Assembly (NCBI GenBank): GCA_037132035.1
Contig: JBAXPY010000002.1
Location: 1-40,549 of the forward strand
Origin: Candidatus Moraniibacteriota bacterium
Lineage (GTDB): Bacteria; Patescibacteriota; Minisyncoccia; Moranbacterales; UBA2206
DNA length: 40,549 bases
Reading direction: 5' to 3'
Shown: piece by piece, positions 1 through 40,549 of the stretch
Layout: every line of letters starts with the position of its first letter
How positions within the stretch are numbered: position 1 is the stretch's first letter
The notes under the pieces: model-generated
Database searches by the model: none
What the model saw: only the letters and a program-made list of their open reading frames with translations
What the model was told of the DNA's origin: nothing
Made by a program: the position numbers and the translations under genes

Positions 1-1489
1 TTGTTTTAATGGTACCGGCTGTGGTGGGAAAATTAGCAGAGTTAGTATCTCCGGCGACGTAGAGACTGGTGCCACTGATGAGCATGGTGATGGAATGATC
101 TTCTCCATTGCCTCCAAGGTAGGTTGAGTTAGTTAGACTGGTGAGATCATTAGACATTTTGGCAATGAAAATATCATAGGTGCCACCTTGGAACGCGCCT
201 TGGTATGGGGTACCGGCCATCGGGAAATTACTGGATTTGGTGTAGCCGGAAACGTAGATATTATTGGAACTGTCGAGGTTGATAGCAAAGGCATTGTCTT
301 CGTCTGTTCCTCCCAGATAAGTGGAAGCGATTAGAGTGGTGAGAGTTGAGTCAAATTTGGAGATGACGATGTCATTGCCGAAGTTCGGATCGGCGTCATT
401 GAAAGATGTATCGTAGACTCCGAGTGTTGTGGGATAGTCAGCACTTCTGGTGTGACCAACGATGTAGACATTACCGGTATTATCTTGGACCATGTTTGGT
501 CGGCCGGTGTAAGCGGAAAAAGAAGAATTAAATTCAAAGCGTTCTTCCTCCCCTCCTCCGATCAAAGTGGAAGAGATCATTGGATCGATAACTAGCATTT
601 TAGTATTGTCGTAGTTTTCTACTTTGAAACCATAAGTATTGTCTTCTCTCAATTCATAGGTAACGGCGATGTAATCTTTTTTTTCGTCTTTGTATTGATA
701 CGCCTGGGGAGCAGTGAGAATGAGAGCTTGATCTTTACTTTCTAGCTTCAATTCTCCATGTTCAGTTACTTCAATTTTGTCGATACCATCAAAACCAAGC
801 TTGATATCATTCGGGTTTCCATTGGCATCCACGATGAACAGTTTTTCGATGTTTTTTTGAGTGGCTCTCACTTTAAATTCAATCCTAGGGTAGACTTCTT
901 GAAAATTGATGAAGGCGTAGTTTTCTAGGTTGTTTTTCCAAGCTTCGGGGTTATTACCGAGAAAGTAGTTGATGTCTGTTTCGGAGGGTTTTTCGCCTTC
1001 GGGGGAGAGTTGGATAGGAGCTCTATCGAGGCCAATTAGTTTTTCTCTGATGGCGAGACTTTTTTCGTTAGTTTTTTGGGTGTCATAGGTAATACCAGAT
1101 TCATTGATGTAGACTGTACCATTTTCAATCGGAGCGTAAAATTTAACTTGCTCGTCTTTTTGACCGGAGTTCTTGATGAAAGGCAGAGTGAGTGATTCGG
1201 TTTTTTCGAGGAGTTTTTCGTGGACTAGTTGTTTTTCGGTTTTAGGTGGCTGGGGTGTTGGAGTATTTTTGGCTTTGTAGGAGCGAAAGAAAAAGGTAGC
1301 AGTGGCAATGAGCGCAACGAAAAGCAAGATAATGGCTGTTATCTTTTTTGTTGAATTTGGTGATTTTTGCGGTTGGTTTAGATTAATCAGATAGTCAGTC
1401 GTTTCACTTTTTTTATTGGTGTTTTTTCTATCGAACACAATGCTTGTTTTATAGTTTTTCCCCTCGTTGGTATGTTTGTATTTTAGCAT
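1..1489 (-). CDS. membrane-anchored surface protein with SBBP-type beta-propeller repeats (5' part only; ORF continues past the left edge)
   Basis: Absent from the ORF track because it has no stop inside the window. My minus-strand translation from ATG 1489 stays open to position 1 (496 codons): MLKYKHTNEGKNYK... It has a TM helix (ITAIILLFVALIATATFFF). Repeats such as STYLGGTDEDNAFAINLDSSNNIYVSGYTKSSNFP and STYLGGNGEDHSITMLISGTSLYVAGDTNSANFP fit the SBBP repeat (PF06739). Confidence 0.7.
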   Translation of the reverse strand, partial: MLKYKHTNEGKNYKTSIVFDRKNTNKKSETTDYLINLNQPQKSPNSTKKITAIILLFVALIATATFFFRSYKAKNTPTPQPPKTEKQLVHEKLLEKTESLTLPFIKNSGQKDEQVKFYAPIENGTVYINESGITYDTQKTNEKSLAIREKLIGLDRAPIQLSPEGEKPSETDINYFLGNNPEAWKNNLENYAFINFQEVYPRIEFKVRATQKNIEKLFIVDANGNPNDIKLGFDGIDKIEVTEHGELKLESKDQALILTAPQAYQYKDEKKDYIAVTYELREDNTYGFKVENYDNTKMLVIDPMISSTLIGGGEEERFEFNSSFSAYTGRPNMVQDNTGNVYIVGHTRSADYPTTLGVYDTSFNDADPNFGNDIVISKFDSTLTTLIASTYLGGTDEDNAFAINLDSSNNIYVSGYTKSSNFPMAGTPYQGAFQGGTYDIFIAKMSNDLTSLTNSTYLGGNGEDHSITMLISGTSLYVAGDTNSANFPTTAGTIKT

Positions 1490-1580
1490 GGAAATGGGGA
1501 AAGCGAAAATCCAAAACAGCCTCAACGATAACTTTATATTTGATTAAATTTGTTGCCCCCTTTCATACTTCTGTCTGACA

Positions 1581-1609
1581 TTGACAAAACGCAAATAATG
1601 CGCTATAAT
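1581..1609 (+). promoter_or_regulatory. consensus sigma70-type promoter
   Basis: TTGACA (1581-1586), exactly 17 nt spacer, TATAAT (1604-1609). Confidence 0.6.
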
Positions 1610-1697
1610 GTAAGGTTAGTAAAATAAAACACCATTGTTCTTAAAGTGCTCTATCCGCTACAAAATCCGGCGGAAAAGAAAAAGGATGAGGAAAATT

Positions 1698-2018
1698 ATG
1701 AGTATAACAAAAAAAGAATGGCAGGCAGTCGCTGATCAACTCCAGATGACAGAAGATGCACTGAGGAAAAAGTGCACTTCAGTCATCTCCGCTGCTGGTG
1801 GCCGCGGATTTATCAAAAAAAGATCCTTCATACTCTCTATAAAAGATGGGAAGATCATATTCCCTTCTTTGATGAGTAGCAGTTTCTGGTCAGTTGACTT
1901 GGTGACATGGACCGCTACATGCCACAGCTACCCAGCAGGCACACCAGCAGGTTCAAAAGCAGGCACCAATGCCTGCGGGCATCGACTGCCACCGTCTTCG
2001 ACTGGTAATCGTCGATGA
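1698..2018 (+). CDS. hypothetical small protein (frame and 3' end doubtful)
   Basis: ATG 1698 lies 5 nt after GAGGA (1688-1692). The N-terminal 41 aa look protein-like (MSITKKEWQAVADQLQMTEDALRKKC...). After the A7 run (1815-1821) the translation turns low-complexity, while the -1 frame reads KILHTLYKRWEDHIPFFDE-stop (1879). Confidence 0.3.
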   Translation: MSITKKEWQAVADQLQMTEDALRKKCTSVISAAGGRGFIKKRSFILSIKDGKIIFPSLMSSSFWSVDLVTWTATCHSYPAGTPAGSKAGTNACGHRLPPSSTGNRR

Positions 2019-2024
2019 CAACAA

Positions 2025-2070
2025 GGACTCTTGAGAGGTGAATTTTTCCCTCTCACGAGTCCTTTTTTTT
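2025..2070 (+). terminator. rho-independent terminator
   Basis: GGACTCTTGAGAGG (2025-2038) pairs with CCTCTCACGAGTCC (2049-2062), giving 13 bp with one mismatch. T8 follows at 2063-2070. Confidence 0.7.
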
Positions 2071-2278
2071 AAGTTCCACCGATTATCAACTATCATTTTG
2101 GCATATTTTCTTACAATGAACTTCACTATAAAACAAAAAAACTATCTCCAAATAGCTAGTCTTTTTTTATTTTATATACAAAAAAGTTGAAAAAAAATCA
2201 TGGAACCTGGGAGAGACTAGTTTATAGTCTCTCGCAGTTGTCCAAGTCGATTACCAACAATGAAACGGCCCTGAAAAA

Positions 2279-2530
2279 TTATATGAGAATGACCATGAAA
2301 GATGCAGATCCGCCGCCGGGATTATTTTGGGCGATCGCCATCGGGACGTCACAGATACCATGCACAATTTCGGGAGCCACCAGCATAGTCCTCCCCAGTT
2401 CTTTAGCTTTTTCGGCGCCTGATAAATTTCCCAGTTCACGAGAATTCAGGCCAAGATTTGCGTCGCCAGCGTATGTCATTGCCGCAGTCACCAGCGCTGT
2501 ATTTTCCTGTTTCGCAGTCACCATTACCAC
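2279..2530 (-). CDS. hypothetical 83-aa protein in a GC-rich island
   Basis: It is the only protein-like frame here (MVMVTAKQENTALVTAAMTYAGDANLGLNSRELGNLSGAEKAKELGRTMLVAPEIVHGICDVPMAIAQNNPGGG...). GC is about 51% against about 30-38% in the flanks. Codons are CTG/GTG/GCG-rich, unlike neighbouring genes. No family was recognised. Confidence 0.3.
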   Translation of the reverse strand: MVMVTAKQENTALVTAAMTYAGDANLGLNSRELGNLSGAEKAKELGRTMLVAPEIVHGICDVPMAIAQNNPGGGSASFMVILI

Positions 2531-2555
2531 ATATATTATCGTGAGATCACTGAAT

Positions 2556-2584
2556 TTGACTAATCCTCAATCATCGTCTATAGT
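2556..2584 (+). promoter_or_regulatory. sigma70-type promoter of the rpsF-ssb-rpsR operon
   Basis: TTGACT (2556-2561), 17 nt spacer, TATAGT (2579-2584). This implies a leader of about 160 nt before rpsF. Confidence 0.55.
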
Positions 2585-2750
2585 AGTGAAACAATCTAGA
2601 AAGCCCCGAAGTTCTCTCGCCTGGCCAATCGGCTAGGATAAGAGCACAAAAATTCCGCACAGGGGCGATTCTGGGGCGGTTTTTAATTTGTTAATCACTA
2701 AAGTTGAGAGAGTTGGAGATTTCTATTTCCCACTTTTCCAATTACACAAT

Positions 2751-3254
2751 ATGCGTTACGAACTATTCTATCTCGTCGGCGTTTCCAAAGAACTCGACTT
2801 GGATAAGATCAAAACCGATGTGGACGAAATTGTCACTAGCCACTCGGGAGTTTTTGAAGAAAAAGCCACTCAGGAGAAAAGGAAGATGGCTTATAAGATC
2901 AAAAAGGACACTCATGGTATCTATATCGCCAAACGCTTTTCCATGGAAGAGCCAGCAAATGTTCCGGAAATTATCACAAAACTCAACATCCATCCTGGGG
3001 TTTTAAGATTCATCATCAGCGACGCTTCAGGACTCCCTGAACTAAAGACAAAAGAGGAGCGAATTGAGCAAGAAGAAAAAAGAGGTGAGGTGGAAAAAAT
3101 GCGCCAAGAGAAAAAGGACGCAGAAGAGCTCGAAAAAAATCCACCAAAAAAAGAGGCGGTTGCAGTAGCACCAAAAACTGAAGCTGAGAAAACTCAAAAA
3201 GCTGAAGATGCTCAGGCGTTGGATAAAAAATTAGAAGAGATCTTGAATATCTAG
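2751..3254 (+). CDS. rpsF: 30S ribosomal protein S6 with a long K/E-rich C-terminal tail
   Basis: MRYELFYLVGVS...KRKMAYKIKKDTHGIYI is a typical S6 N-terminus. I start at ATG 2751 rather than the track's upstream alternative start (2688). The rpsF-ssb-rpsR synteny supports the call. Confidence 0.85.
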   Translation: MRYELFYLVGVSKELDLDKIKTDVDEIVTSHSGVFEEKATQEKRKMAYKIKKDTHGIYIAKRFSMEEPANVPEIITKLNIHPGVLRFIISDASGLPELKTKEERIEQEEKRGEVEKMRQEKKDAEELEKNPPKKEAVAVAPKTEAEKTQKAEDAQALDKKLEEILNI

Positions 3255-3336
3255 GTTAATTTTAATCTTCAATAATTATTAGCCGCTCTGCTATGTCCGC
3301 TAATTTAATTAGCGAGCAGGCGGTAAAAATAAAATT

Positions 3337-3819
3337 ATGAATATCAACAAGGTAATTCTCGTCGGAAGACTCACGAGAGATCCTGAGGTCAGAACCACCA
3401 CTTCAGGACAAACTGTCACCTCTGTCTCAATTGCTACAAATCGATTTTGGAAAGACAAAAACGGACAAAAGCAAGACCAAACAGAATTTCACAATGTTGT
3501 GCTCTGGGGAAAGCTTGGTGAAATTGCCGGTCAATATCTAGCCAAGGGACAAGAGGCTTACTTTGAAGGAAGATTAACTACACGAAAATATACTGGAAAA
3601 GACGGCATTGAAAGACGAACCACTGAAATTGTTGCAGAAAATATGCAACTTGGATCACGCGCTGGTCAAGGCGGGTCACCTGCAACCGGAAGCTATGACA
3701 AGCCCGCTGCCGCACCTGCTCAAAACCAAGCCCCACAAACATCTCCAGCCGATGAAATTCCAACAATCAATCTTGATGAAGAAGAGGATGAAGTTAGAAT
3801 TGAAGACGTTCCATTTTAG
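3337..3819 (+). CDS. ssb: single-stranded DNA-binding protein
   Basis: MNINKVILVGRLTRDPEVRTT...EFHNVVLWGKLGE is an OB fold. It is followed by a Gly/Pro/Gln-rich linker and an acidic tip ending in DVPF. Confidence 0.9.
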   Translation: MNINKVILVGRLTRDPEVRTTTSGQTVTSVSIATNRFWKDKNGQKQDQTEFHNVVLWGKLGEIAGQYLAKGQEAYFEGRLTTRKYTGKDGIERRTTEIVAENMQLGSRAGQGGSPATGSYDKPAAAPAQNQAPQTSPADEIPTINLDEEEDEVRIEDVPF

Positions 3820-3853
3820 TTATTAAATAATTATAAGTTTTTAAATTTAAAGT

Positions 3854-4096
3854 ATGTACAATAATCGCAACAGCAATGAAATTAGCACGCCGGAAAAAAA
3901 GCTCTGTCATTTCTGCCAAAATAGAATCGAGAAGATTGATTTTAAAGATGCTTATTTCATCAGACGTTTCATGAATTCTCAGGGAAAAATCTATCCACCA
4001 AAGCGACATGGAACTTGTGCTAAACACCAAAGAATTCTCACAAATGCTATCAAAAAAGCCCGAATCATGGCACTTGTGCCTTTCGTAGCGAGATAG
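3854..4096 (+). CDS. rpsR: 30S ribosomal protein S18
   Basis: CHFCQNRIEKIDFKDAYFIRRFMNSQGKIYPPKRHGTCAKHQRILTNAIKKARIMALVPF is the S18 signature. Confidence 0.9.
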   Translation: MYNNRNSNEISTPEKKLCHFCQNRIEKIDFKDAYFIRRFMNSQGKIYPPKRHGTCAKHQRILTNAIKKARIMALVPFVAR

Positions 4097-4123
4097 GTCT
4101 TAATCAAAAAATAAAAAATATTT

Positions 4124-4681
4124 ATGATTGGAATTTCAGATATCAAAGCCGGAAAAAATATTATTCTCAATGGCATGCCGTTTGCTGTGCTTTATCATGA
4201 GCAGTCAAAAACTGGTCGAGCTGGATCAGTTCTTCGTACTCGTCTCAAAAATTTGACTACTGGCGCAGTTTTGGAAAAAACATTTCAGGGAGCTGAGCAT
4301 GTGGAAGAGGCTCAAATCACCAAATCAAAAGCTCAATTTCTCTATAAGGAAAATACGGATTATTGCTTTATGGATAATGAATCCTATGAGCAATTTTCTC
4401 TTTCCACTGAAACGCTTGGGAATAATGTGGATTATCTGACTGAGGGAACAGAAGTATTGTTTCTAAACTTCGATGGCAATGCGATCAACATTGAACTGCC
4501 AGTCAAGATGAAATTGAAAGTGACCGAAGCACCGCCAGGCATCAAAGGCAACACCGTTTCCACGGGTGGAAAAATGGTAACGCTAGAAACAGGTAAGAAA
4601 ATCTCCACTCCCCTTTTTGTGGAAGCCGGAGATGAAATTATCGTCAACACAGAAAAGGGTGAATATGTCAGTCGAGCATAA
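4124..4681 (+). CDS. efp: elongation factor P (Arg at the loop tip)
   Basis: Full-length similarity to EF-P (…GKMVTLETGKKISTPLFVEAGDEIIVNTEKGEYVSRA). The loop reads SKTGRAGS, with R32 at the position of E. coli K34. Confidence 0.9.
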   Translation: MIGISDIKAGKNIILNGMPFAVLYHEQSKTGRAGSVLRTRLKNLTTGAVLEKTFQGAEHVEEAQITKSKAQFLYKENTDYCFMDNESYEQFSLSTETLGNNVDYLTEGTEVLFLNFDGNAINIELPVKMKLKVTEAPPGIKGNTVSTGGKMVTLETGKKISTPLFVEAGDEIIVNTEKGEYVSRA

Positions 4682-4720
4682 AACAGAGACCGGTGAACAA
4701 AAAACAAGAATCAATAAAAA

Positions 4721-4742
4721 TCCCGATTATTCGGGGTTTTTA
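4721..4742 (+). terminator. rho-independent terminator after efp
   Basis: CCCGA (4722-4726), TTAT loop, TCGGG (4731-4735), then GTTTTT. Confidence 0.6.
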
Positions 4743-4744
4743 AT

Positions 4745-4773
4745 TTGTAATTAGCAAAAATAATTGCTAGACT
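4745..4773 (+). promoter_or_regulatory. promoter of smpB (possibly giving a leaderless mRNA)
   Basis: TTGTAA (4745-4750), 17 nt spacer, TAGACT (4768-4773) with TGc directly upstream. The ATG at 4780 lies 6 nt after the -10 hexamer and no SD is present. Confidence 0.45.
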
Positions 4774-4779
4774 AGGTTT

Positions 4780-5223
4780 ATGGGCACACTAGCAATCAAC
4801 AAAAAGGCCGGCTTAGACTATTTCCTCGAAGATCTTTACGAGGCTGGCTTGGTTTTGAATGGACAAGAGGTCAAATCAGTCAGATCTGGCCAAGTGAGCC
4901 TTAAAGAAAGCTTTGTAACACTTAAAGGCACTGAGTTATACCTCACTAACGCCTACATCGCCCCCTATAAACAAGCAGGATTAAAACAAATCAACGACCC
5001 AACTCGAGCGCGGAAACTCCTTTTGAAAAAGTCAGAAATCCGCCAATTGATTGGAAAAGTGCGCACAGAAGGCTTGACATTAGTGCCACTTAGGTTGTAT
5101 ACTAAGAAACGACTATTAAAGCTGGCTTTTGCTGTGGGAAAAGGCAAAAAGAAGTTTGATAAGCGCGAAGATATCGCTAAAAGAGAGGCAAAACGGAGTA
5201 TTGATAGAGCTTTAAAAAATTAG
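4780..5223 (+). CDS. smpB: SsrA-binding protein SmpB
   Basis: INKKAGLDYFLEDLYEAGLVLNGQEVKSVRSGQVSLKESFV...TRARKLLLKKSEI...GLTLVPLRLY is the SmpB pattern. The gene is adjacent to tmRNA. Confidence 0.9.
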   Translation: MGTLAINKKAGLDYFLEDLYEAGLVLNGQEVKSVRSGQVSLKESFVTLKGTELYLTNAYIAPYKQAGLKQINDPTRARKLLLKKSEIRQLIGKVRTEGLTLVPLRLYTKKRLLKLAFAVGKGKKKFDKREDIAKREAKRSIDRALKN

Positions 5224-5283
5224 TGATACGGACATGTATCATAATTCCCCGATTACAACGGTTTTTACTAAGCGTTGCGGTCG

Positions 5284-5711
5284 GGGGATGCCTGGTTTCG
5301 ACAGGTTGTACGTTTAAAATATGCAAGCCGAGCTCTTATAGCTGCTCGTAAAACCGCTATTAAAGTTATAAGTGCAAACTTACTAACAAAAGCAAAAACT
5401 GCGATTGCTAACGCTTTCACAGTCAACTTTGCTACCGCTCTTGCCTAATACTAGTCTTTACTAGTTAGGGCATAAGCCATCGAATTTATTTTCGCCCAAG
5501 GGGTAAATTTCGGTGTCATATTATTGGGCTAGCTTATGTTCCTTTTCTTGGCGTTCATCTGCGAAACAATAGCCGAGAATAGATTGAAAAGGTTTTGTTC
5601 GCCTTTCACTTTTCGATCGACCCCGCCTTGGCGGGGAAATAAGGCGGAATAAGCTTGTAGTATATTTTGGATGAATAATTTTGGACGCGAGTTCAACTCT
5701 CGCCATCTCCA
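5284..5711 (+). ncRNA. ssrA: tmRNA (ssrA), CCA not encoded
   Basis: The 5' end is GGGGATGCCTGGTTTCGACAGG. The 3' end is GGACGCGAGTTCAACTCTCGCCATCTCCA. The acceptor stem GGGGAUG/CAUCUCC has a G3:U pair. The tag ORF runs 5374-5445 (GCA AAC ...), encodes ANLLTKAKTAIANAFTVNFATALA and stops at TAA 5446. Confidence 0.9.
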
Positions 5712-5786
5712 CAAATAAATTAATAATTTAAAAACAAAGCCATAAGAAGAACACCCTACAAAAGACCCGTTGTTAGAAAAGGGCCA

Positions 5787-6293
5787 ATTACGAGAATCAA
5801 CGATCAGATTCGCGTTCCAGAAGTACGTGTTATTCGTGATTCTGATAACGCGCAACTTGGCGTTCTGCCAATTGCCCAAGCGTTGGAGCTTGCCCGCGAA
5901 GACGGAATAGACCTCGTTGAGATTGCTCCAAATGCCCAGCCTCCAGTTTGTAAGATTATGGACTTCGGAAAATTTCAATATCAAAAATCACGATTGGAGC
6001 GTGTCAATAAATCCAAGCAGAAAAAATCAGAAGTAAAAGGGATTCGCTTGGGAGTACGCACAGACACGCATGATTTGGAATTCAAAAAAGCGCAAGCAGA
6101 AAAGTTTTTGAAAAAAGGCGCAAAGGTCAAAGTAGAGCTCACAATGCGTGGAAGAGAAAAAGCTCATCAAGACTTGGCCCGCGAAAATCTAAAACAATTC
6201 TTACATGAAATCGCTATCCCCTATAAGATTGAACAAGAAATTAAGCGCTATCCGGGAGGATTTAATGCTATCATTGCTCCCGACGAAGAATAA
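5787..6293 (+). CDS. infC: translation initiation factor IF-3, non-AUG start
   Basis: The track ORF (from 5883) is N-terminally truncated. The same frame is open from 5727 and reads ...ITRINDQIRVPEVRVIRDSDNAQLGVLPIAQALELAREDGIDLVEI, a typical IF-3 N-terminus. The likely start is ATT 5787, with ATA 5742 as an alternative. A non-AUG start is a known infC feature. Confidence 0.85.
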   Translation: MTRINDQIRVPEVRVIRDSDNAQLGVLPIAQALELAREDGIDLVEIAPNAQPPVCKIMDFGKFQYQKSRLERVNKSKQKKSEVKGIRLGVRTDTHDLEFKKAQAEKFLKKGAKVKVELTMRGREKAHQDLARENLKQFLHEIAIPYKIEQEIKRYPGGFNAIIAPDEE

Positions 6294-6330
6294 ATTATAA
6301 TTAAATTAATGAGGAATAACATTCAAATTT

Positions 6331-6525
6331 ATGCCGAAGTTAAAAACTAAAAAAGCCCTCGCGAAGAAAATTAAGATCACGAAAAACAAAAAAGTGCTTC
6401 GCCGATCTACCGGACAAAACCACTACAACTCCAAAGAAAATGGAAAAGTTGGCAGAGAGAAAAAGGGCGACAAAAGACTTTTCAAAGCAGATGAGAAAAA
6501 TGTTTTAAAAAGAATGCAAGTATAA
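6331..6525 (+). CDS. rpmI: 50S ribosomal protein L35
   Basis: MPKLKTKKALAKKIKITKNKKVLRR...HYNSKE matches L35. infC-rpmI-rplT synteny supports it. Confidence 0.9.
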   Translation: MPKLKTKKALAKKIKITKNKKVLRRSTGQNHYNSKENGKVGREKKGDKRLFKADEKNVLKRMQV

Positions 6526-6670
6526 TAAGTAAATTTTAAATTATAAATTTAAAGTTTTAAATCAATTTTTAATTATTAAATGCTTAAGTTAATTAAACAT
6601 TTATCCACTCGCCATTAGGCGGATACCAAAATTAAAAATTTCAAATTTAAAATTTCAAATTACCTAGACT

Positions 6671-7015
6671 ATGACCAGAATTAAACGCGGAATGGCCTCC
6701 TCAAAAAGAAGAAAGAATCTGCTAGAAGACGCCAAGGGTTTTAAATGGAGAAGAAGTTCCAATTATCGCGCTGCGAAAGAAGCTGTGATCAAGGCTGGCT
6801 CTTACGCCTTTCGTGATCGCCGAGCGAAAAAACGCGTGATGCGAAAACTTTGGATTACAAGACTCAATATCGCTCTTCGCGAGTTGGGACTAAAATACAG
6901 CCAATTTATCAAAATCATGTCTGATAAAAAAATCGAGCTAGACCGTAAGGTGCTTTCTCAAATGGCAGTAACTGAACCGAAAATTTTTGCTAAATTGATT
7001 GAGTCAGTAAAGTAA
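6671..7015 (+). CDS. rplT: 50S ribosomal protein L20
   Basis: MTRIKRGMASSKRRKNLLEDAKGFKWRRSSNYRAAKEAVIKAGSYAFRDRRAKKR is the L20 signature. Confidence 0.9.
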   Translation: MTRIKRGMASSKRRKNLLEDAKGFKWRRSSNYRAAKEAVIKAGSYAFRDRRAKKRVMRKLWITRLNIALRELGLKYSQFIKIMSDKKIELDRKVLSQMAVTEPKIFAKLIESVK

Positions 7016-7031
7016 ACTTACCAAGAAATTT

Positions 7032-7058
7032 AAAAACCCCGCTTAAGCGGGGTTTTTT
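7032..7058. terminator. bidirectional rho-independent terminator at the convergence point
   Basis: AAAAA, CCCCGC (7037-7042), TTAA loop, GCGGGG (7047-7052), then TTTTTT. It sits between convergent rplT (+) and the minus-strand array. Confidence 0.75.
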
Positions 7059-7091
7059 GATAAGTATTTTTGAGGATAACACAGGAGCATA

Positions 7092-7292
7092 CTACCTCTT
7101 TAAGTTGAAAATAACCTCCCGAATCAGTCGGCGCAAACCATAAAATGGCAACCAAAGCCAAAGGGTTTTCAGGACCCATTTATTCCAAAAGCCATTTGGA
7201 TTGGTAGCAAAATAATCGAAAACTAAGTAAATCAAAAAGAAGATCAGGATGAACGGTCCAAACATGAAGATATAGGCATCGAATTTATTCAT
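7092..7292 (-). CDS. small membrane protein (66 aa, 2 TM)
   Basis: Hydrophobic ORF (FMFGPFILIFFLIYLVF..., TLWLWLPFYGL) lying 16 nt downstream of the HAD gene on the same strand. Confidence 0.45.
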   Translation of the reverse strand: MNKFDAYIFMFGPFILIFFLIYLVFDYFATNPNGFWNKWVLKTLWLWLPFYGLRRLIREVIFNLKR

Positions 7293-7308
7293 ATATTTAA
7301 GCTAAGAA

Positions 7309-8028
7309 TTAATTTTTATTATTAATCTCATAGATAATATCTTTTTTCTCTACCACAATCCGCCAAGCTTTTTTTTCGGCAATTTTTCGCAAATTCAAAT
7401 CGGGATTAAAGGCAATTGGCAAGTCCACTAGATCAAGAAAAGAAGCATCGGATTGCGTATCCCCCATTCCAAAAGAACCGACGAGCGAGACATTATTCTC
7501 CGCCACAAATTGCTTCACCACAGCACCCTTATCATGTGTCGGTTCAAAGATTGTTTTTCCCGTATATTTATTATCCCCATCAAGTTCATAGACACTACCA
7601 TAATAAGCATCAAATTTAAAAATTTCCGCATATTCTTTTACAATCTCAATTGGCGAGCCAGAAATCACAAGCATAATATGGTCGGGACGCATTTCCTCGA
7701 TCAATTTTTTAGCAAAAATATAGGTTCTCTTGGCGTTAAACTGAGCAACTATTTTTGCCGCTTTTATAATATCGTCTTGACTCTTGCCTGCTATATTTTT
7801 TTCATATAAATCAACAAGCTTAATGCGATATGCCTCATAAGTTCCCTCATTGTCAAGCCAATGACCATAAAGAGCAATCAATTCGTCTCTGACGACCTTG
7901 GGAAATATCTTCATCCAAGAAAGCTCATTCAAAAGTTCAAAAGCTAAATTCTTACGAAAAATCGTGCCATCAATATCAAAGATTGCTATCTTTTTTTTAT
8001 GCACTTTTTTACAGATTTCTTTTATCAT
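7309..8028 (-). CDS. HAD-superfamily hydrolase, subfamily IB (SerB-like phosphatase)
   Basis: Motif I is IAIFDIDGTIF (DxDxT). Motif II is LVISGSP. Motif IV is GMGDTQSD. Confidence 0.75.
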   Translation of the reverse strand: MIKEICKKVHKKKIAIFDIDGTIFRKNLAFELLNELSWMKIFPKVVRDELIALYGHWLDNEGTYEAYRIKLVDLYEKNIAGKSQDDIIKAAKIVAQFNAKRTYIFAKKLIEEMRPDHIMLVISGSPIEIVKEYAEIFKFDAYYGSVYELDGDNKYTGKTIFEPTHDKGAVVKQFVAENNVSLVGSFGMGDTQSDASFLDLVDLPIAFNPDLNLRKIAEKKAWRIVVEKKDIIYEINNKN

Positions 8029-8034
8029 GCAAAT

Positions 8035-8703
8035 TTAAAATTTTAGATATTTATCCCAATAAAAATATAACTCAGAAGTTGTGGCGAGATCTCTCGCACA
8101 ATATCTGGCAATCTCCAGGTATCTTCCAGATTGATATAACTCACCAACCATACTCCCATCAACACAGTCGTCCTTTGAACTTTTTATGCCAAAAAATTTA
8201 GCGTAAAAATCCAAATTATATCTACGCGTCGCACCATAGAAAGTCAGTTGTTCCAAGAGGTCACAATGCGCCCTAAATTCATAGCGATAACCAAATAAAT
8301 TTTTCGCTGGATGAATTCCATGCTTCGCACTACGCAAAGCAAGAAACGGAGAATCAAAACTGCGACCATTGAAGGTGACCACTTGATCATAATTCCTTAT
8401 GAGTTCCCAGAATTTTTCCAAGATTTCCTTTTCCGTCCCGCTTTCATATCTTATACCACCTTCTTCAAATGCAATCTTTTCTTCGTCCTTATTTTGAAAA
8501 AGCACCACTCCCCCTTGCGACTCAGGATTTAACATGCCGATTGTTACAATTTCACCGGTGAGCGGGCTAAGCCCCAGCTTTTTTTTCACCTCCTCGCGCT
8601 CCTCATCACTCTTGCAATATTTGAGCAAATACTCTTGAGTTTTTCGCTCAAACGCCTCAAAGTCAAACCCGACTGTCTCGATATCAACAATCACCTTAGC
8701 CAT
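8035..8703 (-). CDS. RNase H-fold 3'-5' exonuclease-like protein (PolB-exonuclease type)
   Basis: Exo I is VIVDIETVG. Exo II is VVTFNGRSFDSPFL. Exo III is YCARDLATTSELY. Confidence 0.65.
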   Translation of the reverse strand: MAKVIVDIETVGFDFEAFERKTQEYLLKYCKSDEEREEVKKKLGLSPLTGEIVTIGMLNPESQGGVVLFQNKDEEKIAFEEGGIRYESGTEKEILEKFWELIRNYDQVVTFNGRSFDSPFLALRSAKHGIHPAKNLFGYRYEFRAHCDLLEQLTFYGATRRYNLDFYAKFFGIKSSKDDCVDGSMVGELYQSGRYLEIARYCARDLATTSELYFYWDKYLKF

Positions 8704-8717
8704 ATGCTTAGAAAAAA

Positions 8718-8891
8718 TTATTGCATCCGCAACTTAGCGTATACTCCATAAACCGCCAAAATCAAAGCCACTAACATCCACTGTGTTCCGGCCAATCCAA
8801 AAAGATCTGTCTTAAACAAAGAATCGTAACCCGAGACTAACACAGCTAGAACGGATAGTCCCATCAAAATATCGCTATACTTTTTTGTCAT
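8718..8891 (-). CDS. unannotated 57-aa two-TM membrane protein
   Basis: Below the track's size cutoff. ATG 8891 lies 5 nt after AGGAGGTG. The product is MTKKYSDILMGLSVLAVLVSGYDSLFKTDLFGLAGTQWMLVALILAVYGVYAKLRMQ, ending at TAA 8720-8718. Confidence 0.55.
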   Translation of the reverse strand: MTKKYSDILMGLSVLAVLVSGYDSLFKTDLFGLAGTQWMLVALILAVYGVYAKLRMQ

Positions 8892-8914
8892 AATTCCACC
8901 TCCTCTCTATTCTC

Positions 8915-8942
8915 ATATTAGCACATTAAGGCCGGTTTCGAA
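8915..8942 (-). promoter_or_regulatory. extended -10 promoter for the 57-aa ORF
   Basis: On the minus strand: TTCGAA, 16 nt spacer, TGc, TAATAT (-10 at 8920-8915). Confidence 0.35.
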
Positions 8943-8984
8943 AACCCCAAGGATGCATCCAAAAAGATAACTATCTTTAGGCCA

Positions 8985-9866
8985 TTATTCAATCACAATC
9001 ATCGCCTTTCTCCCTTTTTCTATTTTATTCTTATCGCCCGGAAAATCGTGAATAGCGCTAAAAAGCGTTTTAATGTCATATCTATAGCTTTGACCTTTGC
9101 GAGTGCCAGGGTCATTTGTGATAATCGTATCACCATCATAACCGATAAGCACTAGATTATGATACAGTGGACCAGGCGCAGTAAAATTAGGATTACCGAG
9201 TAGTCTCCCGGCCGCAGGGATAATAATCGGCTTTTTTTGAGCTAAATATTTTTTCAAATCTGCAGGCGTGAAGTCATATACCACGCGTAAATTTTTTAGG
9301 CCGTAATAATCCGCGCCCAATTTTACTGTTTCCTCGGTATTACTGTCTTCGTAACCCTTGGTATTTTTAATTTCATAGGCAATAAGTGCTTGAATTTCTT
9401 TTTCTGCCAAAGCTGGCGTCAGTTTTTTGTTTTTTAAAAAATATTCCACCATCAAAAGAGAAGCTTCCTCACATGCTTCTTCATGGTAAGCATCCCATTT
9501 GCTAAGCGGGGCTTGGGAAGTGAATGGGACGTCAATAAGCATTTTTGTGGGCAAGTTTTTTTTACCCTCCGCAGTTTCCTTGTTCGCCAAGGCTTCAGCG
9601 TCGGAGGAGGCAGAGGAGGGTTCTGCGATAGTGATATTTTCCGTTTTTTCCGGAACTACTTCTGGAATATTTTTTTGCTCGGTTATGATTTCTGTTTTTT
9701 TTTGAGATACTTCCAGAATCTCCACTTGTTCAGAAATAATTTCTGGTTTCACTAATTCTTCTAAGGACAATTTATTTTTTGACCAGATTAAAATCAATGA
9801 CGCTAAAATAATTAGCGCCAAAAGATACCCAAAAGTTTTTTTAATTATTTTCCTCTTAATAACCAT
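8985..9866 (-). CDS. TM-anchored peptidase C39-like (C39_2) domain protein
   Basis: N-terminal TM helix (FGYLLALIILASLILIW). The C-terminal part reads DVPFTSQAPLSKWDAYHEEACEEASLLMVEYF...NLVLIGYDGDTIITNDPG, like Peptidase_C39_2 (PF13529). Confidence 0.6.
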   Translation of the reverse strand: MVIKRKIIKKTFGYLLALIILASLILIWSKNKLSLEELVKPEIISEQVEILEVSQKKTEIITEQKNIPEVVPEKTENITIAEPSSASSDAEALANKETAEGKKNLPTKMLIDVPFTSQAPLSKWDAYHEEACEEASLLMVEYFLKNKKLTPALAEKEIQALIAYEIKNTKGYEDSNTEETVKLGADYYGLKNLRVVYDFTPADLKKYLAQKKPIIIPAAGRLLGNPNFTAPGPLYHNLVLIGYDGDTIITNDPGTRKGQSYRYDIKTLFSAIHDFPGDKNKIEKGRKAMIVIE

Positions 9867-10228
9867 GATTTTGAACCATCATTCCCTTCAAAATATTCTT
9901 GTGCAGCAACTTGCGCCAAATCTTCCATTCTTAAGTTTTCATCTTCTTTGTGCATACGAAATGCCATCAATATTATCTCTCTTGCTAACTCAGAAGAAAT
10001 CTCTTCAGCTCTCACTCCCTTAAGCTTAGCTAGGTGTTTTTTTATTTCTGGCTCAAAAACGATTTTAAAATTTAACATCTCCACAGCATTAGCATCCCCT
10101 CTTACTTCTACATCACTAAGCGGCTGCGTTTCAGAGTCATTCCTTTCCACGTTGTCTTCCCTGATACTATTAGCCGGCAACTCTTTTCCTAATGATTTTT
10201 CATATTCACCAAAGCGTAATTCCGCCAT
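9845..10228 (-). CDS. hypothetical acidic protein (127 aa)
   Basis: Coherent ORF whose 3' end overlaps the next gene's start by 22 nt, consistent with translational coupling. No recognisable family. Confidence 0.45.
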   Translation of the reverse strand: MAELRFGEYEKSLGKELPANSIREDNVERNDSETQPLSDVEVRGDANAVEMLNFKIVFEPEIKKHLAKLKGVRAEEISSELAREIILMAFRMHKEDENLRMEDLAQVAAQEYFEGNDGSKSWLLRGK

Positions 10229-10259
10229 ATTTTTTTGTCTTAATGATTACACCTCTATT

Positions 10260-11408
10260 CTAATACACAATCACCGGCGTGCCAATCTCCGCCCAATTAT
10301 AGACCGTTTCGGCCGAACCGACACCGAGACGCATGCAACCGTGAGAAACCGGGATACCAAGATGATTAACCCCTTCCTTATAACCCCCGGGCCATTCCGG
10401 AAGCTCATGGATGCCAAATTTGCCGTCAGAAACAATCGCCATCCAATAAGGCATATACAGCCCATAGGCCTTAGAATAAGCTCGTGGAAATTTATTATAG
10501 ATTTTATGTGTGCCAACCGGCGTATCCATACCCCTTTTCCCTGATGAGATTAGATGAGAATCTAAGAGCACTCCATTTTCAAAAGTAGTCATTATTTGCG
10601 TTGCCAAATTAACATCGATATATTTTCCTTCTTTTATTTTAGCTTTAGTATATTTTTTCGCTTGTTCGAGACGCAAAGTGAAATCCTTTTCCCAAACAAC
10701 TGGAGCGGTTTTTAGAGTTTCAAATGACCCGCTATATAGCAACTGGTAGTTTTCATCCTTATCATCAGCAACCTTGATGGAAATTTTCAATGCATATTGC
10801 GCGCCATCTTCCACTTTATTTTTTGGCAATATCTTGAATTGAGTTTTTTCTGGATTATTTTGATAGAATACCTCGCTCTCGGGAGTTAAGACAAAATTCA
10901 CAAAATAACCCTGAGTTGATTTGTCAAAATCAACAATAATTGGATCCTCTGCTCCAATTACCACATCTTTAGCATCATTCGCTGGAGAAACCTGTCTAAT
11001 TTTGGGAAGATTTGTCACCGAAAAATCCAATTTTTTTTCCGAAATCCTGGTCAGCATTGCCGTTCTGCCGGAAGGCAAAATAACAGAATAATTTGTCTCT
11101 GGCTTCCAGAAATTTTCCGGTGCAATTAATAACTTTCTTTTCGCCGCATCGAATTTCAAAGTAGCCTTTTCCTCGGGCACAATTTTGATTTTTGTCCGAT
11201 AGTCTTCATTCCAAACGGGAACAGAAAAATTTATTTCTACCACCTCTTTTACCTCAATATTTTTTGCATTTTTCAGAACAACTTTTTCCGCATAGATTTT
11301 CTGATAGAATTGCCAGCCATAAAAAAACATCAGCGCCAACGATACCAGCGAGATACAGAGCAGAAATGTTTTAATGAAGACTTGGAATAAGTTTGATTTG
11401 TTTTGCAT
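10260..11408 (-). CDS. L,D-transpeptidase (YkuD domain) with N-terminal TM and Ig-like region
   Basis: The C-terminus reads SSGKRGMDTPVGTHKIY...GIHELP...IPVSHGCMRLGVGSAETVYNW, containing the YkuD catalytic motif SHGC(M/I)R (PF03734). Confidence 0.85.
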   Translation of the reverse strand: MQNKSNLFQVFIKTFLLCISLVSLALMFFYGWQFYQKIYAEKVVLKNAKNIEVKEVVEINFSVPVWNEDYRTKIKIVPEEKATLKFDAAKRKLLIAPENFWKPETNYSVILPSGRTAMLTRISEKKLDFSVTNLPKIRQVSPANDAKDVVIGAEDPIIVDFDKSTQGYFVNFVLTPESEVFYQNNPEKTQFKILPKNKVEDGAQYALKISIKVADDKDENYQLLYSGSFETLKTAPVVWEKDFTLRLEQAKKYTKAKIKEGKYIDVNLATQIMTTFENGVLLDSHLISSGKRGMDTPVGTHKIYNKFPRAYSKAYGLYMPYWMAIVSDGKFGIHELPEWPGGYKEGVNHLGIPVSHGCMRLGVGSAETVYNWAEIGTPVIVY

Positions 11409-11423
11409 ACTTAGTATATATCC

Positions 11424-11578
11424 CCTTCTCCCTCCGGGAGAAGGTGACCCCGCCGCGGCGGGGATGAGGGAAAAGGCTTAATGTTAGGCAAAAACTAAAT
11501 TGGCATAGATTATTCTTAATTTATAGCCCTTGCCCTCACCTGTCACGTGCTCGTGACATCCTCTCCCGGAGGGCGAGG
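11424..11578. repeat. cluster of GC-rich intergenic hairpins
   Basis: CCTTCTCCC/GGGAGAAGG (11424-11444). The 16-nt palindrome CCCCGCCGCGGCGGGG (11448-11463). TGTCACG-TGCT-CGTGACA (11541-11558). CCTCTCCC-GGA-GGGCGAGG (11560-11578). Confidence 0.7.
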
Positions 11579-11587
11579 AGGAAAAAA

Positions 11588-12601
11588 CTATTGATTTCGA
11601 AACATCTCTTTTGCTGCGTCCCAGAGCTCTGGATGATTTTGGTTAACCTTAAGCCAATACCACCACTCAGCGCCCCAAAGATAAATTTCAGGAAAACCTA
11701 CCTTTCTCGCAAAGGACACGTTTTCTTTAAGCTGAGGAACATTCATTGATTCAAATTGTTTCTCTAGACTCTGTCCAGTCGTCCATCCGGCAATCCATGG
11801 CTCAGCTTGGAGCTCAATCACGATTGCATTATCTTGCCTAGCAAAAATCTTATTCATCCAATATTTAAACTGAAAAAAGCGTGGACCGATCGGATAGGTA
11901 TAAAAACCATATTTAGCACTATAGATTGTGCGATACATCGTAGTGCCAAAGACATCCGCGCGCGACGCCGCATGCACCCATAAACTCAACTCACCAGAAT
12001 CAGTGATTATGATATTGTGCCCAGGATCAGTTTTTCGCGCCATAGCAATCTCTTCATCAAGCAAGTTCACGTCTAGTGCAGGACAGATTCCAAAATCCAA
12101 AAATGGCTCATTCTCAATCTGCCAATATTTCAAAGCCTTAGAATTCTTGTAGCGCTCCACCACAACCCCGACAAATTCAACTAATTTTTGTTTCCTTTTG
12201 GTATCATCATTTTTAAGATACTCCGGGATAAAGCACTCTGGCCAACGAGGCACCTTTTGTCCAACCGCAAGAATAATCTCAGCGTTCCGCCTCTCGGCCT
12301 CCTCCATCTGCCAATCAAGATCAGAAAAATTATACTGCCCATCTTGCGGCTCTACAAAATCCCAATAAACTGGAATGCGGATCTTTTTCGCGCCCAAATC
12401 ATCCAGTGTTGCAAGATAGGCTGCGCGCCAATCCAGTCCAATGTCAGTCGCATAACGCATCGAAAAAGTCACTCCCAATTTCGCGTCACTATTTTCCTTT
12501 ACGACAGGAATGTTAAAGAAAATGAATATGACAGAGGCAAGAGCAAAAACTACCAAAAACGCCTTAAGGATGAATTTCAAAACTTTTTTTATTTTTTGCA
12601 T
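11588..12601 (-). CDS. TM-anchored clan GH-A (TIM-barrel) glycoside hydrolase
   Basis: IRIPVYWDFVEPQDGQYNFSDLDWQMEEA..., the acid/base motif WQIENEP, and a candidate nucleophile in VIELQAEPW. There is an N-terminal TM helix. Confidence 0.65.
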   Translation of the reverse strand: MQKIKKVLKFILKAFLVVFALASVIFIFFNIPVVKENSDAKLGVTFSMRYATDIGLDWRAAYLATLDDLGAKKIRIPVYWDFVEPQDGQYNFSDLDWQMEEAERRNAEIILAVGQKVPRWPECFIPEYLKNDDTKRKQKLVEFVGVVVERYKNSKALKYWQIENEPFLDFGICPALDVNLLDEEIAMARKTDPGHNIIITDSGELSLWVHAASRADVFGTTMYRTIYSAKYGFYTYPIGPRFFQFKYWMNKIFARQDNAIVIELQAEPWIAGWTTGQSLEKQFESMNVPQLKENVSFARKVGFPEIYLWGAEWWYWLKVNQNHPELWDAAKEMFRNQ

Positions 12602-12611
12602 TTTGTTTTAT

Positions 12612-13550
12612 TTATTTTTTAACGTGTGAAACCAATAAAATTCCAATTGCAATAATGATAATGGCAAAAATTTTCTGCAAAATGGTTTTTAGGTCCTTTT
12701 TTTCTCGCATCACTTCTGGTACCCAGGCGGAAAAAAGAATACTGAGAATGAAAATGAAGACGTATTCCACTGAGACCAAGGCGCTCACGATAGTCACACT
12801 AGCCAGGGGTAGTGAGGTTGCGAACTCTTTGAGAAATGATCCGCTTCCACCCATAATTTTTGCAAGGACAAATGAAATGCCAGATTTCTGATTGTCCTTG
12901 TGGGGTTTTTTAAATTTCAAAAGTGACCCCAGGATTGCTCGGCGCCAAGTAGGAATCAGAAAAAAACTAAGCGTCCCCAAAAATGCCCCTGCACGGGTCC
13001 AGGCAAAAACATTCAGAAAATTATCATGAATATATAGCGATTTAATCATAATCGCCGAGAGGGCCAGAAAAAATCCCGCCAAAAGCGAAGCGCGAAAGCC
13101 TTTGAAGAATATGCGCTTCTCCAGCTTATCCAATTCAAAAGAAATGAGCAACCCACCAAGAATAAGTGTCCCAATACCGATAATTCCCCGCGCGCCCAAA
13201 CGTTCATGCAAAAATATGACGGCCAGAAAGAAAGTAACAATAGGAATGACTGCACCAACCACTGGAAGCACGCGACTGGCTTCGCCTTTCCTTATTGCAA
13301 AAAACAATGAGAGCATTCCGTAGATAAAAATCATTCCGGAGATGAGACTAAAAACCACCCTGCCTAAACTGATCAGATGAAAACCGCCAAAAAGAAGTCC
13401 GATAACTACTGCGAACAAGCCTAATGTTCCTGAATAAAATGCATAGATTACCGGATGAGAAACGCGCTTGGAAGAAAGTAAAAATTTATCCAGAATAATT
13501 TCCAGCGCCAAAAGAAAATATGCAACTATCGTTATGATTAGCCAATTCAT
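12612..13550 (-). CDS. DMT-superfamily (EamA-like) permease, about 10 TM
   Basis: Polytopic hydrophobic protein with two similar halves. Assignment is from overall pattern only. Confidence 0.55.
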   Translation of the reverse strand: MNWLIITIVAYFLLALEIILDKFLLSSKRVSHPVIYAFYSGTLGLFAVVIGLLFGGFHLISLGRVVFSLISGMIFIYGMLSLFFAIRKGEASRVLPVVGAVIPIVTFFLAVIFLHERLGARGIIGIGTLILGGLLISFELDKLEKRIFFKGFRASLLAGFFLALSAIMIKSLYIHDNFLNVFAWTRAGAFLGTLSFFLIPTWRRAILGSLLKFKKPHKDNQKSGISFVLAKIMGGSGSFLKEFATSLPLASVTIVSALVSVEYVFIFILSILFSAWVPEVMREKKDLKTILQKIFAIIIIAIGILLVSHVKK

Positions 13551-13571
13551 TTTTCTATTATACAGTACAAA

Positions 13572-13610
13572 TCAAAAAGACGATAGAGACGCCCTGCTGG
13601 GGCGTCTCTA
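13572..13610 (-). terminator. rho-independent terminator
   Basis: 11-bp stem TAGAGACGCCC/GGGCGTCTCTA (13584-13610). On the minus strand it is followed by TCGTCTTTTTG. Confidence 0.7.
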
Positions 13611-13617
13611 GATTATT

Positions 13618-14439
13618 TTAAGAATTTACCTTTTTGTAATACAGCGCCACGTCCGCTATCCATTTGCGCACGCCTGCAGGATCATGCCCTGCGCAACTAG
13701 ACCCACACTTCCAGACAACCAGTTTTTCTGCTGTATTAATTTTTTTGTCCAATAGCTCTTTAATCCTTTCACCTACTACTAGGATTGCTTGTTCTGGAGA
13801 GTCAAAACAGCTATAACCAGAAGCGGTTTGATTATATGTCCCCCGATAACCCCAATAATTGAAACAATCATTCCCGCCTTTTTTTGGTGAGTGTTCACCC
13901 CAATCACTTTCTTTTTTGGCAATCGCAATCAGATAAGCTGCTGTTTCACTATCACACTTCACCAAGAAGGGAACCATTTTTTCCAGTGGGCTCCCTGCAA
14001 CTAATTCTTTGTATTTCAACTCTAAGCTACCTAGCGGTGCGCTTTCCGCAGCCGCTTTCTTTTTCTTTGCATCCCTCTCTTGGAGTTCCTTTTTCTCAGT
14101 TTTCCGAATTTGGTCAACGCCAGCTTTAACCTTCTCCATAGGATCAAACTTGAAAAGTTTTACTCTCGTTAAACTCGCTTGAATATCCCCCCCCAAAAAA
14201 GTAGTCTCCGCATTATCACTAAAAGAAACAGCTGTTAAGCTATTTTCTCCAAAATAGACTGAAAAAAACAGCACCAAGCATAGCACGGGCAATATTTTTG
14301 ACGATATATTTAGTTTTCCGATTCCTGTCTTACTCGCAATTTCCTTTTGCGGGCTCCCCACTTGGCGGCTATTCCGCTTTTGACAGAGTAGCGAGAAAAA
14401 CATCAGTTTTTCTCGCAATTTCGGCAGTTCTTCACTCAT
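13618..14439 (-). CDS. TM-anchored protein with Cys-rich lysozyme/glucosaminidase-like C-terminal domain (paralog A)
   Basis: TM helix ILPVLCLVLFFSVYF. The C-terminal domain reads AAYLIAIAKKESDWGEHSP...DCFNYWGYRG...CFDSPEQA...VVWKCGSSC...KWIADV. It is about 50% identical to the C-terminus of 27361-28452. Confidence 0.6.
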   Translation of the reverse strand: MSEELPKLREKLMFFSLLCQKRNSRQVGSPQKEIASKTGIGKLNISSKILPVLCLVLFFSVYFGENSLTAVSFSDNAETTFLGGDIQASLTRVKLFKFDPMEKVKAGVDQIRKTEKKELQERDAKKKKAAAESAPLGSLELKYKELVAGSPLEKMVPFLVKCDSETAAYLIAIAKKESDWGEHSPKKGGNDCFNYWGYRGTYNQTASGYSCFDSPEQAILVVGERIKELLDKKINTAEKLVVWKCGSSCAGHDPAGVRKWIADVALYYKKVNS

Positions 14440-14498
14440 AGAAGCTTTGTTCCCCTTTTCCCCCGTTACAACAATTAACTGTCATAAACAACCCAGAA

Positions 14499-14527
14499 AT
14501 TATAGCAAAAATTGAATTTTTGGTCAA
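14499..14527 (-). promoter_or_regulatory. near-consensus promoter for paralog A
   Basis: On the minus strand: TTGACC (14527-14522), 17 nt spacer, TGc, TATAAT (14504-14499). Confidence 0.6.
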
Positions 14528-14570
14528 CTGCCAAAAACACCAGCTTAAAAAGCCAACTATTGCGCAATAC

Positions 14571-17500
14571 CTATTTCTCTACACCGATCACCCAGTAATC
14601 AAAGGCGATGTCAAACTGCGCTGGCTTATCCAACTTTATCTTGAAACCAACATTATCAATTTTATCTGAAAGCACCCAATTCACCGGACTCGATCCAACT
14701 GGTGTAACAATAATCTTGGAGTCATACATCACTTTCTCATTTTTCACCAAGACCTCTTGCTGTCCAACTCGGATGATTACTGACCCCACATTATTTTTCA
14801 AAGGATCGGCGTTCTCACTAACCACATAATCCTCGGCTTTGACCTTCTTAGCTTTCACTTCCGTTGCCTCCAAATTACCAAGTCCCAAATTGACATTACC
14901 GCTAACATCTTTGTAAATCAGATTATTCATATTGAGCGCTAAGGCGAAATCAATCACAGCCTGACTTTGAGTCTGGACCAGGTCCAATTGATCCTGCAGC
15001 TTTTTCAGATTTTGGCTCAACTCACTCACACTGTCATCCATCTTTTTATTCGTCAGCGCCTGAATCTCCAACTTACCAAAAATATCTTTAAGTGCAGTTC
15101 CTTGATCAATATTATTTAAAAGATCCAAGTTTCCAGTATCAATTGCTTGAGCTAAAGGAACGTAGTTTGCCTTGGTTTCAACGCGAATATTTTTGAATTT
15201 AAGACTAGTGTTAGCTGATAGTTTAAAATAGGCTCTAAAATAATTCAAATGCTGCCAATCAATCTCTCCAGTCTTTGCGCCATCTGCGAGCGGTAATCTG
15301 ACCTGATTCCAACCGGAAAGGAAGAAGGGATGACTAGATCTGATCCATTCAATCTCTTTTTGATCTTGGATATTGCCAAGTTCAGTGTGAAAATCTTCGA
15401 GACTGGCGCTATCTTCAAGAAAAACATCATACACAAGATAGGATTGGTTTTGATCTTTGCCCGAGAGATCCAGCTGATTGGCGCTACCTAGATTAATAGC
15501 CAGCTCTTGAAAATTTTCAGGAGCATTATACTTAGCAGAAAATTGATTATTTTCAATCAATTGGTCAGTCAGAGATGAAGAAAGTTCACTGTTTGCATCT
15601 TTGAATTGATAGAACGGAAGCTCTTGGACTGGTTGACTATTTTGAGAGAGCAAGGCGTTGGCTGAACTTAGCTTGGTGCTGAGAAGATTAATCTGAGAGC
15701 CACTTGCCACGAGGTTAGTTTGGATGGAATTGATTTTTTGATTTGCAAGAGTGGTCTGATTTTGATTGTCTGTTTTGAGGAGAGCAAGTGCTTGATTCAG
15801 TTTTTGAATTTCATTATCTTGGCTATTATTTGAGTTTTGAAGAGCACTGGCAAGGATGGACAAGCTGGAGAGTTGAGTTTGCTGAGCTTTGACACCTTCA
15901 ATAAGAAGAGCGGAGAGATTGCCATAAGCGATACCATAACCATCCTTTTCGTTACCCACTACCACTTCGGGTAGGACTTTCAGCGTATCTTGAGCAATGA
16001 GACCAATTTGACGATCCGCGCCGGGATTAGACTTCCAATTGAAATAGACTCCACTGAGAGATTTGATTTTATCCAAGGGGTTAGTCACGTCCATGATGTT
16101 GGTTTTTAGTCTGGCGTCAGAAGAATGCGCCCAACCGCTAGTCGTGTACGTTCCCGTAGTGGAACCATTGTAGACGGCTAGTTTTTGGGTTGGGGTGGTG
16201 GTACCGATGCCAAGATTACCGGAAATATTAATCCGCATCGCTTCAGCCATAGCATTTGGAGCTGAACTCTTAGTGGATTGTAGAGCTACGCCTAGCTGAG
16301 ATTTAATATAACCACCACCAACATTTGTCCAAGACATATTTACGGTTGACGCTCCCGCTTTATAGGAAGTTGCTACTCCGTTACCATTATTTGCTCCGAC
16401 ATAGTTTATGAGAGTCTGACCAGAACCAACAGTAGGAGTTCCAATATCCTCAGCGCCCCCCACTACATCAATAACCATGTCATTTGTTGCTGCCGAAACA
16501 TTGGTTGAAATGCTACTCCCCCAGTTGTCAGCGACGCCACTCGTGATTCCGAAAGAATTGGTTTGATCAACGTTATAAAAGGTTTCGGCCACGGCTGACA
16601 TCTGACCGTTAGTTGAAGCGCTATGAATTGTCACATTATGCGTTCCAGTGTGAAGCTCTGAATCCTTCAGGTACCACAGCTGAACCAGCGCTGCGCTCCC
16701 TTTGCTATCTAGCAAGTGCATATCAACTCCGTCATATCGTACATACTCAATAGGGATACGCACGCTAGTAGCCACAATCAAAATTTTATTTGATTTTCCC
16801 GCATCAACGGCGTGAGAAATGGTAACAAGAACTCCCGAACCGTTGTAGCCATACGCGGAGCCAACACTGCTATTATCCAATGCAATTGGTTGCCATGACA
16901 ATCCTGGTGACGTTCTGAAAATCAAACTGCCAGAATTTCCCGTTCCTGTTCCAGCGGGCGTGTCAAGAAACATATTGGATCCAGAAATATTCGTTCCACT
17001 AGCCGCCGGGCCCTTGATATAAACATCACTTGGAGTCGCTGTGCCATTGCCAGAGCCGAAAAGAATATTTGAAGTAGCGACGTGCAGTCCAGCTTGCGGA
17101 CTAGTCGTGCCAATGCCAACATTTCCCAAAGTATAATAGATATCATTTCCTGTAGTTACCCACGAACTGCTACCTATACCACTGTCCGTCCAAGCTGTTT
17201 TGCAAACGCCAGCAATACACAACCCGGCAGCGGCGTTAATTTGTCCCAACACACCAGATCCTCTCACATCGACCTTGTAGGTTGGATTATTCGTGCCAAT
17301 ACCGATGTTGCCAGCCTTTAAATACATCGTATTGGCAACAGCTCCAGTTTCTTCACTAGTCAGAGCAGCGACTGAATTTTGGGTTAGGATAAAATTAGCA
17401 CCAGGAGTTAATCCAGTAATTCCCGTTAGAGCTTCAGCTCCTGATCCTCTGTTGATGGCATGCGCGGTTGTCCCGATATACATGGTTTGTCCGATAGGTG

Positions 17501-20500
17501 CGTAGTTGGCAATGGTCGCATAAGCTCCAGTGCCCAGTGCCCCACTAATAGTCACATTATCTTGAACTGTTAAAGTCTTGCCAGCGGCAATATTCAATGC
17601 ATTAGTTCCATTATTAGTGATTGCTAAACCATTGAATAATGGAGAAATGATAGATGTTCCAAAGTAGCCCGTTCTTGGTCTGGTGGCACCATTAGCTCCA
17701 ATATCCAAAGTGTTATCAGTAAAAAGCAAATTACCAGTCAAAGTTCCACCTCCAATAGGAAGATAGGCGCCAGAAGCTGTAAAAGCAGCACTACCTAGTG
17801 TCCCCCCGCCAGTTGGAATGGTTAAAGTAGTCCCAGCTGCTGGCCAAGTCAGTACTCCTGCCCCGCCGTTATTAGTGAAAGTCGTTGTAAAAGTAGCATT
17901 CGTGACTGTCCCAGCATTGCCCGTAACTGATCCGCTAATTGCATTAGTAACGGTAATATCAGTTGCCCAAAGTTTAGCTAGACGATTAGTGGTATCTCCA
18001 ATAGTTTGCGGAGTAGTTTGGCTTGTGAGTACTGCTCCGGCAAGAGAGGTAAGATAACCCATTCCGGTCCAAGGTGTGCCAGTTACATAGGTAGAGTTGT
18101 CATAAGAAATAGTAGTGCCGGCTATCTTAACAAAGCCTGTGCCATTGAGAGCATCTTGTTTACTAGTGGCTAGTCCGGAGTAAAGCGAGTTAGCGGAGTT
18201 GTCACCCGTATTTGTTCCTGAAACTGAAGCATCGAGAGGAACTGTGAGAGTTTTTGAGGTTGTTCCTCCGGCAATAGTGAAACCATTGGTAGCTGCGGTG
18301 AAGGTGAGAGCGTTGTATGTTCCGCCAGTGACATTGCCGGTTGAGTTGATTTGGAATTGAGAAGTGAAGCCAACGGAGAGCAGCGCAGTTGGGGAAGAAG
18401 TGCCAATTCCAACATTCCCTCCATCTTTAATCACAAATGCAGAAGCTCCAGCGTCTTTAAAATTGACGATATTGCCGGAGCCAGATTGGTTGATTGTGAG
18501 AGCATCGGAGGTTCCGTTATAGGCTGCATTAATTAAATTGCTAGAAGTGATACTACCGAGAAGATTAAGATTTCCTAATCCATTAACTTTAAATTTTTGA
18601 CTACCGCCAACTGCGACACCAAGAAGTGTATTACTTACAGCGCCGACTGAGCCGGTGTTTTCATAACCATAAGACTCTCCTGTCCACGTGCCAATCAACA
18701 AATCCTTATCCCCATCATCATCTAAATCAGCAAACGCTGGACGAGGTTTCACGGACCCGCCAACATTAGGAGTATCCCAAGAAGCCTTACGCGACCAGAT
18801 CAGAGAAAAGACGGTGCCAGTATTTTCATAGGCGTAAGATATTCCACCATATTCCCCGATTATTACGTCATAATCACCATCGCCATCCAGATCAGCTAAG
18901 GCAGGGCTAACGCCGTAACCAATATCTGGAGTATTCCAACCTGAGTTGGCCGTCCATGTTGGCAATAGAGTTGTGCCAGTGTTCCGATAGCCATAGGACA
19001 CACCGCTATCTGAACCAACCAACACATCTATCTTTCCGTCATTATCCAAATCAGCAAAAACGGGAGTGGCTGAATCTCCTATGTCAGGCAAATTCCAACC
19101 CGCCCTCGCCGTCCAAATTGGCGAAGAAATTGTTCCGGTATTTTCATAGGCGTAAGATACGCCATTATATCCACCAACCATCAAGTCATAGTCCCCATCG
19201 CCATCCAGATCAGCAAGGGCTGGCTTAACATAAGTAGAGGCACAGCCAATTATATTCCAATCTGATTTTGCAGAAAAACTTGGCGAAGAAATTATGCCAG
19301 TATTTTCATATCCATAAATGTTACTGCCAACACTAATCAGCAAATCAAAGTCACCATCATGGTCTAAATCAGCAAAAGCGGGAGAGCCCATATTACCACC
19401 AGGACTAGGCATATTCCAAGCCGATTTCGCCGTCCAACTCACAATAGGATTAGAACTATACGAAGCCGGATTAATATATAGCGAGCCATTAGAAACACCT
19501 CCTCCCATTGGAATACTTGAAAAAGTTCCCAGTCCCGCCACTTCAAATTTAGAAGTTGGCGCTGTTGTTCCGATTCCGATGTTTCCAGTATTACTACTAT
19601 ATATATCATTACCTGATGTGGTCCAAACGCTACTGCCAATTCCTGAATCAGTCCAAGCAGTTTTACAAATTCCATTAATGCACAGTCCCCCTTCGGCGTT
19701 GATTTGTCCGGCGGCGGCGATGCCTCGGACGTCTAGTTTATAACTTGCAGTAGTCGTTCCAATACCGATATTACCTAGCCCGGAGAAAGTTAGATTATTG
19801 GAAGCAAGAGCAATGTCTGTGGCAGCGGATAACGTACCGCCTAGTTTAAACGCATTGGCAGTTAATGTTAACCCATTTGTGGCAGTGTAACTTGTGCCAG
19901 ATTGTTGATCGAGTTGATATCTGGTTCCTGCGCTCGTGGCGGTAAAATATAAATGCGACCCATCAAATTCTACTGCTCCCCCTTCAGTGGCAGAGAGCAA
20001 GGTTCCGGTTGTAAATTTAAGTGGAGCTGTTCCGGCTGTGGCGGTACCAGCTTTGATGTTGAGTAATGCAGTTGGTGAGGTTGTGCCGATACCAACAAAG
20101 CCCCCGTCTTTGATCATGAAGGCAGAAGTTCCGGCATCTTTGAAATTGACGATGTTGCCGGCACCAGATTGGTTGATTGTGAGAGCGTCAGAGGTTCCAC
20201 TGTAAATTCCATTGATTAAATTATTAGCAGTAAAACTTCCGCTAAGAGTTAATTGACCAAGCCCATTAACTCTCAATTTTTCACTACCAGCCACTGCGAC
20301 ACCAAAAACAGTATTAGTAGCAGCACCAATAGAGCCAGTATTTTCATAAACACGAGTCACATAAGGAGAATATTCCCCGACCAATAAATCAGCGTCCCCA
20401 TCACTGTCTAGGTCAGCAAGAGCAGGAGCAACCCGCCCACCACTGCTATTTGGCGCATTCCAAGATGACTTCGCTGCCCAAACCGGAGAAGAAGCTGTGC

Positions 20501-23500
20501 CAGTATTTTCATAACCATAGGATATTCCATTAGAAGCATTACCAATCAACAAGTCAAAATCGCCATCACCATCTAGGTTAGCAAAAGTTGGATGAGCACG
20601 CGAACTCACGCTAGGTGTGTTCCAACCTGCTCTTGCTGTCCAAGTTGGAGAAGAAACTGTTCCAGTGTTCTCATACGCATAAGCGATACCATCAGACCTG
20701 CCAACTAACAAATCCGTTTTCCCATCATTATTTAAATCAGCAAAAGCAGGGACAGTTTCAGTAAAAATACCTGGCCCATTCCAGCCCGCCCTCGCTGTCC
20801 AAGCCGGAGAAGAAATTGTGCCAGTATTTTCATAAGCGAGAACACCACTACTATAAGATCCGACTAGCAAATCAAAATCACCATCATGATCCAAATCGGC
20901 CAAGGCAGGAGCACTGCGACCATCACCACCCGTAGGGCCATCCCAAGCTGGTTTAGCAGCCCAGCTTGGAGAAAAAGCTGTGCCAGTATTTTCATATGCA
21001 ACTACAGTTGTACTACCAGTACCTGCCAGCATATCCAAATCGCCATCACCATCCAGATCAGCGAAAACAGCATAAACATGACCGCTAATACTAGGTAGCC
21101 ACGCCGCTTTTGTCGTCCAACTAACCATCGGCGCTGAACTATAAGCGGCTGGATTAATATAGAGTGCTCCCTGCGAAACCCCCGTTCCAGTCGGAACACT
21201 GGTAAGTGTCGCTAGTCCTGCAATCTCAAGTTTCGAAACCGGAGTGGTTGTTCCAATGCCAATGTTTCCCGTATTACTACTATATATATCATTACCATTT
21301 GTGGTCCAAACGCTACTGCCAATTCCAGAATCAGTCCAAGCTGTTTTGCAAACTCCGGCAATACATAATCCTCCGGCAGCGTTGATTTGTCCGGCTGCGC
21401 CTGAGCCTTGAACATCTAGCTTGTAACTTGGTGTAGTCGTGCCAATCCCAAGATTTCCATTAAGTGTCAATCCTGCAAAAGTTGGACTGGATGTGGTGAG
21501 AAGACTTTGATTAATAGAAACGTTTGATCCACTGATGGTTAAGGTTCTTGCAGTTGTTCCGCCAAGAAGATTGAAGCCATCAGTCGCTGAAGTTAGCGTG
21601 AGACCATTATATGCACCTCCAAAAATACTACCAACGCCATTAACTCTAAATTTTTGAGAGCCTCCCACTGCAACACCAAAAAGTGTATTACTTGCAGCAC
21701 CAACCGAACCCGTGTTTTCATAGGCATACGACACGCCATTATACTCTCCAATCAACAAATCTTTATCTCCATCATTATCTAAATCAGCCAAAGCAGGAAT
21801 AACATAAGTTCCAATATCTGATACATTCCAGCTTGTTTTTGCAGCCCAAGTTGGCGCAAGAGTTGAGCCAGTGTTTTCATAGGCATTAGTAACGCCATTA
21901 TAATTTCCAATGAGTAAATCTAAATCACCATCACCATCTAAATCAGCAGCGACTGGCAAGGCATTAGCTCCAACGCTAGGAACATTCCAGCCTGATTGCG
22001 CTATCCAAACTGGCGCAAAAGTTGTGCCAGTATTTTTATAAGCATAAGTTAAGCCACCATTTTCACCAATTAATAGATCAATATCACCATCGCCATCTAA
22101 ATCAGCAAAGGCTGGAGCACAAGATGTTCCGATAGATGGCGTATTCCAACTTGGCTCCGCTGTCCAAACTGGCGTAGAAGTAATGCTAGTATTTTTATAG
22201 GCATAAGATACGCCCACATATGAACCAATCAATAAATCCACCTTTCCATCTCCATTCAAATCAGCAAATGCAGGTTTAGCGTAAGTACCAATATCAGGAC
22301 CATTCCAAGCCGACTTAGCCGACCAACTAGGCAACAAATTTGAACCAGTATTTTCATAGGCATAAGATATACCATCCATTGCACCAATTAATAGATCCAG
22401 ATCACCATCGCCATCCAAATCAGCAAAGGCTGGAGCAGCAAGCGTTCCAATATCAGGCGTGTTCCAGACAGATCTAGCCGTCCACTGCACAATCGGATTA
22501 GAACTATACGACGCCGGATTGATATACAGCGCACCCTGCGAAACCCCCGTCCCCGCCGGAATATTTGTGAGAGTCGCTAGCCCGGCAATCTCCAATTTTG
22601 AAACAGGCGTCGTTGTTCCAATTCCAATGTTTCCCGTGTTGTTGCTATAGATATCATTGCCACTTGTCGTCCAAACACTACTGCCAATTCCAGAATCAGT
22701 CCACGCAGTTTTACAAATTCCATTAATACACAATCCCCCCTCAGCATTAATTTGTCCGGCAGCTGCGGTGCCTCGAACATCGAGTTTGTAGCTAGCAGTA
22801 GTTGTGCCTATGCCGATATTACCTAGTCCGGAGAAAGTTAAATTATTAGAAGCAAGGGCAATATCCGTAGCTCTAGTTAGTGTACCACCCAACTCAAAAG
22901 CGGTGGAATTGAGGGTGAGACCGTTCGTGGCAGTGTAGGCCGTGCCAATGGCGGTGCTCCAAACGGGATTAGCGCCAATGCCTTGCGTTTTGAGAAAAGT
23001 GCCACTCGTGCCAGCAGTCAACACGGTCCAGTTAGTGCCATTGTAATACATAACATCACCTTGAGCGGGAGTGACACTGGCCATATCAGAATGGCTCGTT
23101 GAAAAAAGTTGGTGGGCTGAGCCAGGCGCAGTCGTCACCCAAGTGAAGCCTTGTGTGGCTGAGTTGTAAGTCAGAATATTACCATTTTGAGGATTAGTGC
23201 TACTTTCCAAGAGCATGCCTTCTATGATTTTGTTATTACCAATTGAAGTGATGCCAGCATTCGTAATGGCAATGTCACCGGTCATCGCTACACCAGCGGC
23301 AATATTTGAGGCATTACCAATAAAGAGACTGCCACTCGTTAGCAAGTTAGTCATTTTTCCGTTAAATGTATTCCAATCAGTATTTGATAGTGCGCCTGTA
23401 GAGGAAGTGGAAGCCAGAACCAAAGTAAACACCTGGGAGCCATCAACGGAGAGACCGTTGGCAGTCGCGTTGATTGTTGCTGGGTTATGACCAAAAGATG

Positions 23501-26500
23501 ACGTGGATGTATCACAGACTAGTCCCGATGCGGTGGAATAAACGCAGAGCTTCGTGTCAGTCATCGTGCCTTGTTTTAGGGAAAATTCTGTACCCGCTAA
23601 TTGGAGCAAATTACTAGCGGCCGCAGCATATGTTGTACCAGTCGCTGCTTGCCAAGCTGGATTAGCCCCTGCTCCATTCGTTCGCAGGAAGTTACCACTT
23701 GTGCCTGCCGTGAGAGCAGCCCATCTTGTGCCGTTGTAGTAGATCACATCCCCTTGGGCGGGAGTGATGCTGGCCATATCGGAATGAGAGGCAGAGAATA
23801 AATTATGGGCAGTGCCGGGAGCAGTCGCCACCCAAGCAAAACCACTGGTGGCGGAGTTGTAAGAAAGGATATTGCCATTGCTGGGAGTGGTCGTGCTTTC
23901 GTTTAACATGCTTTCCGTGATCTTGTTAGCACCAATACTGGTTACCCCCCCATTGGTGATGGCAATGTCTCCGGTCATCGTGATACTTGTGGCAATATTG
24001 GAAGCGTTACCAATGAAAAGATTTCCACTAGTAAGAGCGGGTGAAAGTTTACTGTTGAAAGTTTGCCAATCGGTATTATTCAGTGCTCCTGTTGTTGAGG
24101 TGGAAGCCAGTGCCAATGCTAGCTCTTGACCGTTTAGGGTTAGGCCGTTATTCGTCGCGTTAATAGTCATCGGGCTGTGACCAACGGTGGTACTGTCTGT
24201 ATTGCAAACTAAATTAGTGCCGTCATAACTGCAAATGCGTCCAGTGGTGAGCGTGCCTTCTTTCATGGAAAACGTGGTGCCAGATAATTGCAGGAGATTG
24301 CCACTCGCAGCATATGTTGTACCAGTCGCTGCTTGCCAAGCTGGATTAGCCCCTGCTCCATTCGTTCGCAGGAAGTTACCACTTGTGCCTGCCGTGAGAG
24401 CAGCCCATCTTGTGCCGTTGTAGTAGATCACATCCCCTTGGGCGGGAGTGATGCTGGCCATATCGGAATGAGAGGCAGAGAATAAATTATGGGCAGTGCC
24501 GGGAGCAGTCGCCACCCAAGCAAAACCACTGGTGGCGGAGTTGTAAGAAAGGATATTGCCATTGCTGGGAGTGGTCGTGCTTTCGTTTAACATGCTTTCC
24601 GTGATCTTGTTAGCACCAATACTGGTTACCCCCCCATTGGTGATGGCAATGTCTCCGGTCATCGTGATACTTGTGGCAATATTGGAAGCGTTACCAATGA
24701 AAAGATTTCCACTAGTAAGAGCGGGTGAAAGTTTACTGTTGAAAGTTTGCCAATCGGTATTATTCAGTGCTCCTGTTGTTGAGGTGGAAGAGAGCACAAG
24801 AGTAAGGACTTGTGAGCCATCGACTGAAAGACCATTGGCCGTAGCGCTTACAGTAATTGGAGTGTGTCCAACGGAAGCGGAAGTGGTATTGCAAACTAGT
24901 CCACTGGTTGTGGAATAGGTGCATAGTCTTGTGTCAGTCAGTGTGCCTTCTCTCAAGGAAAAAGCACTGCCAGTTAATTGGAGGAGATTGCCACTGGCGG
25001 TGTAAGTCGTGCCAGTCGCAGCTTGCCAAGTTGGATTATTCCCTGTTCCGTTTGTTCGCAGGAGATAGCCGTTCGTGCCAGCTGCGAGCGTGGTCCAGTT
25101 TGTGCCATTGTAATAGATGAAGTCCCCTTGGGATGGAGTGATGCTGGCCATATCCAAATGACTGGAAGAAAAAAGATTGTGTGATAGTCCAGGGACAGTT
25201 GGCACCCAAGCAAAACCATTCGTCGCTGAGTTGTAGGCCAAAATATTGCCATTGGCAGGAGTATTTGTGCTTTCGCGTAACATGCTTTCGGTAATTTTAT
25301 CCGCCCCGATTGAAGTTACTCCGGCGTTGGTGGTTGTGACGTCTCCGCTCATCGCAACACCCGTGGCAATATTGGAAGCATTACCGATGAAAAGTCTGCC
25401 ACTAGTGAGAGCGGGTGAAAGTTTGCTGTTAAATGTTTGCCAGTCAGTATTACTTAGTGCTCCTGTTGTAGAAGTTGAGGCTAGGGCGATAGCTAGTTCT
25501 TGACCATTTAGAGCTAGACCATTATTCGTCGCGTTGATGGTGAGTGGGCTGTGGCCAACTGAGACACTGTCCGTATCACAGACTAGGCCACTAATGGTGG
25601 AATAGGTACAAATTCGACCGTTAGTGAGCAGCCCTTCTTTGACTGAAAAAGTGCTGCCCGCTAATTGCAGTAGCGTGCCAGATCTTGTGTAGGTCGTACC
25701 AGTCGCCACTTGCCAAGTCGGATTACTATTAGCACCGTTCGTTCGCAGAAAATTACCACTCGTGCCAGCACTGAGGGCAGTCCAGTTGGTGCCGTTGTAA
25801 TAGATAACGTCTCCTTGAGCGGGAGCGATGTTGGCTGTGTCGGAATGAGCACTAGAGAAAAGATTGTGATTGGTGCCAGCTGGAGCACTCCAGGTGCCGT
25901 CCCCTCTTAGGTATTGCGCAGTAGTACCAGCAGATACGGGAAGATTGTAGGCGCCATTAATATTAAGCGCGCTGACTCTAGTTGCGCCAGTCACTTCCAA
26001 TTTGTAGCTAGGACTAGTAGTGCCAATTCCAATGTTTGTGCCATCATTGTAAAGGACACTGCTGGCAGACCAACCCAAAGAAGTGTGATAGTTAAGTGTT
26101 TGTCCCGTTGTGCCAGTCGGGAGAGTGCCACCGCCACCGCCGAGCATCGTATTACCCCAATAAAGATTACCGCTATTGCTGTAGAGACGATTGGTGGAAG
26201 TTGTGGGCACGGAACTGTCAGCCAGATAGAGGCGGTCTTTAACATCGAGACTAGTCACGTTGATTGTATCTTTGAGCGAAATGGAAACGGAACTGCTAGT
26301 CGTGACCACATTAACATTCCCCGCCCCCAAAATGGAACCAAAAGCATAGCCGGATCCATTACCCATGAGCACCTTGCCATTTTCTGGATTAGTGGTGAGT
26401 CCGGTACCTCCTTGATTTACGGGAAGAGTACCTTGAGTATCGGTACTGAATTTAATTTTGTTAGCGGTTAGTTTTTGATTGGAGAGAGTGAGATATTTTG

Positions 26501-27113
26501 CTCCAGAAAGGGTGAGGGAATCGTTTAGTCTTGAGTCATTGCCCGTGATTAACTGTCCTGCGCCTGTGCCAATGGGAAGATTTTGGATGTCAATCTTTCC
26601 GGTGTTGTTGAGAGAGACGATGTCGCCTGACTGGGTTCCAATCTTTTTGCCATCCAAAAGGGAGGCATTGGTGGCGTTGTAGGCAAAGAGAGTGGAAGTG
26701 ATTCTTTTTCTGGGGACCAGTTCACTATCTTGATTAATCCTGATTCCTAGATAGAATTGATTGTTTTCATTATTGGTTAGGATAGGCAGCTCTTGAGTTT
26801 GCCCAAGATTGAATTTAAGAATACCATTTTTGATGGTGACGGCTTGAGTTTCTTCCCAAACTCTTCGTTCTTTATCTGCGTCAGAAGGATATCTGTCAAT
26901 TGTTGTTCTGTTTTGAGAATAGAGCGCGAAGCGTACGGTGTAATCCCCATTGATCATTTGGCCGGTTTTGTCGGTGACAAAAGCCACCCCTTCCATTTGT
27001 CTGGCGGCCTCCACTTTGAGAAAAGGGCAAAGAGTAAAAAAGACAAAACAAAACAGAAAAATGGCTACATTTTTCTTGTATTTTTTTTCACTTTTCTCTT
27101 TCGAAAATATCAT
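14571..27113 (-). CDS. giant (4180 aa) secreted/anchored tail-fibre-like repeat protein with FG-GAP/VCBS blocks and an S74 chaperone domain
   Basis: Single uninterrupted ORF. It has an N-terminal signal/anchor. Recurrent GN[IV]GIGTT[ST]P.YKL.V.G, LPVNQGGTG and YLPIGGGTLTGNL motifs appear. There are fifteen DLDGDGD.DLL[IV]G repeats. SSDARLKTNI...IGLIAQD...LPEVV is also present. Confidence 0.9.
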   Translation of the reverse strand: MIFSKEKSEKKYKKNVAIFLFCFVFFTLCPFLKVEAARQMEGVAFVTDKTGQMINGDYTVRFALYSQNRTTIDRYPSDADKERRVWEETQAVTIKNGILKFNLGQTQELPILTNNENNQFYLGIRINQDSELVPRKRITSTLFAYNATNASLLDGKKIGTQSGDIVSLNNTGKIDIQNLPIGTGAGQLITGNDSRLNDSLTLSGAKYLTLSNQKLTANKIKFSTDTQGTLPVNQGGTGLTTNPENGKVLMGNGSGYAFGSILGAGNVNVVTTSSSVSISLKDTINVTSLDVKDRLYLADSSVPTTSTNRLYSNSGNLYWGNTMLGGGGGTLPTGTTGQTLNYHTSLGWSASSVLYNDGTNIGIGTTSPSYKLEVTGATRVSALNINGAYNLPVSAGTTAQYLRGDGTWSAPAGTNHNLFSSAHSDTANIAPAQGDVIYYNGTNWTALSAGTSGNFLRTNGANSNPTWQVATGTTYTRSGTLLQLAGSTFSVKEGLLTNGRICTYSTISGLVCDTDSVSVGHSPLTINATNNGLALNGQELAIALASTSTTGALSNTDWQTFNSKLSPALTSGRLFIGNASNIATGVAMSGDVTTTNAGVTSIGADKITESMLRESTNTPANGNILAYNSATNGFAWVPTVPGLSHNLFSSSHLDMASITPSQGDFIYYNGTNWTTLAAGTNGYLLRTNGTGNNPTWQAATGTTYTASGNLLQLTGSAFSLREGTLTDTRLCTYSTTSGLVCNTTSASVGHTPITVSATANGLSVDGSQVLTLVLSSTSTTGALNNTDWQTFNSKLSPALTSGNLFIGNASNIATSITMTGDIAITNGGVTSIGANKITESMLNESTTTPSNGNILSYNSATSGFAWVATAPGTAHNLFSASHSDMASITPAQGDVIYYNGTRWAALTAGTSGNFLRTNGAGANPAWQAATGTTYAASGNLLQLSGTTFSMKEGTLTTGRICSYDGTNLVCNTDSTTVGHSPMTINATNNGLTLNGQELALALASTSTTGALNNTDWQTFNSKLSPALTSGNLFIGNASNIATSITMTGDIAITNGGVTSIGANKITESMLNESTTTPSNGNILSYNSATSGFAWVATAPGTAHNLFSASHSDMASITPAQGDVIYYNGTRWAALTAGTSGNFLRTNGAGANPAWQAATGTTYAAAASNLLQLAGTEFSLKQGTMTDTKLCVYSTASGLVCDTSTSSFGHNPATINATANGLSVDGSQVFTLVLASTSSTGALSNTDWNTFNGKMTNLLTSGSLFIGNASNIAAGVAMTGDIAITNAGITSIGNNKIIEGMLLESSTNPQNGNILTYNSATQGFTWVTTAPGSAHQLFSTSHSDMASVTPAQGDVMYYNGTNWTVLTAGTSGTFLKTQGIGANPVWSTAIGTAYTATNGLTLNSTAFELGGTLTRATDIALASNNLTFSGLGNIGIGTTTASYKLDVRGTAAAGQINAEGGLCINGICKTAWTDSGIGSSVWTTSGNDIYSNNTGNIGIGTTTPVSKLEIAGLATLTNIPAGTGVSQGALYINPASYSSNPIVQWTARSVWNTPDIGTLAAPAFADLDGDGDLDLLIGAMDGISYAYENTGSNLLPSWSAKSAWNGPDIGTYAKPAFADLNGDGKVDLLIGSYVGVSYAYKNTSITSTPVWTAEPSWNTPSIGTSCAPAFADLDGDGDIDLLIGENGGLTYAYKNTGTTFAPVWIAQSGWNVPSVGANALPVAADLDGDGDLDLLIGNYNGVTNAYENTGSTLAPTWAAKTSWNVSDIGTYVIPALADLDNDGDKDLLIGEYNGVSYAYENTGSVGAASNTLFGVAVGGSQKFRVNGVGSIFGGAYNGLTLTSATDGFNLLGGTTARTLTISGSNVSINQSLLTTSSPTFAGLTLNGNLGIGTTTPSYKLDVQGSGAAGQINAAGGLCIAGVCKTAWTDSGIGSSVWTTNGNDIYSSNTGNIGIGTTTPVSKLEIAGLATLTSVPTGTGVSQGALYINPAAYSSAPMVSWTTKAAWLPSISGHVYAVFADLDGDGDLDMLAGTGSTTVVAYENTGTAFSPSWAAKPAWDGPTGGDGRSAPALADLDHDGDFDLLVGSYSSGVLAYENTGTISSPAWTARAGWNGPGIFTETVPAFADLNNDGKTDLLVGRSDGIAYAYENTGTVSSPTWTARAGWNTPSVSSRAHPTFANLDGDGDFDLLIGNASNGISYGYENTGTASSPVWAAKSSWNAPNSSGGRVAPALADLDSDGDADLLVGEYSPYVTRVYENTGSIGAATNTVFGVAVAGSEKLRVNGLGQLTLSGSFTANNLINGIYSGTSDALTINQSGAGNIVNFKDAGTSAFMIKDGGFVGIGTTSPTALLNIKAGTATAGTAPLKFTTGTLLSATEGGAVEFDGSHLYFTATSAGTRYQLDQQSGTSYTATNGLTLTANAFKLGGTLSAATDIALASNNLTFSGLGNIGIGTTTASYKLDVRGIAAAGQINAEGGLCINGICKTAWTDSGIGSSVWTTSGNDIYSSNTGNIGIGTTAPTSKFEVAGLGTFSSIPMGGGVSNGSLYINPASYSSNPIVSWTAKSAWNMPSPGGNMGSPAFADLDHDGDFDLLISVGSNIYGYENTGIISSPSFSAKSDWNIIGCASTYVKPALADLDGDGDYDLMVGGYNGVSYAYENTGTISSPIWTARAGWNLPDIGDSATPVFADLDNDGKIDVLVGSDSGVSYGYRNTGTTLLPTWTANSGWNTPDIGYGVSPALADLDGDGDYDVIIGEYGGISYAYENTGTVFSLIWSRKASWDTPNVGGSVKPRPAFADLDDDGDKDLLIGTWTGESYGYENTGSVGAVSNTLLGVAVGGSQKFKVNGLGNLNLLGSITSSNLINAAYNGTSDALTINQSGSGNIVNFKDAGASAFVIKDGGNVGIGTSSPTALLSVGFTSQFQINSTGNVTGGTYNALTFTAATNGFTIAGGTTSKTLTVPLDASVSGTNTGDNSANSLYSGLATSKQDALNGTGFVKIAGTTISYDNSTYVTGTPWTGMGYLTSLAGAVLTSQTTPQTIGDTTNRLAKLWATDITVTNAISGSVTGNAGTVTNATFTTTFTNNGGAGVLTWPAAGTTLTIPTGGGTLGSAAFTASGAYLPIGGGTLTGNLLFTDNTLDIGANGATRPRTGYFGTSIISPLFNGLAITNNGTNALNIAAGKTLTVQDNVTISGALGTGAYATIANYAPIGQTMYIGTTAHAINRGSGAEALTGITGLTPGANFILTQNSVAALTSEETGAVANTMYLKAGNIGIGTNNPTYKVDVRGSGVLGQINAAAGLCIAGVCKTAWTDSGIGSSSWVTTGNDIYYTLGNVGIGTTSPQAGLHVATSNILFGSGNGTATPSDVYIKGPAASGTNISGSNMFLDTPAGTGTGNSGSLIFRTSPGLSWQPIALDNSSVGSAYGYNGSGVLVTISHAVDAGKSNKILIVATSVRIPIEYVRYDGVDMHLLDSKGSAALVQLWYLKDSELHTGTHNVTIHSASTNGQMSAVAETFYNVDQTNSFGITSGVADNWGSSISTNVSAATNDMVIDVVGGAEDIGTPTVGSGQTLINYVGANNGNGVATSYKAGASTVNMSWTNVGGGYIKSQLGVALQSTKSSAPNAMAEAMRINISGNLGIGTTTPTQKLAVYNGSTTGTYTTSGWAHSSDARLKTNIMDVTNPLDKIKSLSGVYFNWKSNPGADRQIGLIAQDTLKVLPEVVVGNEKDGYGIAYGNLSALLIEGVKAQQTQLSSLSILASALQNSNNSQDNEIQKLNQALALLKTDNQNQTTLANQKINSIQTNLVASGSQINLLSTKLSSANALLSQNSQPVQELPFYQFKDANSELSSSLTDQLIENNQFSAKYNAPENFQELAINLGSANQLDLSGKDQNQSYLVYDVFLEDSASLEDFHTELGNIQDQKEIEWIRSSHPFFLSGWNQVRLPLADGAKTGEIDWQHLNYFRAYFKLSANTSLKFKNIRVETKANYVPLAQAIDTGNLDLLNNIDQGTALKDIFGKLEIQALTNKKMDDSVSELSQNLKKLQDQLDLVQTQSQAVIDFALALNMNNLIYKDVSGNVNLGLGNLEATEVKAKKVKAEDYVVSENADPLKNNVGSVIIRVGQQEVLVKNEKVMYDSKIIVTPVGSSPVNWVLSDKIDNVGFKIKLDKPAQFDIAFDYWVIGVEK
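15789..16124 (-). other. peptidase S74 / endosialidase intramolecular chaperone domain (aa ~3664-3775)
   Basis: SSDARLKTNIMDVTNPLDKIKSLSGVYFNWKSNPGADRQIGLIAQDTLKVLPEVVVGNEKDGYGIAYGNLSALLIEGVKAQQ matches the PF13884 pattern (SD.R.K.NI ... G.IAQ[ED] ... PE.V ... Y..L..LLIE). Confidence 0.75.
18651..19400 (-). repeat. FG-GAP/VCBS block 3 (5 repeats)
   Basis: DLDHDGDFDLLIS, DLDGDGDYDLMVG, DLDNDGKIDVLVG, DLDGDGDYDVIIG and DLDDDGDKDLLIG. Each is followed by ..Y[AG]YENTG. Confidence 0.8.
20331..21100 (-). repeat. FG-GAP/VCBS block 2 (5 repeats)
   Basis: DLDGDGDLDMLAG, DLDHDGDFDLLVG, DLNNDGKTDLLVG, NLDGDGDFDLLIG and DLDSDGDADLLVG. Confidence 0.8.
21711..22485 (-). repeat. FG-GAP/VCBS block 1 (5 repeats)
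   Basis: DLDGDGDLDLLIG, DLNGDGKVDLLIG, DLDGDGDIDLLIG, DLDGDGDLDLLIG and DLDNDGDKDLLIG. Confidence 0.8.
22913..25873 (-). repeat. in-frame tandem array, about 4.3 copies of a 228-231-aa unit
   Basis: Units begin at conserved H416, H645, H875, H1103 and H1334 ([NSA]H[NQ]LFS..H[SL]D....[ITV][AT]P[AS]QGD.[IM]YYNGT.W). The nucleotide period is 684-693 bp. Confidence 0.9.
23622..24790 (-). repeat. 485-bp perfect direct repeat (23622-24106 = 24306-24790)
   Basis: Base-by-base comparison of the two stretches shows identity at an offset of 684 nt. Identical spurious antisense ORFs in the track confirm it. Confidence 0.9.
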
Positions 27114-27208
27114 GCTTCTATGCCCAAGCTAAAAGCAGAACGGCTTGTATTTATTTTGCTTTTTTTACTTTATTTTTTTGGGGAATAAAGTGATCTGGTT
27201 ATGGATGA

Positions 27209-27235
27209 ATTATAGCATGGAAAGGGGAAAGGCAA
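27209..27235 (-). promoter_or_regulatory. extended -10 promoter for the giant gene
   Basis: On the minus strand: TTGCCT (27235-27230), 15 nt spacer, TGc, TATAAT (27214-27209). It lies about 95 nt upstream of ATG 27113. Confidence 0.5.
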
Positions 27236-27360
27236 TAGTGGGAGGAATAAATTATTTTTCCACAAATAAATTCAATAAAAATCTCATCAATCTTGTAACA
27301 CAAAAAAACTGCGAAGATGCATAAAGCTGTTTCCTGGCAGTTAAGCTTGAACTAAAAAAA

Positions 27361-28452
27361 CTATTTTTCTAAATTGAATTTTTTAACATAAAAACCAACA
27401 TCATCAATCCATTTGTTGGCTGCCGCTTGACCGCCCGTAACGGAACAATTTGATCCACATTTCCAGACAACCATCTTAGCTGGAGTATCAAGTTTTTTTT
27501 CTGATATCAAATATTCCATTCTTTTCGCTACGACGTCAACAGCATCCTTCGGACTATCAAAACAAGTATGTCCACCCGTACCCATTCTCTCTCTTTTTCC
27601 CCGATAACCCCAGTAATTATAGCAGTCCTCCCCGTTTAAAACTGGAACGTGCACGCCCCAAGAGCTTTCTTTCCTGGCAATTCCAATCAAGAATGCAGCT
27701 ACAGTCCGATTCCTTTTGGCGATTTCCGGCACCATTTGTTTGATTGGGTAATCCTTGACCATTTCCATTATTTCCTTCTCAAAATCTGATTGCTTAGTAT
27801 TAGCTTCTTCAATCAAAAGCCTCGCGATGTATTCATCATCTGCCATTTTTTCCGCTTCCTTCATAGCCGCTTCTTCTCCCAGCACCCTCTGCGCTTCTTG
27901 CTCTTGAACAATCTGCTCTGTCCCAGCCTTGTCTTTAGCCTCTTGTATCTTAGCTTGCGCGCCTGGACCCAAATAACGATAAATCATCGTCATCAAAAAC
28001 ATTCCAAAAATCAAAGACCCAATAAGGGATACATTCCACATTCGCACCATGCTCACGCCATGAGTATAGCCTGTAAGTGCATCTTTAAAGTATGAATAGA
28101 AGTTAGAATATCTATCTTGAATTTCATCATACATCCACGCTTCTTTTTTCCGAGAATAGGTATGATATATATTTTGTTCTCGTCGTGCTGCAACACCATC
28201 AATCCTTCCCGTGATAAATTCAACTCGCTCCCCACGCCTCAGCCGCAAAAGATCTTCTTGACTAAAATACAATTTAGAATCACAAGTAGTGAAATCTTTT
28301 ACCTTTCCATATTTCTGAGAAAGTAACACGGAAGAATTTTTATGCTTCAAAACAAATTTAGCCAAGGCATAGTCTAATTCTACCGGTTTTTTTTGTTTTT
28401 TTTGTATTCCATCTAGCATTGTTTCAGTATAGCACATTTTTTTCTTTCGCAA
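27361..28452 (-). CDS. TM-anchored protein with Cys-rich lysozyme/glucosaminidase-like C-terminal domain (paralog B)
   Basis: TM helix VSLIGSLIFGMFLMTMIY and a coiled, acidic linker. The C-terminal domain reads AAFLIGIARKESSWGVHVP...DCYNYWGYRG...CFDSPKDA...VVWKCGSNC...KWIDDV. The start is uncertain (28452, 28437 or 28419), and the upstream end overlaps lgt. Confidence 0.6.
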   Translation of the reverse strand: MRKKKMCYTETMLDGIQKKQKKPVELDYALAKFVLKHKNSSVLLSQKYGKVKDFTTCDSKLYFSQEDLLRLRRGERVEFITGRIDGVAARREQNIYHTYSRKKEAWMYDEIQDRYSNFYSYFKDALTGYTHGVSMVRMWNVSLIGSLIFGMFLMTMIYRYLGPGAQAKIQEAKDKAGTEQIVQEQEAQRVLGEEAAMKEAEKMADDEYIARLLIEEANTKQSDFEKEIMEMVKDYPIKQMVPEIAKRNRTVAAFLIGIARKESSWGVHVPVLNGEDCYNYWGYRGKRERMGTGGHTCFDSPKDAVDVVAKRMEYLISEKKLDTPAKMVVWKCGSNCSVTGGQAAANKWIDDVGFYVKKFNLEK

Positions 28453-29309
28453 AAAACAAGTACTAACCCACCAACTAACATCGCGAAAGAAAATAGCTGA
28501 CCTAGCGTAAAATAGCCCAGAAAAAGACCCACCTGCTCATCCGGCTCACGAAAGAATTCCCCAATAAAACGCGCGACAGCATAGCCCATGAGATATAATC
28601 CCAATAATCTTCCTTGCACTACTTTTTTGTTTCTAATTTTCCAAAAGAGCCAAAATAGTAAAAATCCTTCCAAAAAAGCTTCATATAACTGCGAAGGATG
28701 GCGCAAAACGCCCAAAACGTCACTCGGGAAATACATTCCGACCCACATATCAGTTACCCGACCATAGAGCTCTCCATTGAGAAAATTTCCGATTCGACCA
28801 AGCAGATAGCCAGCAGGAATTGCTGGCACGACAAAATCTGAAAGTGCCCAAAAATTTAATTTACGAAATCTCACAAAAAACAATGTAGCCAAAAGTGCAC
28901 CGATCAAGCCGCCATGATAACTCATACCATATATGCCAACAAGCCCGCCAGTAGCCAAATCAAATGGCGAAATAATTGCTAGTGGATGCGCAAAATAAAA
29001 GGACAGATTATAGAACAAAACATAGCCCAGTCTCCCGCCAATAACAACGCCCAAAAAACAAACGTACATGAAATCCAAAATAAAGCCTTTTTGTTTTTCA
29101 AGCTTATCCTTACCTTTTTCATTAAACGTATTTCCGAAGATATTTTCACCTTCATCCAATCGCAACCGCATCTCAAGAAGCCTAAGAACAACAAAAAATG
29201 CCACCAAATACATCACGGAGTACCAGCCGACAGAAAAAAATCCGACATGAAAAATTTCCGGATTAATGTGCTCAGGGATGTGCTGATAGAATTGTAGAAA
29301 GCTATTCAT
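28413..29309 (-). CDS. lgt: prolipoprotein diacylglyceryl transferase
   Basis: GGRLGY, GMSYHGG, GRIGNFLNGELYG, HPSQLYEA and ARFIGEFFREPD are Lgt signatures. Confidence 0.9.
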   Translation of the reverse strand: MNSFLQFYQHIPEHINPEIFHVGFFSVGWYSVMYLVAFFVVLRLLEMRLRLDEGENIFGNTFNEKGKDKLEKQKGFILDFMYVCFLGVVIGGRLGYVLFYNLSFYFAHPLAIISPFDLATGGLVGIYGMSYHGGLIGALLATLFFVRFRKLNFWALSDFVVPAIPAGYLLGRIGNFLNGELYGRVTDMWVGMYFPSDVLGVLRHPSQLYEAFLEGFLLFWLFWKIRNKKVVQGRLLGLYLMGYAVARFIGEFFREPDEQVGLFLGYFTLGQLFSFAMLVGGLVLVFCERKKCAILKQC

Positions 29310-29339
29310 CTGTATTTAAAATATGAACTCCATATAATT

Positions 29340-29440
29340 CACCTCATCCGACCTTCGGCCACCTTCTCCTTGGTAAGGAGAAGGGCATTCTTTCACATTT
29401 CGTCCCCTCTCCTTAATAAGGAGAGGGTTAGGGTGAGGTG
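29340..29440. repeat. GC-rich hairpin cluster closed by an outer stem
   Basis: CCTTCTCCTT-GGT-AAGGAGAAGG (29362-29384). CCCTCTCCTT-AAT-AAGGAGAGGG (29405-29427). Outer pairing CACCTCA (29340-29346) with TGAGGTG (29434-29440). Confidence 0.7.
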
Positions 29441-29730
29441 GATTTTTTAATCTCCCCCTCAACTTTCTTCTCTTCTTTTTTTTCCAGCCGCATCAGGTAA
29501 AAACTAGCCACTGCCACAACGAATGTGATCACTAATGCGTAAACTAGTTTAGCTTTTAGGCTATTTTGATCCTGGGGAAAGAAGTATTCAATAAAGGACT
29601 TAATAGCATCATTCCACGCAAGTCCTGCCACAAGCCCAAGCGCTCCGACGATGTATTTTAAAGTTCTATTGCGCACTTCACTTTTAACCTTAGCAATTTC
29701 ACTGAGTAATTTTACTTCAATTTCTTTCAT
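29428..29730 (-). CDS. small two-TM membrane protein (100 aa)
   Basis: IVGALGLVAGLAWNDAI... and LVYALVITFVVAVASFYL helices with a K/E-rich tail. The last 4 codons lie in the hairpin-cluster outer stem. Confidence 0.5.
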   Translation of the reverse strand: MKEIEVKLLSEIAKVKSEVRNRTLKYIVGALGLVAGLAWNDAIKSFIEYFFPQDQNSLKAKLVYALVITFVVAVASFYLMRLEKKEEKKVEGEIKKSTSP

Positions 29731-29736
29731 AAATTT

Positions 29737-30483
29737 TTATTTATTAATTATAGCGTCTACCGCCAGTGCTGCGGCGAGTGCGAATGCATGATGCCTACCA
29801 AAACGTGGGACATCAAATGTTTCAGTCTTTTCTTTATGTCTTATTTTCACAACCTGTCCTGCTTCCATCCTTTCAATACCTACTATCCGCCAATTATCCT
29901 CTTTCTCGCAAGTTTCACCAAAATATCGCACTGGAGCAACAGCTTTTTTGGTCAACTCTTTTACGCGTAAATTATCTCCATTTAAAATCACAGCCCCACT
30001 TTTCTTGGTTTTTTTTGCCAGATAGATATATTCTGCTACTAAGTCATTCATACTAGGAAAAGATTCCAAATATCTCTGAGTAATATCGGTTACGACTGAA
30101 ATTTCTGGCGCAACGATTGAGAGCAAATAACGCATATCCCCCGCCGAGGAAACACCCAACTCAAGCACGAGATACTCTGGATAGTTTTTTTGCCATACTG
30201 CGCGAAATGCTTTTCCAATTATGGGACGCCATTCGCGATAAGATCCATATCCACTTGATACGTTAAGAATAGCCAACGGAAGCCCAATTTCCGTATTGAA
30301 ATTGCGCGGATTAGCGCGAACACTCTTGCCCGCCTTCTCCAGAACTCTGCGAATTTCATCACGCACAAAAGTTTTATTCACACTTCCAGCGACTACAATA
30401 ATTTTGGGACGATAAATCACTAAAACTAATTTAGCGATTAGCTTTAGATAATACTTGAGGATGGGTTTGAAAATGGTTTTCAT
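29737..30483 (-). CDS. truncated MurF-like Mur-ligase paralog (central domain only, degenerate P-loop)
   Basis: IIVVAGSVNKTF compares with the canonical GS.GKT. NFNTEIGLPLAIL, LVLELGVSSAGDMRYLLSIVAPEISVVTDI and GRHHAFALAAALA are MurF-like. At 248 aa it lacks both the N-terminal and C-terminal domains. Confidence 0.6.
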   Translation of the reverse strand: MKTIFKPILKYYLKLIAKLVLVIYRPKIIVVAGSVNKTFVRDEIRRVLEKAGKSVRANPRNFNTEIGLPLAILNVSSGYGSYREWRPIIGKAFRAVWQKNYPEYLVLELGVSSAGDMRYLLSIVAPEISVVTDITQRYLESFPSMNDLVAEYIYLAKKTKKSGAVILNGDNLRVKELTKKAVAPVRYFGETCEKEDNWRIVGIERMEAGQVVKIRHKEKTETFDVPRFGRHHAFALAAALAVDAIINK

Positions 30484-30490
30484 ATCTCTT

Positions 30491-30652
30491 ATGTCATTCC
30501 CGCGGAGGCGGGAATCCAGGTTCCACTAGTTTTAAACTCTGGAAAATCTAATTATAAACCTTCTAACTTCTATTTTTTAACTAACGAATCTCGTATTTCT
30601 TTTTTTATAACTTGAGGTGCCTAGATCCCCGACTTCTCAGGGATGACACGGA
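30491..30652. repeat. MITE-like / REP-doublet element filling the intergenic region
   Basis: A 30-nt arm ATGTCATTCCCGCGGAGGCGGGAATCCAGG (30491-30520) faces an inverted copy at 30623-30652 (21/30 identical). Each arm is itself an 8-bp hairpin. They flank 102 bp of AT-rich DNA. Confidence 0.5.
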
Positions 30653-30656
30653 AAAA

Positions 30657-31850
30657 TTATCTGTTCTTCCTAAATATTTCGTCCATCCGATCGAACGCCC
30701 GATTGATATCTTTTTCACTCCTTCCAAAACTCATTCGAATATGGCCTTCTCCGCTCGGCCCGAATGCTACTCCTGGCACAGTTGCGACTTGCGCGCGCTC
30801 CAAAAGTCCGATGGCAAAACGCCAAGACAAACTATCCGGGCAATCTTTCAGCTCACCAAAATCAAAATCATTTTTCAGAATCCTTGGAAAAACATAATAA
30901 GCGCTCGTTGGCTTCACGTAACTAAAAATATGCGATAATTTATCCAGTCGACGACAAATTAAATCGCGTCTTTTTTTATACTCTCGGTTAAAGAATTTGA
31001 TATCTTTATCGCCCATTTCAAGCGCGCCCATCGCCGCATATTGAGAAATGACCGGCGCACAAGTCACAAGAGAATCATGCACTTTAAGAATTTCTTTTGC
31101 AATACTCTCATCCGTATGGAGATATGCCACGCGCCAACCAGTCATCGCGAACGACTTAGAAAAACTAAAAAGACGAATCACTCTTTTCCGCAGTTCAGGA
31201 AGCTGGGCAAGACTAAAAATTTTCTCACCGGAATCAAAAATAAAATCCTTATACACCTCATCGGAAATTAAATAGAGATCATGCTTCTTCGCCAACTCCA
31301 CCAGTCCCATTAGTTGCTCCTTGGAATAAATCGTACCGGTTGGGTTATTGGGGTTACAATAAAAAATCGCTTTAGTTTTTTTCGTAATTGCCGTTTCATA
31401 TTTTTCCAACTCGAATGCCCAGCCTTTTTCTTCGTCAAGCGACACGAACACCGGCTGACATCCTGCAAGCAAAATTACTTCGCGGTAGGAGGTATACGTC
31501 GGCTCAGGAATAATCACTTCATCACCCGGGTTCGTGATTGCAAACAGGGTCGCCGTGATCCCCTCGATTGAACCGGCCGTCACAATAATCTCTTTTTCGA
31601 AGTCATAAAACATTCCTTCTTCGGCCAGTTTTGTTTCGATCAGTTCACGCAATTCGCTAAGTCCGGGAGAAAGCGAATATTTGGCCACCACCCCATTTTT
31701 TAGGGCCAGCTCCACTCGCCTCTTAATGCACTCCGGCGTATCAAAACTCGGCACGCCTTGTGCGAGAGATATCACATCGGGAAACTTTGAAGCCCGCAGT
31801 TCCATTTGTTTTATTACCGATAGACGTAGATTTTTCGTTCGTTCAAACAT
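30657..31850 (-). CDS. class I/II PLP-dependent aminotransferase
   Basis: DVISLAQGVPSFDTP, NPNNPTG and SFSKSFAMTGWRVAY (PLP lysine motif). I start at ATG 31850 (MFERTKNL...); the track's TTG start at 31889 is the alternative. Confidence 0.8.
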   Translation of the reverse strand: MFERTKNLRLSVIKQMELRASKFPDVISLAQGVPSFDTPECIKRRVELALKNGVVAKYSLSPGLSELRELIETKLAEEGMFYDFEKEIIVTAGSIEGITATLFAITNPGDEVIIPEPTYTSYREVILLAGCQPVFVSLDEEKGWAFELEKYETAITKKTKAIFYCNPNNPTGTIYSKEQLMGLVELAKKHDLYLISDEVYKDFIFDSGEKIFSLAQLPELRKRVIRLFSFSKSFAMTGWRVAYLHTDESIAKEILKVHDSLVTCAPVISQYAAMGALEMGDKDIKFFNREYKKRRDLICRRLDKLSHIFSYVKPTSAYYVFPRILKNDFDFGELKDCPDSLSWRFAIGLLERAQVATVPGVAFGPSGEGHIRMSFGRSEKDINRAFDRMDEIFRKNR

Positions 31851-31903
31851 AGACAAAAAATTATTTTCAGGGCTTACGCTTTTGCCCAAAAAAAGTTCGC
31901 GCG

Positions 31904-33073
31904 TTAGTTTTTCTTAAGCTTCAATTTCACCGAATTAGCAAAACTCATCATATCCGAATCAAAAGTATATTTAAATTTATTCTTTTCTCTATGCCGCTCA
32001 ACTGCGAAATCAATTAGTTTTTTCAAAAGCGCGTCAAGCTCGAGACCGCTGGCTTTCCAAAGATGATGATAGACCGTGCCTGGCATTGGATTGATCTCAT
32101 TGGCATAGACTTTTTTGGACGCTGTGTCATAGAGAAAATCAACGCGCGCGATCCCACTCGCTCCCACACCTAAGTATATTTCCTTGGCCAACTCTTGCAC
32201 ATTTTTTGTCGTGTCTTCATCTAGTCTTGCTGGAATCACAAGGCTATCCGTCGCGTTCCCCAATTGCGCTCCACCATCCACTAAATATTTCTCTTTGAAA
32301 TCAAACAACTCACTTTCAAAAACTGATTCTTGAATAAGCGAAGCCTTGAGCTCGTCATTGCCAATCACGCAACAAGTAATATCCATCAAATTCTCCACCC
32401 CTTCTTCCACTAAAACTTTCTCGCCATAATGCAGTGCCACTTCAATTGCAAATTCCAATTCCTTGTCATCCTTCGCCTTGGAAATTCCAATTGATGATCC
32501 AAGCTTCGGCGGTTTCACGAACAACGGATAGCGCAAAGCATTTTTGATGTTGGCAATAATTTCTGTTCGGTTCTTATCCCAATCCTTTTTGCTAAAAAAC
32601 ATAAAATTGGCCGTGGCAGTTCCCGTACTCTTGTAATAGGTTTTGGTAAGAATTTTATCATAGGCAATGGCCGAAGACGCGACGTCACAACCGACATAGG
32701 GGAGATTGCAAAGCTCAAACATGCCCTGAATCGTGCCATCCTCACCATTGGATCCATGGAAAGCCGGAAAAGCCAAATCAATTTCAATTGCCTGACCCAT
32801 AAAACCTTTCTTTTGAAAAACCATTTTCCCTTGAGATTTTTCCAAATCCAGCGAGACCTTGGAAAATTCCAAAAGTTTTTTGTCTTTCTGGGAATCTTGA
32901 AAAAATTTTAGAGTTCCCAACTCCTGCGAAACATACCACTCGCCATTTTTTCCTAAGTATATCGGCACAACATTATGCTGCATTTTTTTCAGTTCTGAGA
33001 TGATAAGTTGTCCGGTGATGATTGAAACATCATGCTCCGGACTTTTTCCTCCAAAGAATACTCCGATGTTCAT
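31904..33073 (-). CDS. ddl: D-alanine--D-alanine ligase
   Basis: MNIGVFFGGKSPEHDVSIITG..., SNGEDGTIQG, ATP-grasp segments and a C-terminal NEINPMPG motif. Confidence 0.85.
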   Translation of the reverse strand: MNIGVFFGGKSPEHDVSIITGQLIISELKKMQHNVVPIYLGKNGEWYVSQELGTLKFFQDSQKDKKLLEFSKVSLDLEKSQGKMVFQKKGFMGQAIEIDLAFPAFHGSNGEDGTIQGMFELCNLPYVGCDVASSAIAYDKILTKTYYKSTGTATANFMFFSKKDWDKNRTEIIANIKNALRYPLFVKPPKLGSSIGISKAKDDKELEFAIEVALHYGEKVLVEEGVENLMDITCCVIGNDELKASLIQESVFESELFDFKEKYLVDGGAQLGNATDSLVIPARLDEDTTKNVQELAKEIYLGVGASGIARVDFLYDTASKKVYANEINPMPGTVYHHLWKASGLELDALLKKLIDFAVERHREKNKFKYTFDSDMMSFANSVKLKLKKN

Positions 33074-33280
33074 ATGATAAACTGTTAAATTATTATATTT
33101 TCTAAATTGCCAAACATTTCTTTCTGAAATTTCACGACTTGCGTGTTTGCCTGAAAAAAGTTCGCACGTTCGTCTCTCTTAGCATCCGAGACATCCAGTA
33201 GACCAGCAAGAAATAAATAATGTGAGGAAGCCATGCTCTTGAGAATTTTTTTCGGGTAAACGCGTAAGTCTCCCATTAAG

Positions 33281-34654
33281 CTAAAAATAATTATCCGGCA
33301 GATCATTTTGAAAAATAATCGCGTCACCGCTTTTCACAACATTCGAAAGATCGGCGTGTGCTTCTTGAGATGATGAGTAGACTCTATACTCCTTAAATCC
33401 CTTCTCCTTGAGTCCTTTAGTAATATAACCAGAATTGGGGCTTTTTATCAAGAGAACTAAATCTACTCCCAAATCCGCATACAGCCGACCAATCTTTTCA
33501 TGAACTTCAACGCTTTTTTCACCCAGCTCCACTAGTCCCGGGGTAAGTACAATTTTGCGCCCAAGCGCCCTTTTTAGCACTTCAACTCCACTCACAATAC
33601 CAGCATAATTTCCATTATAGCTATCATCAATCACCCAAACTTTCGTCATTTCGTTATAAATTGGTTCCAAGCGATGGGGCACATATTCAATCTTTCCTAT
33701 TCCCCGCGAAATCTCACTCGTAGCCATGCCCAATTTTTGCGCCACGCGATAGGCCATAAGAATTAGCGTTATGCTATGCTGTGCCAAAAGTTTTGTTCGA
33801 AAAGTTGCTCCGTCTATTTCAAATTCTAACCCGCCAAAATTATCCAAAACTCTAACATTTTTCACATCATTTTTTGAAACTCCCTGGGAATCCTTTAGTT
33901 TAAAACGTGCATAATTTTTCAAAACATTTTCATCATCGAAATTAAGCGTAACCGTTTTTTTTGAAGCTTCCGGCAGTTCAAATTTTGCGTAAATGATATT
34001 TTCCATACTCCCAAATCTTTCCAAGTGTGCTTCATTTATCCCAGTGAGAATAGCATAATCCGGCTCAACCAACTCACAAAGCTTTTTAATCTCCCCTCTT
34101 TTGTATGCCCCCATTTCCACAATAAAAATTTCGTTATCCAAAAATATTTTGGGATTTTTTAAAATAAAATCCGCGATTCCGATGTCAGTGTTTATGTTTT
34201 CCGAGAGTCTTATTACGCGAAATTTTTCACTGAGAATTGATGATAAAATTTCCCGAGTTGAAGTTTTCCCATAACTTCCTGTTATTCCAACCACGGTGAG
34301 ATTTTTTCGATTTTCCCGCAAAAACTTTTGCGCTTTTTCGAAAAGTTGCCTTTTTAAAAAACAATCAATTGGCTCAATAATCCAAAGTGCGGCAATAATA
34401 ACGATTGGAACAAGCGGGATCATGACCCCAAAAGACAGAACTCCCCATGTGCCAAAAATTCCGACTGAAAGCAAAAACATGACGATTAGCATCAGCGCCG
34501 TAAGCACATAAATTAACCGAGCTTTTTTGGTCCAAACTAAATGCGCTCTTTTTTCCAATTTCCACCACGCGAAATGCGAATAAGCAAATTGCAAAAATTT
34601 ATTGCCATCGTAAAGTTCAGACTGAAGGATGTAAATTAGATTTCGGATGATCAT
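33281..34654 (-). CDS. murF: MurF-like UDP-MurNAc-peptide ligase with the N-terminal domain replaced by about 3 TM helices
   Basis: GITGSYGKTSTRE P-loop. ENINTDIGIADFIL, VEMGAYKRGEIKKLCELVEPDYAILTGINEAHLERFGS and VIDDSYNGN...LTPGLVELGEKS are present. The first ~100 aa are hydrophobic helices. Confidence 0.7.
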   Translation of the reverse strand: MIIRNLIYILQSELYDGNKFLQFAYSHFAWWKLEKRAHLVWTKKARLIYVLTALMLIVMFLLSVGIFGTWGVLSFGVMIPLVPIVIIAALWIIEPIDCFLKRQLFEKAQKFLRENRKNLTVVGITGSYGKTSTREILSSILSEKFRVIRLSENINTDIGIADFILKNPKIFLDNEIFIVEMGAYKRGEIKKLCELVEPDYAILTGINEAHLERFGSMENIIYAKFELPEASKKTVTLNFDDENVLKNYARFKLKDSQGVSKNDVKNVRVLDNFGGLEFEIDGATFRTKLLAQHSITLILMAYRVAQKLGMATSEISRGIGKIEYVPHRLEPIYNEMTKVWVIDDSYNGNYAGIVSGVEVLKRALGRKIVLTPGLVELGEKSVEVHEKIGRLYADLGVDLVLLIKSPNSGYITKGLKEKGFKEYRVYSSSQEAHADLSNVVKSGDAIIFQNDLPDNYF

Positions 34655-34667
34655 TTTATATTTTGAG

Positions 34668-34870
34668 AAGCGGACAGTCCGCTTGCAATCTTAATTCTCG
34701 TTATCATATAAGATGAATAAAAAACCATATCTCGTAGCGGACTGTCCAATGGAAAGGCTACTGGAAAATTACTCATTGCACCCTCCCTCTTTGGAAAAGG
34801 AGGATTCAAAAAACTATCGAATACTATTAGCTTTTCAAGTCACTCCTAACCTCCCTTTACCAAAGGGAGG
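34668..34870. repeat. intergenic palindromes and hairpins
   Basis: AAGCGGACAGTCCGCTT (34668-34684) with a second half-copy AGCGGACTGTCC (34736-34747). CCTCCCTTT-ACC-AAAGGGAGG (34850-34870), plus a degenerate copy at about 34784-34804. Confidence 0.65.
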
Positions 34871-34873
34871 AAT

Positions 34874-35635
34874 TCACATTTCTTTGGAAAAAATCGCCAT
34901 AAATTCCTGCGGCTGATCAATAAATGAAAAATGCCCAGCATTAGAAATCACAAACAATTTTGATCCAACCATCTTTTCTCGCATGAGCTTGGCCTGCCAA
35001 AGTGGCGTATCTTGATCTTTTTCGCCCCAAATAAGCACGGTTTCGGTTTTCACTTTTGATAAATCATCAGTCAAGTCTTCGCGGATAATTTTCTTGTAAC
35101 TCTCGGCCATCTTCCCCGCTTCAATATAATCAACTGAATTAATTGCTGAGTAGAATTTTTTTCTGATGTTATCTTTAAAAATATTCAATCCTGGCAGCAA
35201 AAAAATCACTTTAAAAATCTTTGTGATAATTTTGTATGCAAATATTTTTAGCCCCCTTTTCCTGATTCCTGATGAATCGATGAGAATGGCTTTTTTCGCC
35301 ATTCCGCCAACAGAAAGATATTTAATAATAATACTCCCCCCAACAGAATGACCCACGAGAATGGGATTTTTAATTTCCAACTTAAGAAGAAAACTATCCA
35401 AAAAACCCGAAAACTCCGTCACGCCCCAGGGAGATGCCGGCAAATCACTTCCGCCAAAACCCGGCAAATCCAGCGCGATAAAACTGGACAAATTCGCAAA
35501 GATAGTTTGCAGGTGCGCTGCTCTTGAGCCCCAACCGTGAAGAAAAACAACAACCCTCTCTTTTTCTAAGTCATCACTTTGAAAATAGTTAATATTCAGA
35601 CCCTCAATAATTACTTGTTTTTCTAGCATAGTCAT
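34874..35635 (-). CDS. alpha/beta-fold hydrolase
   Basis: The HGWGS oxyanion region, the nucleophile elbow GHSVGG, and a C-terminal ...NAGHFSFIDQP (catalytic His). Confidence 0.8.
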   Translation of the reverse strand: MTMLEKQVIIEGLNINYFQSDDLEKERVVVFLHGWGSRAAHLQTIFANLSSFIALDLPGFGGSDLPASPWGVTEFSGFLDSFLLKLEIKNPILVGHSVGGSIIIKYLSVGGMAKKAILIDSSGIRKRGLKIFAYKIITKIFKVIFLLPGLNIFKDNIRKKFYSAINSVDYIEAGKMAESYKKIIREDLTDDLSKVKTETVLIWGEKDQDTPLWQAKLMREKMVGSKLFVISNAGHFSFIDQPQEFMAIFSKEM

Positions 35636-35670
35636 TTATTTTAATACTACCATTCTACCACTCAACCAAA

Positions 35671-35699
35671 CTAAAATCCACCCCATTTCAATGGAGTGG
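35671..35699 (-). terminator. rho-independent terminator
   Basis: On the minus strand: CCACTCCAT-TGAA-ATGGGGTGG (9 bp with one G:U), followed by ATTTTAGTTT. Confidence 0.55.
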
Positions 35700-35727
35700 A
35701 TTCAAATTACCTCTTTTGCCAGAAACG

Positions 35728-36576
35728 CTACTCCTCAGCTGGAACATCTACTGATCCATCAGGGAAAGCAGCTTTAAGTGCTGTTCGCGCCGGCTCCATA
35801 GTTGCCTTATATGCATTACGTGCTGCCTCAAAAGCAGTTTTCCGCGCTACAATCAAGGGCTCAATCGAAACTTTAAGTTTGGCGTTCGATTCCCTGTCGC
35901 TCTTGAATTTCTCCCTTGCTGTTTTCAAACTCGCTCGCAGAGTTTCCTTGACCGCCCCTACCTCAACACCTGCACCACAGTCAGTTTTTGCTTTTCCAAA
36001 AGCTGCTGAAATAGAATTTTTAAAAGTTGCCACTACAGCATCCATCCCAGATTGCTTTGTGCTCACAGCACTTTGCACACCGGTTTGGAAAGTTTTTCTT
36101 GCTGCATCAACCGCTGCGCGTCTTTTTGCCAAAGCTGTTTTTTGAGTTGCACTAAAAGTATTTATAGCTGTTTTTTGCGCGTCAGTAATGCCCGGCTTGG
36201 ACAATAAGTCAGCCATTTTTTTCGCCATTTCCGCCTCAGCTTTGGCTCTAATTTCAGCGAGACGTGCATCATTAGCTACCATTTTTTCCGTCCACTTATT
36301 TTTTCGCTCATCTTTCTTTGACTTTATACTAGTTCCTTTTTGCTCCCAATTCTCCAAAAATTTTCCACCTTTTTCCTCAATTGCCGTGCAGAAGTTTCCA
36401 TTACTTTTTTCATTGACCTTAGTCTTCACTTCTTCTCTCGTCGGTTTCTCTCCGTTTTGCCCAGCTTGGGCAAAAGCTTCCGACAACGGTAAGAAAGTTG
36501 CCACAATAAGCAAAACCAGCGCGCTGGTCGCCGTTTTTTTAAAGATTATTTTCATCATATGAGTTGGATAAATCAT
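35728..36576 (-). CDS. secreted Ala/Lys-rich alpha-helical protein
   Basis: Signal peptide KKTATSALVLLIVATFLPLSEAFA-QAG. The rest is a low-complexity helical repeat-like sequence (AKTAxxxAxKxF...). AGGAGA lies 3 nt before ATG 36576. Confidence 0.6.
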   Translation of the reverse strand: MIYPTHMMKIIFKKTATSALVLLIVATFLPLSEAFAQAGQNGEKPTREEVKTKVNEKSNGNFCTAIEEKGGKFLENWEQKGTSIKSKKDERKNKWTEKMVANDARLAEIRAKAEAEMAKKMADLLSKPGITDAQKTAINTFSATQKTALAKRRAAVDAARKTFQTGVQSAVSTKQSGMDAVVATFKNSISAAFGKAKTDCGAGVEVGAVKETLRASLKTAREKFKSDRESNAKLKVSIEPLIVARKTAFEAARNAYKATMEPARTALKAAFPDGSVDVPAEE

Positions 36577-36859
36577 CTATCTCCTGATCAGATGGAAGTG
36601 CATCTTTTGCATCAGCTTCCTCTTGAGATAATAATGACTCTTCACTATCAGCGCTAGTGACGCTGTTGCTATTTAGATTTGTATTTTTCGTATTCGTCGT
36701 ATTTCCTGATGGAGTGTTAGTTTTCTGGTCCGTCTGATTTTTTTGTATTGGATTATTGCTCGTCTTGGGCGTTTCCGTTTTCGCTCCACAACCAGCCAAA
36801 AATACTAAGCCAAAAACCAGCACAGAAAGTGACATTACTTTTTTTATTTCTTTTCGCAT
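36539..36859 (-). CDS. lipoprotein (106 aa), T/N/S-rich
   Basis: Signal with lipobox VFLAGC. The mature part is disordered with an acidic C-terminus. Confidence 0.6.
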   Translation of the reverse strand: MRKEIKKVMSLSVLVFGLVFLAGCGAKTETPKTSNNPIQKNQTDQKTNTPSGNTTNTKNTNLNSNSVTSADSEESLLSQEEADAKDALPSDQEIDDLSNSYDENNL

Positions 36860-36932
36860 GGCAATTTAAGTTAAATTAATAATTAGAATGATTATTTTAG
36901 AGAAATCGACCATTCCCCTTTCATTTTCTTTT

Positions 36933-37508
36933 TTACTCGATACAACAATCAATTGCCTTTCTCACTAACTCTCGAAGCTTACCAGTAAAACCACTTGGAC
37001 TTCTATCATTTTTATTTAAAGCATTTTCTGGAATCTTCTCAATTCCCAAGCTTTGCCCCCTATCAATCCCACCCACCTCTTTAACGTCATCTGTTCCAAT
37101 TAATTTCATATTAAGCGCCCAAAACATGCCATAAAGATCGTACGACTTATGAAAAAGTTCTTGTGCCTCCTCCTTATTCCCCATTCCTTGTTGTTTGGTA
37201 CCCACTTCCATAAGCCGCATAGAAGCTGCCAGCAAGTGCTTTGAGATACACCAAACCTCACCTTCATATTCTTTGATAATTTTTCGCAAAAGTTCACCAC
37301 GCATCTTTCTCACTTCCTGCAATAAATCAAAATATTCATTCTTCCCAGTCTTCTCGGCTGTGAAGAAAAAATGCTCTTCAATGCTTATAAGATTCATAAT
37401 GGCAATCGACAAATCTTGGTCCGAGGAAAGATCCAATTTATCTTGCTTTTTCATCTGATCAATCTTCTCCACAAACTCATTAAGACTCCTGATTTTGTTT
37501 TCTTCCAT
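36933..37508 (-). CDS. hypothetical cytoplasmic protein (191 aa)
   Basis: Coherent helical ORF ending in CCIE. No recognisable family. Confidence 0.5.
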   Translation of the reverse strand: MEENKIRSLNEFVEKIDQMKKQDKLDLSSDQDLSIAIMNLISIEEHFFFTAEKTGKNEYFDLLQEVRKMRGELLRKIIKEYEGEVWCISKHLLAASMRLMEVGTKQQGMGNKEEAQELFHKSYDLYGMFWALNMKLIGTDDVKEVGGIDRGQSLGIEKIPENALNKNDRSPSGFTGKLRELVRKAIDCCIE

Positions 37509-37512
37509 AGAA

Positions 37513-38034
37513 TTATTTCGTTAAAAAATAAAAAACCACACTCAAAATTAATAACAATCCCACCGGCACAACCACTTTTTGAAAAGGAAAATAGACCTTA
37601 TTATCATTTTTTTTCTTGAGCTGAAAGTGCCACATTCCGCCAAAAAAGAAAACAGCGCTACCAAAAATTATGCCAAGAAGCAATTTGTCCACGCCCCAAA
37701 AGCTATGGTAAGCCTGGCCCATAAGGCCGGCGAAATAGAGTGGAATAATTGTAAGCAGATAATAGCCCGCATACACTGCCAGCACTTCTCCCTTGAAAAC
37801 TATTTTTTTCTTTTTAAGCCACTCCAAGGTCCAAGCAGAAATCGCCACAAGTAGCGCTCCAACCCAGAGACCAGTTACGGTGTCATCAATCCCCAGATAT
37901 TGCGAAAGCTCAAGTCCCGCTCCCACCGCTACTACGCAAACCGGGCAAAATGCGCCAGTCGGCAAAGCACCAAAAAGCAGACCAAAAAAAGAAACTATAT
38001 AAATAAACTTCTTAAGATATTTATTATGCGCCAT
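37513..38034 (-). CDS. polytopic membrane protein with a single CPVC motif at the outer end of TM1
   Basis: I start at M28 of the track ORF (MAHNKYLKKFIYIVSFFGLLFGALPTGAFCPVCVVAVGAG...). That start overlaps the upstream gene by 11 nt. The longer start would overlap it by 92 nt. Confidence 0.55.
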   Translation of the reverse strand: MAHNKYLKKFIYIVSFFGLLFGALPTGAFCPVCVVAVGAGLELSQYLGIDDTVTGLWVGALLVAISAWTLEWLKKKKIVFKGEVLAVYAGYYLLTIIPLYFAGLMGQAYHSFWGVDKLLLGIIFGSAVFFFGGMWHFQLKKKNDNKVYFPFQKVVVPVGLLLILSVVFYFLTK

Positions 38035-38386
38035 TTTTATCTTTGAAAAAATTAATAATTTCGTCCTGACCCAAGTAGCATTTTTCTGCAGTCCATAGAA
38101 ATGGCACAGCCCCAACAGAAGCTTTGTCTATTTTGCAATTCTGCTGTCTCTTTATCATCATATCAGCGTTAGCCTTATTATGATTCACTTCTCGCTCAGA
38201 AAAATTCACTTTCGCTTTGACATTATTATCCGCAATATATTTTTCTACCACTTTGCAGTGCGGACATTCTTCACCATAAAACAAGATGATTGCAGAATCA
38301 TCAGGCATAGCTGGCTGCTGACTTCCACAACCGCTAAAAACAAAAACGCCTAAAAACAAAAAAACACCAAAAATAATTTTTCTCAT
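38024..38386 (-). CDS. thioredoxin/glutaredoxin-fold lipoprotein with a CPHC active site
   Basis: MRKIIFGVFLFLGVFVFSGC has a lipobox. IILFYGEECPHCKVVEKYI ... GAVPFLW is a thioredoxin-fold pattern. The promoter position excludes the track's upstream ATG at 38422. Confidence 0.65.
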   Translation of the reverse strand: MRKIIFGVFLFLGVFVFSGCGSQQPAMPDDSAIILFYGEECPHCKVVEKYIADNNVKAKVNFSEREVNHNKANADMMIKRQQNCKIDKASVGAVPFLWTAEKCYLGQDEIINFFKDKNGA

Positions 38387-38424
38387 AAAAGTTACCCTAG
38401 GCCAATTAACTCCTAACTTCATAA

Positions 38425-38453
38425 ATTATACCAGCAGCCAGATTATCCTGCAA
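38425..38453 (-). promoter_or_regulatory. sigma70-type promoter
   Basis: On the minus strand: TTGCAG (38453-38448), 17 nt spacer, TATAAT (38430-38425). Confidence 0.55.
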
Positions 38454-38470
38454 ACTTTCAATTAAACACA

Positions 38471-38498
38471 AAAAAATAGCCCCGACTGCTCGGGACTA
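38471..38498 (-). terminator. rho-independent terminator after the RRM gene
   Basis: Stem TAG(C)CCCGA / TCGGG(A)CTA (38477-38498) with a CTGC loop. On the minus strand it is followed by T6 (38476-38471). Confidence 0.6.
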
Positions 38499-38528
38499 CT
38501 TTTTTTATCCACTAAGGGAAAAGAAATA

Positions 38529-38852
38529 CTAGTATCTCTTTGCTCCGCGGAAACCACCGTCATTGCCACCTGGTTTTCGGAAACCACCAGTTCTTGGTCT
38601 TTCCTCCATTGGGCGAGCTTCGTTAACAGTCAAAGTTCTTCCTTCGAACTCTTTTCCGTCAAACATTTCGACAGCTTTACCAGCTTCTTCATCAGAAGAC
38701 ATTTCAACAAAACCGAAACCTTTTGAACGACCAGACATTTTATCAGTGATGATAATTGCTGATGTAACGGCTCCAGCTTGAGAGAAATAATCCTTCAAGC
38801 CTTCTTGTGTTGTACTGTAGGAAAGTCCTCCTACGTATAATTTTTGTGCCAT
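38529..38852 (-). CDS. RRM-type RNA-binding protein with Gly/Arg-rich tail
   Basis: RNP-2 is LYVGGL and RNP-1 is KGFGFVEM. The start is taken at MAQKLYVGGL (38852). Confidence 0.85.
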   Translation of the reverse strand: MAQKLYVGGLSYSTTQEGLKDYFSQAGAVTSAIIITDKMSGRSKGFGFVEMSSDEEAGKAVEMFDGKEFEGRTLTVNEARPMEERPRTGGFRKPGGNDGGFRGAKRY

Positions 38853-38992
38853 GTTTTTTGCCTTATACTTAATTATCTTGCAAGCCGACCTTCTCACTTG
38901 AGCTTACTTCTCTTTGAAACTGACGTTTCAAGATCTTTTTCCTTAGATTCACATATAAGGCAAAACCTGCTGAGAAAACTTACAATAGAACT

Positions 38993-39021
38993 AGTATACA
39001 CCAGAATGAGAAAAAAATCAA
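38993..39021 (-). promoter_or_regulatory. promoter of the RRM gene, giving a 5' UTR of about 130 nt
   Basis: On the minus strand: TTGATT (39021-39016), 17 nt spacer, TATACT (38998-38993). Confidence 0.5.
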
Positions 39022-39148
39022 GGGGTTGGAGCATCCTTTCCCGCCAAAGACGTAGCGTCAATTTTTTGCCAGATTAGAGCCTTAATAGCTAGATCACACC
39101 CCAATCTTTGAAAATATAAGAAAAACATCAATATACTAGGAAAAGACA

Positions 39149-39913
39149 CTACGAGTATCTAAAGCGAAATAACGGCTCCATATATTCGTCACATTTTGCG
39201 CCATTTTTCGAAAAAAAGTCCTTGATTTCTTTTTTATTTTTTTCCAAAACAATCAACTTTTCAAATTCTGGCAGTTCTTTTTTGGCTCTAAGCTTTTTTT
39301 CAAAATTATCATATTTTTTCAAAAACTGTTCGCTATCTTCAGCCAATACCAATTCATAGATAAGTGATAATTTATTTGTCGGCCCACCTTCTTTTAAATA
39401 TTTTTTTTCAAAACTGCGAACTCGCCTCGCATCATTCAAATCAATTTCTAATTCTTCTAATAATTCCTTTTTGATACAGTGATCTGAGTCAAAAAAATTT
39501 CCTTGTAAATCATCACCATCAAATCCCCCACCACAAAGCTGAAAGATTCCACCTCTTGAAGTCCATTTTGCCATTTCTCCAAAAATAGTTTTGCCGTCTA
39601 ATGTCTCCACTAGACATGCCGGATGAATAATTCTTATTCCAAATCCATCCAAATGAGCATCAACATTTTGACAATACAGATAGTGCGCAAAGTCCGTTTT
39701 TTCTACCAGCACATGAACTACATCATTTTTTGCAGCAACAACAGTAACCGTGAACACATCCCCTCTAAAATAATTCTTTTTTCCGCTTGCTAGCAACATA
39801 TCCCAATAATCATCAATTTTTCGCTGAACACTATCTGCAAGCTCAACTTTCTTACCACTAAACTCAATGATCACGTTTGTACCACTTAATTCTGCTACTT
39901 TTGCTTGTTCCAT
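39149..39913 (-). CDS. hypothetical protein with a degenerate Nudix-box-like segment
   Basis: CGGGFDGDDL...CIKKELLEELEI resembles G.5E.7REU.EE.GU only in its second half. The start is taken at MEQAKVAEL (39913). Confidence 0.4.
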   Translation of the reverse strand: MEQAKVAELSGTNVIIEFSGKKVELADSVQRKIDDYWDMLLASGKKNYFRGDVFTVTVVAAKNDVVHVLVEKTDFAHYLYCQNVDAHLDGFGIRIIHPACLVETLDGKTIFGEMAKWTSRGGIFQLCGGGFDGDDLQGNFFDSDHCIKKELLEELEIDLNDARRVRSFEKKYLKEGGPTNKLSLIYELVLAEDSEQFLKKYDNFEKKLRAKKELPEFEKLIVLEKNKKEIKDFFSKNGAKCDEYMEPLFRFRYS

Positions 39914-39923
39914 AAATGTTTGA

Positions 39924-40508
39924 TTAATTATCTCTAAGCCAGCTATCAAAAACATCTAAAAAACCTTTGAAATTTTCCTGCTCTATCGCCCATAGCTTTT
40001 TCTCATCAAATTCCAGATAGGATTTCCCGCCCTTAACTGGAGACATGATTGCTGACATCGGATAACCAGTCGTTTTTCTTTTGGAAAACTTCTCCACCGC
40101 ATAGGAAGATTGATTGACAAGGCAAGAGCCCTTGGATAAATTTTCGGGATTAAAAAAAGCAGCAGCAAAATTCCAGATAAATTTTTTGTTCTTTTGGGGA
40201 TACTGCACATATAATTTTTTCCAAACATCAACCACCTCCCGATCAGTCAATTCTTTTTTGTTTCCACCAAATCTACGTACATACACCCCTGGTTGTTCAT
40301 TTTCTGGCAAAAAATTAGTCGTCACAGCTTCATCAATTGCCAGTGTTATTCTCCCCGACATCTTTCCGTAAGCAATCGCCTTATGTATTGCATTTTCACT
40401 GTTCGTTTCAAAAATCTCATCCACTTTTTCTGCAATTCCCAAATCCAAAAGCGACACCGCGCGAATTCCAACGATACCTTCAATTAGCCGCTTATATAGC
40501 CACCGCAA
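39924..40508 (-). CDS. HAM1/RdgB-family (ITPase-like) NTP pyrophosphatase, short N-terminus, TTG start
   Basis: VSLLDLGI...EIFETNSENAIHKA, TLAIDEAVT and QPGVYVRRFGG align with the HAM1 motifs E(T/S)G.TF.ENA..KA, ADDSGL.V and PGVYSAR (PF01725). Confidence 0.6.
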   Translation of the reverse strand: MRWLYKRLIEGIVGIRAVSLLDLGIAEKVDEIFETNSENAIHKAIAYGKMSGRITLAIDEAVTTNFLPENEQPGVYVRRFGGNKKELTDREVVDVWKKLYVQYPQKNKKFIWNFAAAFFNPENLSKGSCLVNQSSYAVEKFSKRKTTGYPMSAIMSPVKGGKSYLEFDEKKLWAIEQENFKGFLDVFDSWLRDN

Positions 40509-40549
40509 AACAAAATGTCAGATTTGATATTTGAATTTTCGCTTAGCGG

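Follow-up and report, generated by a model that had tools for sequence, protein, structure and literature searches.

Two genes whose products resemble wall hydrolases flank a giant surface-protein gene in the 40,549 bp stretch of a Candidatus Moraniibacteriota genome analysed here (the window, [GenBank:JBAXPY010000002.1]). Do these three genes form a module in which specialised hydrolases let a fibre of more than 400 kDa pass through, or anchor in, the peptidoglycan, as was originally suggested, or do the flanking genes belong to a separate and conserved arrangement into which the giant gene was placed?

Organization of the locus

All genes described here lie on the minus strand including, as noted originally, the ORFs directly on both sides of the giant gene (14571..27113; 4180 aa). 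Downstream of it lies paralog A (13618..14439), a predicted type II membrane protein of 273 aa with a C-terminal GH73-like domain, and upstream lies paralog B (27361..28419), a 352 aa protein with the same kind of predicted anchor and C-terminal domain. B had been assigned the longest ORF (363 aa, from TTG 28452), and the start region also offers an ATG at 28437, but the start is most likely the ATG at 28419, because a database entry is exactly the 352 aa product and ~120 orthologs, which apart from two fragments measure 342-381 aa, span nearly the whole of B. The reported overlap of B with the 3' end of lgt (28413..29309; prolipoprotein diacylglyceryl transferase, Pfam LGT E 3.7e-61) holds from this ATG too, the sequence ATGCTAG placing the B start codon over the lgt stop. 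Beyond A, a conserved backbone (8985..13550), identified by Pfam and by synteny in dozens of loci, contains genes for an EamA protein (12612-13550), a GH5-like protein (11588-12601), a YkuD L,D-transpeptidase (10260-11408), a 127 aa ORF (9845-10228) and a C39-like peptidase (8985-9866).

Separate promoters had been predicted for A and the giant gene, and candidates for both can be read in the window, as consensus matches only. The promoter-like site of A (14499..14527, TTGACC-17-TGcTATAAT; 11 of 12 positions matched, with TG) scores highest among the sigma-70-like matches between 13000 and 30000 (17 kb), although the scan returned promoter-like sites at the frequency given by shuffles (34 against 31.2 expected). 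The giant gene has an extended -10-like element (TGCTATAAT, 27209..27217) ~95 nt upstream of its ATG, which was read from the sequence, its poor -35 having caused the hexamer scan to miss it. A terminator-like hairpin (13584..13610; 11 pairs, 7 of them GC, followed by a T-run) lies 8 nt after the A stop codon. The promoter-like site and hairpin of A, the extended -10 of the giant gene and the B start codon lying over the lgt stop suggest three separate transcription units: A, the giant gene and lgt-B.

Ancient paralogs with predicted membrane anchors

The C-terminal domains of A (aa 141-273, 13621-14019) and B (aa 222-352, 27364-27756) are 48% identical over 131 aa (BLASTP, E 3e-41), in agreement with the ~50% first estimated by eye, and the motifs quoted at that time are present and for the most part conserved family-wide. 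BLASTP detects no similarity between the N-terminal parts, so the description of these halves as unrelated stands for A against B; it misses that the first ~120 residues of B constitute a conserved region of their own, predicted to be cytoplasmic (aa 1-123, 28051-28419), which is shared among orthologs and is modeled poorly (pLDDT 40-70). Each protein has a single hydrophobic segment with a K/R-rich N-flank, located at aa 45-63 of A (14251-14307; hydropathy) and aa 124-150 of B (27970-28050; hydropathy and model), which fits the N-in/C-out, type II anchoring that had been proposed. In the model of B, a long helical linker (aa 152-221) separates the membrane helix from the C-terminal domain.

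Alignment of 49 non-redundant domains reveals 13 invariant positions (E38, S39, G42, C53, N55, G58, C72, F73, W104, K105, C106, G107, W121), with C110 conserved in at least 90%, so that a single Glu is invariant and four Cys are conserved in the shared domain. Across genomes, domains of the A type cluster apart from those of the B type, indicating that the duplication predates the divergence of those genomes and that A and B are real, ancient paralogs. We also considered that A and B might be the duplicated ends of an inserted element, and rejected this because their amino acid identity is only 48% and because the distinct clusters recur across many genomes. Scans of A and B against NCBIfam and PHROGs returned nothing meaningful, and neither protein matched a PHROG family by sequence.

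A divergent GH73-like domain

The likeness to GH73 glucosaminidases that was suspected initially is borne out by structural models, by sub-threshold Pfam matches and by profile alignment with FlgJ. The AF2 model of the A domain (pLDDT 92.8) has GH73 structures as all of its top 7 PDB matches, at probabilities of 0.63-1.00 (6 of 7 at 0.97 or above) and TMq values of 0.42-0.59, although the E-values (2e-3 to 0.3, none at or below 1e-3) are modest. The top 7 PDB matches of the B model are likewise GH73, and the best matches of both models are FlgJ, Auto and LytB. Matches in BFVD are phage GH73 lysins (probability ~1.0, TMq 0.54-0.63). By sequence the relationship is fainter: PF01832 matches 16 of 30 family members below threshold (best E 1e-4), but against a gathering threshold of 30.2 bits A reaches no more than 14-16 bits (E 0.02-0.08) and B is not matched, and searches of PDB sequences with family profiles returned no GH73 chain, only chance matches to gp41 and haemagglutinin HA2 (E at least 0.15). 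Taken together, these comparisons support a divergent, lysozyme-like and GH73-like fold as the predicted structure of the shared domain.

In common with the GH73 endo-beta-N-acetylglucosaminidases (FlgJ of Salmonella and Sphingomonas, 5dn4 and 2zyc; Listeria Auto, 3fi7; pneumococcal LytB, 7pj3), the A/B family has the lysozyme-like fold, an (A/L)ES.WG motif that holds the Glu and precedes N-x-(F/W)-G, and a predicted extracytoplasmic location matching that of these wall enzymes. It differs from them in falling below the Pfam gathering threshold, with no significant sequence match to GH73 PDB chains, and in its four conserved Cys. Where FlgJ carries a rod-capping domain and Gram-positive GH73 enzymes carry wall-binding repeats, A and B have an N-terminal type II membrane anchor, and unlike FlgJ the family has no link to flagellar genes. 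The fold also matches that of phage GH73-type lysins (annotated in BFVD as mannosyl-glycoprotein endo-beta-N-acetylglucosaminidase, as in Bacillus phage AR9 and phage G gp588), but A and B are situated among chromosomal cell-wall genes rather than in a lysis cassette or virion module.

Active-site residues

Alignment of the family to FlgJ by hhalign pairs KES.WG..NYWGYRG with LESGWG..YNLFGVK, placing the invariant family Glu opposite the Glu of ESGWG (P 1.1e-4 to 2.3e-4, probability 45-57%); global hhalign against FlgJ is not significant (probability 1.3%). PDB entry 3k3t (E185A) reads ALATGWG where wild-type 2zyc reads ALETGWG, so the aligned Glu is the mutated one, and we take this Glu of the (A/L)E(S/T)GWG motif (FlgJ E184/E185) to be the general acid. 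The second carboxylate of FlgJ is E223/E224 on a beta-hairpin. Opposite FlgJ TTTEYENGEAKKV, hhalign opens a gap of ~18 residues in the family, deleting the hairpin tip TTTEYENGE and with it the Glu residues of TEYENG, and among the 49 non-redundant domains there is no second invariant acidic residue; catalysis, if any, may thus differ from that of FlgJ. In the YATD(P) region a low-confidence extension of the hhalign alignment pairs GHDP..RKWI of A with ATDP..RKLT of FlgJ, with no equivalent of the Tyr.

It is conceivable from these features that A and B are inactive or altered derivatives of GH73, acting as peptidoglycan-binding anchors or regulators or catalyzing another chemistry, for example lytic transglycosylase-like. 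Loss of the hairpin tip that holds the second Glu of FlgJ, the unreliable YATD-region alignment, the four conserved Cys (unusual for GH73) and a family that cannot be reached from canonical GH73 by sequence all agree with such a reading. We nonetheless give it little credence: the 49 domains show little or no variation in the general-acid Glu and in the ES.WG and N.(W/F)G motifs, which argues for a retained active site, and not all GH73 enzymes conserve a second carboxylate, so that its absence weakens membership without excluding it.

A conserved cell-wall gene cluster

The A/B family is small and sharply bounded (329 representative clusters at 50% identity), and mostly confined to Moranbacteria. 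Standard Pfam annotation misses this compact family of membrane-anchored, divergent GH73-like proteins, and literature searches turned up no publication about GH73-like enzymes of CPR bacteria. Across 160 loci scanned, the order lgt-B-(paralog)-A-EamA-GH5-YkuD-C39 recurs, the full conserved backbone being Ddl-aminotransferase-Mur ligase-DUF5654-lgt-B-(third paralog)-A-EamA-GH5-YkuD-C39. lgt is the usual upstream neighbor of B and adjoins it in most loci. A paralog lies directly downstream of B in 34 of the 58 B-centered loci that have at least 1.5 kb of downstream sequence, and in 5 of the 58 B runs straight into EamA or YkuD; of the A-centered syntenic loci whose upstream sequence is long enough, ~17 show a paralog immediately upstream of A and another 3 show B at a distance of one to three genes. 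The closest B ortholog on a long contig (72% identity) is found beside PBP1, YceG/MltG and FtsA and runs directly into EamA, with neither A nor the giant gene found near it on that contig. Further family paralogs occur at unrelated sites, for example beside nusA or beside a pair of rpoB/rpoC-sized ORFs.

The giant gene as a probable lineage-specific insertion

The N-terminus of the giant protein resembles a signal peptide, and the protein contains many FG-GAP/VCBS repeats as well as an intramolecular-chaperone domain, Peptidase_S74, at aa 3665-3718. The S74 domain raised the possibility of a prophage, which we rejected in view of the conserved chromosomal cell-wall genes on both sides. Of the 80 loci scanned, only 3 have a homologous giant gene after B (one among the 58 B-centered loci, and two short contigs containing the start of the giant), and in A-centered loci the giant precedes A in the closest relatives only. 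Homologs at the same position are limited to five loci, all in close relatives: L086 (B 100% identical, giant start 95%), L087 (B 79%, giant start 64%), L005 and L006 (giant C-terminus 92% and 69% identical, respectively, beside A), and L095, where a giant-like gene follows a B of only 53% identity. As B and A stand side by side without the giant in most relatives, its position between them looks like a lineage-specific insertion at the B/A junction.

This distribution bears directly on the proposed three-gene module, in which A and B would open or remodel the cell's own sacculus, in the manner of FlgJ, for the fibre to cross or anchor. Trans-envelope machines do have specialised wall hydrolases, such as FlgJ for flagella and the GH23 lytic transglycosylases VirB1 and EtgA for secretion systems, and the shared concept is that a hydrolase gene lies next to the genes for the structure in question. 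The concept draws strength here from a fold nearest to FlgJ-type GH73, from the predicted tethering of A and B to the membrane, through which a Sec-exported fibre would come out, from retention of the B-giant-A arrangement in L005, L006, L086 and L087, and from the recurrence of large surface proteins near the locus. Yet conservation of the A/B pair does not depend on the large gene, which varies in identity and position: in most genomes B and A are adjacent without any large gene, the 72%-identical B has neither partner alongside, and the large genes of other genomes are unrelated to the giant and sit at different junctions (lgt/B, B/A, A/EamA). The apparently separate transcription units and the additional paralogs near nusA and the rpoB/rpoC-sized ORFs also speak against a dedicated unit. 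Synteny thus largely contradicts the module, which we now regard as very improbable, and the attractive idea of a hydrolase pair dedicated to a giant fibre needs correcting as unsupported. The original prediction had suggested checking whether the giants of relatives keep both paralogs; B-giant-A occurs in the nearest relatives only, whereas the pair mostly occurs without a giant. Its retention in those nearest relatives leaves room for some functional link within that clade.

Proposed role of A and B

We therefore favor, as the probable explanation, that A and B are an ancient-paralog, GH73-like pair within a conserved envelope cluster, with a housekeeping role in peptidoglycan metabolism and with the giant gene inserted between them. 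Both would be single-pass, N-in/C-out proteins with a divergent GH73-like peptidoglycan glycosidase as their extracytoplasmic domain, encoded by normally adjacent core genes of a cell-envelope cluster (Ddl, Mur ligases, lgt, EamA, GH5-like, YkuD, C39-like), and the giant FG-GAP/S74 surface-protein gene would have entered between B and A in the lineage of the window. The two proteins would probably cut the organism's own glycan strands near the membrane, as the wall grows or as cells separate, and B probably receives some cytoplasmic input via its conserved N-terminal region. lgt and B are probably co-translated, while the giant gene, A and lgt-B would be expressed as separate units. Housekeeping peptidoglycan remodeling is the most likely role, and the usually tandem paralogs in the main cell-wall cluster are specific candidates for the enzymes that carry out routine hydrolysis of glycan strands in Moranbacteria.

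Large surface-protein genes at the same locus

The giants found at this locus in other genomes are adhesin-like, with RCC1, FN3, InlB B-repeat, Ig-like/HYR or beta-helix domains in place of the FG-GAP repeats seen here. Moranbacteria are presumed episymbionts, and one could imagine a host-interaction island in which the giants act as adhesins and the tethered GH73-like enzymes attack the wall of a partner cell at the contact site. The turnover of unrelated adhesin-like giants is what such an island would show, the ~70-residue helical linker modeled in B could project its domain off the membrane, and T6SS and phage lysins of the same fold attack foreign walls. However, the surrounding conserved genes make the cell's own wall (Ddl, Mur ligases, YkuD, PBP1, MltG, FtsA), A and B are predicted to be membrane-anchored rather than secreted, the pair is conserved where the giant gene is absent, and the organism has no known host, all of which make an attack on partner cells quite unlikely in comparison with housekeeping.

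At this locus, large surface-protein genes appear ~4-fold enriched per junction in a rough count over phylogenetically non-independent loci with zones left open-ended at contig ends, which weakly suggests a hotspot for giant surface-protein genes. A related but unlikely scenario is that the interval from lgt-B to A-EamA is a conserved landing site of Moranbacteria at which unrelated giant surface-repeat proteins are repeatedly gained and exchanged, with A and B, tethered to the membrane and stapled by their Cys, as generic wall-opening gatekeepers for whichever giant is present; if true, the locus would amount to a modular cassette for surface display in these episymbiotic CPR bacteria. In term searches, a preprint on giant genes (10.1101/2023.11.21.568195) mentions CPR only in passing and contains none of Patescibacteria, FG-GAP, S74 and glucosaminidase. 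Genes for fast-evolving giant surface proteins may insert repeatedly at this locus, which could aid in finding host-interaction genes in CPR genomes. Within the window, the GC content of the giant gene is 0.45-0.49, compared to 0.36-0.42 in its flanks.

Genes A and B and their shared domain

A and B, which flank the giant gene downstream and upstream respectively, are alike over 131 C-terminal residues (48% identity, E 3e-41) and show no similarity elsewhere, and all the motifs named in the original prediction are found. Invariant positions across 49 non-redundant domains of the family that they define, drawn from fetched loci as well as databases, are Glu and Ser in KES, G in WG, N55, G58, C53, C72, F73 and WKCG; conservation of the fourth Cys is 90% or more. 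Across genomes, the A-type domains cluster apart from the B-type ones, indicating that the duplication is old. Both proteins contain one hydrophobic segment with a K/R-rich stretch ahead of it, consistent with the type II anchoring proposed earlier.

The AlphaFold2 model of the A domain is confident (pLDDT 92.8, pTM 0.87, from a 30-sequence alignment), and its top seven Foldseek matches in the PDB are all GH73 enzymes (probability 0.63-1.00, six of seven at or above 0.97; TMq 0.42-0.59), among them Sphingomonas FlgJ, Salmonella FlgJ, Listeria Auto and pneumococcal LytB, followed by GH23-like chitinases and goose-type lysozymes. The GH73-like domain of a full-length B model (pLDDT ~90) again has only GH73 structures as its top seven matches, so that the initial guess of a lysozyme- or glucosaminidase-like fold proved correct; BFVD matches of the domain are phage GH73 lysins. 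The link at the sequence level is weak but consistent: 16 of 30 family members have sub-threshold PF01832 matches (best E 1e-4), and hhalign against FlgJ (P 1.1e-4 to 2.3e-4) places AIAKKES.WG...NYWGYRG opposite AQAALESGWG...YNLFGVK, whereas a profile search of PDB sequences with the family matched no GH73 chain. Taken with a comparison of PDB 3k3t, described as an E185A mutant (ALATGWG), and wild-type 2zyc (ALETGWG), this alignment makes the invariant Glu of the family the counterpart of the FlgJ Glu mutated in 3k3t, the GH73 general acid. The family lacks ~18 residues of the FlgJ beta-hairpin, the TEYENG glutamates among them, and it differs from GH73 in its four conserved Cys. Strict GH73 membership is thus partial, the fold and general-acid Glu being present while the Pfam cut-off for PF01832 is missed and the second carboxylate is absent, and for this reason we use the name 'GH73-like variant family'.

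Gene B would be better annotated as a 352-aa protein starting at ATG 28419 than as the longest ORF (27361-28452), because the protein database holds exactly this 352-aa product and ortholog lengths agree: about 120 B orthologs of 342-381 aa (two fragments aside) span nearly all of B. This start codon overlaps the lgt stop codon (ATGCTAG), so the predicted overlap with the 3' end of lgt also holds from ATG 28419. The N-terminal ~120 residues of B are conserved in every B ortholog aligned, are modeled with low confidence, and have no match in Pfam, NCBIfam or PHROG; they may be a regulatory or docking region of a membrane-tethered hydrolase. Residues 1-123 (28051-28419, minus strand) form a conserved cytoplasmic region with the pattern LDG...D.PLA.F...KNSS.LFS...DSKLY...RY...Y.

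The best-supported reading, in which activity and physiological role are inferred, sees A and B as divergent, GH73-like peptidoglycan glycosidases of Moranbacteria that are tethered to the membrane and have a housekeeping role, B having a cytoplasmic input region and probably being coupled to lgt, and sees the giant gene as inserted between the two in a lineage-specific event.

Family distribution

The family is sharply bounded: of 1.84 billion representative proteins, 329 reach E <=1e-3, 241 of them <=1e-30. The sources named are for the most part Moranbacteria/Moraniibacteriota and 'Parcubacteria group'; a small number of records already carry the label 'glucosaminidase domain-containing' or 'FlgJ-related', and a search of the literature found no paper on GH73-like enzymes of this kind in CPR bacteria. 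The family is multi-copy: in some genomes a third paralog joins B and A in a tandem of three (related loci L015, L016, L028, L057 and L068 among those fetched for synteny). Further copies adjoin a pair of rpoB/rpoC-sized ORFs of ~1110-1230 aa (L025, L054, L076, L083) or nusA (L001), or share a contig with lgt and lie ~9 kb upstream of it (L043 with L018).

Synteny of the locus

On the minus strand of the window, lgt (28413-29309; Pfam LGT, E 3.7e-61) is followed by the ORFs called as B, the 4180-aa giant gene (14571-27113) and A (13618-14439), and then by Pfam-identified EamA, a GH5-like protein, a YkuD L,D-transpeptidase and a C39-like peptidase, in that order; upstream of lgt, Pfam identifies DUF5654, a short Mur-ligase-like gene, an aminotransferase, Ddl and another Mur ligase. 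This gene content around lgt, B and A identifies the neighbourhood as a cell-envelope cluster. The Mur-ligase-like gene is unusually short, a Mur-ligase middle domain making up its whole 248-aa product (29737-30483, minus strand), and its size and position are kept in relatives, with frames of 249 aa in L019 and L045 and of 252-253 aa in L096 and L126.

Two independent samples, 80 genome loci collected on A-like matches and 80 metagenome loci collected on full-length B matches, share a recurring backbone: Ddl - aminotransferase - short Mur ligase - DUF5654 - lgt - B - (optional third paralog) - A - EamA - GH5 - YkuD - C39 - RNase H-like exonuclease - HAD. The original prediction suggested that A, the giant gene and B may form a module in which two hydrolases let a >400-kDa fibre pass through, or anchor in, the wall. 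This is not borne out: among 58 B-centred loci that extend 1.5 kb or more beyond B on its downstream side, the next gene is a family paralog in 34 (gap 8-389 bp) and a homolog of the giant gene in one (L095), the others having EamA or YkuD directly (5), an unrelated ORF of 700 aa or more (3), or, in 15, other small genes, frequently with the paralog beyond them. On two short contigs B is likewise followed by the start of a giant-gene homolog (L086, where B is 100% identical, and L087, 79%). Where A-centred syntenic loci have enough upstream sequence, ~17 have a paralog directly upstream of A, and in 3 more B is separated from A by one to three genes; large ORFs ahead of A occur mainly in the close relatives L003-L008. 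Of the B orthologs sampled on long contigs, the closest (72% identity) has the gene order PBP1 ... YceG/MltG - FtsA - 626-aa gene - B - EamA - GH5 - YkuD - C39, a locus with neither A nor a giant gene. The earlier functional inference was therefore over-reaching; the observation and fold guess behind it were correct. The simplest history would start from an ancestral tandem of B and A within a wall-synthesis cluster, with the giant gene coming between them later, in the window's lineage.

Of the sigma-70-like sites across the 17 kb scanned, the best lies upstream of A (TTGACC-17-TGcTATAAT, 14527-14499), a strong hairpin and T-run come right after the A stop codon (13610-13584), and the giant gene has TGCTATAAT at 27217-27209. 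These calls are pattern matches rather than functional evidence, and promoter-like sites in the scan total a chance-level number; as patterns, and together with the overlap of B and lgt, they would argue against one operon.

The giant gene and other large genes

The N-terminus of the giant protein resembles a signal peptide. Many FG-GAP/VCBS repeats are present, and residues 3665-3718 (15960-16121, minus strand) form a Peptidase_S74 intramolecular-chaperone (auto-cleaving) domain, which is preceded by SSDARLK and followed by ~460 residues to the C-terminus. The S74 domain is terminal in phage tail spikes. Its position here suggests a trimeric fibre that would shed, or retain, a large C-terminal piece. 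GC content is 0.45-0.49 in the gene versus 0.36-0.42 in its flanks, and the gene contains two identical ~140-aa stretches and a 159-nt tandem array (21984-22467). It is prone to assembly breaks, since the contigs of the relatives L005, L006, L086 and L087 end inside it.

Large ORFs beside the A/B pair in other genomes are non-homologous to this giant gene and occupy different junctions: between lgt and B, 1841 aa with RCC1 repeats (L057, 1499-7021); after B, an 893-aa TPR protein and then at least 2106 aa of InlB-B-repeat/FN3 (L090, 2590-12501); before A, 1834 aa with FN3 (L031, 3833-9334), 1826 aa with Ig-like/HYR (L059, 3983-9460) and a 6257-aa beta-helix protein (L003, 1-7956); after A, 2850 aa with FN3 (L155, 12236-20785). 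A 2810-aa RCC1/FN3 protein precedes a family paralog at a non-syntenic locus (L075; EamA and GH5 absent within 10 kb). Between the beta-helix giant and A lie a gene with a Bro-N domain and two further small ORFs (L003, 8257-9900; L004, 6557-8035), which hints at mobile-element activity at that junction. Thirteen large ORFs occur in 136 locus zones versus 10 in 1.33 Mb of other sequence, ~4-fold per gene junction by a rough count in which the loci are mutually related and zone boundaries loose; this is only a hint of a locus that is tolerant of, or attractive to, genes for giant surface proteins. The lgt-B, B-A and A-EamA junctions may be an insertion hotspot for such genes in Moranbacteria. 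This possible hotspot is mildly intriguing and the family definition useful; no expectation is overturned.

Elsewhere in the window, a tmRNA gene (5284-5714, plus strand; ARAGORN; Rfam RF00023, 148.9 bits) encodes the tag peptide ANLLTKAKTAIANAFTVNFATALA, and immediately upstream of it is an SmpB-sized 147-aa ORF (4780-5223, plus strand); SmpB is found in the syntenic relative L003.

Follow-up and report, generated by a model that had tools for sequence, protein, structure and literature searches.

What is made from a gene of 4180 codons, and for what use, is the question raised by a minus-strand frame in the window, i.e. the whole 40,549-nt stretch of DNA analysed here. The frame is unbroken, as stated in the preliminary description, and the features assigned to it are listed in Table 1. 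An extended -10 element of its own had also been claimed for the gene, and the element can indeed be read in the sequence; a scan for the consensus gave no complete -35/-10 pair at this position, because the spacing to the -35 is 15 nt. The N-terminal signal described earlier is seen as a Sec-type signal peptide, called by eye and kept in the alignment of orthologues, and signal peptidase I would be expected to cut after VEA. No lipobox is recognized in the giant fibre, because the Cys of its 'TLCP' is not kept in orthologues, which read 'SLFS' instead. From aa 200 to aa 3400, G/T/S/A/N make up 55-62% of the residues and K/R/E 3-7%, in agreement with the bias noted before.

Table 1. Features assigned to the gene and its upstream region, from the N-terminal to the C-terminal end of the product.
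Feature	Residues (aa)	Position (nt)	Strand	Basis or remark
Putative extended -10, TGcTATAAT		27209..27217	(-)	~95 nt 5' of ATG, read from sequence
Complete ORF, putative giant MAT-type S74 fibre protein	4180 aa + stop	14571..27113	(-)	Single uninterrupted frame
Signal peptide	1-36	27006..27113	(-)	K-rich n-region, 17-residue hydrophobic core, VEA|A
N-terminal beta-rich domain (putative MAT-type proximal or anchoring domain)	37-165	26619..27005	(-)	Local jackhmmer, hhalign
Proximal shaft	166-406	25896..26618	(-)	LPVNQGGTG and first GIGTTSP capping loop; no phage tblastn match
229-aa shaft units, 4.4 tandem copies	407-1413	22875..25895	(-)	Repeat self-comparison
Span bounded by both 485-nt copies		23622..24790	(-)	Exact sequence identity
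Capping-loop / Cys-loop module 1	1414-1534	22512..22874	(-)	Motif and repeat analysis
FG-GAP block 1	1535-1810	21684..22511	(-)	Five 53-aa repeats, DxDxDG Ca-type loops
Linker and Cys-loop module 2	1811-1998	21120..21683	(-)	Motif and repeat analysis
FG-GAP block 2	1999-2262	20328..21119	(-)	Five repeats
Shaft spacer	2263-2405	19899..20327	(-)	IKAGTATAGTAPLKF... motif, common to Bacteroidota-type S74 protein P0065
Cys-loop module 3	2406-2550	19464..19898	(-)	92% identity with module 1 across ~110 aa
FG-GAP block 3	2551-2823	18645..19463	(-)	Five repeats
Distal shaft	2824-3260	17334..18644	(-)	Holds YLPIGGGTLTGNL; no phage tblastn match
Cys-loop module 4	3261-3346	17076..17333	(-)	Motif and repeat analysis
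Distal beta-sandwich knob (predicted)	3408-3627	16233..16892	(-)	AF2 pLDDT 93.4, pTM 0.90
Last capping loop (3641-3664) and S74 chaperone/protease domain (3665-3780)	3641-3780	15774..16193	(-)	Pfam
CBM-like jelly-roll beta-sandwich (predicted), C-terminal of S74	3830-3980	15174..15626	(-)	AF2 pLDDT 83-95
Small C-terminal beta domain (predicted)	4109-4180	14574..14789	(-)	AF2 pLDDT 63-84

Much of the chain consists of repeated, fibre-like sequence. The capping-loop motif G[NLF][IVL]GIGT[TSN] was counted 11 times in the 4180 aa and the Cys-loop motif GLCI[NA]G[IV]CKTAWTDSGIGSS four times, matching the many loops and the four modules reported before. The tandem 229-aa units, for which 4.3 copies had been given, have a mutual identity of 62-90%, and each contains a two-Cys loop and a weak CBM_5_12-like motif. 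LPVNQGGTG (aa 230-238) and YLPIGGGTLTGNL (aa 3117-3129) are present as single copies. The preliminary description had taken LPVNQGGTG and PIGGGTLTG for phage-fibre motifs, a reading that tblastn does not support, since the two segments have no match among 50,697 phage records. The same kind of search gave weak matches of the 229-aa unit to the P-SSP7 tail fibre and to pelagiphage proteins (E 1e-4 to 5e-4, over 35-60 aa), and for most of the shaft it detected no homologue in the phage collection.

The fifteen FG-GAP repeats proposed earlier fall into three separate blocks, each with exactly five repeats of 53 aa (Pfam FG-GAP_3, E 2.4e-59; FG-GAP, E 1.7e-42). Y[EKR]NT[GS] occurs 15 times and DxDxDG 14 times together with one NLDGDGD, and a D/N-x-D-x-D-G loop of the Ca-binding type is present in 15 of the 15 repeats. 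The comparison with integrin propellers thus holds at the level of the repeat and its loops, but not for the blocks, which have five repeats each as opposed to seven in integrin alpha. The ~220-aa domain that had been left unassigned does exist, although its bounds are aa 3408-3627 rather than ~3380-3600, and it is modelled with confidence as a beta-sandwich of the phage minor-tail-protein type. Homologues of this knob were found in 440 representative proteins (E<=1e-3), either as one to three copies in fibres or as stand-alone proteins of ~220 aa, and the stand-alone relatives match PHROG 553 and 2106 ('minor tail protein'). Compared with BFVD, the knob model aligns with phage minor tail proteins (TM 0.7-0.83, E down to 1e-13); no convincing match was obtained in the PDB and no tblastn match in the phage collection. 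The PHROG 553 and 2106 proteins, from actinophage and uncultured phage, have the beta-sandwich fold in common with the knob but only 12-26% identity.

The peptidase-S74 chaperone domain was recovered as expected from the earlier reading (PF13884, aa 3665-3718, E 6.4e-17, 62 bits against a cut-off of 22). Its Ser-Lys dyad motif SDxxxK is intact (S3665-D-A-R-L-K3670), and S, D, R, L and K are at least 90% conserved in an alignment of 13 relatives. The S74 region matches the PHROG family of long tail fibre distal subunits, and phmmer sequence matches in the PDB include Bd2133 (8OND, E 2.6e-5, through three capping loops), a phage long tail fibre (6F45, 0.0057) and, more weakly, MyRF (7DC3, E 0.015) and Bd2439 (8OL4, E 0.019). 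An S74 chaperone is expected to form the C-terminus of its precursor, ~100-150 aa past the Ser. Here, by contrast, the cleavage Ser is followed by 516 aa, a count that replaces the ~400 aa after S74 given previously; across 116 S74 homologues the median is 116 aa. Part of this extension is predicted to fold as a CBM-like jelly roll, for which Foldseek retrieved CBM30, CBM11, CBM4 and CBM16 from the PDB (E 1.3e-7 to 1e-4, target TM ~0.55-0.64); the likeness is one of fold, with 9-15% identity to CBMs, and Pfam gives nothing for it even at E<=10. The small C-terminal beta domain, which has no Pfam match, comes after a coiled coil (aa 3981-4108). The CBM-like domain is kept in P0001-P0005 and P0009, homologues of the terminal domain occur in P0003-P0005, P0009, P0011-P0013, P0052 and P0062, and the extension altogether is kept in P0001-P0009 and partly in P0011-13, P0052 and P0062. 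In P0009 it follows a region without a Pfam S74 match. P0001 is ~100% identical to the giant fibre up to aa 3684 and 28-72% identical beyond, and P0003 has the reverse pattern; modular recombination has taken place at the S74 boundary.

The producer had been thought to be a CPR bacterium, and the Ddl encoded in the window bears this out: its closest named relatives are from Candidatus Moraniibacteriota (91% and 79%), and other Parcubacteria and Patescibacteria come next. On this basis the producer is placed in Candidatus Moranbacteria, as an uncultured bacterium. The fibre gene is flanked by genes for tmRNA, EF-P, SSB, Lgt, Ddl, Mur ligases, YkuD and EamA, and YkuD and a GH5/42-like enzyme are neighbours that act on the cell envelope or glycans. 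No phage genes were found in the 40.5 kb, and the same synteny is observed in several relatives, so the gene has a chromosomal context of housekeeping and cell-envelope functions, not that of a prophage or a phage morphogenesis module. Nothing suggests a recent import, because GC3 equals that of the neighbours. In syntenic relatives, orthologous N-termini (L006, L008) are 93% identical and an orthologous C-terminus (L001) 92%. Strong purifying selection acts on the gene: dN/dS is 0.06 at the N-terminal end and 0.10 at the C-terminal end, the part after S74 included.

Rather than a one-off, the giant fibre appears from its sequence to be an oversized relative of fibres of the MAT superfamily, which was characterized in Bdellovibrio in 2024 and whose fibres grip prey (Caulton et al., PMC10769870). 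The N-domain, found by local jackhmmer in 22 of 120 listed S74 proteins, was compared as a 23-sequence profile with two Bdellovibrionota proteins, not the published HD100 MATs: residues 23-159 of a Bdellovibrio svalbardensis S74 protein (hhalign 96.5%, E 8.7e-10) and the N-terminus of a Bacteriovoracaceae S74 protein (97.4%, E 1.1e-11). The link was not significant by plain BLASTP or with a 4-sequence profile. A signal peptide, a ~130-aa beta-rich N-domain, a capping-loop shaft and an S74 domain with SDxxxK follow each other in the same order in the S74 subgroup of Bdellovibrio bacteriovorus MATs, e.g. Bd3182 (PMC10769870). The shaft loops are comparable as well, with V-G-G/N-pi-x-x-P-x-x-x-L as the published consensus and I-G-I-G-T-T-x-P-x-x-K-L in the giant fibre, one residue off in register, and both kinds of protein are mosaics with exchangeable distal modules. 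Unlike the Bdellovibrio MATs, the giant fibre is about four times longer (4180 vs ~1000 aa), carries three internal FG-GAP blocks and a minor-tail-type knob, and runs ~400 aa past the S74 chaperone; its producer is a monoderm-like CPR bacterium, whereas Bdellovibrio is a diderm predator. In the accessible parts of the MAT paper and its supplements, Patescibacteria are not mentioned (PMC10769870).

Other kindred proteins cover other parts of this architecture. Phage S74 fibres and spikes such as the K1F endosialidase, the T5 L-shaped tail fibre pb1 and the S16 long tail fibre gp37 have the same C-terminal Ser-Lys chaperone after a triple beta-helix that carries GxGTxxP loops, as reflected in the PHROG and 6F45 matches; the giant fibre differs in being cellular, apparently Sec-exported and not part of a virion, and in its long extension after S74. 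MyRF is a eukaryotic membrane-bound transcription factor. As in the giant fibre, a long C-terminal region comes after its ICA/S74 domain, which is internal, and cleavage would therefore separate two functional pieces in both; the giant fibre has no transmembrane segment after S74, and the likeness is architectural only. Two uncharacterized proteins, P0013 (1488 aa, seven FG-GAP repeats) and P0027 (938 aa, three), unite the N-domain and capping loops with S74 and with FG-GAP repeats inserted between segments of the shaft, and the small C-terminal domain of the giant fibre is also present in P0013. Both are shorter by a factor of 3-4, with one FG-GAP block and without 229-aa units, Cys-loop modules or a CBM-like domain. 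There are also other S74 fibres above 3000 aa (L031, 3673 aa). The earlier view that no characterized protein has this combination does not stand as worded, given the Bdellovibrio MAT scaffold (PMC10769870) and these relatives. The giant fibre is not classed with trimeric autotransporter adhesins, as no Pfam match to a YadA anchor or head was found in it; PF05658 is carried by some relatives and not by the giant fibre.

Taken together, these features make it fairly probable that the gene encodes a Sec-exported, probably homotrimeric and very long MAT-type surface fibre by which the producer attaches to a partner or host, binding the cell itself or glycans on its surface. A secreted fibre of tail-fibre-like parts and FG-GAP blocks is well founded because of the domain inventory (signal peptide, fibre repeats, FG-GAP, S74), the CPR producer and the non-prophage setting, and to this extent the original proposal of a surface fibre built from phage-fibre parts and propellers is retained; the phage affinity of LPVNQGGTG and PIGGGTLTG and a canonical seven-bladed propeller are not. 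Host attachment is plausible because the giant fibre is a relative of the Bdellovibrio fibres that grip prey. After export directed by the signal peptide, the N-domain would hold the fibre on the producer's surface, and capping-loop beta-helix segments and 229-aa units would form the shaft. Each chain would have four lateral excursions, namely the three FG-GAP blocks and the distal beta-sandwich, as likely ligand-binding knobs. The S74 domain would serve as an intramolecular chaperone, with trimer folding nucleated at the C-terminal side, and would then cut before Ser3665, leaving a mature fibre of ~3630 aa and releasing a 516-aa fragment with the chaperone, the coiled coils, the CBM-like domain and the small beta domain.

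Some of the evidence could also be read as that of a phage or tailocin tail-fibre gene, in a prophage or a recent viral insertion, and not of a cellular surface protein: the S74 region matches a PHROG tail fibre family, the knob has a minor-tail fold and the 229-aa unit weakly matches podovirus tail fibres. This is extremely improbable given the cellular flanks, the lack of phage genes in the 40.5 kb, the unchanged synteny, the signal peptide, the GC3 and an N-domain that is common to cellular fibres, and P0013, with its N-domain, FG-GAP repeats and S74, likewise sits among cellular genes. A more serious concern, still on the doubtful side, is that the gene is real but its 12.5-kb structure is partly a product of assembly, with near-identical repeats collapsed, expanded or mis-joined. 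The 229-aa units, and possibly the three FG-GAP supermodules, would then be wrong in number or order. Within the 229-aa units, a 485-nt direct repeat is perfectly identical (23622-24106 and 24306-24790, spacing 684 nt), from either recent gene conversion or assembly uncertainty, and the supermodules are 74-92% identical over hundreds of nt. In relatives whose Ddl is 95% identical, the L008 and L006 contigs end in the repeat region, after aa 536 and aa 613 (first or second 229-aa unit), and an 86.8-kb contig ends in a called product of 711 aa; the L001 contig begins inside the fibre gene, and the exact 4180-aa protein has no other record. The copy number of the 229-aa unit is therefore provisional, because of the exact repeat and the breaks in close relatives' assemblies. 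Against an artefact, the frame is open across every repeat, the repeat spacings are in frame (684, 687, 690 and 693 nt), copies outside the 485-nt pair are 10-38% different, enough for assemblers to tell apart, and both ends of the gene are confirmed independently.

Opinions could also differ on polarity and target. It is doubtful that the extension is a mere disposable chaperone, because of its 516 aa compared with 116 aa, the purifying selection (dN/dS 0.10 over the C-terminal 418 codons) and its presence in P0009 without a Pfam S74 match. The same fibre might thus have the opposite polarity, with the post-S74 extension as the distal end that does the work, or as a second such part, a reading that is also favoured by the confident CBM-like fold, by the retention of the extension among relatives, by a terminal domain swapped by recombination like an adhesin tip and by MyRF among the PDB matches. 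Variants of it are that S74 does not cleave in this subfamily, that the cleaved 516-aa trimer stays bound or is a released lectin or cap, or that, as in MyRF, the part C-terminal of S74 is a tether and cleavage frees the rest. Nevertheless it is unlikely, as the conserved dyad is intact, every S74 domain tested so far self-cleaves, with cleavage demonstrated for Bd3182 (PMC10769870), and the CBM-like assignment is at fold level (target TM ~0.6) with no known ligand. Rather less likely still is that S74 in this CPR subfamily is a built-in switch between two functional halves and not a throw-away folding aid. Cleavage at Ser3665 would then yield two pieces: a ~3630-aa fibre, whose trimer would bear 12 lateral knobs, and a conserved, trimeric and lectin-like module of 516 aa, made up of the coiled coil, the CBM-like jelly roll and the exchangeable terminal domain. 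Acting independently, this module might mask the tip as a cap until contact, mark the host as a released lectin or serve as a second tether; if true, bacteria would have an equivalent of the MyRF logic, and episymbionts a new way of engaging their hosts. The fibre might finally be aimed at the producer itself or at non-host targets, in cell-cell cohesion or a matrix, in binding particles or polysaccharide, or as a phage decoy. FG-GAP/VCBS repeats and CBM-like folds are frequent in generic bacterial adhesins, the envelope- and glycan-active neighbours would suit such a role, and the lineage has no known host. This is nonetheless distinctly improbable, since tip-type mosaicism is typical of host-range determinants, the Bdellovibrio homologues act on prey (PMC10769870) and, according to the accessible part of one source, all cultivated Patescibacteria are episymbionts (PMC12206443).

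As far as the accessible parts of the literature go, the host-attachment devices known in CPR/Patescibacteria are type IV pili and a few adhesins, only in Saccharibacteria. With the MAT-type surface fibre as the preferred reading, the comparison suggests that Moranbacteria may use a tail-fibre-derived, tip-swapping fibre system much as the predator Bdellovibrio does on prey. If so, the MAT family would reach a third lifestyle, the knob, FG-GAP blocks and CBM-like module would offer handles for host prediction and pull-downs, and S74 domains with an internal instead of a terminal position would come into view as a class not yet studied. If the protein is only a generic adhesin, it would be an ordinary though very large member of the annotated family 'tail fiber domain-containing protein'. 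By rough extrapolation from the 550-Å model of Bd3182 (PMC10769870), the fibre would be perhaps 150-200 nm long, and it would bear several kinds of binding knob. Proteins of similar size are described for the CPR predator Vampirococcus lugosii, of another phylum (Absconditabacteria) and likened here by description; a relationship to S74 or tail fibres is not reported in PMC8080830. Its membrane or surface proteins are up to 4163 aa long and contain domains of the integrin, PKD and fibronectin types, and those with integrin-type domains have been proposed to form a fibrous layer in contact with the host (PMC8080830).

The giant gene is one open frame without interruption, encoding 4180 aa, as the preliminary description had stated. 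The sequence features listed there are also all present. The N-terminus reads MIFSKEKSEKKYKKN-VAIFLFCFVFFTLCPFL-KVEA|A, and the protein carries eleven capping-type loops (G[NLF][IVL]GIGT[TSN]), four Cys-loop modules (GLCI[NA]G[IV]CKTAWTDSGIGSS), LPVNQGGTG and YLPIGGGTLTGNL once each, and 15 FG-GAP repeats in three blocks of five, every one with a D/N-x-D-x-D-G loop. Tile-wise self-BLAST finds 4.4 copies of the 229-aa unit, a tandem shaft repeat first put at about 4.3 copies, and indicates that a Cys-loop module and an FG-GAP block recur together as a supermodule. The expected FG-GAP and S74 homologies were both matched in Pfam (FG-GAP_3, E 2.4e-59; FG-GAP, E 1.7e-42; Peptidase_S74, E 6.4e-17), while NCBIfam gave zero matches and an exact-sequence look-up found no identical record elsewhere. 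The extended -10 noted earlier lies ahead of the gene; a consensus scan gives no full promoter there. The earlier observation is thus confirmed, and its interpretation, a surface fibre or adhesin for host or partner attachment, is supported in part.

Features of the window and of the giant protein
Feature	Window position	Strand	Giant-protein aa	Details
tmRNA gene	5284-5714	+		ARAGORN; Rfam RF00023, 148.9 bits; tag peptide ANLLTKAKTAIANAFTVNFATALA
ORF overlapping tmRNA gene	5529-5984	-		probably spurious
Stand-alone protein	8035-8703	-		222 aa; PolB-type 3'-5' exonuclease / RNase H-like domain (PF10108, E 4.8e-22)
Envelope-related run	8985-13550	-		C39-like peptidase; YkuD L,D-transpeptidase with Big_5; GH5/GH42-like glycosidase; EamA transporter
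Downstream paralogue	13618-14439	-		273 aa
Near-consensus promoter	14499-14527	-		TTGACC-17-TATAAT, upstream TG, 11/12 matches
Giant gene	14571-27113	-	1-4180
N-domain			37-165
229-aa units			407-1413
Distal knob			3408-3627	beta-sandwich
Peptidase_S74			3665-3718	Pfam match
Recombination breakpoint	~15825-16064		3684-3763
CBM-like sandwich			~3830-3980	modelled
Small beta domain			4109-4176	modelled
485-nt direct repeat	23622-24106 and 24306-24790			perfectly identical copies
Extended -10	27209-27217			TGcTATAAT
Upstream paralogue	27361-28452	-		363 aa

With the C-terminal 859 aa as query, 693 proteins were retrieved. Almost all have the intramolecular chaperone/protease domain S74, and several bear the name 'tail fiber domain-containing protein', two Moranbacteria proteins among them. 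The mosaic adhesive trimer (MAT) fibre superfamily of Bdellovibrio was defined by Caulton et al. 2024 (PMC10769870). Its members begin with a signal peptide, followed by a conserved beta-rich N-domain of ~130 aa and a trimeric beta-helical shaft with capping loops, ending in S74 (SDxxxK, with self-cleavage shown) or another tip domain (PMC10769870). In the giant protein, the corresponding N-domain is common to 22 of the 120 matches listed. Comparison with Bdellovibrio by BLASTP and by a 4-sequence profile was not significant, but a 23-sequence profile matched the region directly after the signal peptide in a Bdellovibrio svalbardensis protein (96.5% probability) and in a Bacteriovoracaceae S74 protein (97.4%). 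PDB sequence matches around S74 comprise Bd2133 (8OND, E 2.6e-5, three capping loops), the phage long tail fibre chaperone 6F45, MyRF 7DC3 and Bd2439 8OL4, and the catalytic motif S3665-D-A-R-L-K3670 is kept in relatives. Because of the N-domain, the capping loops with S74, and this motif, the giant protein is assigned to the MAT-type S74 fibres; it is an oversized, elaborated variant of MAT/S74 tail-fibre-like cellular fibres known elsewhere. PF26696, found in many Bacteroidota S74 proteins, was considered as a MAT N-domain and set aside, since by inspection it is apparently a different N-terminal head. Lipoprotein anchoring was likewise ruled out, as the Cys of the signal region varies among orthologues. 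The MAT paper and the supplements consulted give examples from Micavibrio, Uabimicrobium and Omnitrophica, and Patescibacteria are absent from them (PMC10769870). A literature search found no paper joining S74 or 'tail fiber domain-containing' with Patescibacteria, so that the lineage is new for these fibres within the literature searched.

The domain of about 220 aa described earlier as unassigned, at aa ~3380-3600, occupies aa 3408-3627, and its fold resembles that of phage minor tail proteins. A word-indexed search with this distal knob gave nothing, although P0001, a related protein from another metagenome, contains it. Exhaustive HMMER recovered 440 representative proteins at E<=1e-3, ruling it out as an orphan domain. 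These relatives hold one to three copies within long fibres or are stand-alone proteins of ~220 aa, and the latter match PHROG 553 and 2106, 'minor tail protein'. The AlphaFold2 model (24-sequence alignment) is all-beta, with pLDDT 93.4 and pTM 0.90. Sequence profile and Foldseek comparisons with PDB gave nothing convincing (best TM 0.23), whereas predicted minor tail proteins of actinophages and uncultured phages matched the model at TM 0.7-0.83 (lowest E 1e-13). Like the FG-GAP blocks, the knob is placed between two capping-loop segments, and it is therefore read as a knob on the side of the fibre, close to its distal end but short of the very tip. In tblastn against phages the knob had no match, and the two shaft segments with PIGGGTLTG and NQGGTG had none in 50,697 phage records; for the 229-aa unit the matches were short and weak.

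The catalytic Ser3665 is followed by 516 aa, against a median length of 116 aa for this stretch across 116 S74 homologues. For aa 3641-4180, AlphaFold2 (13 sequences, mean pLDDT 64.6) predicts a confident beta-sandwich (pLDDT 83-95) and a small beta domain (pLDDT 63-84), with long helices separating the two. Foldseek aligns the sandwich with CBM30, CBM11, CBM4 and CBM16 jelly rolls (E 1e-7 to 1e-4, target TM 0.55-0.64); Pfam finds nothing over it. The whole extension is kept in the related proteins P0001-P0005 and P0009, and the terminal domain alone in P0011-P0013, P0052 and P0062. Between P0001 and the giant protein, identity is ~100% over aa 3196-3684, 58-72% over aa 3763-4013 and lowest, at 28-38%, in the terminal domain. 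Where the knob would be, P0003 conversely carries an unrelated distal domain of LamG type, yet its terminal domain is 72-79% identical. These opposite patterns indicate that modules are exchanged by recombination, with a sharp breakpoint at the S74 domain, the same 'tip swapping' as proposed for MATs.

The window is cellular DNA: it carries genes for tmRNA, EF-P, SSB, Lgt, D-Ala-D-Ala ligase (Ddl), Mur ligases, an L,D-transpeptidase and an EamA transporter; phage genes are absent from it. The best named matches of Ddl are to Candidatus Moraniibacteriota (91% and 79%), then to Parcubacteria and Patescibacteria, and the organism is therefore a CPR bacterium. Comparison with relatives, suggested in the preliminary description, showed the same gene order and orthologous ends of the giant gene. 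Gene order is identical on contigs of a relative with a 95%-identical Ddl; contigs L006 and L008 cover 613 and 536 aa, respectively, from the start of the giant gene at 93% identity, and L001, a contig of a GTDB genome that starts within the gene, is 92% identical to aa 3763-4180 and has the same gene order downstream. Strong purifying selection on both gene ends is indicated by dN/dS, at 0.036/0.578 over the first 613 codons and 0.038/0.359 over the last 418. The raised G+C of the giant gene stems from second codon positions (0.51), owing to its Gly/Thr/Ser/Ala-rich composition, and its GC3 of 0.38 equals that of its neighbours, giving no hint of recent import. A prophage origin is thus very unlikely given the cellular flanking genes, the synteny in relatives and the neighbour-like GC3, and gene context and GC3 led us to reject prophage or HGT origin.

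One main alternative is that assembly has in part created the repeat structure in the centre of the gene. It is favoured by the exact 485-nt repeat within the 229-aa units, which reflects either gene conversion or assembly uncertainty, and by relatives' contigs ending in the repeat region: L006 and L008 stop in the first or second unit, after aa 613 and 536, and a third, of 86.8 kb, terminates in a 711-aa product. The giant gene is real; the number of 229-aa units, and conceivably of supermodules, is provisional. For function, a sequence of steps from Sec export to attachment is, as a whole, moderately probable. Sec would export the protein, the N-domain would hold it on the producer's surface, and S74 would nucleate trimer folding and cleave before Ser3665. 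In the mature fibre of ~3630 aa, each chain would expose three FG-GAP Ca-type blocks and one beta-sandwich knob for binding, with attachment to a partner cell or its glycans as the role; trimerisation, cleavage, anchoring and ligands are those we infer. Scaled from the Bd3182 model (550 Å for a 781-aa mature form; PMC10769870), with ~1070 aa of knobs discounted, fibre length would very roughly be 180 nm. Two further main alternatives concern this role. The fibre may serve generic adhesion or cohesion, not host recognition, or the post-S74 module may be functional in itself, as a distal lectin, cap or tether; the latter is favoured by the conservation of the extension, its predicted CBM-like fold, the recombination pattern and the presence of the extension without a recognisable S74 in P0009. 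This 1504-aa protein (Logan assembly) has the same N-domain and post-S74 extension, with another segment where Pfam finds no S74 match, and may be a non-proteolytic chaperone variant.

The earlier statement that no characterised protein is known with this combination is not supported as it stands: the scaffold is that of the characterised MAT fibres. Two uncharacterised proteins, P0013 (1488 aa, seven FG-GAP repeats, with BipA and DnaJ in its chromosomal surroundings) and P0027 (938 aa, with three such repeats), also join FG-GAP and S74, with the same N-domain, FG-GAP insertion and S74 as the giant protein. Its size is not unique among metagenomic fibres either. A mid-gene query run against metagenomes brought up no full-length orthologue (the best segment reached 74%). 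It recovered a complete 3673-aa S74 fibre (L031:5522-16540), a 3738-aa ORF in which LVIVD beta-propeller repeats accompany an autoproteolytic Peptidase_G2 IMC domain (L051:7874-19087), and an ORF of >4351 aa that has 31 capping loops and runs off its contig at both ends (L034). Moreover, for the CPR predator Vampirococcus it has been proposed that giant surface proteins bearing integrin-type domains form the fibres in contact with the host (PMC8080830). What sets the giant protein apart is a supermodule with five FG-GAP repeats that occurs three times, the array of 229-aa units, the knob of minor-tail type and, most of all, the long conserved extension beyond S74.

Two paralogous genes bracket the giant gene; in both products a hydrophobic segment precedes a common Cys-rich C-terminal domain of 131 aa (48% identity, E 4e-41). 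No significant family or PDB match was found for the pair; both match Glucosaminidase PF01832 weakly, below threshold (Pfam E 0.14 and 0.02), and there are hints that they may be membrane-anchored peptidoglycan hydrolases. The near-consensus promoter sits in the 131-nt gap behind the giant gene, so that the downstream paralogue is probably transcribed on its own. A search for a terminator-like site following the giant gene gave none. The upstream paralogue is also found in relatives (352 aa), and the order of the envelope-related run downstream is kept in L001.

Follow-up and report, generated by a model that had tools for sequence, protein, structure and literature searches.

The central finding of this study is that a gene in the 40,549-nucleotide stretch of DNA that we analyzed (the window), on a bacterial chromosome of the Candidatus Moraniibacteriota type, encodes a giant secreted fiber-like surface protein in which a Peptidase_S74 domain is internal and a conserved, sugar-binding-like stalk comes after it. 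The precursor therefore probably gives rise to two separate products instead of a fiber and a discarded chaperone. An earlier note on this DNA, made from the letters alone, had offered two alternatives: either cleavage releases a large second product with its own function, or the domain has become a non-cleaving trimerization module. The sequence evidence favors the former, with predicted cleavage releasing a product of ~57 kDa. The reading in its full form, in which the internal S74 domain would be a working autocleavage junction separating the fiber from a functional, lectin-like 57-kDa product, has in our estimation an even chance of being right. We prefer cleavage because the predicted catalytic dyad is invariant in all the internal S74 domains that we compared and because some relatives have, in place of S74, a second domain that is probably also of an autocleaving type. 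The features on which the argument draws are listed in Table 1.

Table 1. Features of the giant ORF, with positions in the protein and in the window
Feature	Residues	Window position	Strand	Basis
Giant ORF, secreted fiber-like surface protein	4,180 aa	14571..27113	(-)	ORF list and translation
N-terminal signal peptide or signal anchor	aa 1-36	27006..27113	(-)	Hydropathy and sequence reading
Conserved N-terminal domain	aa 53-147	26673..26957	(-)	Iterative HMM
FG-GAP blocks, 3 x 5 repeats	aa ~1540-1830, ~1995-2290, ~2560-2850	18564..22496	(-)	Pfam and motif positions
Stalk segment just before the predicted cleavage site (GNLGIGTTTPTQKLAVYNGSTTGTYTTSGWAHS)	aa 3629-3664	16122..16229	(-)	Conservation in relatives
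Peptidase_S74/intramolecular chaperone autocleavage (ICA) domain	aa 3665-3757	15843..16121	(-)	Pfam, family profile, model
Predicted scissile bond	Ser3664|Ser3665	16119-16124	(-)	
Putative catalytic residues	Ser3665; Lys3670	16119-16121; 16104-16106	(-)	Alignment to family
First coiled coil (CC1), a single 95-residue helix	aa 3730-3824	15642..15926	(-)	AlphaFold2 helix H91-185
CBM-like beta jelly roll	aa ~3830-3980	15174..15626	(-)	AlphaFold2, Foldseek
Second long helix (CC2)	aa 4001-4060	14934..15113	(-)	AlphaFold2 helix H362-421, pLDDT 65-79
Flexible linker, low confidence	aa 4061-4108	14790-14933	(-)	AlphaFold2
Terminal beta-sandwich	aa ~4109-4176	14586..14789	(-)	Two models, pLDDT ~90

The homology to S74 proposed in the earlier note, for which it had suggested an alignment to PF13884, is borne out by a match far beyond chance over aa 3665-3718 (E 1.5e-17; 64 bits, the gathering cut-off being 22; positions 1-57 of the 58-position profile covered). 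The translation likewise places the motif SSDARLK at aa 3664 of the 4,180-aa ORF, as had been read (codon 16124..16122). The lower end of the range given for the domain, 15789-16124, corresponds to about aa 3775; EGVKAQQ ends at aa 3745 (window 15879). When the S74 region was used as a single sequence to search the PDB, it retrieved 6F45 only (E 0.0066), and a family profile was required to reach the other solved ICA domains, namely 8JOV, MyRF 7DC3 (6.5e-12), T5 pb1 8HQZ and GA-1 3GUD, in addition to 6F45 (1e-18). The Ser/Lys dyad that the note had singled out is present: the family profile puts Ser3665 and Lys3670 on the catalytic positions of the solved ICA domains, and Ser3665 falls on the first residue of 3GUD, the released GA-1 chaperone chain. 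Such residues are indispensable by experiment in MyRF (S587/K592) and in endoNF (S911/K916) (PMC8326128). Ser3665 and Lys3670 are the only invariant columns in an alignment of 26 sequences, and across 80 internal S74 domains with the terminal domain downstream (median pairwise identity 29%), they and Ala3707 alone are conserved in 80/80, which at this degree of divergence is hard to account for without selection on catalysis. The stalk segment is also kept, directly ahead of SSDxRLK, in P0006, P0007, P0009, P0013 and P0122. In an AlphaFold2 model of aa 3640-4180 as a monomer, the S74 part (pLDDT 75-92) matches the MyRF ICA chain 7dc3_B (E 1.4e-3, TM 0.63).

Downstream of the predicted cleavage site, the protein carries far more than the S74 domain. 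The piece that starts with Ser3665 and runs to the stop is 516 residues long (57.1 kDa, pI 4.9), with ~423 of them beyond the ~93-residue S74 unit, in keeping with the 516 and ~400 counted before, and the model agrees with the four-part anatomy (coiled coil, globular segment, coiled coil and beta-rich domain) that had been discerned without it. In the model, CC1 runs on unbroken from the last S74 helix; its hydrophobic periodicity, of heptad type, is 3.55 (3.45 for CC2), and it is predicted to form a trimeric coiled-coil stalk. The equivalent C-terminal helix in MyRF is the main driver of trimerization, and cleavage takes place in the trimer only (PMC8326128). The domain that follows CC1 (pLDDT 93-98) has, in this model, a CBM-type beta-sandwich fold similar to that of type B CBMs (CBM30, CBM11, CBM29, CBM4/16). 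A Foldseek search of the PDB retrieved CBM30, CBM11, CBM8, CBM29 and CBM16 (E 2.6e-7 to 1e-3, TM 0.55-0.62). The likeness does not extend to sequence-level membership of a curated CBM family, since the domain has no Pfam or NCBIfam match in the window protein and its relatives give weak Pfam matches only, to galactose-binding-like and CBM families and mostly below family cut-offs. The domain has invariant motifs (YDV..E, ELGN, GWN and YFRAYFK), its surface motifs are unchanged in relatives down to 28% overall identity, and in other proteins it forms tandem arrays of 6-18 copies. The terminal beta-sandwich, with which 124 collected proteins end, finds its best fold matches among C-terminal domains from phage tailspikes and depolymerases (Sf6, Pam1, K64-1 S2-4). 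This resemblance is weak, the PDB matches lying below usual significance (best E 0.025-0.09, none reaching 0.001; rmsd 2.1-3.6 A over 73-81 columns), and in BFVD the best E is 3.5e-4, many matches being named "K1 capsule-specific polysaccharide lyase C-terminal domain." This domain matches no Pfam family; with E values up to 0.1 allowed, neither PF18962 nor any related CTD came up, and the C-terminal 541 aa have no match in NCBIfam. There is no membrane segment after aa 3665 (top 19-aa hydropathy 0.95) and no wall-anchor domain recognized by Pfam or NCBIfam in the C-terminal product. A tblastn search of 50,697 phage records with the post-S74 module found no match, which leaves a recent phage origin of the module unsupported.

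The remainder of the protein and its surroundings fit a fiber-like surface protein encoded on a bacterial chromosome. The neighboring genes have housekeeping functions (Lgt, Mur ligases, Ddl, L,D-transpeptidase and tmRNA), and a syntenic ortholog, L004, is located in a Moraniibacteriota MAG. No conserved partner gene was found beside the paralogs; downstream neighbors vary by locus, and synteny is restricted to L004. The sole hydrophobic stretch in the protein is aa 13-37 (19-aa windows with mean KD >1.6, starting at aa 13-19), with VEA|A as a possible signal peptidase site. The conserved N-terminal domain has no Pfam match, and none in NCBIfam when the N-terminal 150 aa are used as the query, yet an iterative HMM detects it in 32/277 collected relatives, each time close to the N-terminus, and it is common to many S74-bearing fiber proteins. 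Further on, the three blocks of repeats match Pfam FG-GAP_3 and FG-GAP (E 8.5e-49 and 3.6e-37), with "GIGTTTP" fiber segments between them. A 159-nt repeat family underlies this region, and within the gene a 300-nt stretch occurs in two copies with 100% identity. No DNA-binding domain is found in the ORF by Pfam.

Another finding is that the junction between fiber and C-terminal module recurs widely and is occupied by more than one kind of domain. We collected 277 relatives with a profile that includes S74 columns; cluster look-ups added little on taxonomy besides Moraniibacteriota. In 79 of them S74 is followed by a coiled coil and the terminal beta-sandwich, in 13 a Peptidase_G2-like domain takes the place of S74 ahead of the same coiled coil and terminal domain, and 15 proteins with the terminal domain have junction modules of other types with no known protease activity; this 79:13:15 ratio is biased toward S74 because the collecting profile held S74 columns. 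An autocleaving domain is thus not obligatory upstream of the terminal domain, and in P0004 the N-terminal domain is joined straight to the C-terminal module without S74. The S74 and G2-like domains never occur in the same collected protein. The latter, recognizable by the motif ADYAEYF, is likely, if weakly so, to be related to Peptidase_G2 of phi29/GA-1-type pre-neck appendages (PF11962), a grading that reflects support confined to P0278, with 27 bits where the cut-off is 25, and to scans of isolated domains, in which PF11962 was the best Pfam family in 7/7 (best E 1e-7). All these matches score 22-27 bits and cover profile positions 40-99 of 228, and the domain of P0126 has no match in a whole-protein Pfam search at E up to 0.1, in PDB sequences or in NCBIfam. 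The protein in the window itself has no G2-like domain.

The part of the protein downstream of S74 is under purifying selection and is exchanged as a module. Its dN/dS is ~0.08 against the syntenic ortholog L004 and 0.11 against L003, with values of 0.09-0.10 for the CBM-like domain and 0.01-0.03 for the terminal domain. In L004, S74 and the downstream part have 85-87% amino-acid identity to the window protein, the shaft only 39%. Contig L010 is 99.8% identical in nucleotide sequence up to window position 16062 and then 63-82% identical from aa 3685 on, placing a recombination breakpoint inside the S74 domain, 20-60 codons past the predicted cleavage site. The unit of exchange would therefore be close to, and roughly coincide with, the predicted cleavage product.

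These observations suggest the following mechanism. After Sec export, CC1, probably aided by CC2, would zip three chains into a parallel trimer. The S74 domains would then fold as a trimer and template the folding of the fiber stalk just upstream, upon which the Ser3665/Lys3670 dyad would cut the predicted scissile bond, so that the upstream chain would end in ...STTGTYTTSGWAHS and the downstream chain start with SDARLK. The first product would be the mature fiber (~3,630 aa, ~370 kDa per chain), with the conserved N-terminal domain and the three FG-GAP propeller blocks, and the second a 516-aa, 57-kDa stalk, presumably trimeric, composed of S74, coiled coil, CBM-like domain, second coiled coil, linker and tailspike-like beta-sandwich. 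This second product would be a selected, exchangeable module, probably one that binds glycans, and not a throw-away chaperone. The role that we prefer is that it first, during assembly, holds the C-termini of the precursor chains in register on a glycan surface, and afterwards persists as a separate lectin-like stalk, much as the ICA domain of MYRF splits its precursor into two functional parts. A tethering role is a conjecture because this product has neither a membrane segment nor a recognized wall anchor.

Two other readings of the same protein deserve consideration. In one, S74 is a permanent joint for trimerization, either non-cleaving or cleaved with its parts still attached, and the downstream module is the distal, ligand-binding tip of a fiber anchored by its N-terminus. 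The N-terminal domain kept across the family would then resemble the attachment end of phage fibers, the swapping of C-terminal modules by recombination between near-identical genes would resemble that of phage receptor-binding tips (and fits this reading equally well), the five paralogs of one MAG end in at least three types of terminal domain, CBM-like and tailspike C-terminal-like folds are both typical of tips, and S74 can be replaced by junction modules without known protease activity. However, the two catalytic residues are among just three columns invariant in the divergent set of internal S74 domains, what replaces S74 in 13 relatives is, once more, a probable relative of an autocleaving chaperone, and in every characterized case cleavage leads to separation (PMC12143355; PMC3742440; PMC8326128): phage fibers show no density for the S74 domain (PMC12143355), and in MYRF the N-terminal trimer is freed (PMC3742440, PMC8326128). 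We therefore regard an attached tip as rather unlikely, although it deserves to be taken seriously. In the other reading, the whole 516-residue piece is a canonical chaperone, only larger, that registers and folds a long trimer and is then cut off and degraded, its CBM-like and terminal domains giving stability or solubility and having no later function. S74 domains of phage fibers are known to end in this way (PMC12143355), the S74 helix passes without a break into the coiled coil, coiled coils drive ICA trimerization (PMC8326128), and many relatives lack the CBM-like domain and have just S74, a coiled coil and the terminal domain. Most S74 proteins, however, end near the domain (129/222 of those collected within 60 residues of it, 142/222 within 150), which implies that 420 extra residues are unnecessary for chaperoning. 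Moreover, the CBM-like domain is autonomous, as its tandem arrays elsewhere show, and keeps its surface motifs, and the most strongly constrained domain, the terminal one, sits behind a flexible linker, distant from the folding nucleus. A discarded chaperone of this size is unlikely, and the more doubtful of the two readings.

It is also conceivable that the downstream ~400 aa are a separate gene fused to the ORF by a frameshift or misassembly, a possibility for which the earlier note had proposed a check of orthologs. Giant genes with many repeats are easily misassembled, and this one has the two identical 300-nt copies; P0123 and several short proteins hold the C-terminal part alone. Nevertheless, the arrangement proves genuine: S74 and the downstream module are in one continuous frame in L004 and in the paralogs L005, L007 and L009, as well as in P0002, P0003, P0121, P0122, P0125 and the complete 759-aa P0010, which come from different samples and assemblers, and the model has one continuous helix across the junction. 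P0123 was rejected as a free-standing gene because it is a 5'-truncated relic, with in-frame homology upstream of its ATG to a stop, and so were the short proteins with only the terminal domain, which look like fragments in that they begin within a coiled coil or have no start codon. With the ortholog and the paralogs in a single frame, the artifact is refuted for practical purposes, and we accord it next to no probability.

Comparison with known systems shows that an internal S74 domain has precedents and that the arrangement described here, with cleavage preferred, is a variation on a known theme. The statement that S74 forms the extreme C-terminus holds for phage fibers (PMC12143355) but not in general, as MYRF, 79 of our relatives and the S74-T9SS proteins discussed below illustrate. 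With the S74 domains of phage endosialidases and tail fibers (K1F endoNF, T5 pb1, S16 gp37, GA-1 gp12), the domain in the giant ORF shares the family, the Ser-x4-Lys dyad, the position directly after a fiber stalk and a terminal helix predicted to be of the trimeric-coiled-coil kind. Unlike them, it is followed by a large remainder, for which tblastn found no match in the phage records searched, and the gene is on a bacterial chromosome and carries a Sec signal. MYRF has in common with the giant ORF an internal ICA domain and a large C-terminal remainder (PMC3742440; PMC8326128); in MYRF a C-terminal coiled coil drives trimerization, and trimer-dependent cleavage by a Ser-Lys dyad yields two functional parts (PMC3742440; PMC8326128). 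MYRF is, however, a eukaryotic transcription factor of the ER membrane with an N-terminal DNA-binding domain and a transmembrane helix in the remainder, whereas the giant ORF has neither a DNA-binding domain nor a membrane segment after the ICA domain, and its setting is extracellular. A near-identical TTSGWAHSSDARLK junction is found in Bacteroidota-type S74-T9SS proteins (P0013, P0014, P0020, P0021, P0105), which also have an internal S74, a short coiled coil and a small beta-sandwich at the extreme C-terminus, but have no CBM-like insert. Their terminal domain is Por_Secre_tail (PF18962), a secretion signal of diderms, whereas the giant ORF belongs to a CPR lineage of monoderm type, and the likeness of its terminal domain to the T9SS sorting domain is positional only. 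Such S74-T9SS architectures are present in databases, and we found no characterization of them in the literature searched, nor any description there of S74 in CPR or in giant bacterial proteins.

The ICA/S74 domain is understood in two settings: as a C-terminal chaperone that is discarded in phage fibers, and as a switch inside MYRF, a eukaryotic transcription factor. A third would be the giant, chromosomally encoded surface fibers of ultra-small, probably episymbiotic bacteria, with S74 between a fiber and a glycan-binding-like stalk, and the locus in the window stands for a family with over 100 sequence clusters. We tentatively extend the proposal to Moraniibacteriota-like CPR at large, in which phage-derived S74 and G2-like domains may serve as maturation switches that split giant precursors into a fiber and a functional, cassette-exchangeable, trimeric lectin stalk; this generalization stands at rather less than even odds, and if it is true, MYRF processing would have a parallel outside the cell in bacteria. 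The swapping of modules at the boundary of S74 also shows how such bacteria diversify their surface proteins. If cleavage occurs, it would explain how a trimer of ~4,000-residue chains is registered and folded outside the cell, it would define a second mature product that annotation otherwise misses, and S3665/K3670 would offer a handle on the biogenesis of surface fibers in unculturable organisms.

The central observation of this study is that an internal Peptidase_S74 domain followed by a long downstream module is a real, conserved feature of the giant protein encoded in the window, which is a piece of bacterial chromosome. Neighbours of the giant gene include Lgt, two Mur ligases, D-Ala-D-Ala ligase and an L,D-transpeptidase and, further, an EamA transporter, a HAD hydrolase, an alpha/beta hydrolase and tmRNA. 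The protein has a single hydrophobic segment, N-terminal and signal-like (aa 13-37), which leads into a conserved N-terminal domain and long repeats; FG-GAP repeats follow as three blocks with five units each. Within one repeat family, two 300-nt copies are 100% identical and their sister copies 68-75% identical; the matching protein repeats of ~230 aa are also identical. This points to recent duplication or to gene conversion or, failing these, to assembly collapse or expansion. The region directly before the S74 stalk has no Pfam match and is shared, at the same position, with the related protein P0009. The membrane-anchored protein encoded next to the giant gene keeps its synteny, at 86% identity, in L004, the locus of the giant gene's syntenic ortholog; it resembles a glucosaminidase domain only below threshold (E 0.08), and was not found beside paralogs of the giant gene.

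Features of the window and predicted parts of the giant protein
Feature	Window position	Strand	Extent in protein	Remarks
tmRNA gene	5284-5712	+		called as 429 nt; tag peptide ANLLTKAKTAIANAFTVNFATALA
Membrane-anchored protein	13618-14439	-	273 aa	immediately downstream of giant gene
Giant ORF	14571..27113	-	4,180 aa	
Repeat family	22929-25295			period ~690 nt
Identical 300-nt copies	23622-23921 and 24306-24605			
Region before S74 stalk	~16125-17012		aa ~3368-3663 (~300 aa)	PIALDNSSVGSAYGYNGSG...VALQSTKSS
SSDARLK	16124 (start)		aa 3664 (start)	
Peptidase_S74			aa 3665-3718 (Pfam)	E 1.5e-17, 64 bits vs cut-off 22; model pLDDT 75-92
Helix CC1			aa 3730-3824 (95 residues)	modelled as unbroken extension of last S74 helix
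Beta jelly roll (CBM-like)			aa ~3830-3980	pLDDT 93-98
Helix CC2			aa 4001-4060 (60 residues)	modelled
Linker			between CC2 and terminal sandwich	low confidence
Terminal beta sandwich			aa ~4109-4176	six strands; pLDDT ~90, again in second model

The earlier note's description of an internal S74 domain with a long remainder proved correct in every particular, as borne out by the ORF, the position of SSDARLK, the Pfam match, and the 516 residues (57.1 kDa) from Ser3665 to the stop. Profile alignment likewise upholds homology to the PF13884 family, and both members of the catalytic dyad, Ser3665 and Lys3670, are present and invariant across aligned relatives. A family profile built from 26 diverse members matches the solved ICA domains of S16 gp37 (1e-18) and MyRF (6.5e-12), as well as tail fibre 8JOV, T5 pb1 and GA-1 gp12, and Ser and Lys are the only invariant columns of its alignment. 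By its sequence, the domain of the window protein belongs to Peptidase S74. Across 80 S74 domains that precede the terminal domain, with a median pairwise identity of 29%, full (100%) conservation is confined to Ser3665, Lys3670 and Ala3707. In GA-1, the released chain (3GUD) begins at the residue aligned with Ser3665, which places the scissile bond at Ser3664|Ser3665. Cleavage of MyRF cannot proceed without S587/K592, the counterparts of endoNF S911/K916, and ICA trimerisation, which cleavage requires, is driven mainly by a C-terminal triple coiled coil (PMC8326128). The C-terminal ICA helix of MyRF has an equivalent in the window protein, where it is lengthened to the 95 residues of CC1.

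Downstream of S74, the parts were delineated by modelling aa 3640-4180 with AlphaFold2 from an alignment of 29 sequences (mean pLDDT 78); the S74 part of this model matches the fold of the MyRF ICA crystal structure. CC1 and CC2 have a hydrophobic period of 3.45-3.55. The jelly roll matches the folds of CBM30, CBM11, CBM8, CBM29 and CBM16 (E 2.6e-7 to 1e-3, TM 0.55-0.62), while the terminal sandwich bears only a weak resemblance to PDB structures of tailspike and depolymerase C-terminal domains from phages (E 0.025-0.09); its best match in BFVD has E 3.5e-4, and many matches there carry the label 'K1 capsule-specific polysaccharide lyase C-terminal domain'.

This arrangement is not a frameshift or misassembly artefact, a possibility that the earlier note had raised, since relatives carry it in one frame. 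S74 and the downstream part are joined in one frame in P0001, P0002, P0003, P0121, P0122 and P0125, which come from several sources, and in P0010, a complete protein of 759 aa with 28% identity. Scanning GTDB genomes yielded seven related loci, including L004 in a Candidatus Moraniibacteriota MAG (neighbours 86-95% identical), where a single uninterrupted ORF encodes S74 together with the CBM-like and terminal domains. Over the 423 codons after S74, dN/dS is 0.08 between the window and L004 and 0.11 between the window and the related locus L003; taken alone, the terminal domain gives 0.01 against L004. Five paralogs with the C-terminal module (L004-L008) occur in this one MAG, MFD12006_ilm_asm_bin13. 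At least two exceed 3,200 aa, at least three divergent terminal-domain types are found among them, and in L006, which is related to P0142, the junction is neither S74 nor G2-like.

Relatives gathered by searching 1.84 billion cluster representatives with a profile, and with our own module HMMs, include 124 proteins with the terminal domain (133 to 6,169 aa). The module upstream is S74 in 79, an 'ADYAEYF' domain in 13, another in 15, and 17 are too short to classify, proportions that are skewed towards S74 because the query profile held S74 columns. In most of the 79, no more than 5 residues follow the terminal domain, and it is typically separated from S74 by 95-135 residues with a coiled coil between. 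The CBM-like domain is inserted in ~25 of the 124, and forms tandem arrays of 6-18 copies (period ~165 aa) in other giant proteins. Ten such array proteins of 1,056-3,075 aa (P0150, P0177, P0180, P0182, P0198, P0206, P0224, P0231, P0234 and P0242) have neither S74 nor terminal domain, and P0157 is a small secreted protein with one CBM-like domain. In P0004 (532 aa, NCBI, on a 6,966-nt contig), the conserved signal peptide and N-terminal domain are joined straight to CC1 at a shared K-I-[TN]-S motif (PRKKITS|IQTNL), followed by the CBM-like domain, CC2 and terminal domain, with neither shaft nor S74; it is either a genuine deletion variant or an assembly collapse across a giant gene.

The downstream module is also exchanged. 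As far as aa 3664, P0121 matches the window protein in 453 of 454 residues; beyond that point identity is 90% in S74, 65-67% across CC1 and the CBM-like domain, and 29% for the terminal domain. Its contig (L010) has 3 mismatches in 1,441 nt against window 17502-16062 and diverges from 16061 (aa 3685), to 63-82% at the nucleotide level. This pattern confines the breakpoint to the interval from window 16203 (aa 3637) to roughly aa 3725, with the likeliest place 20-60 codons past the predicted cleavage site, and the unit exchanged, as read from these alignments, is nearly the same as the predicted cleavage product. L004 shows the opposite pattern, with S74 and the downstream region 85-87% identical and the shaft 39%. 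P0002, P0123 and P0143 carry a terminal domain of the window's type (80-85% identity), and S74 in this group, where present, is 38-39% identical to the window's. P0123 (269 aa) lies directly after ftsE/ftsX (L001 9878-10810; GCA_049287085.1, contig JBAQFD010000021; also Logan SRR28062512), with a terminal domain that shares 85% identity with the window's. In-frame CBM-like homology reaches ~40 codons upstream of its ATG, up to a stop codon, in a stretch without start codon, shaft or S74. P0123 is, on this reading of the locus, a 5'-truncated relic of the C-terminal module; it may be a pseudogene, or else a silent cassette that acts as donor in the exchange at the S74 boundary.

The 'ADYAEYF' domain found at the same junction gave no match in a scan of full-length P0126, in searches of PDB sequences or in NCBIfam. 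However, P0278, 53% identical to P0126, exceeds the Pfam threshold for Peptidase_G2 (27 bits vs 25), and isolated domains have PF11962 as best family in all seven cases (best E 1e-7). The domain is thus likely a Peptidase_G2 relative, a grading we keep because the match spans only part of the profile. Peptidase_G2 is described as an 'IMC autoproteolytic cleavage domain'; the G2-like domain never occurs together with S74 in the collected terminal-domain proteins. That two chaperone families described as autocleaving occupy one position argues that autocleavage may be what the position requires. Three more unannotated modules occupy the S74 position before CC1, in P0142 (aa ~2710-2800, starting 'ALSITDRTAYPKSLNQAYEAVLSMQRLPDGEY...'), in P0156 and P0173 ('HNFSLIP...AWSFYSERDK...'), and in P0167 (aa ~930-985); none has a Pfam match.

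We favour, at roughly even confidence, a working autocleaving junction that yields two chains, the second with its own function. The coiled coil would bring three exported chains into register, the S74 trimer would act as a template for the stalk, and the dyad would cleave S3664|S3665 to give a fibre chain of ~370 kDa and a lectin-like stalk chain of 57 kDa. Alternatively, the fibre stays uncleaved and the C-terminal module is its distal binding tip. Mosaic exchange is compatible with this main rival, as is the tailspike-like end, but a strictly invariant dyad is not what it would lead one to expect, and we consider it unlikely. Still less probable, in our view, is that the C-terminal piece is an enlarged and purely disposable chaperone, since the CBM-like domain is used on its own in other proteins, dN/dS of the terminal domain is very low, and 129 of 222 related S74 proteins stop within 60 residues of the domain. 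The weakest link of the favoured two-chain reading is the second product's own function. Hydropathy reveals no membrane segment in the 57-kDa product, and Pfam and NCBIfam no recognised anchor. The CBM-like fold, the MYRF parallel and T9SS-tailed relatives suggest that it may tether and register.

Our literature search found no paper on S74 in CPR or giant bacterial proteins. The premise that S74 is always at the extreme C-terminus holds for phage fibres (PMC12143355) but not in general, as it is internal in MYRF and in Bacteroidota-type relatives. The window S74 falls outside the phage subclass, which is defined by terminal position. In its proposed working it is most like MYRF, where an internal ICA gives two products, although the membrane helix and DNA-binding domain of MYRF are absent from the window protein. 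The nearest bacterial parallel is offered by the Bacteroidota-type proteins, with a near-identical TTSGWAHSSDARLK junction. In P0013, P0014, P0020, P0021 and P0105, a short coiled coil separates S74 from a T9SS C-terminal sorting domain, so S74 is internal there too. In these relatives, autocleavage would free the fibre from its sorting or anchoring tail.
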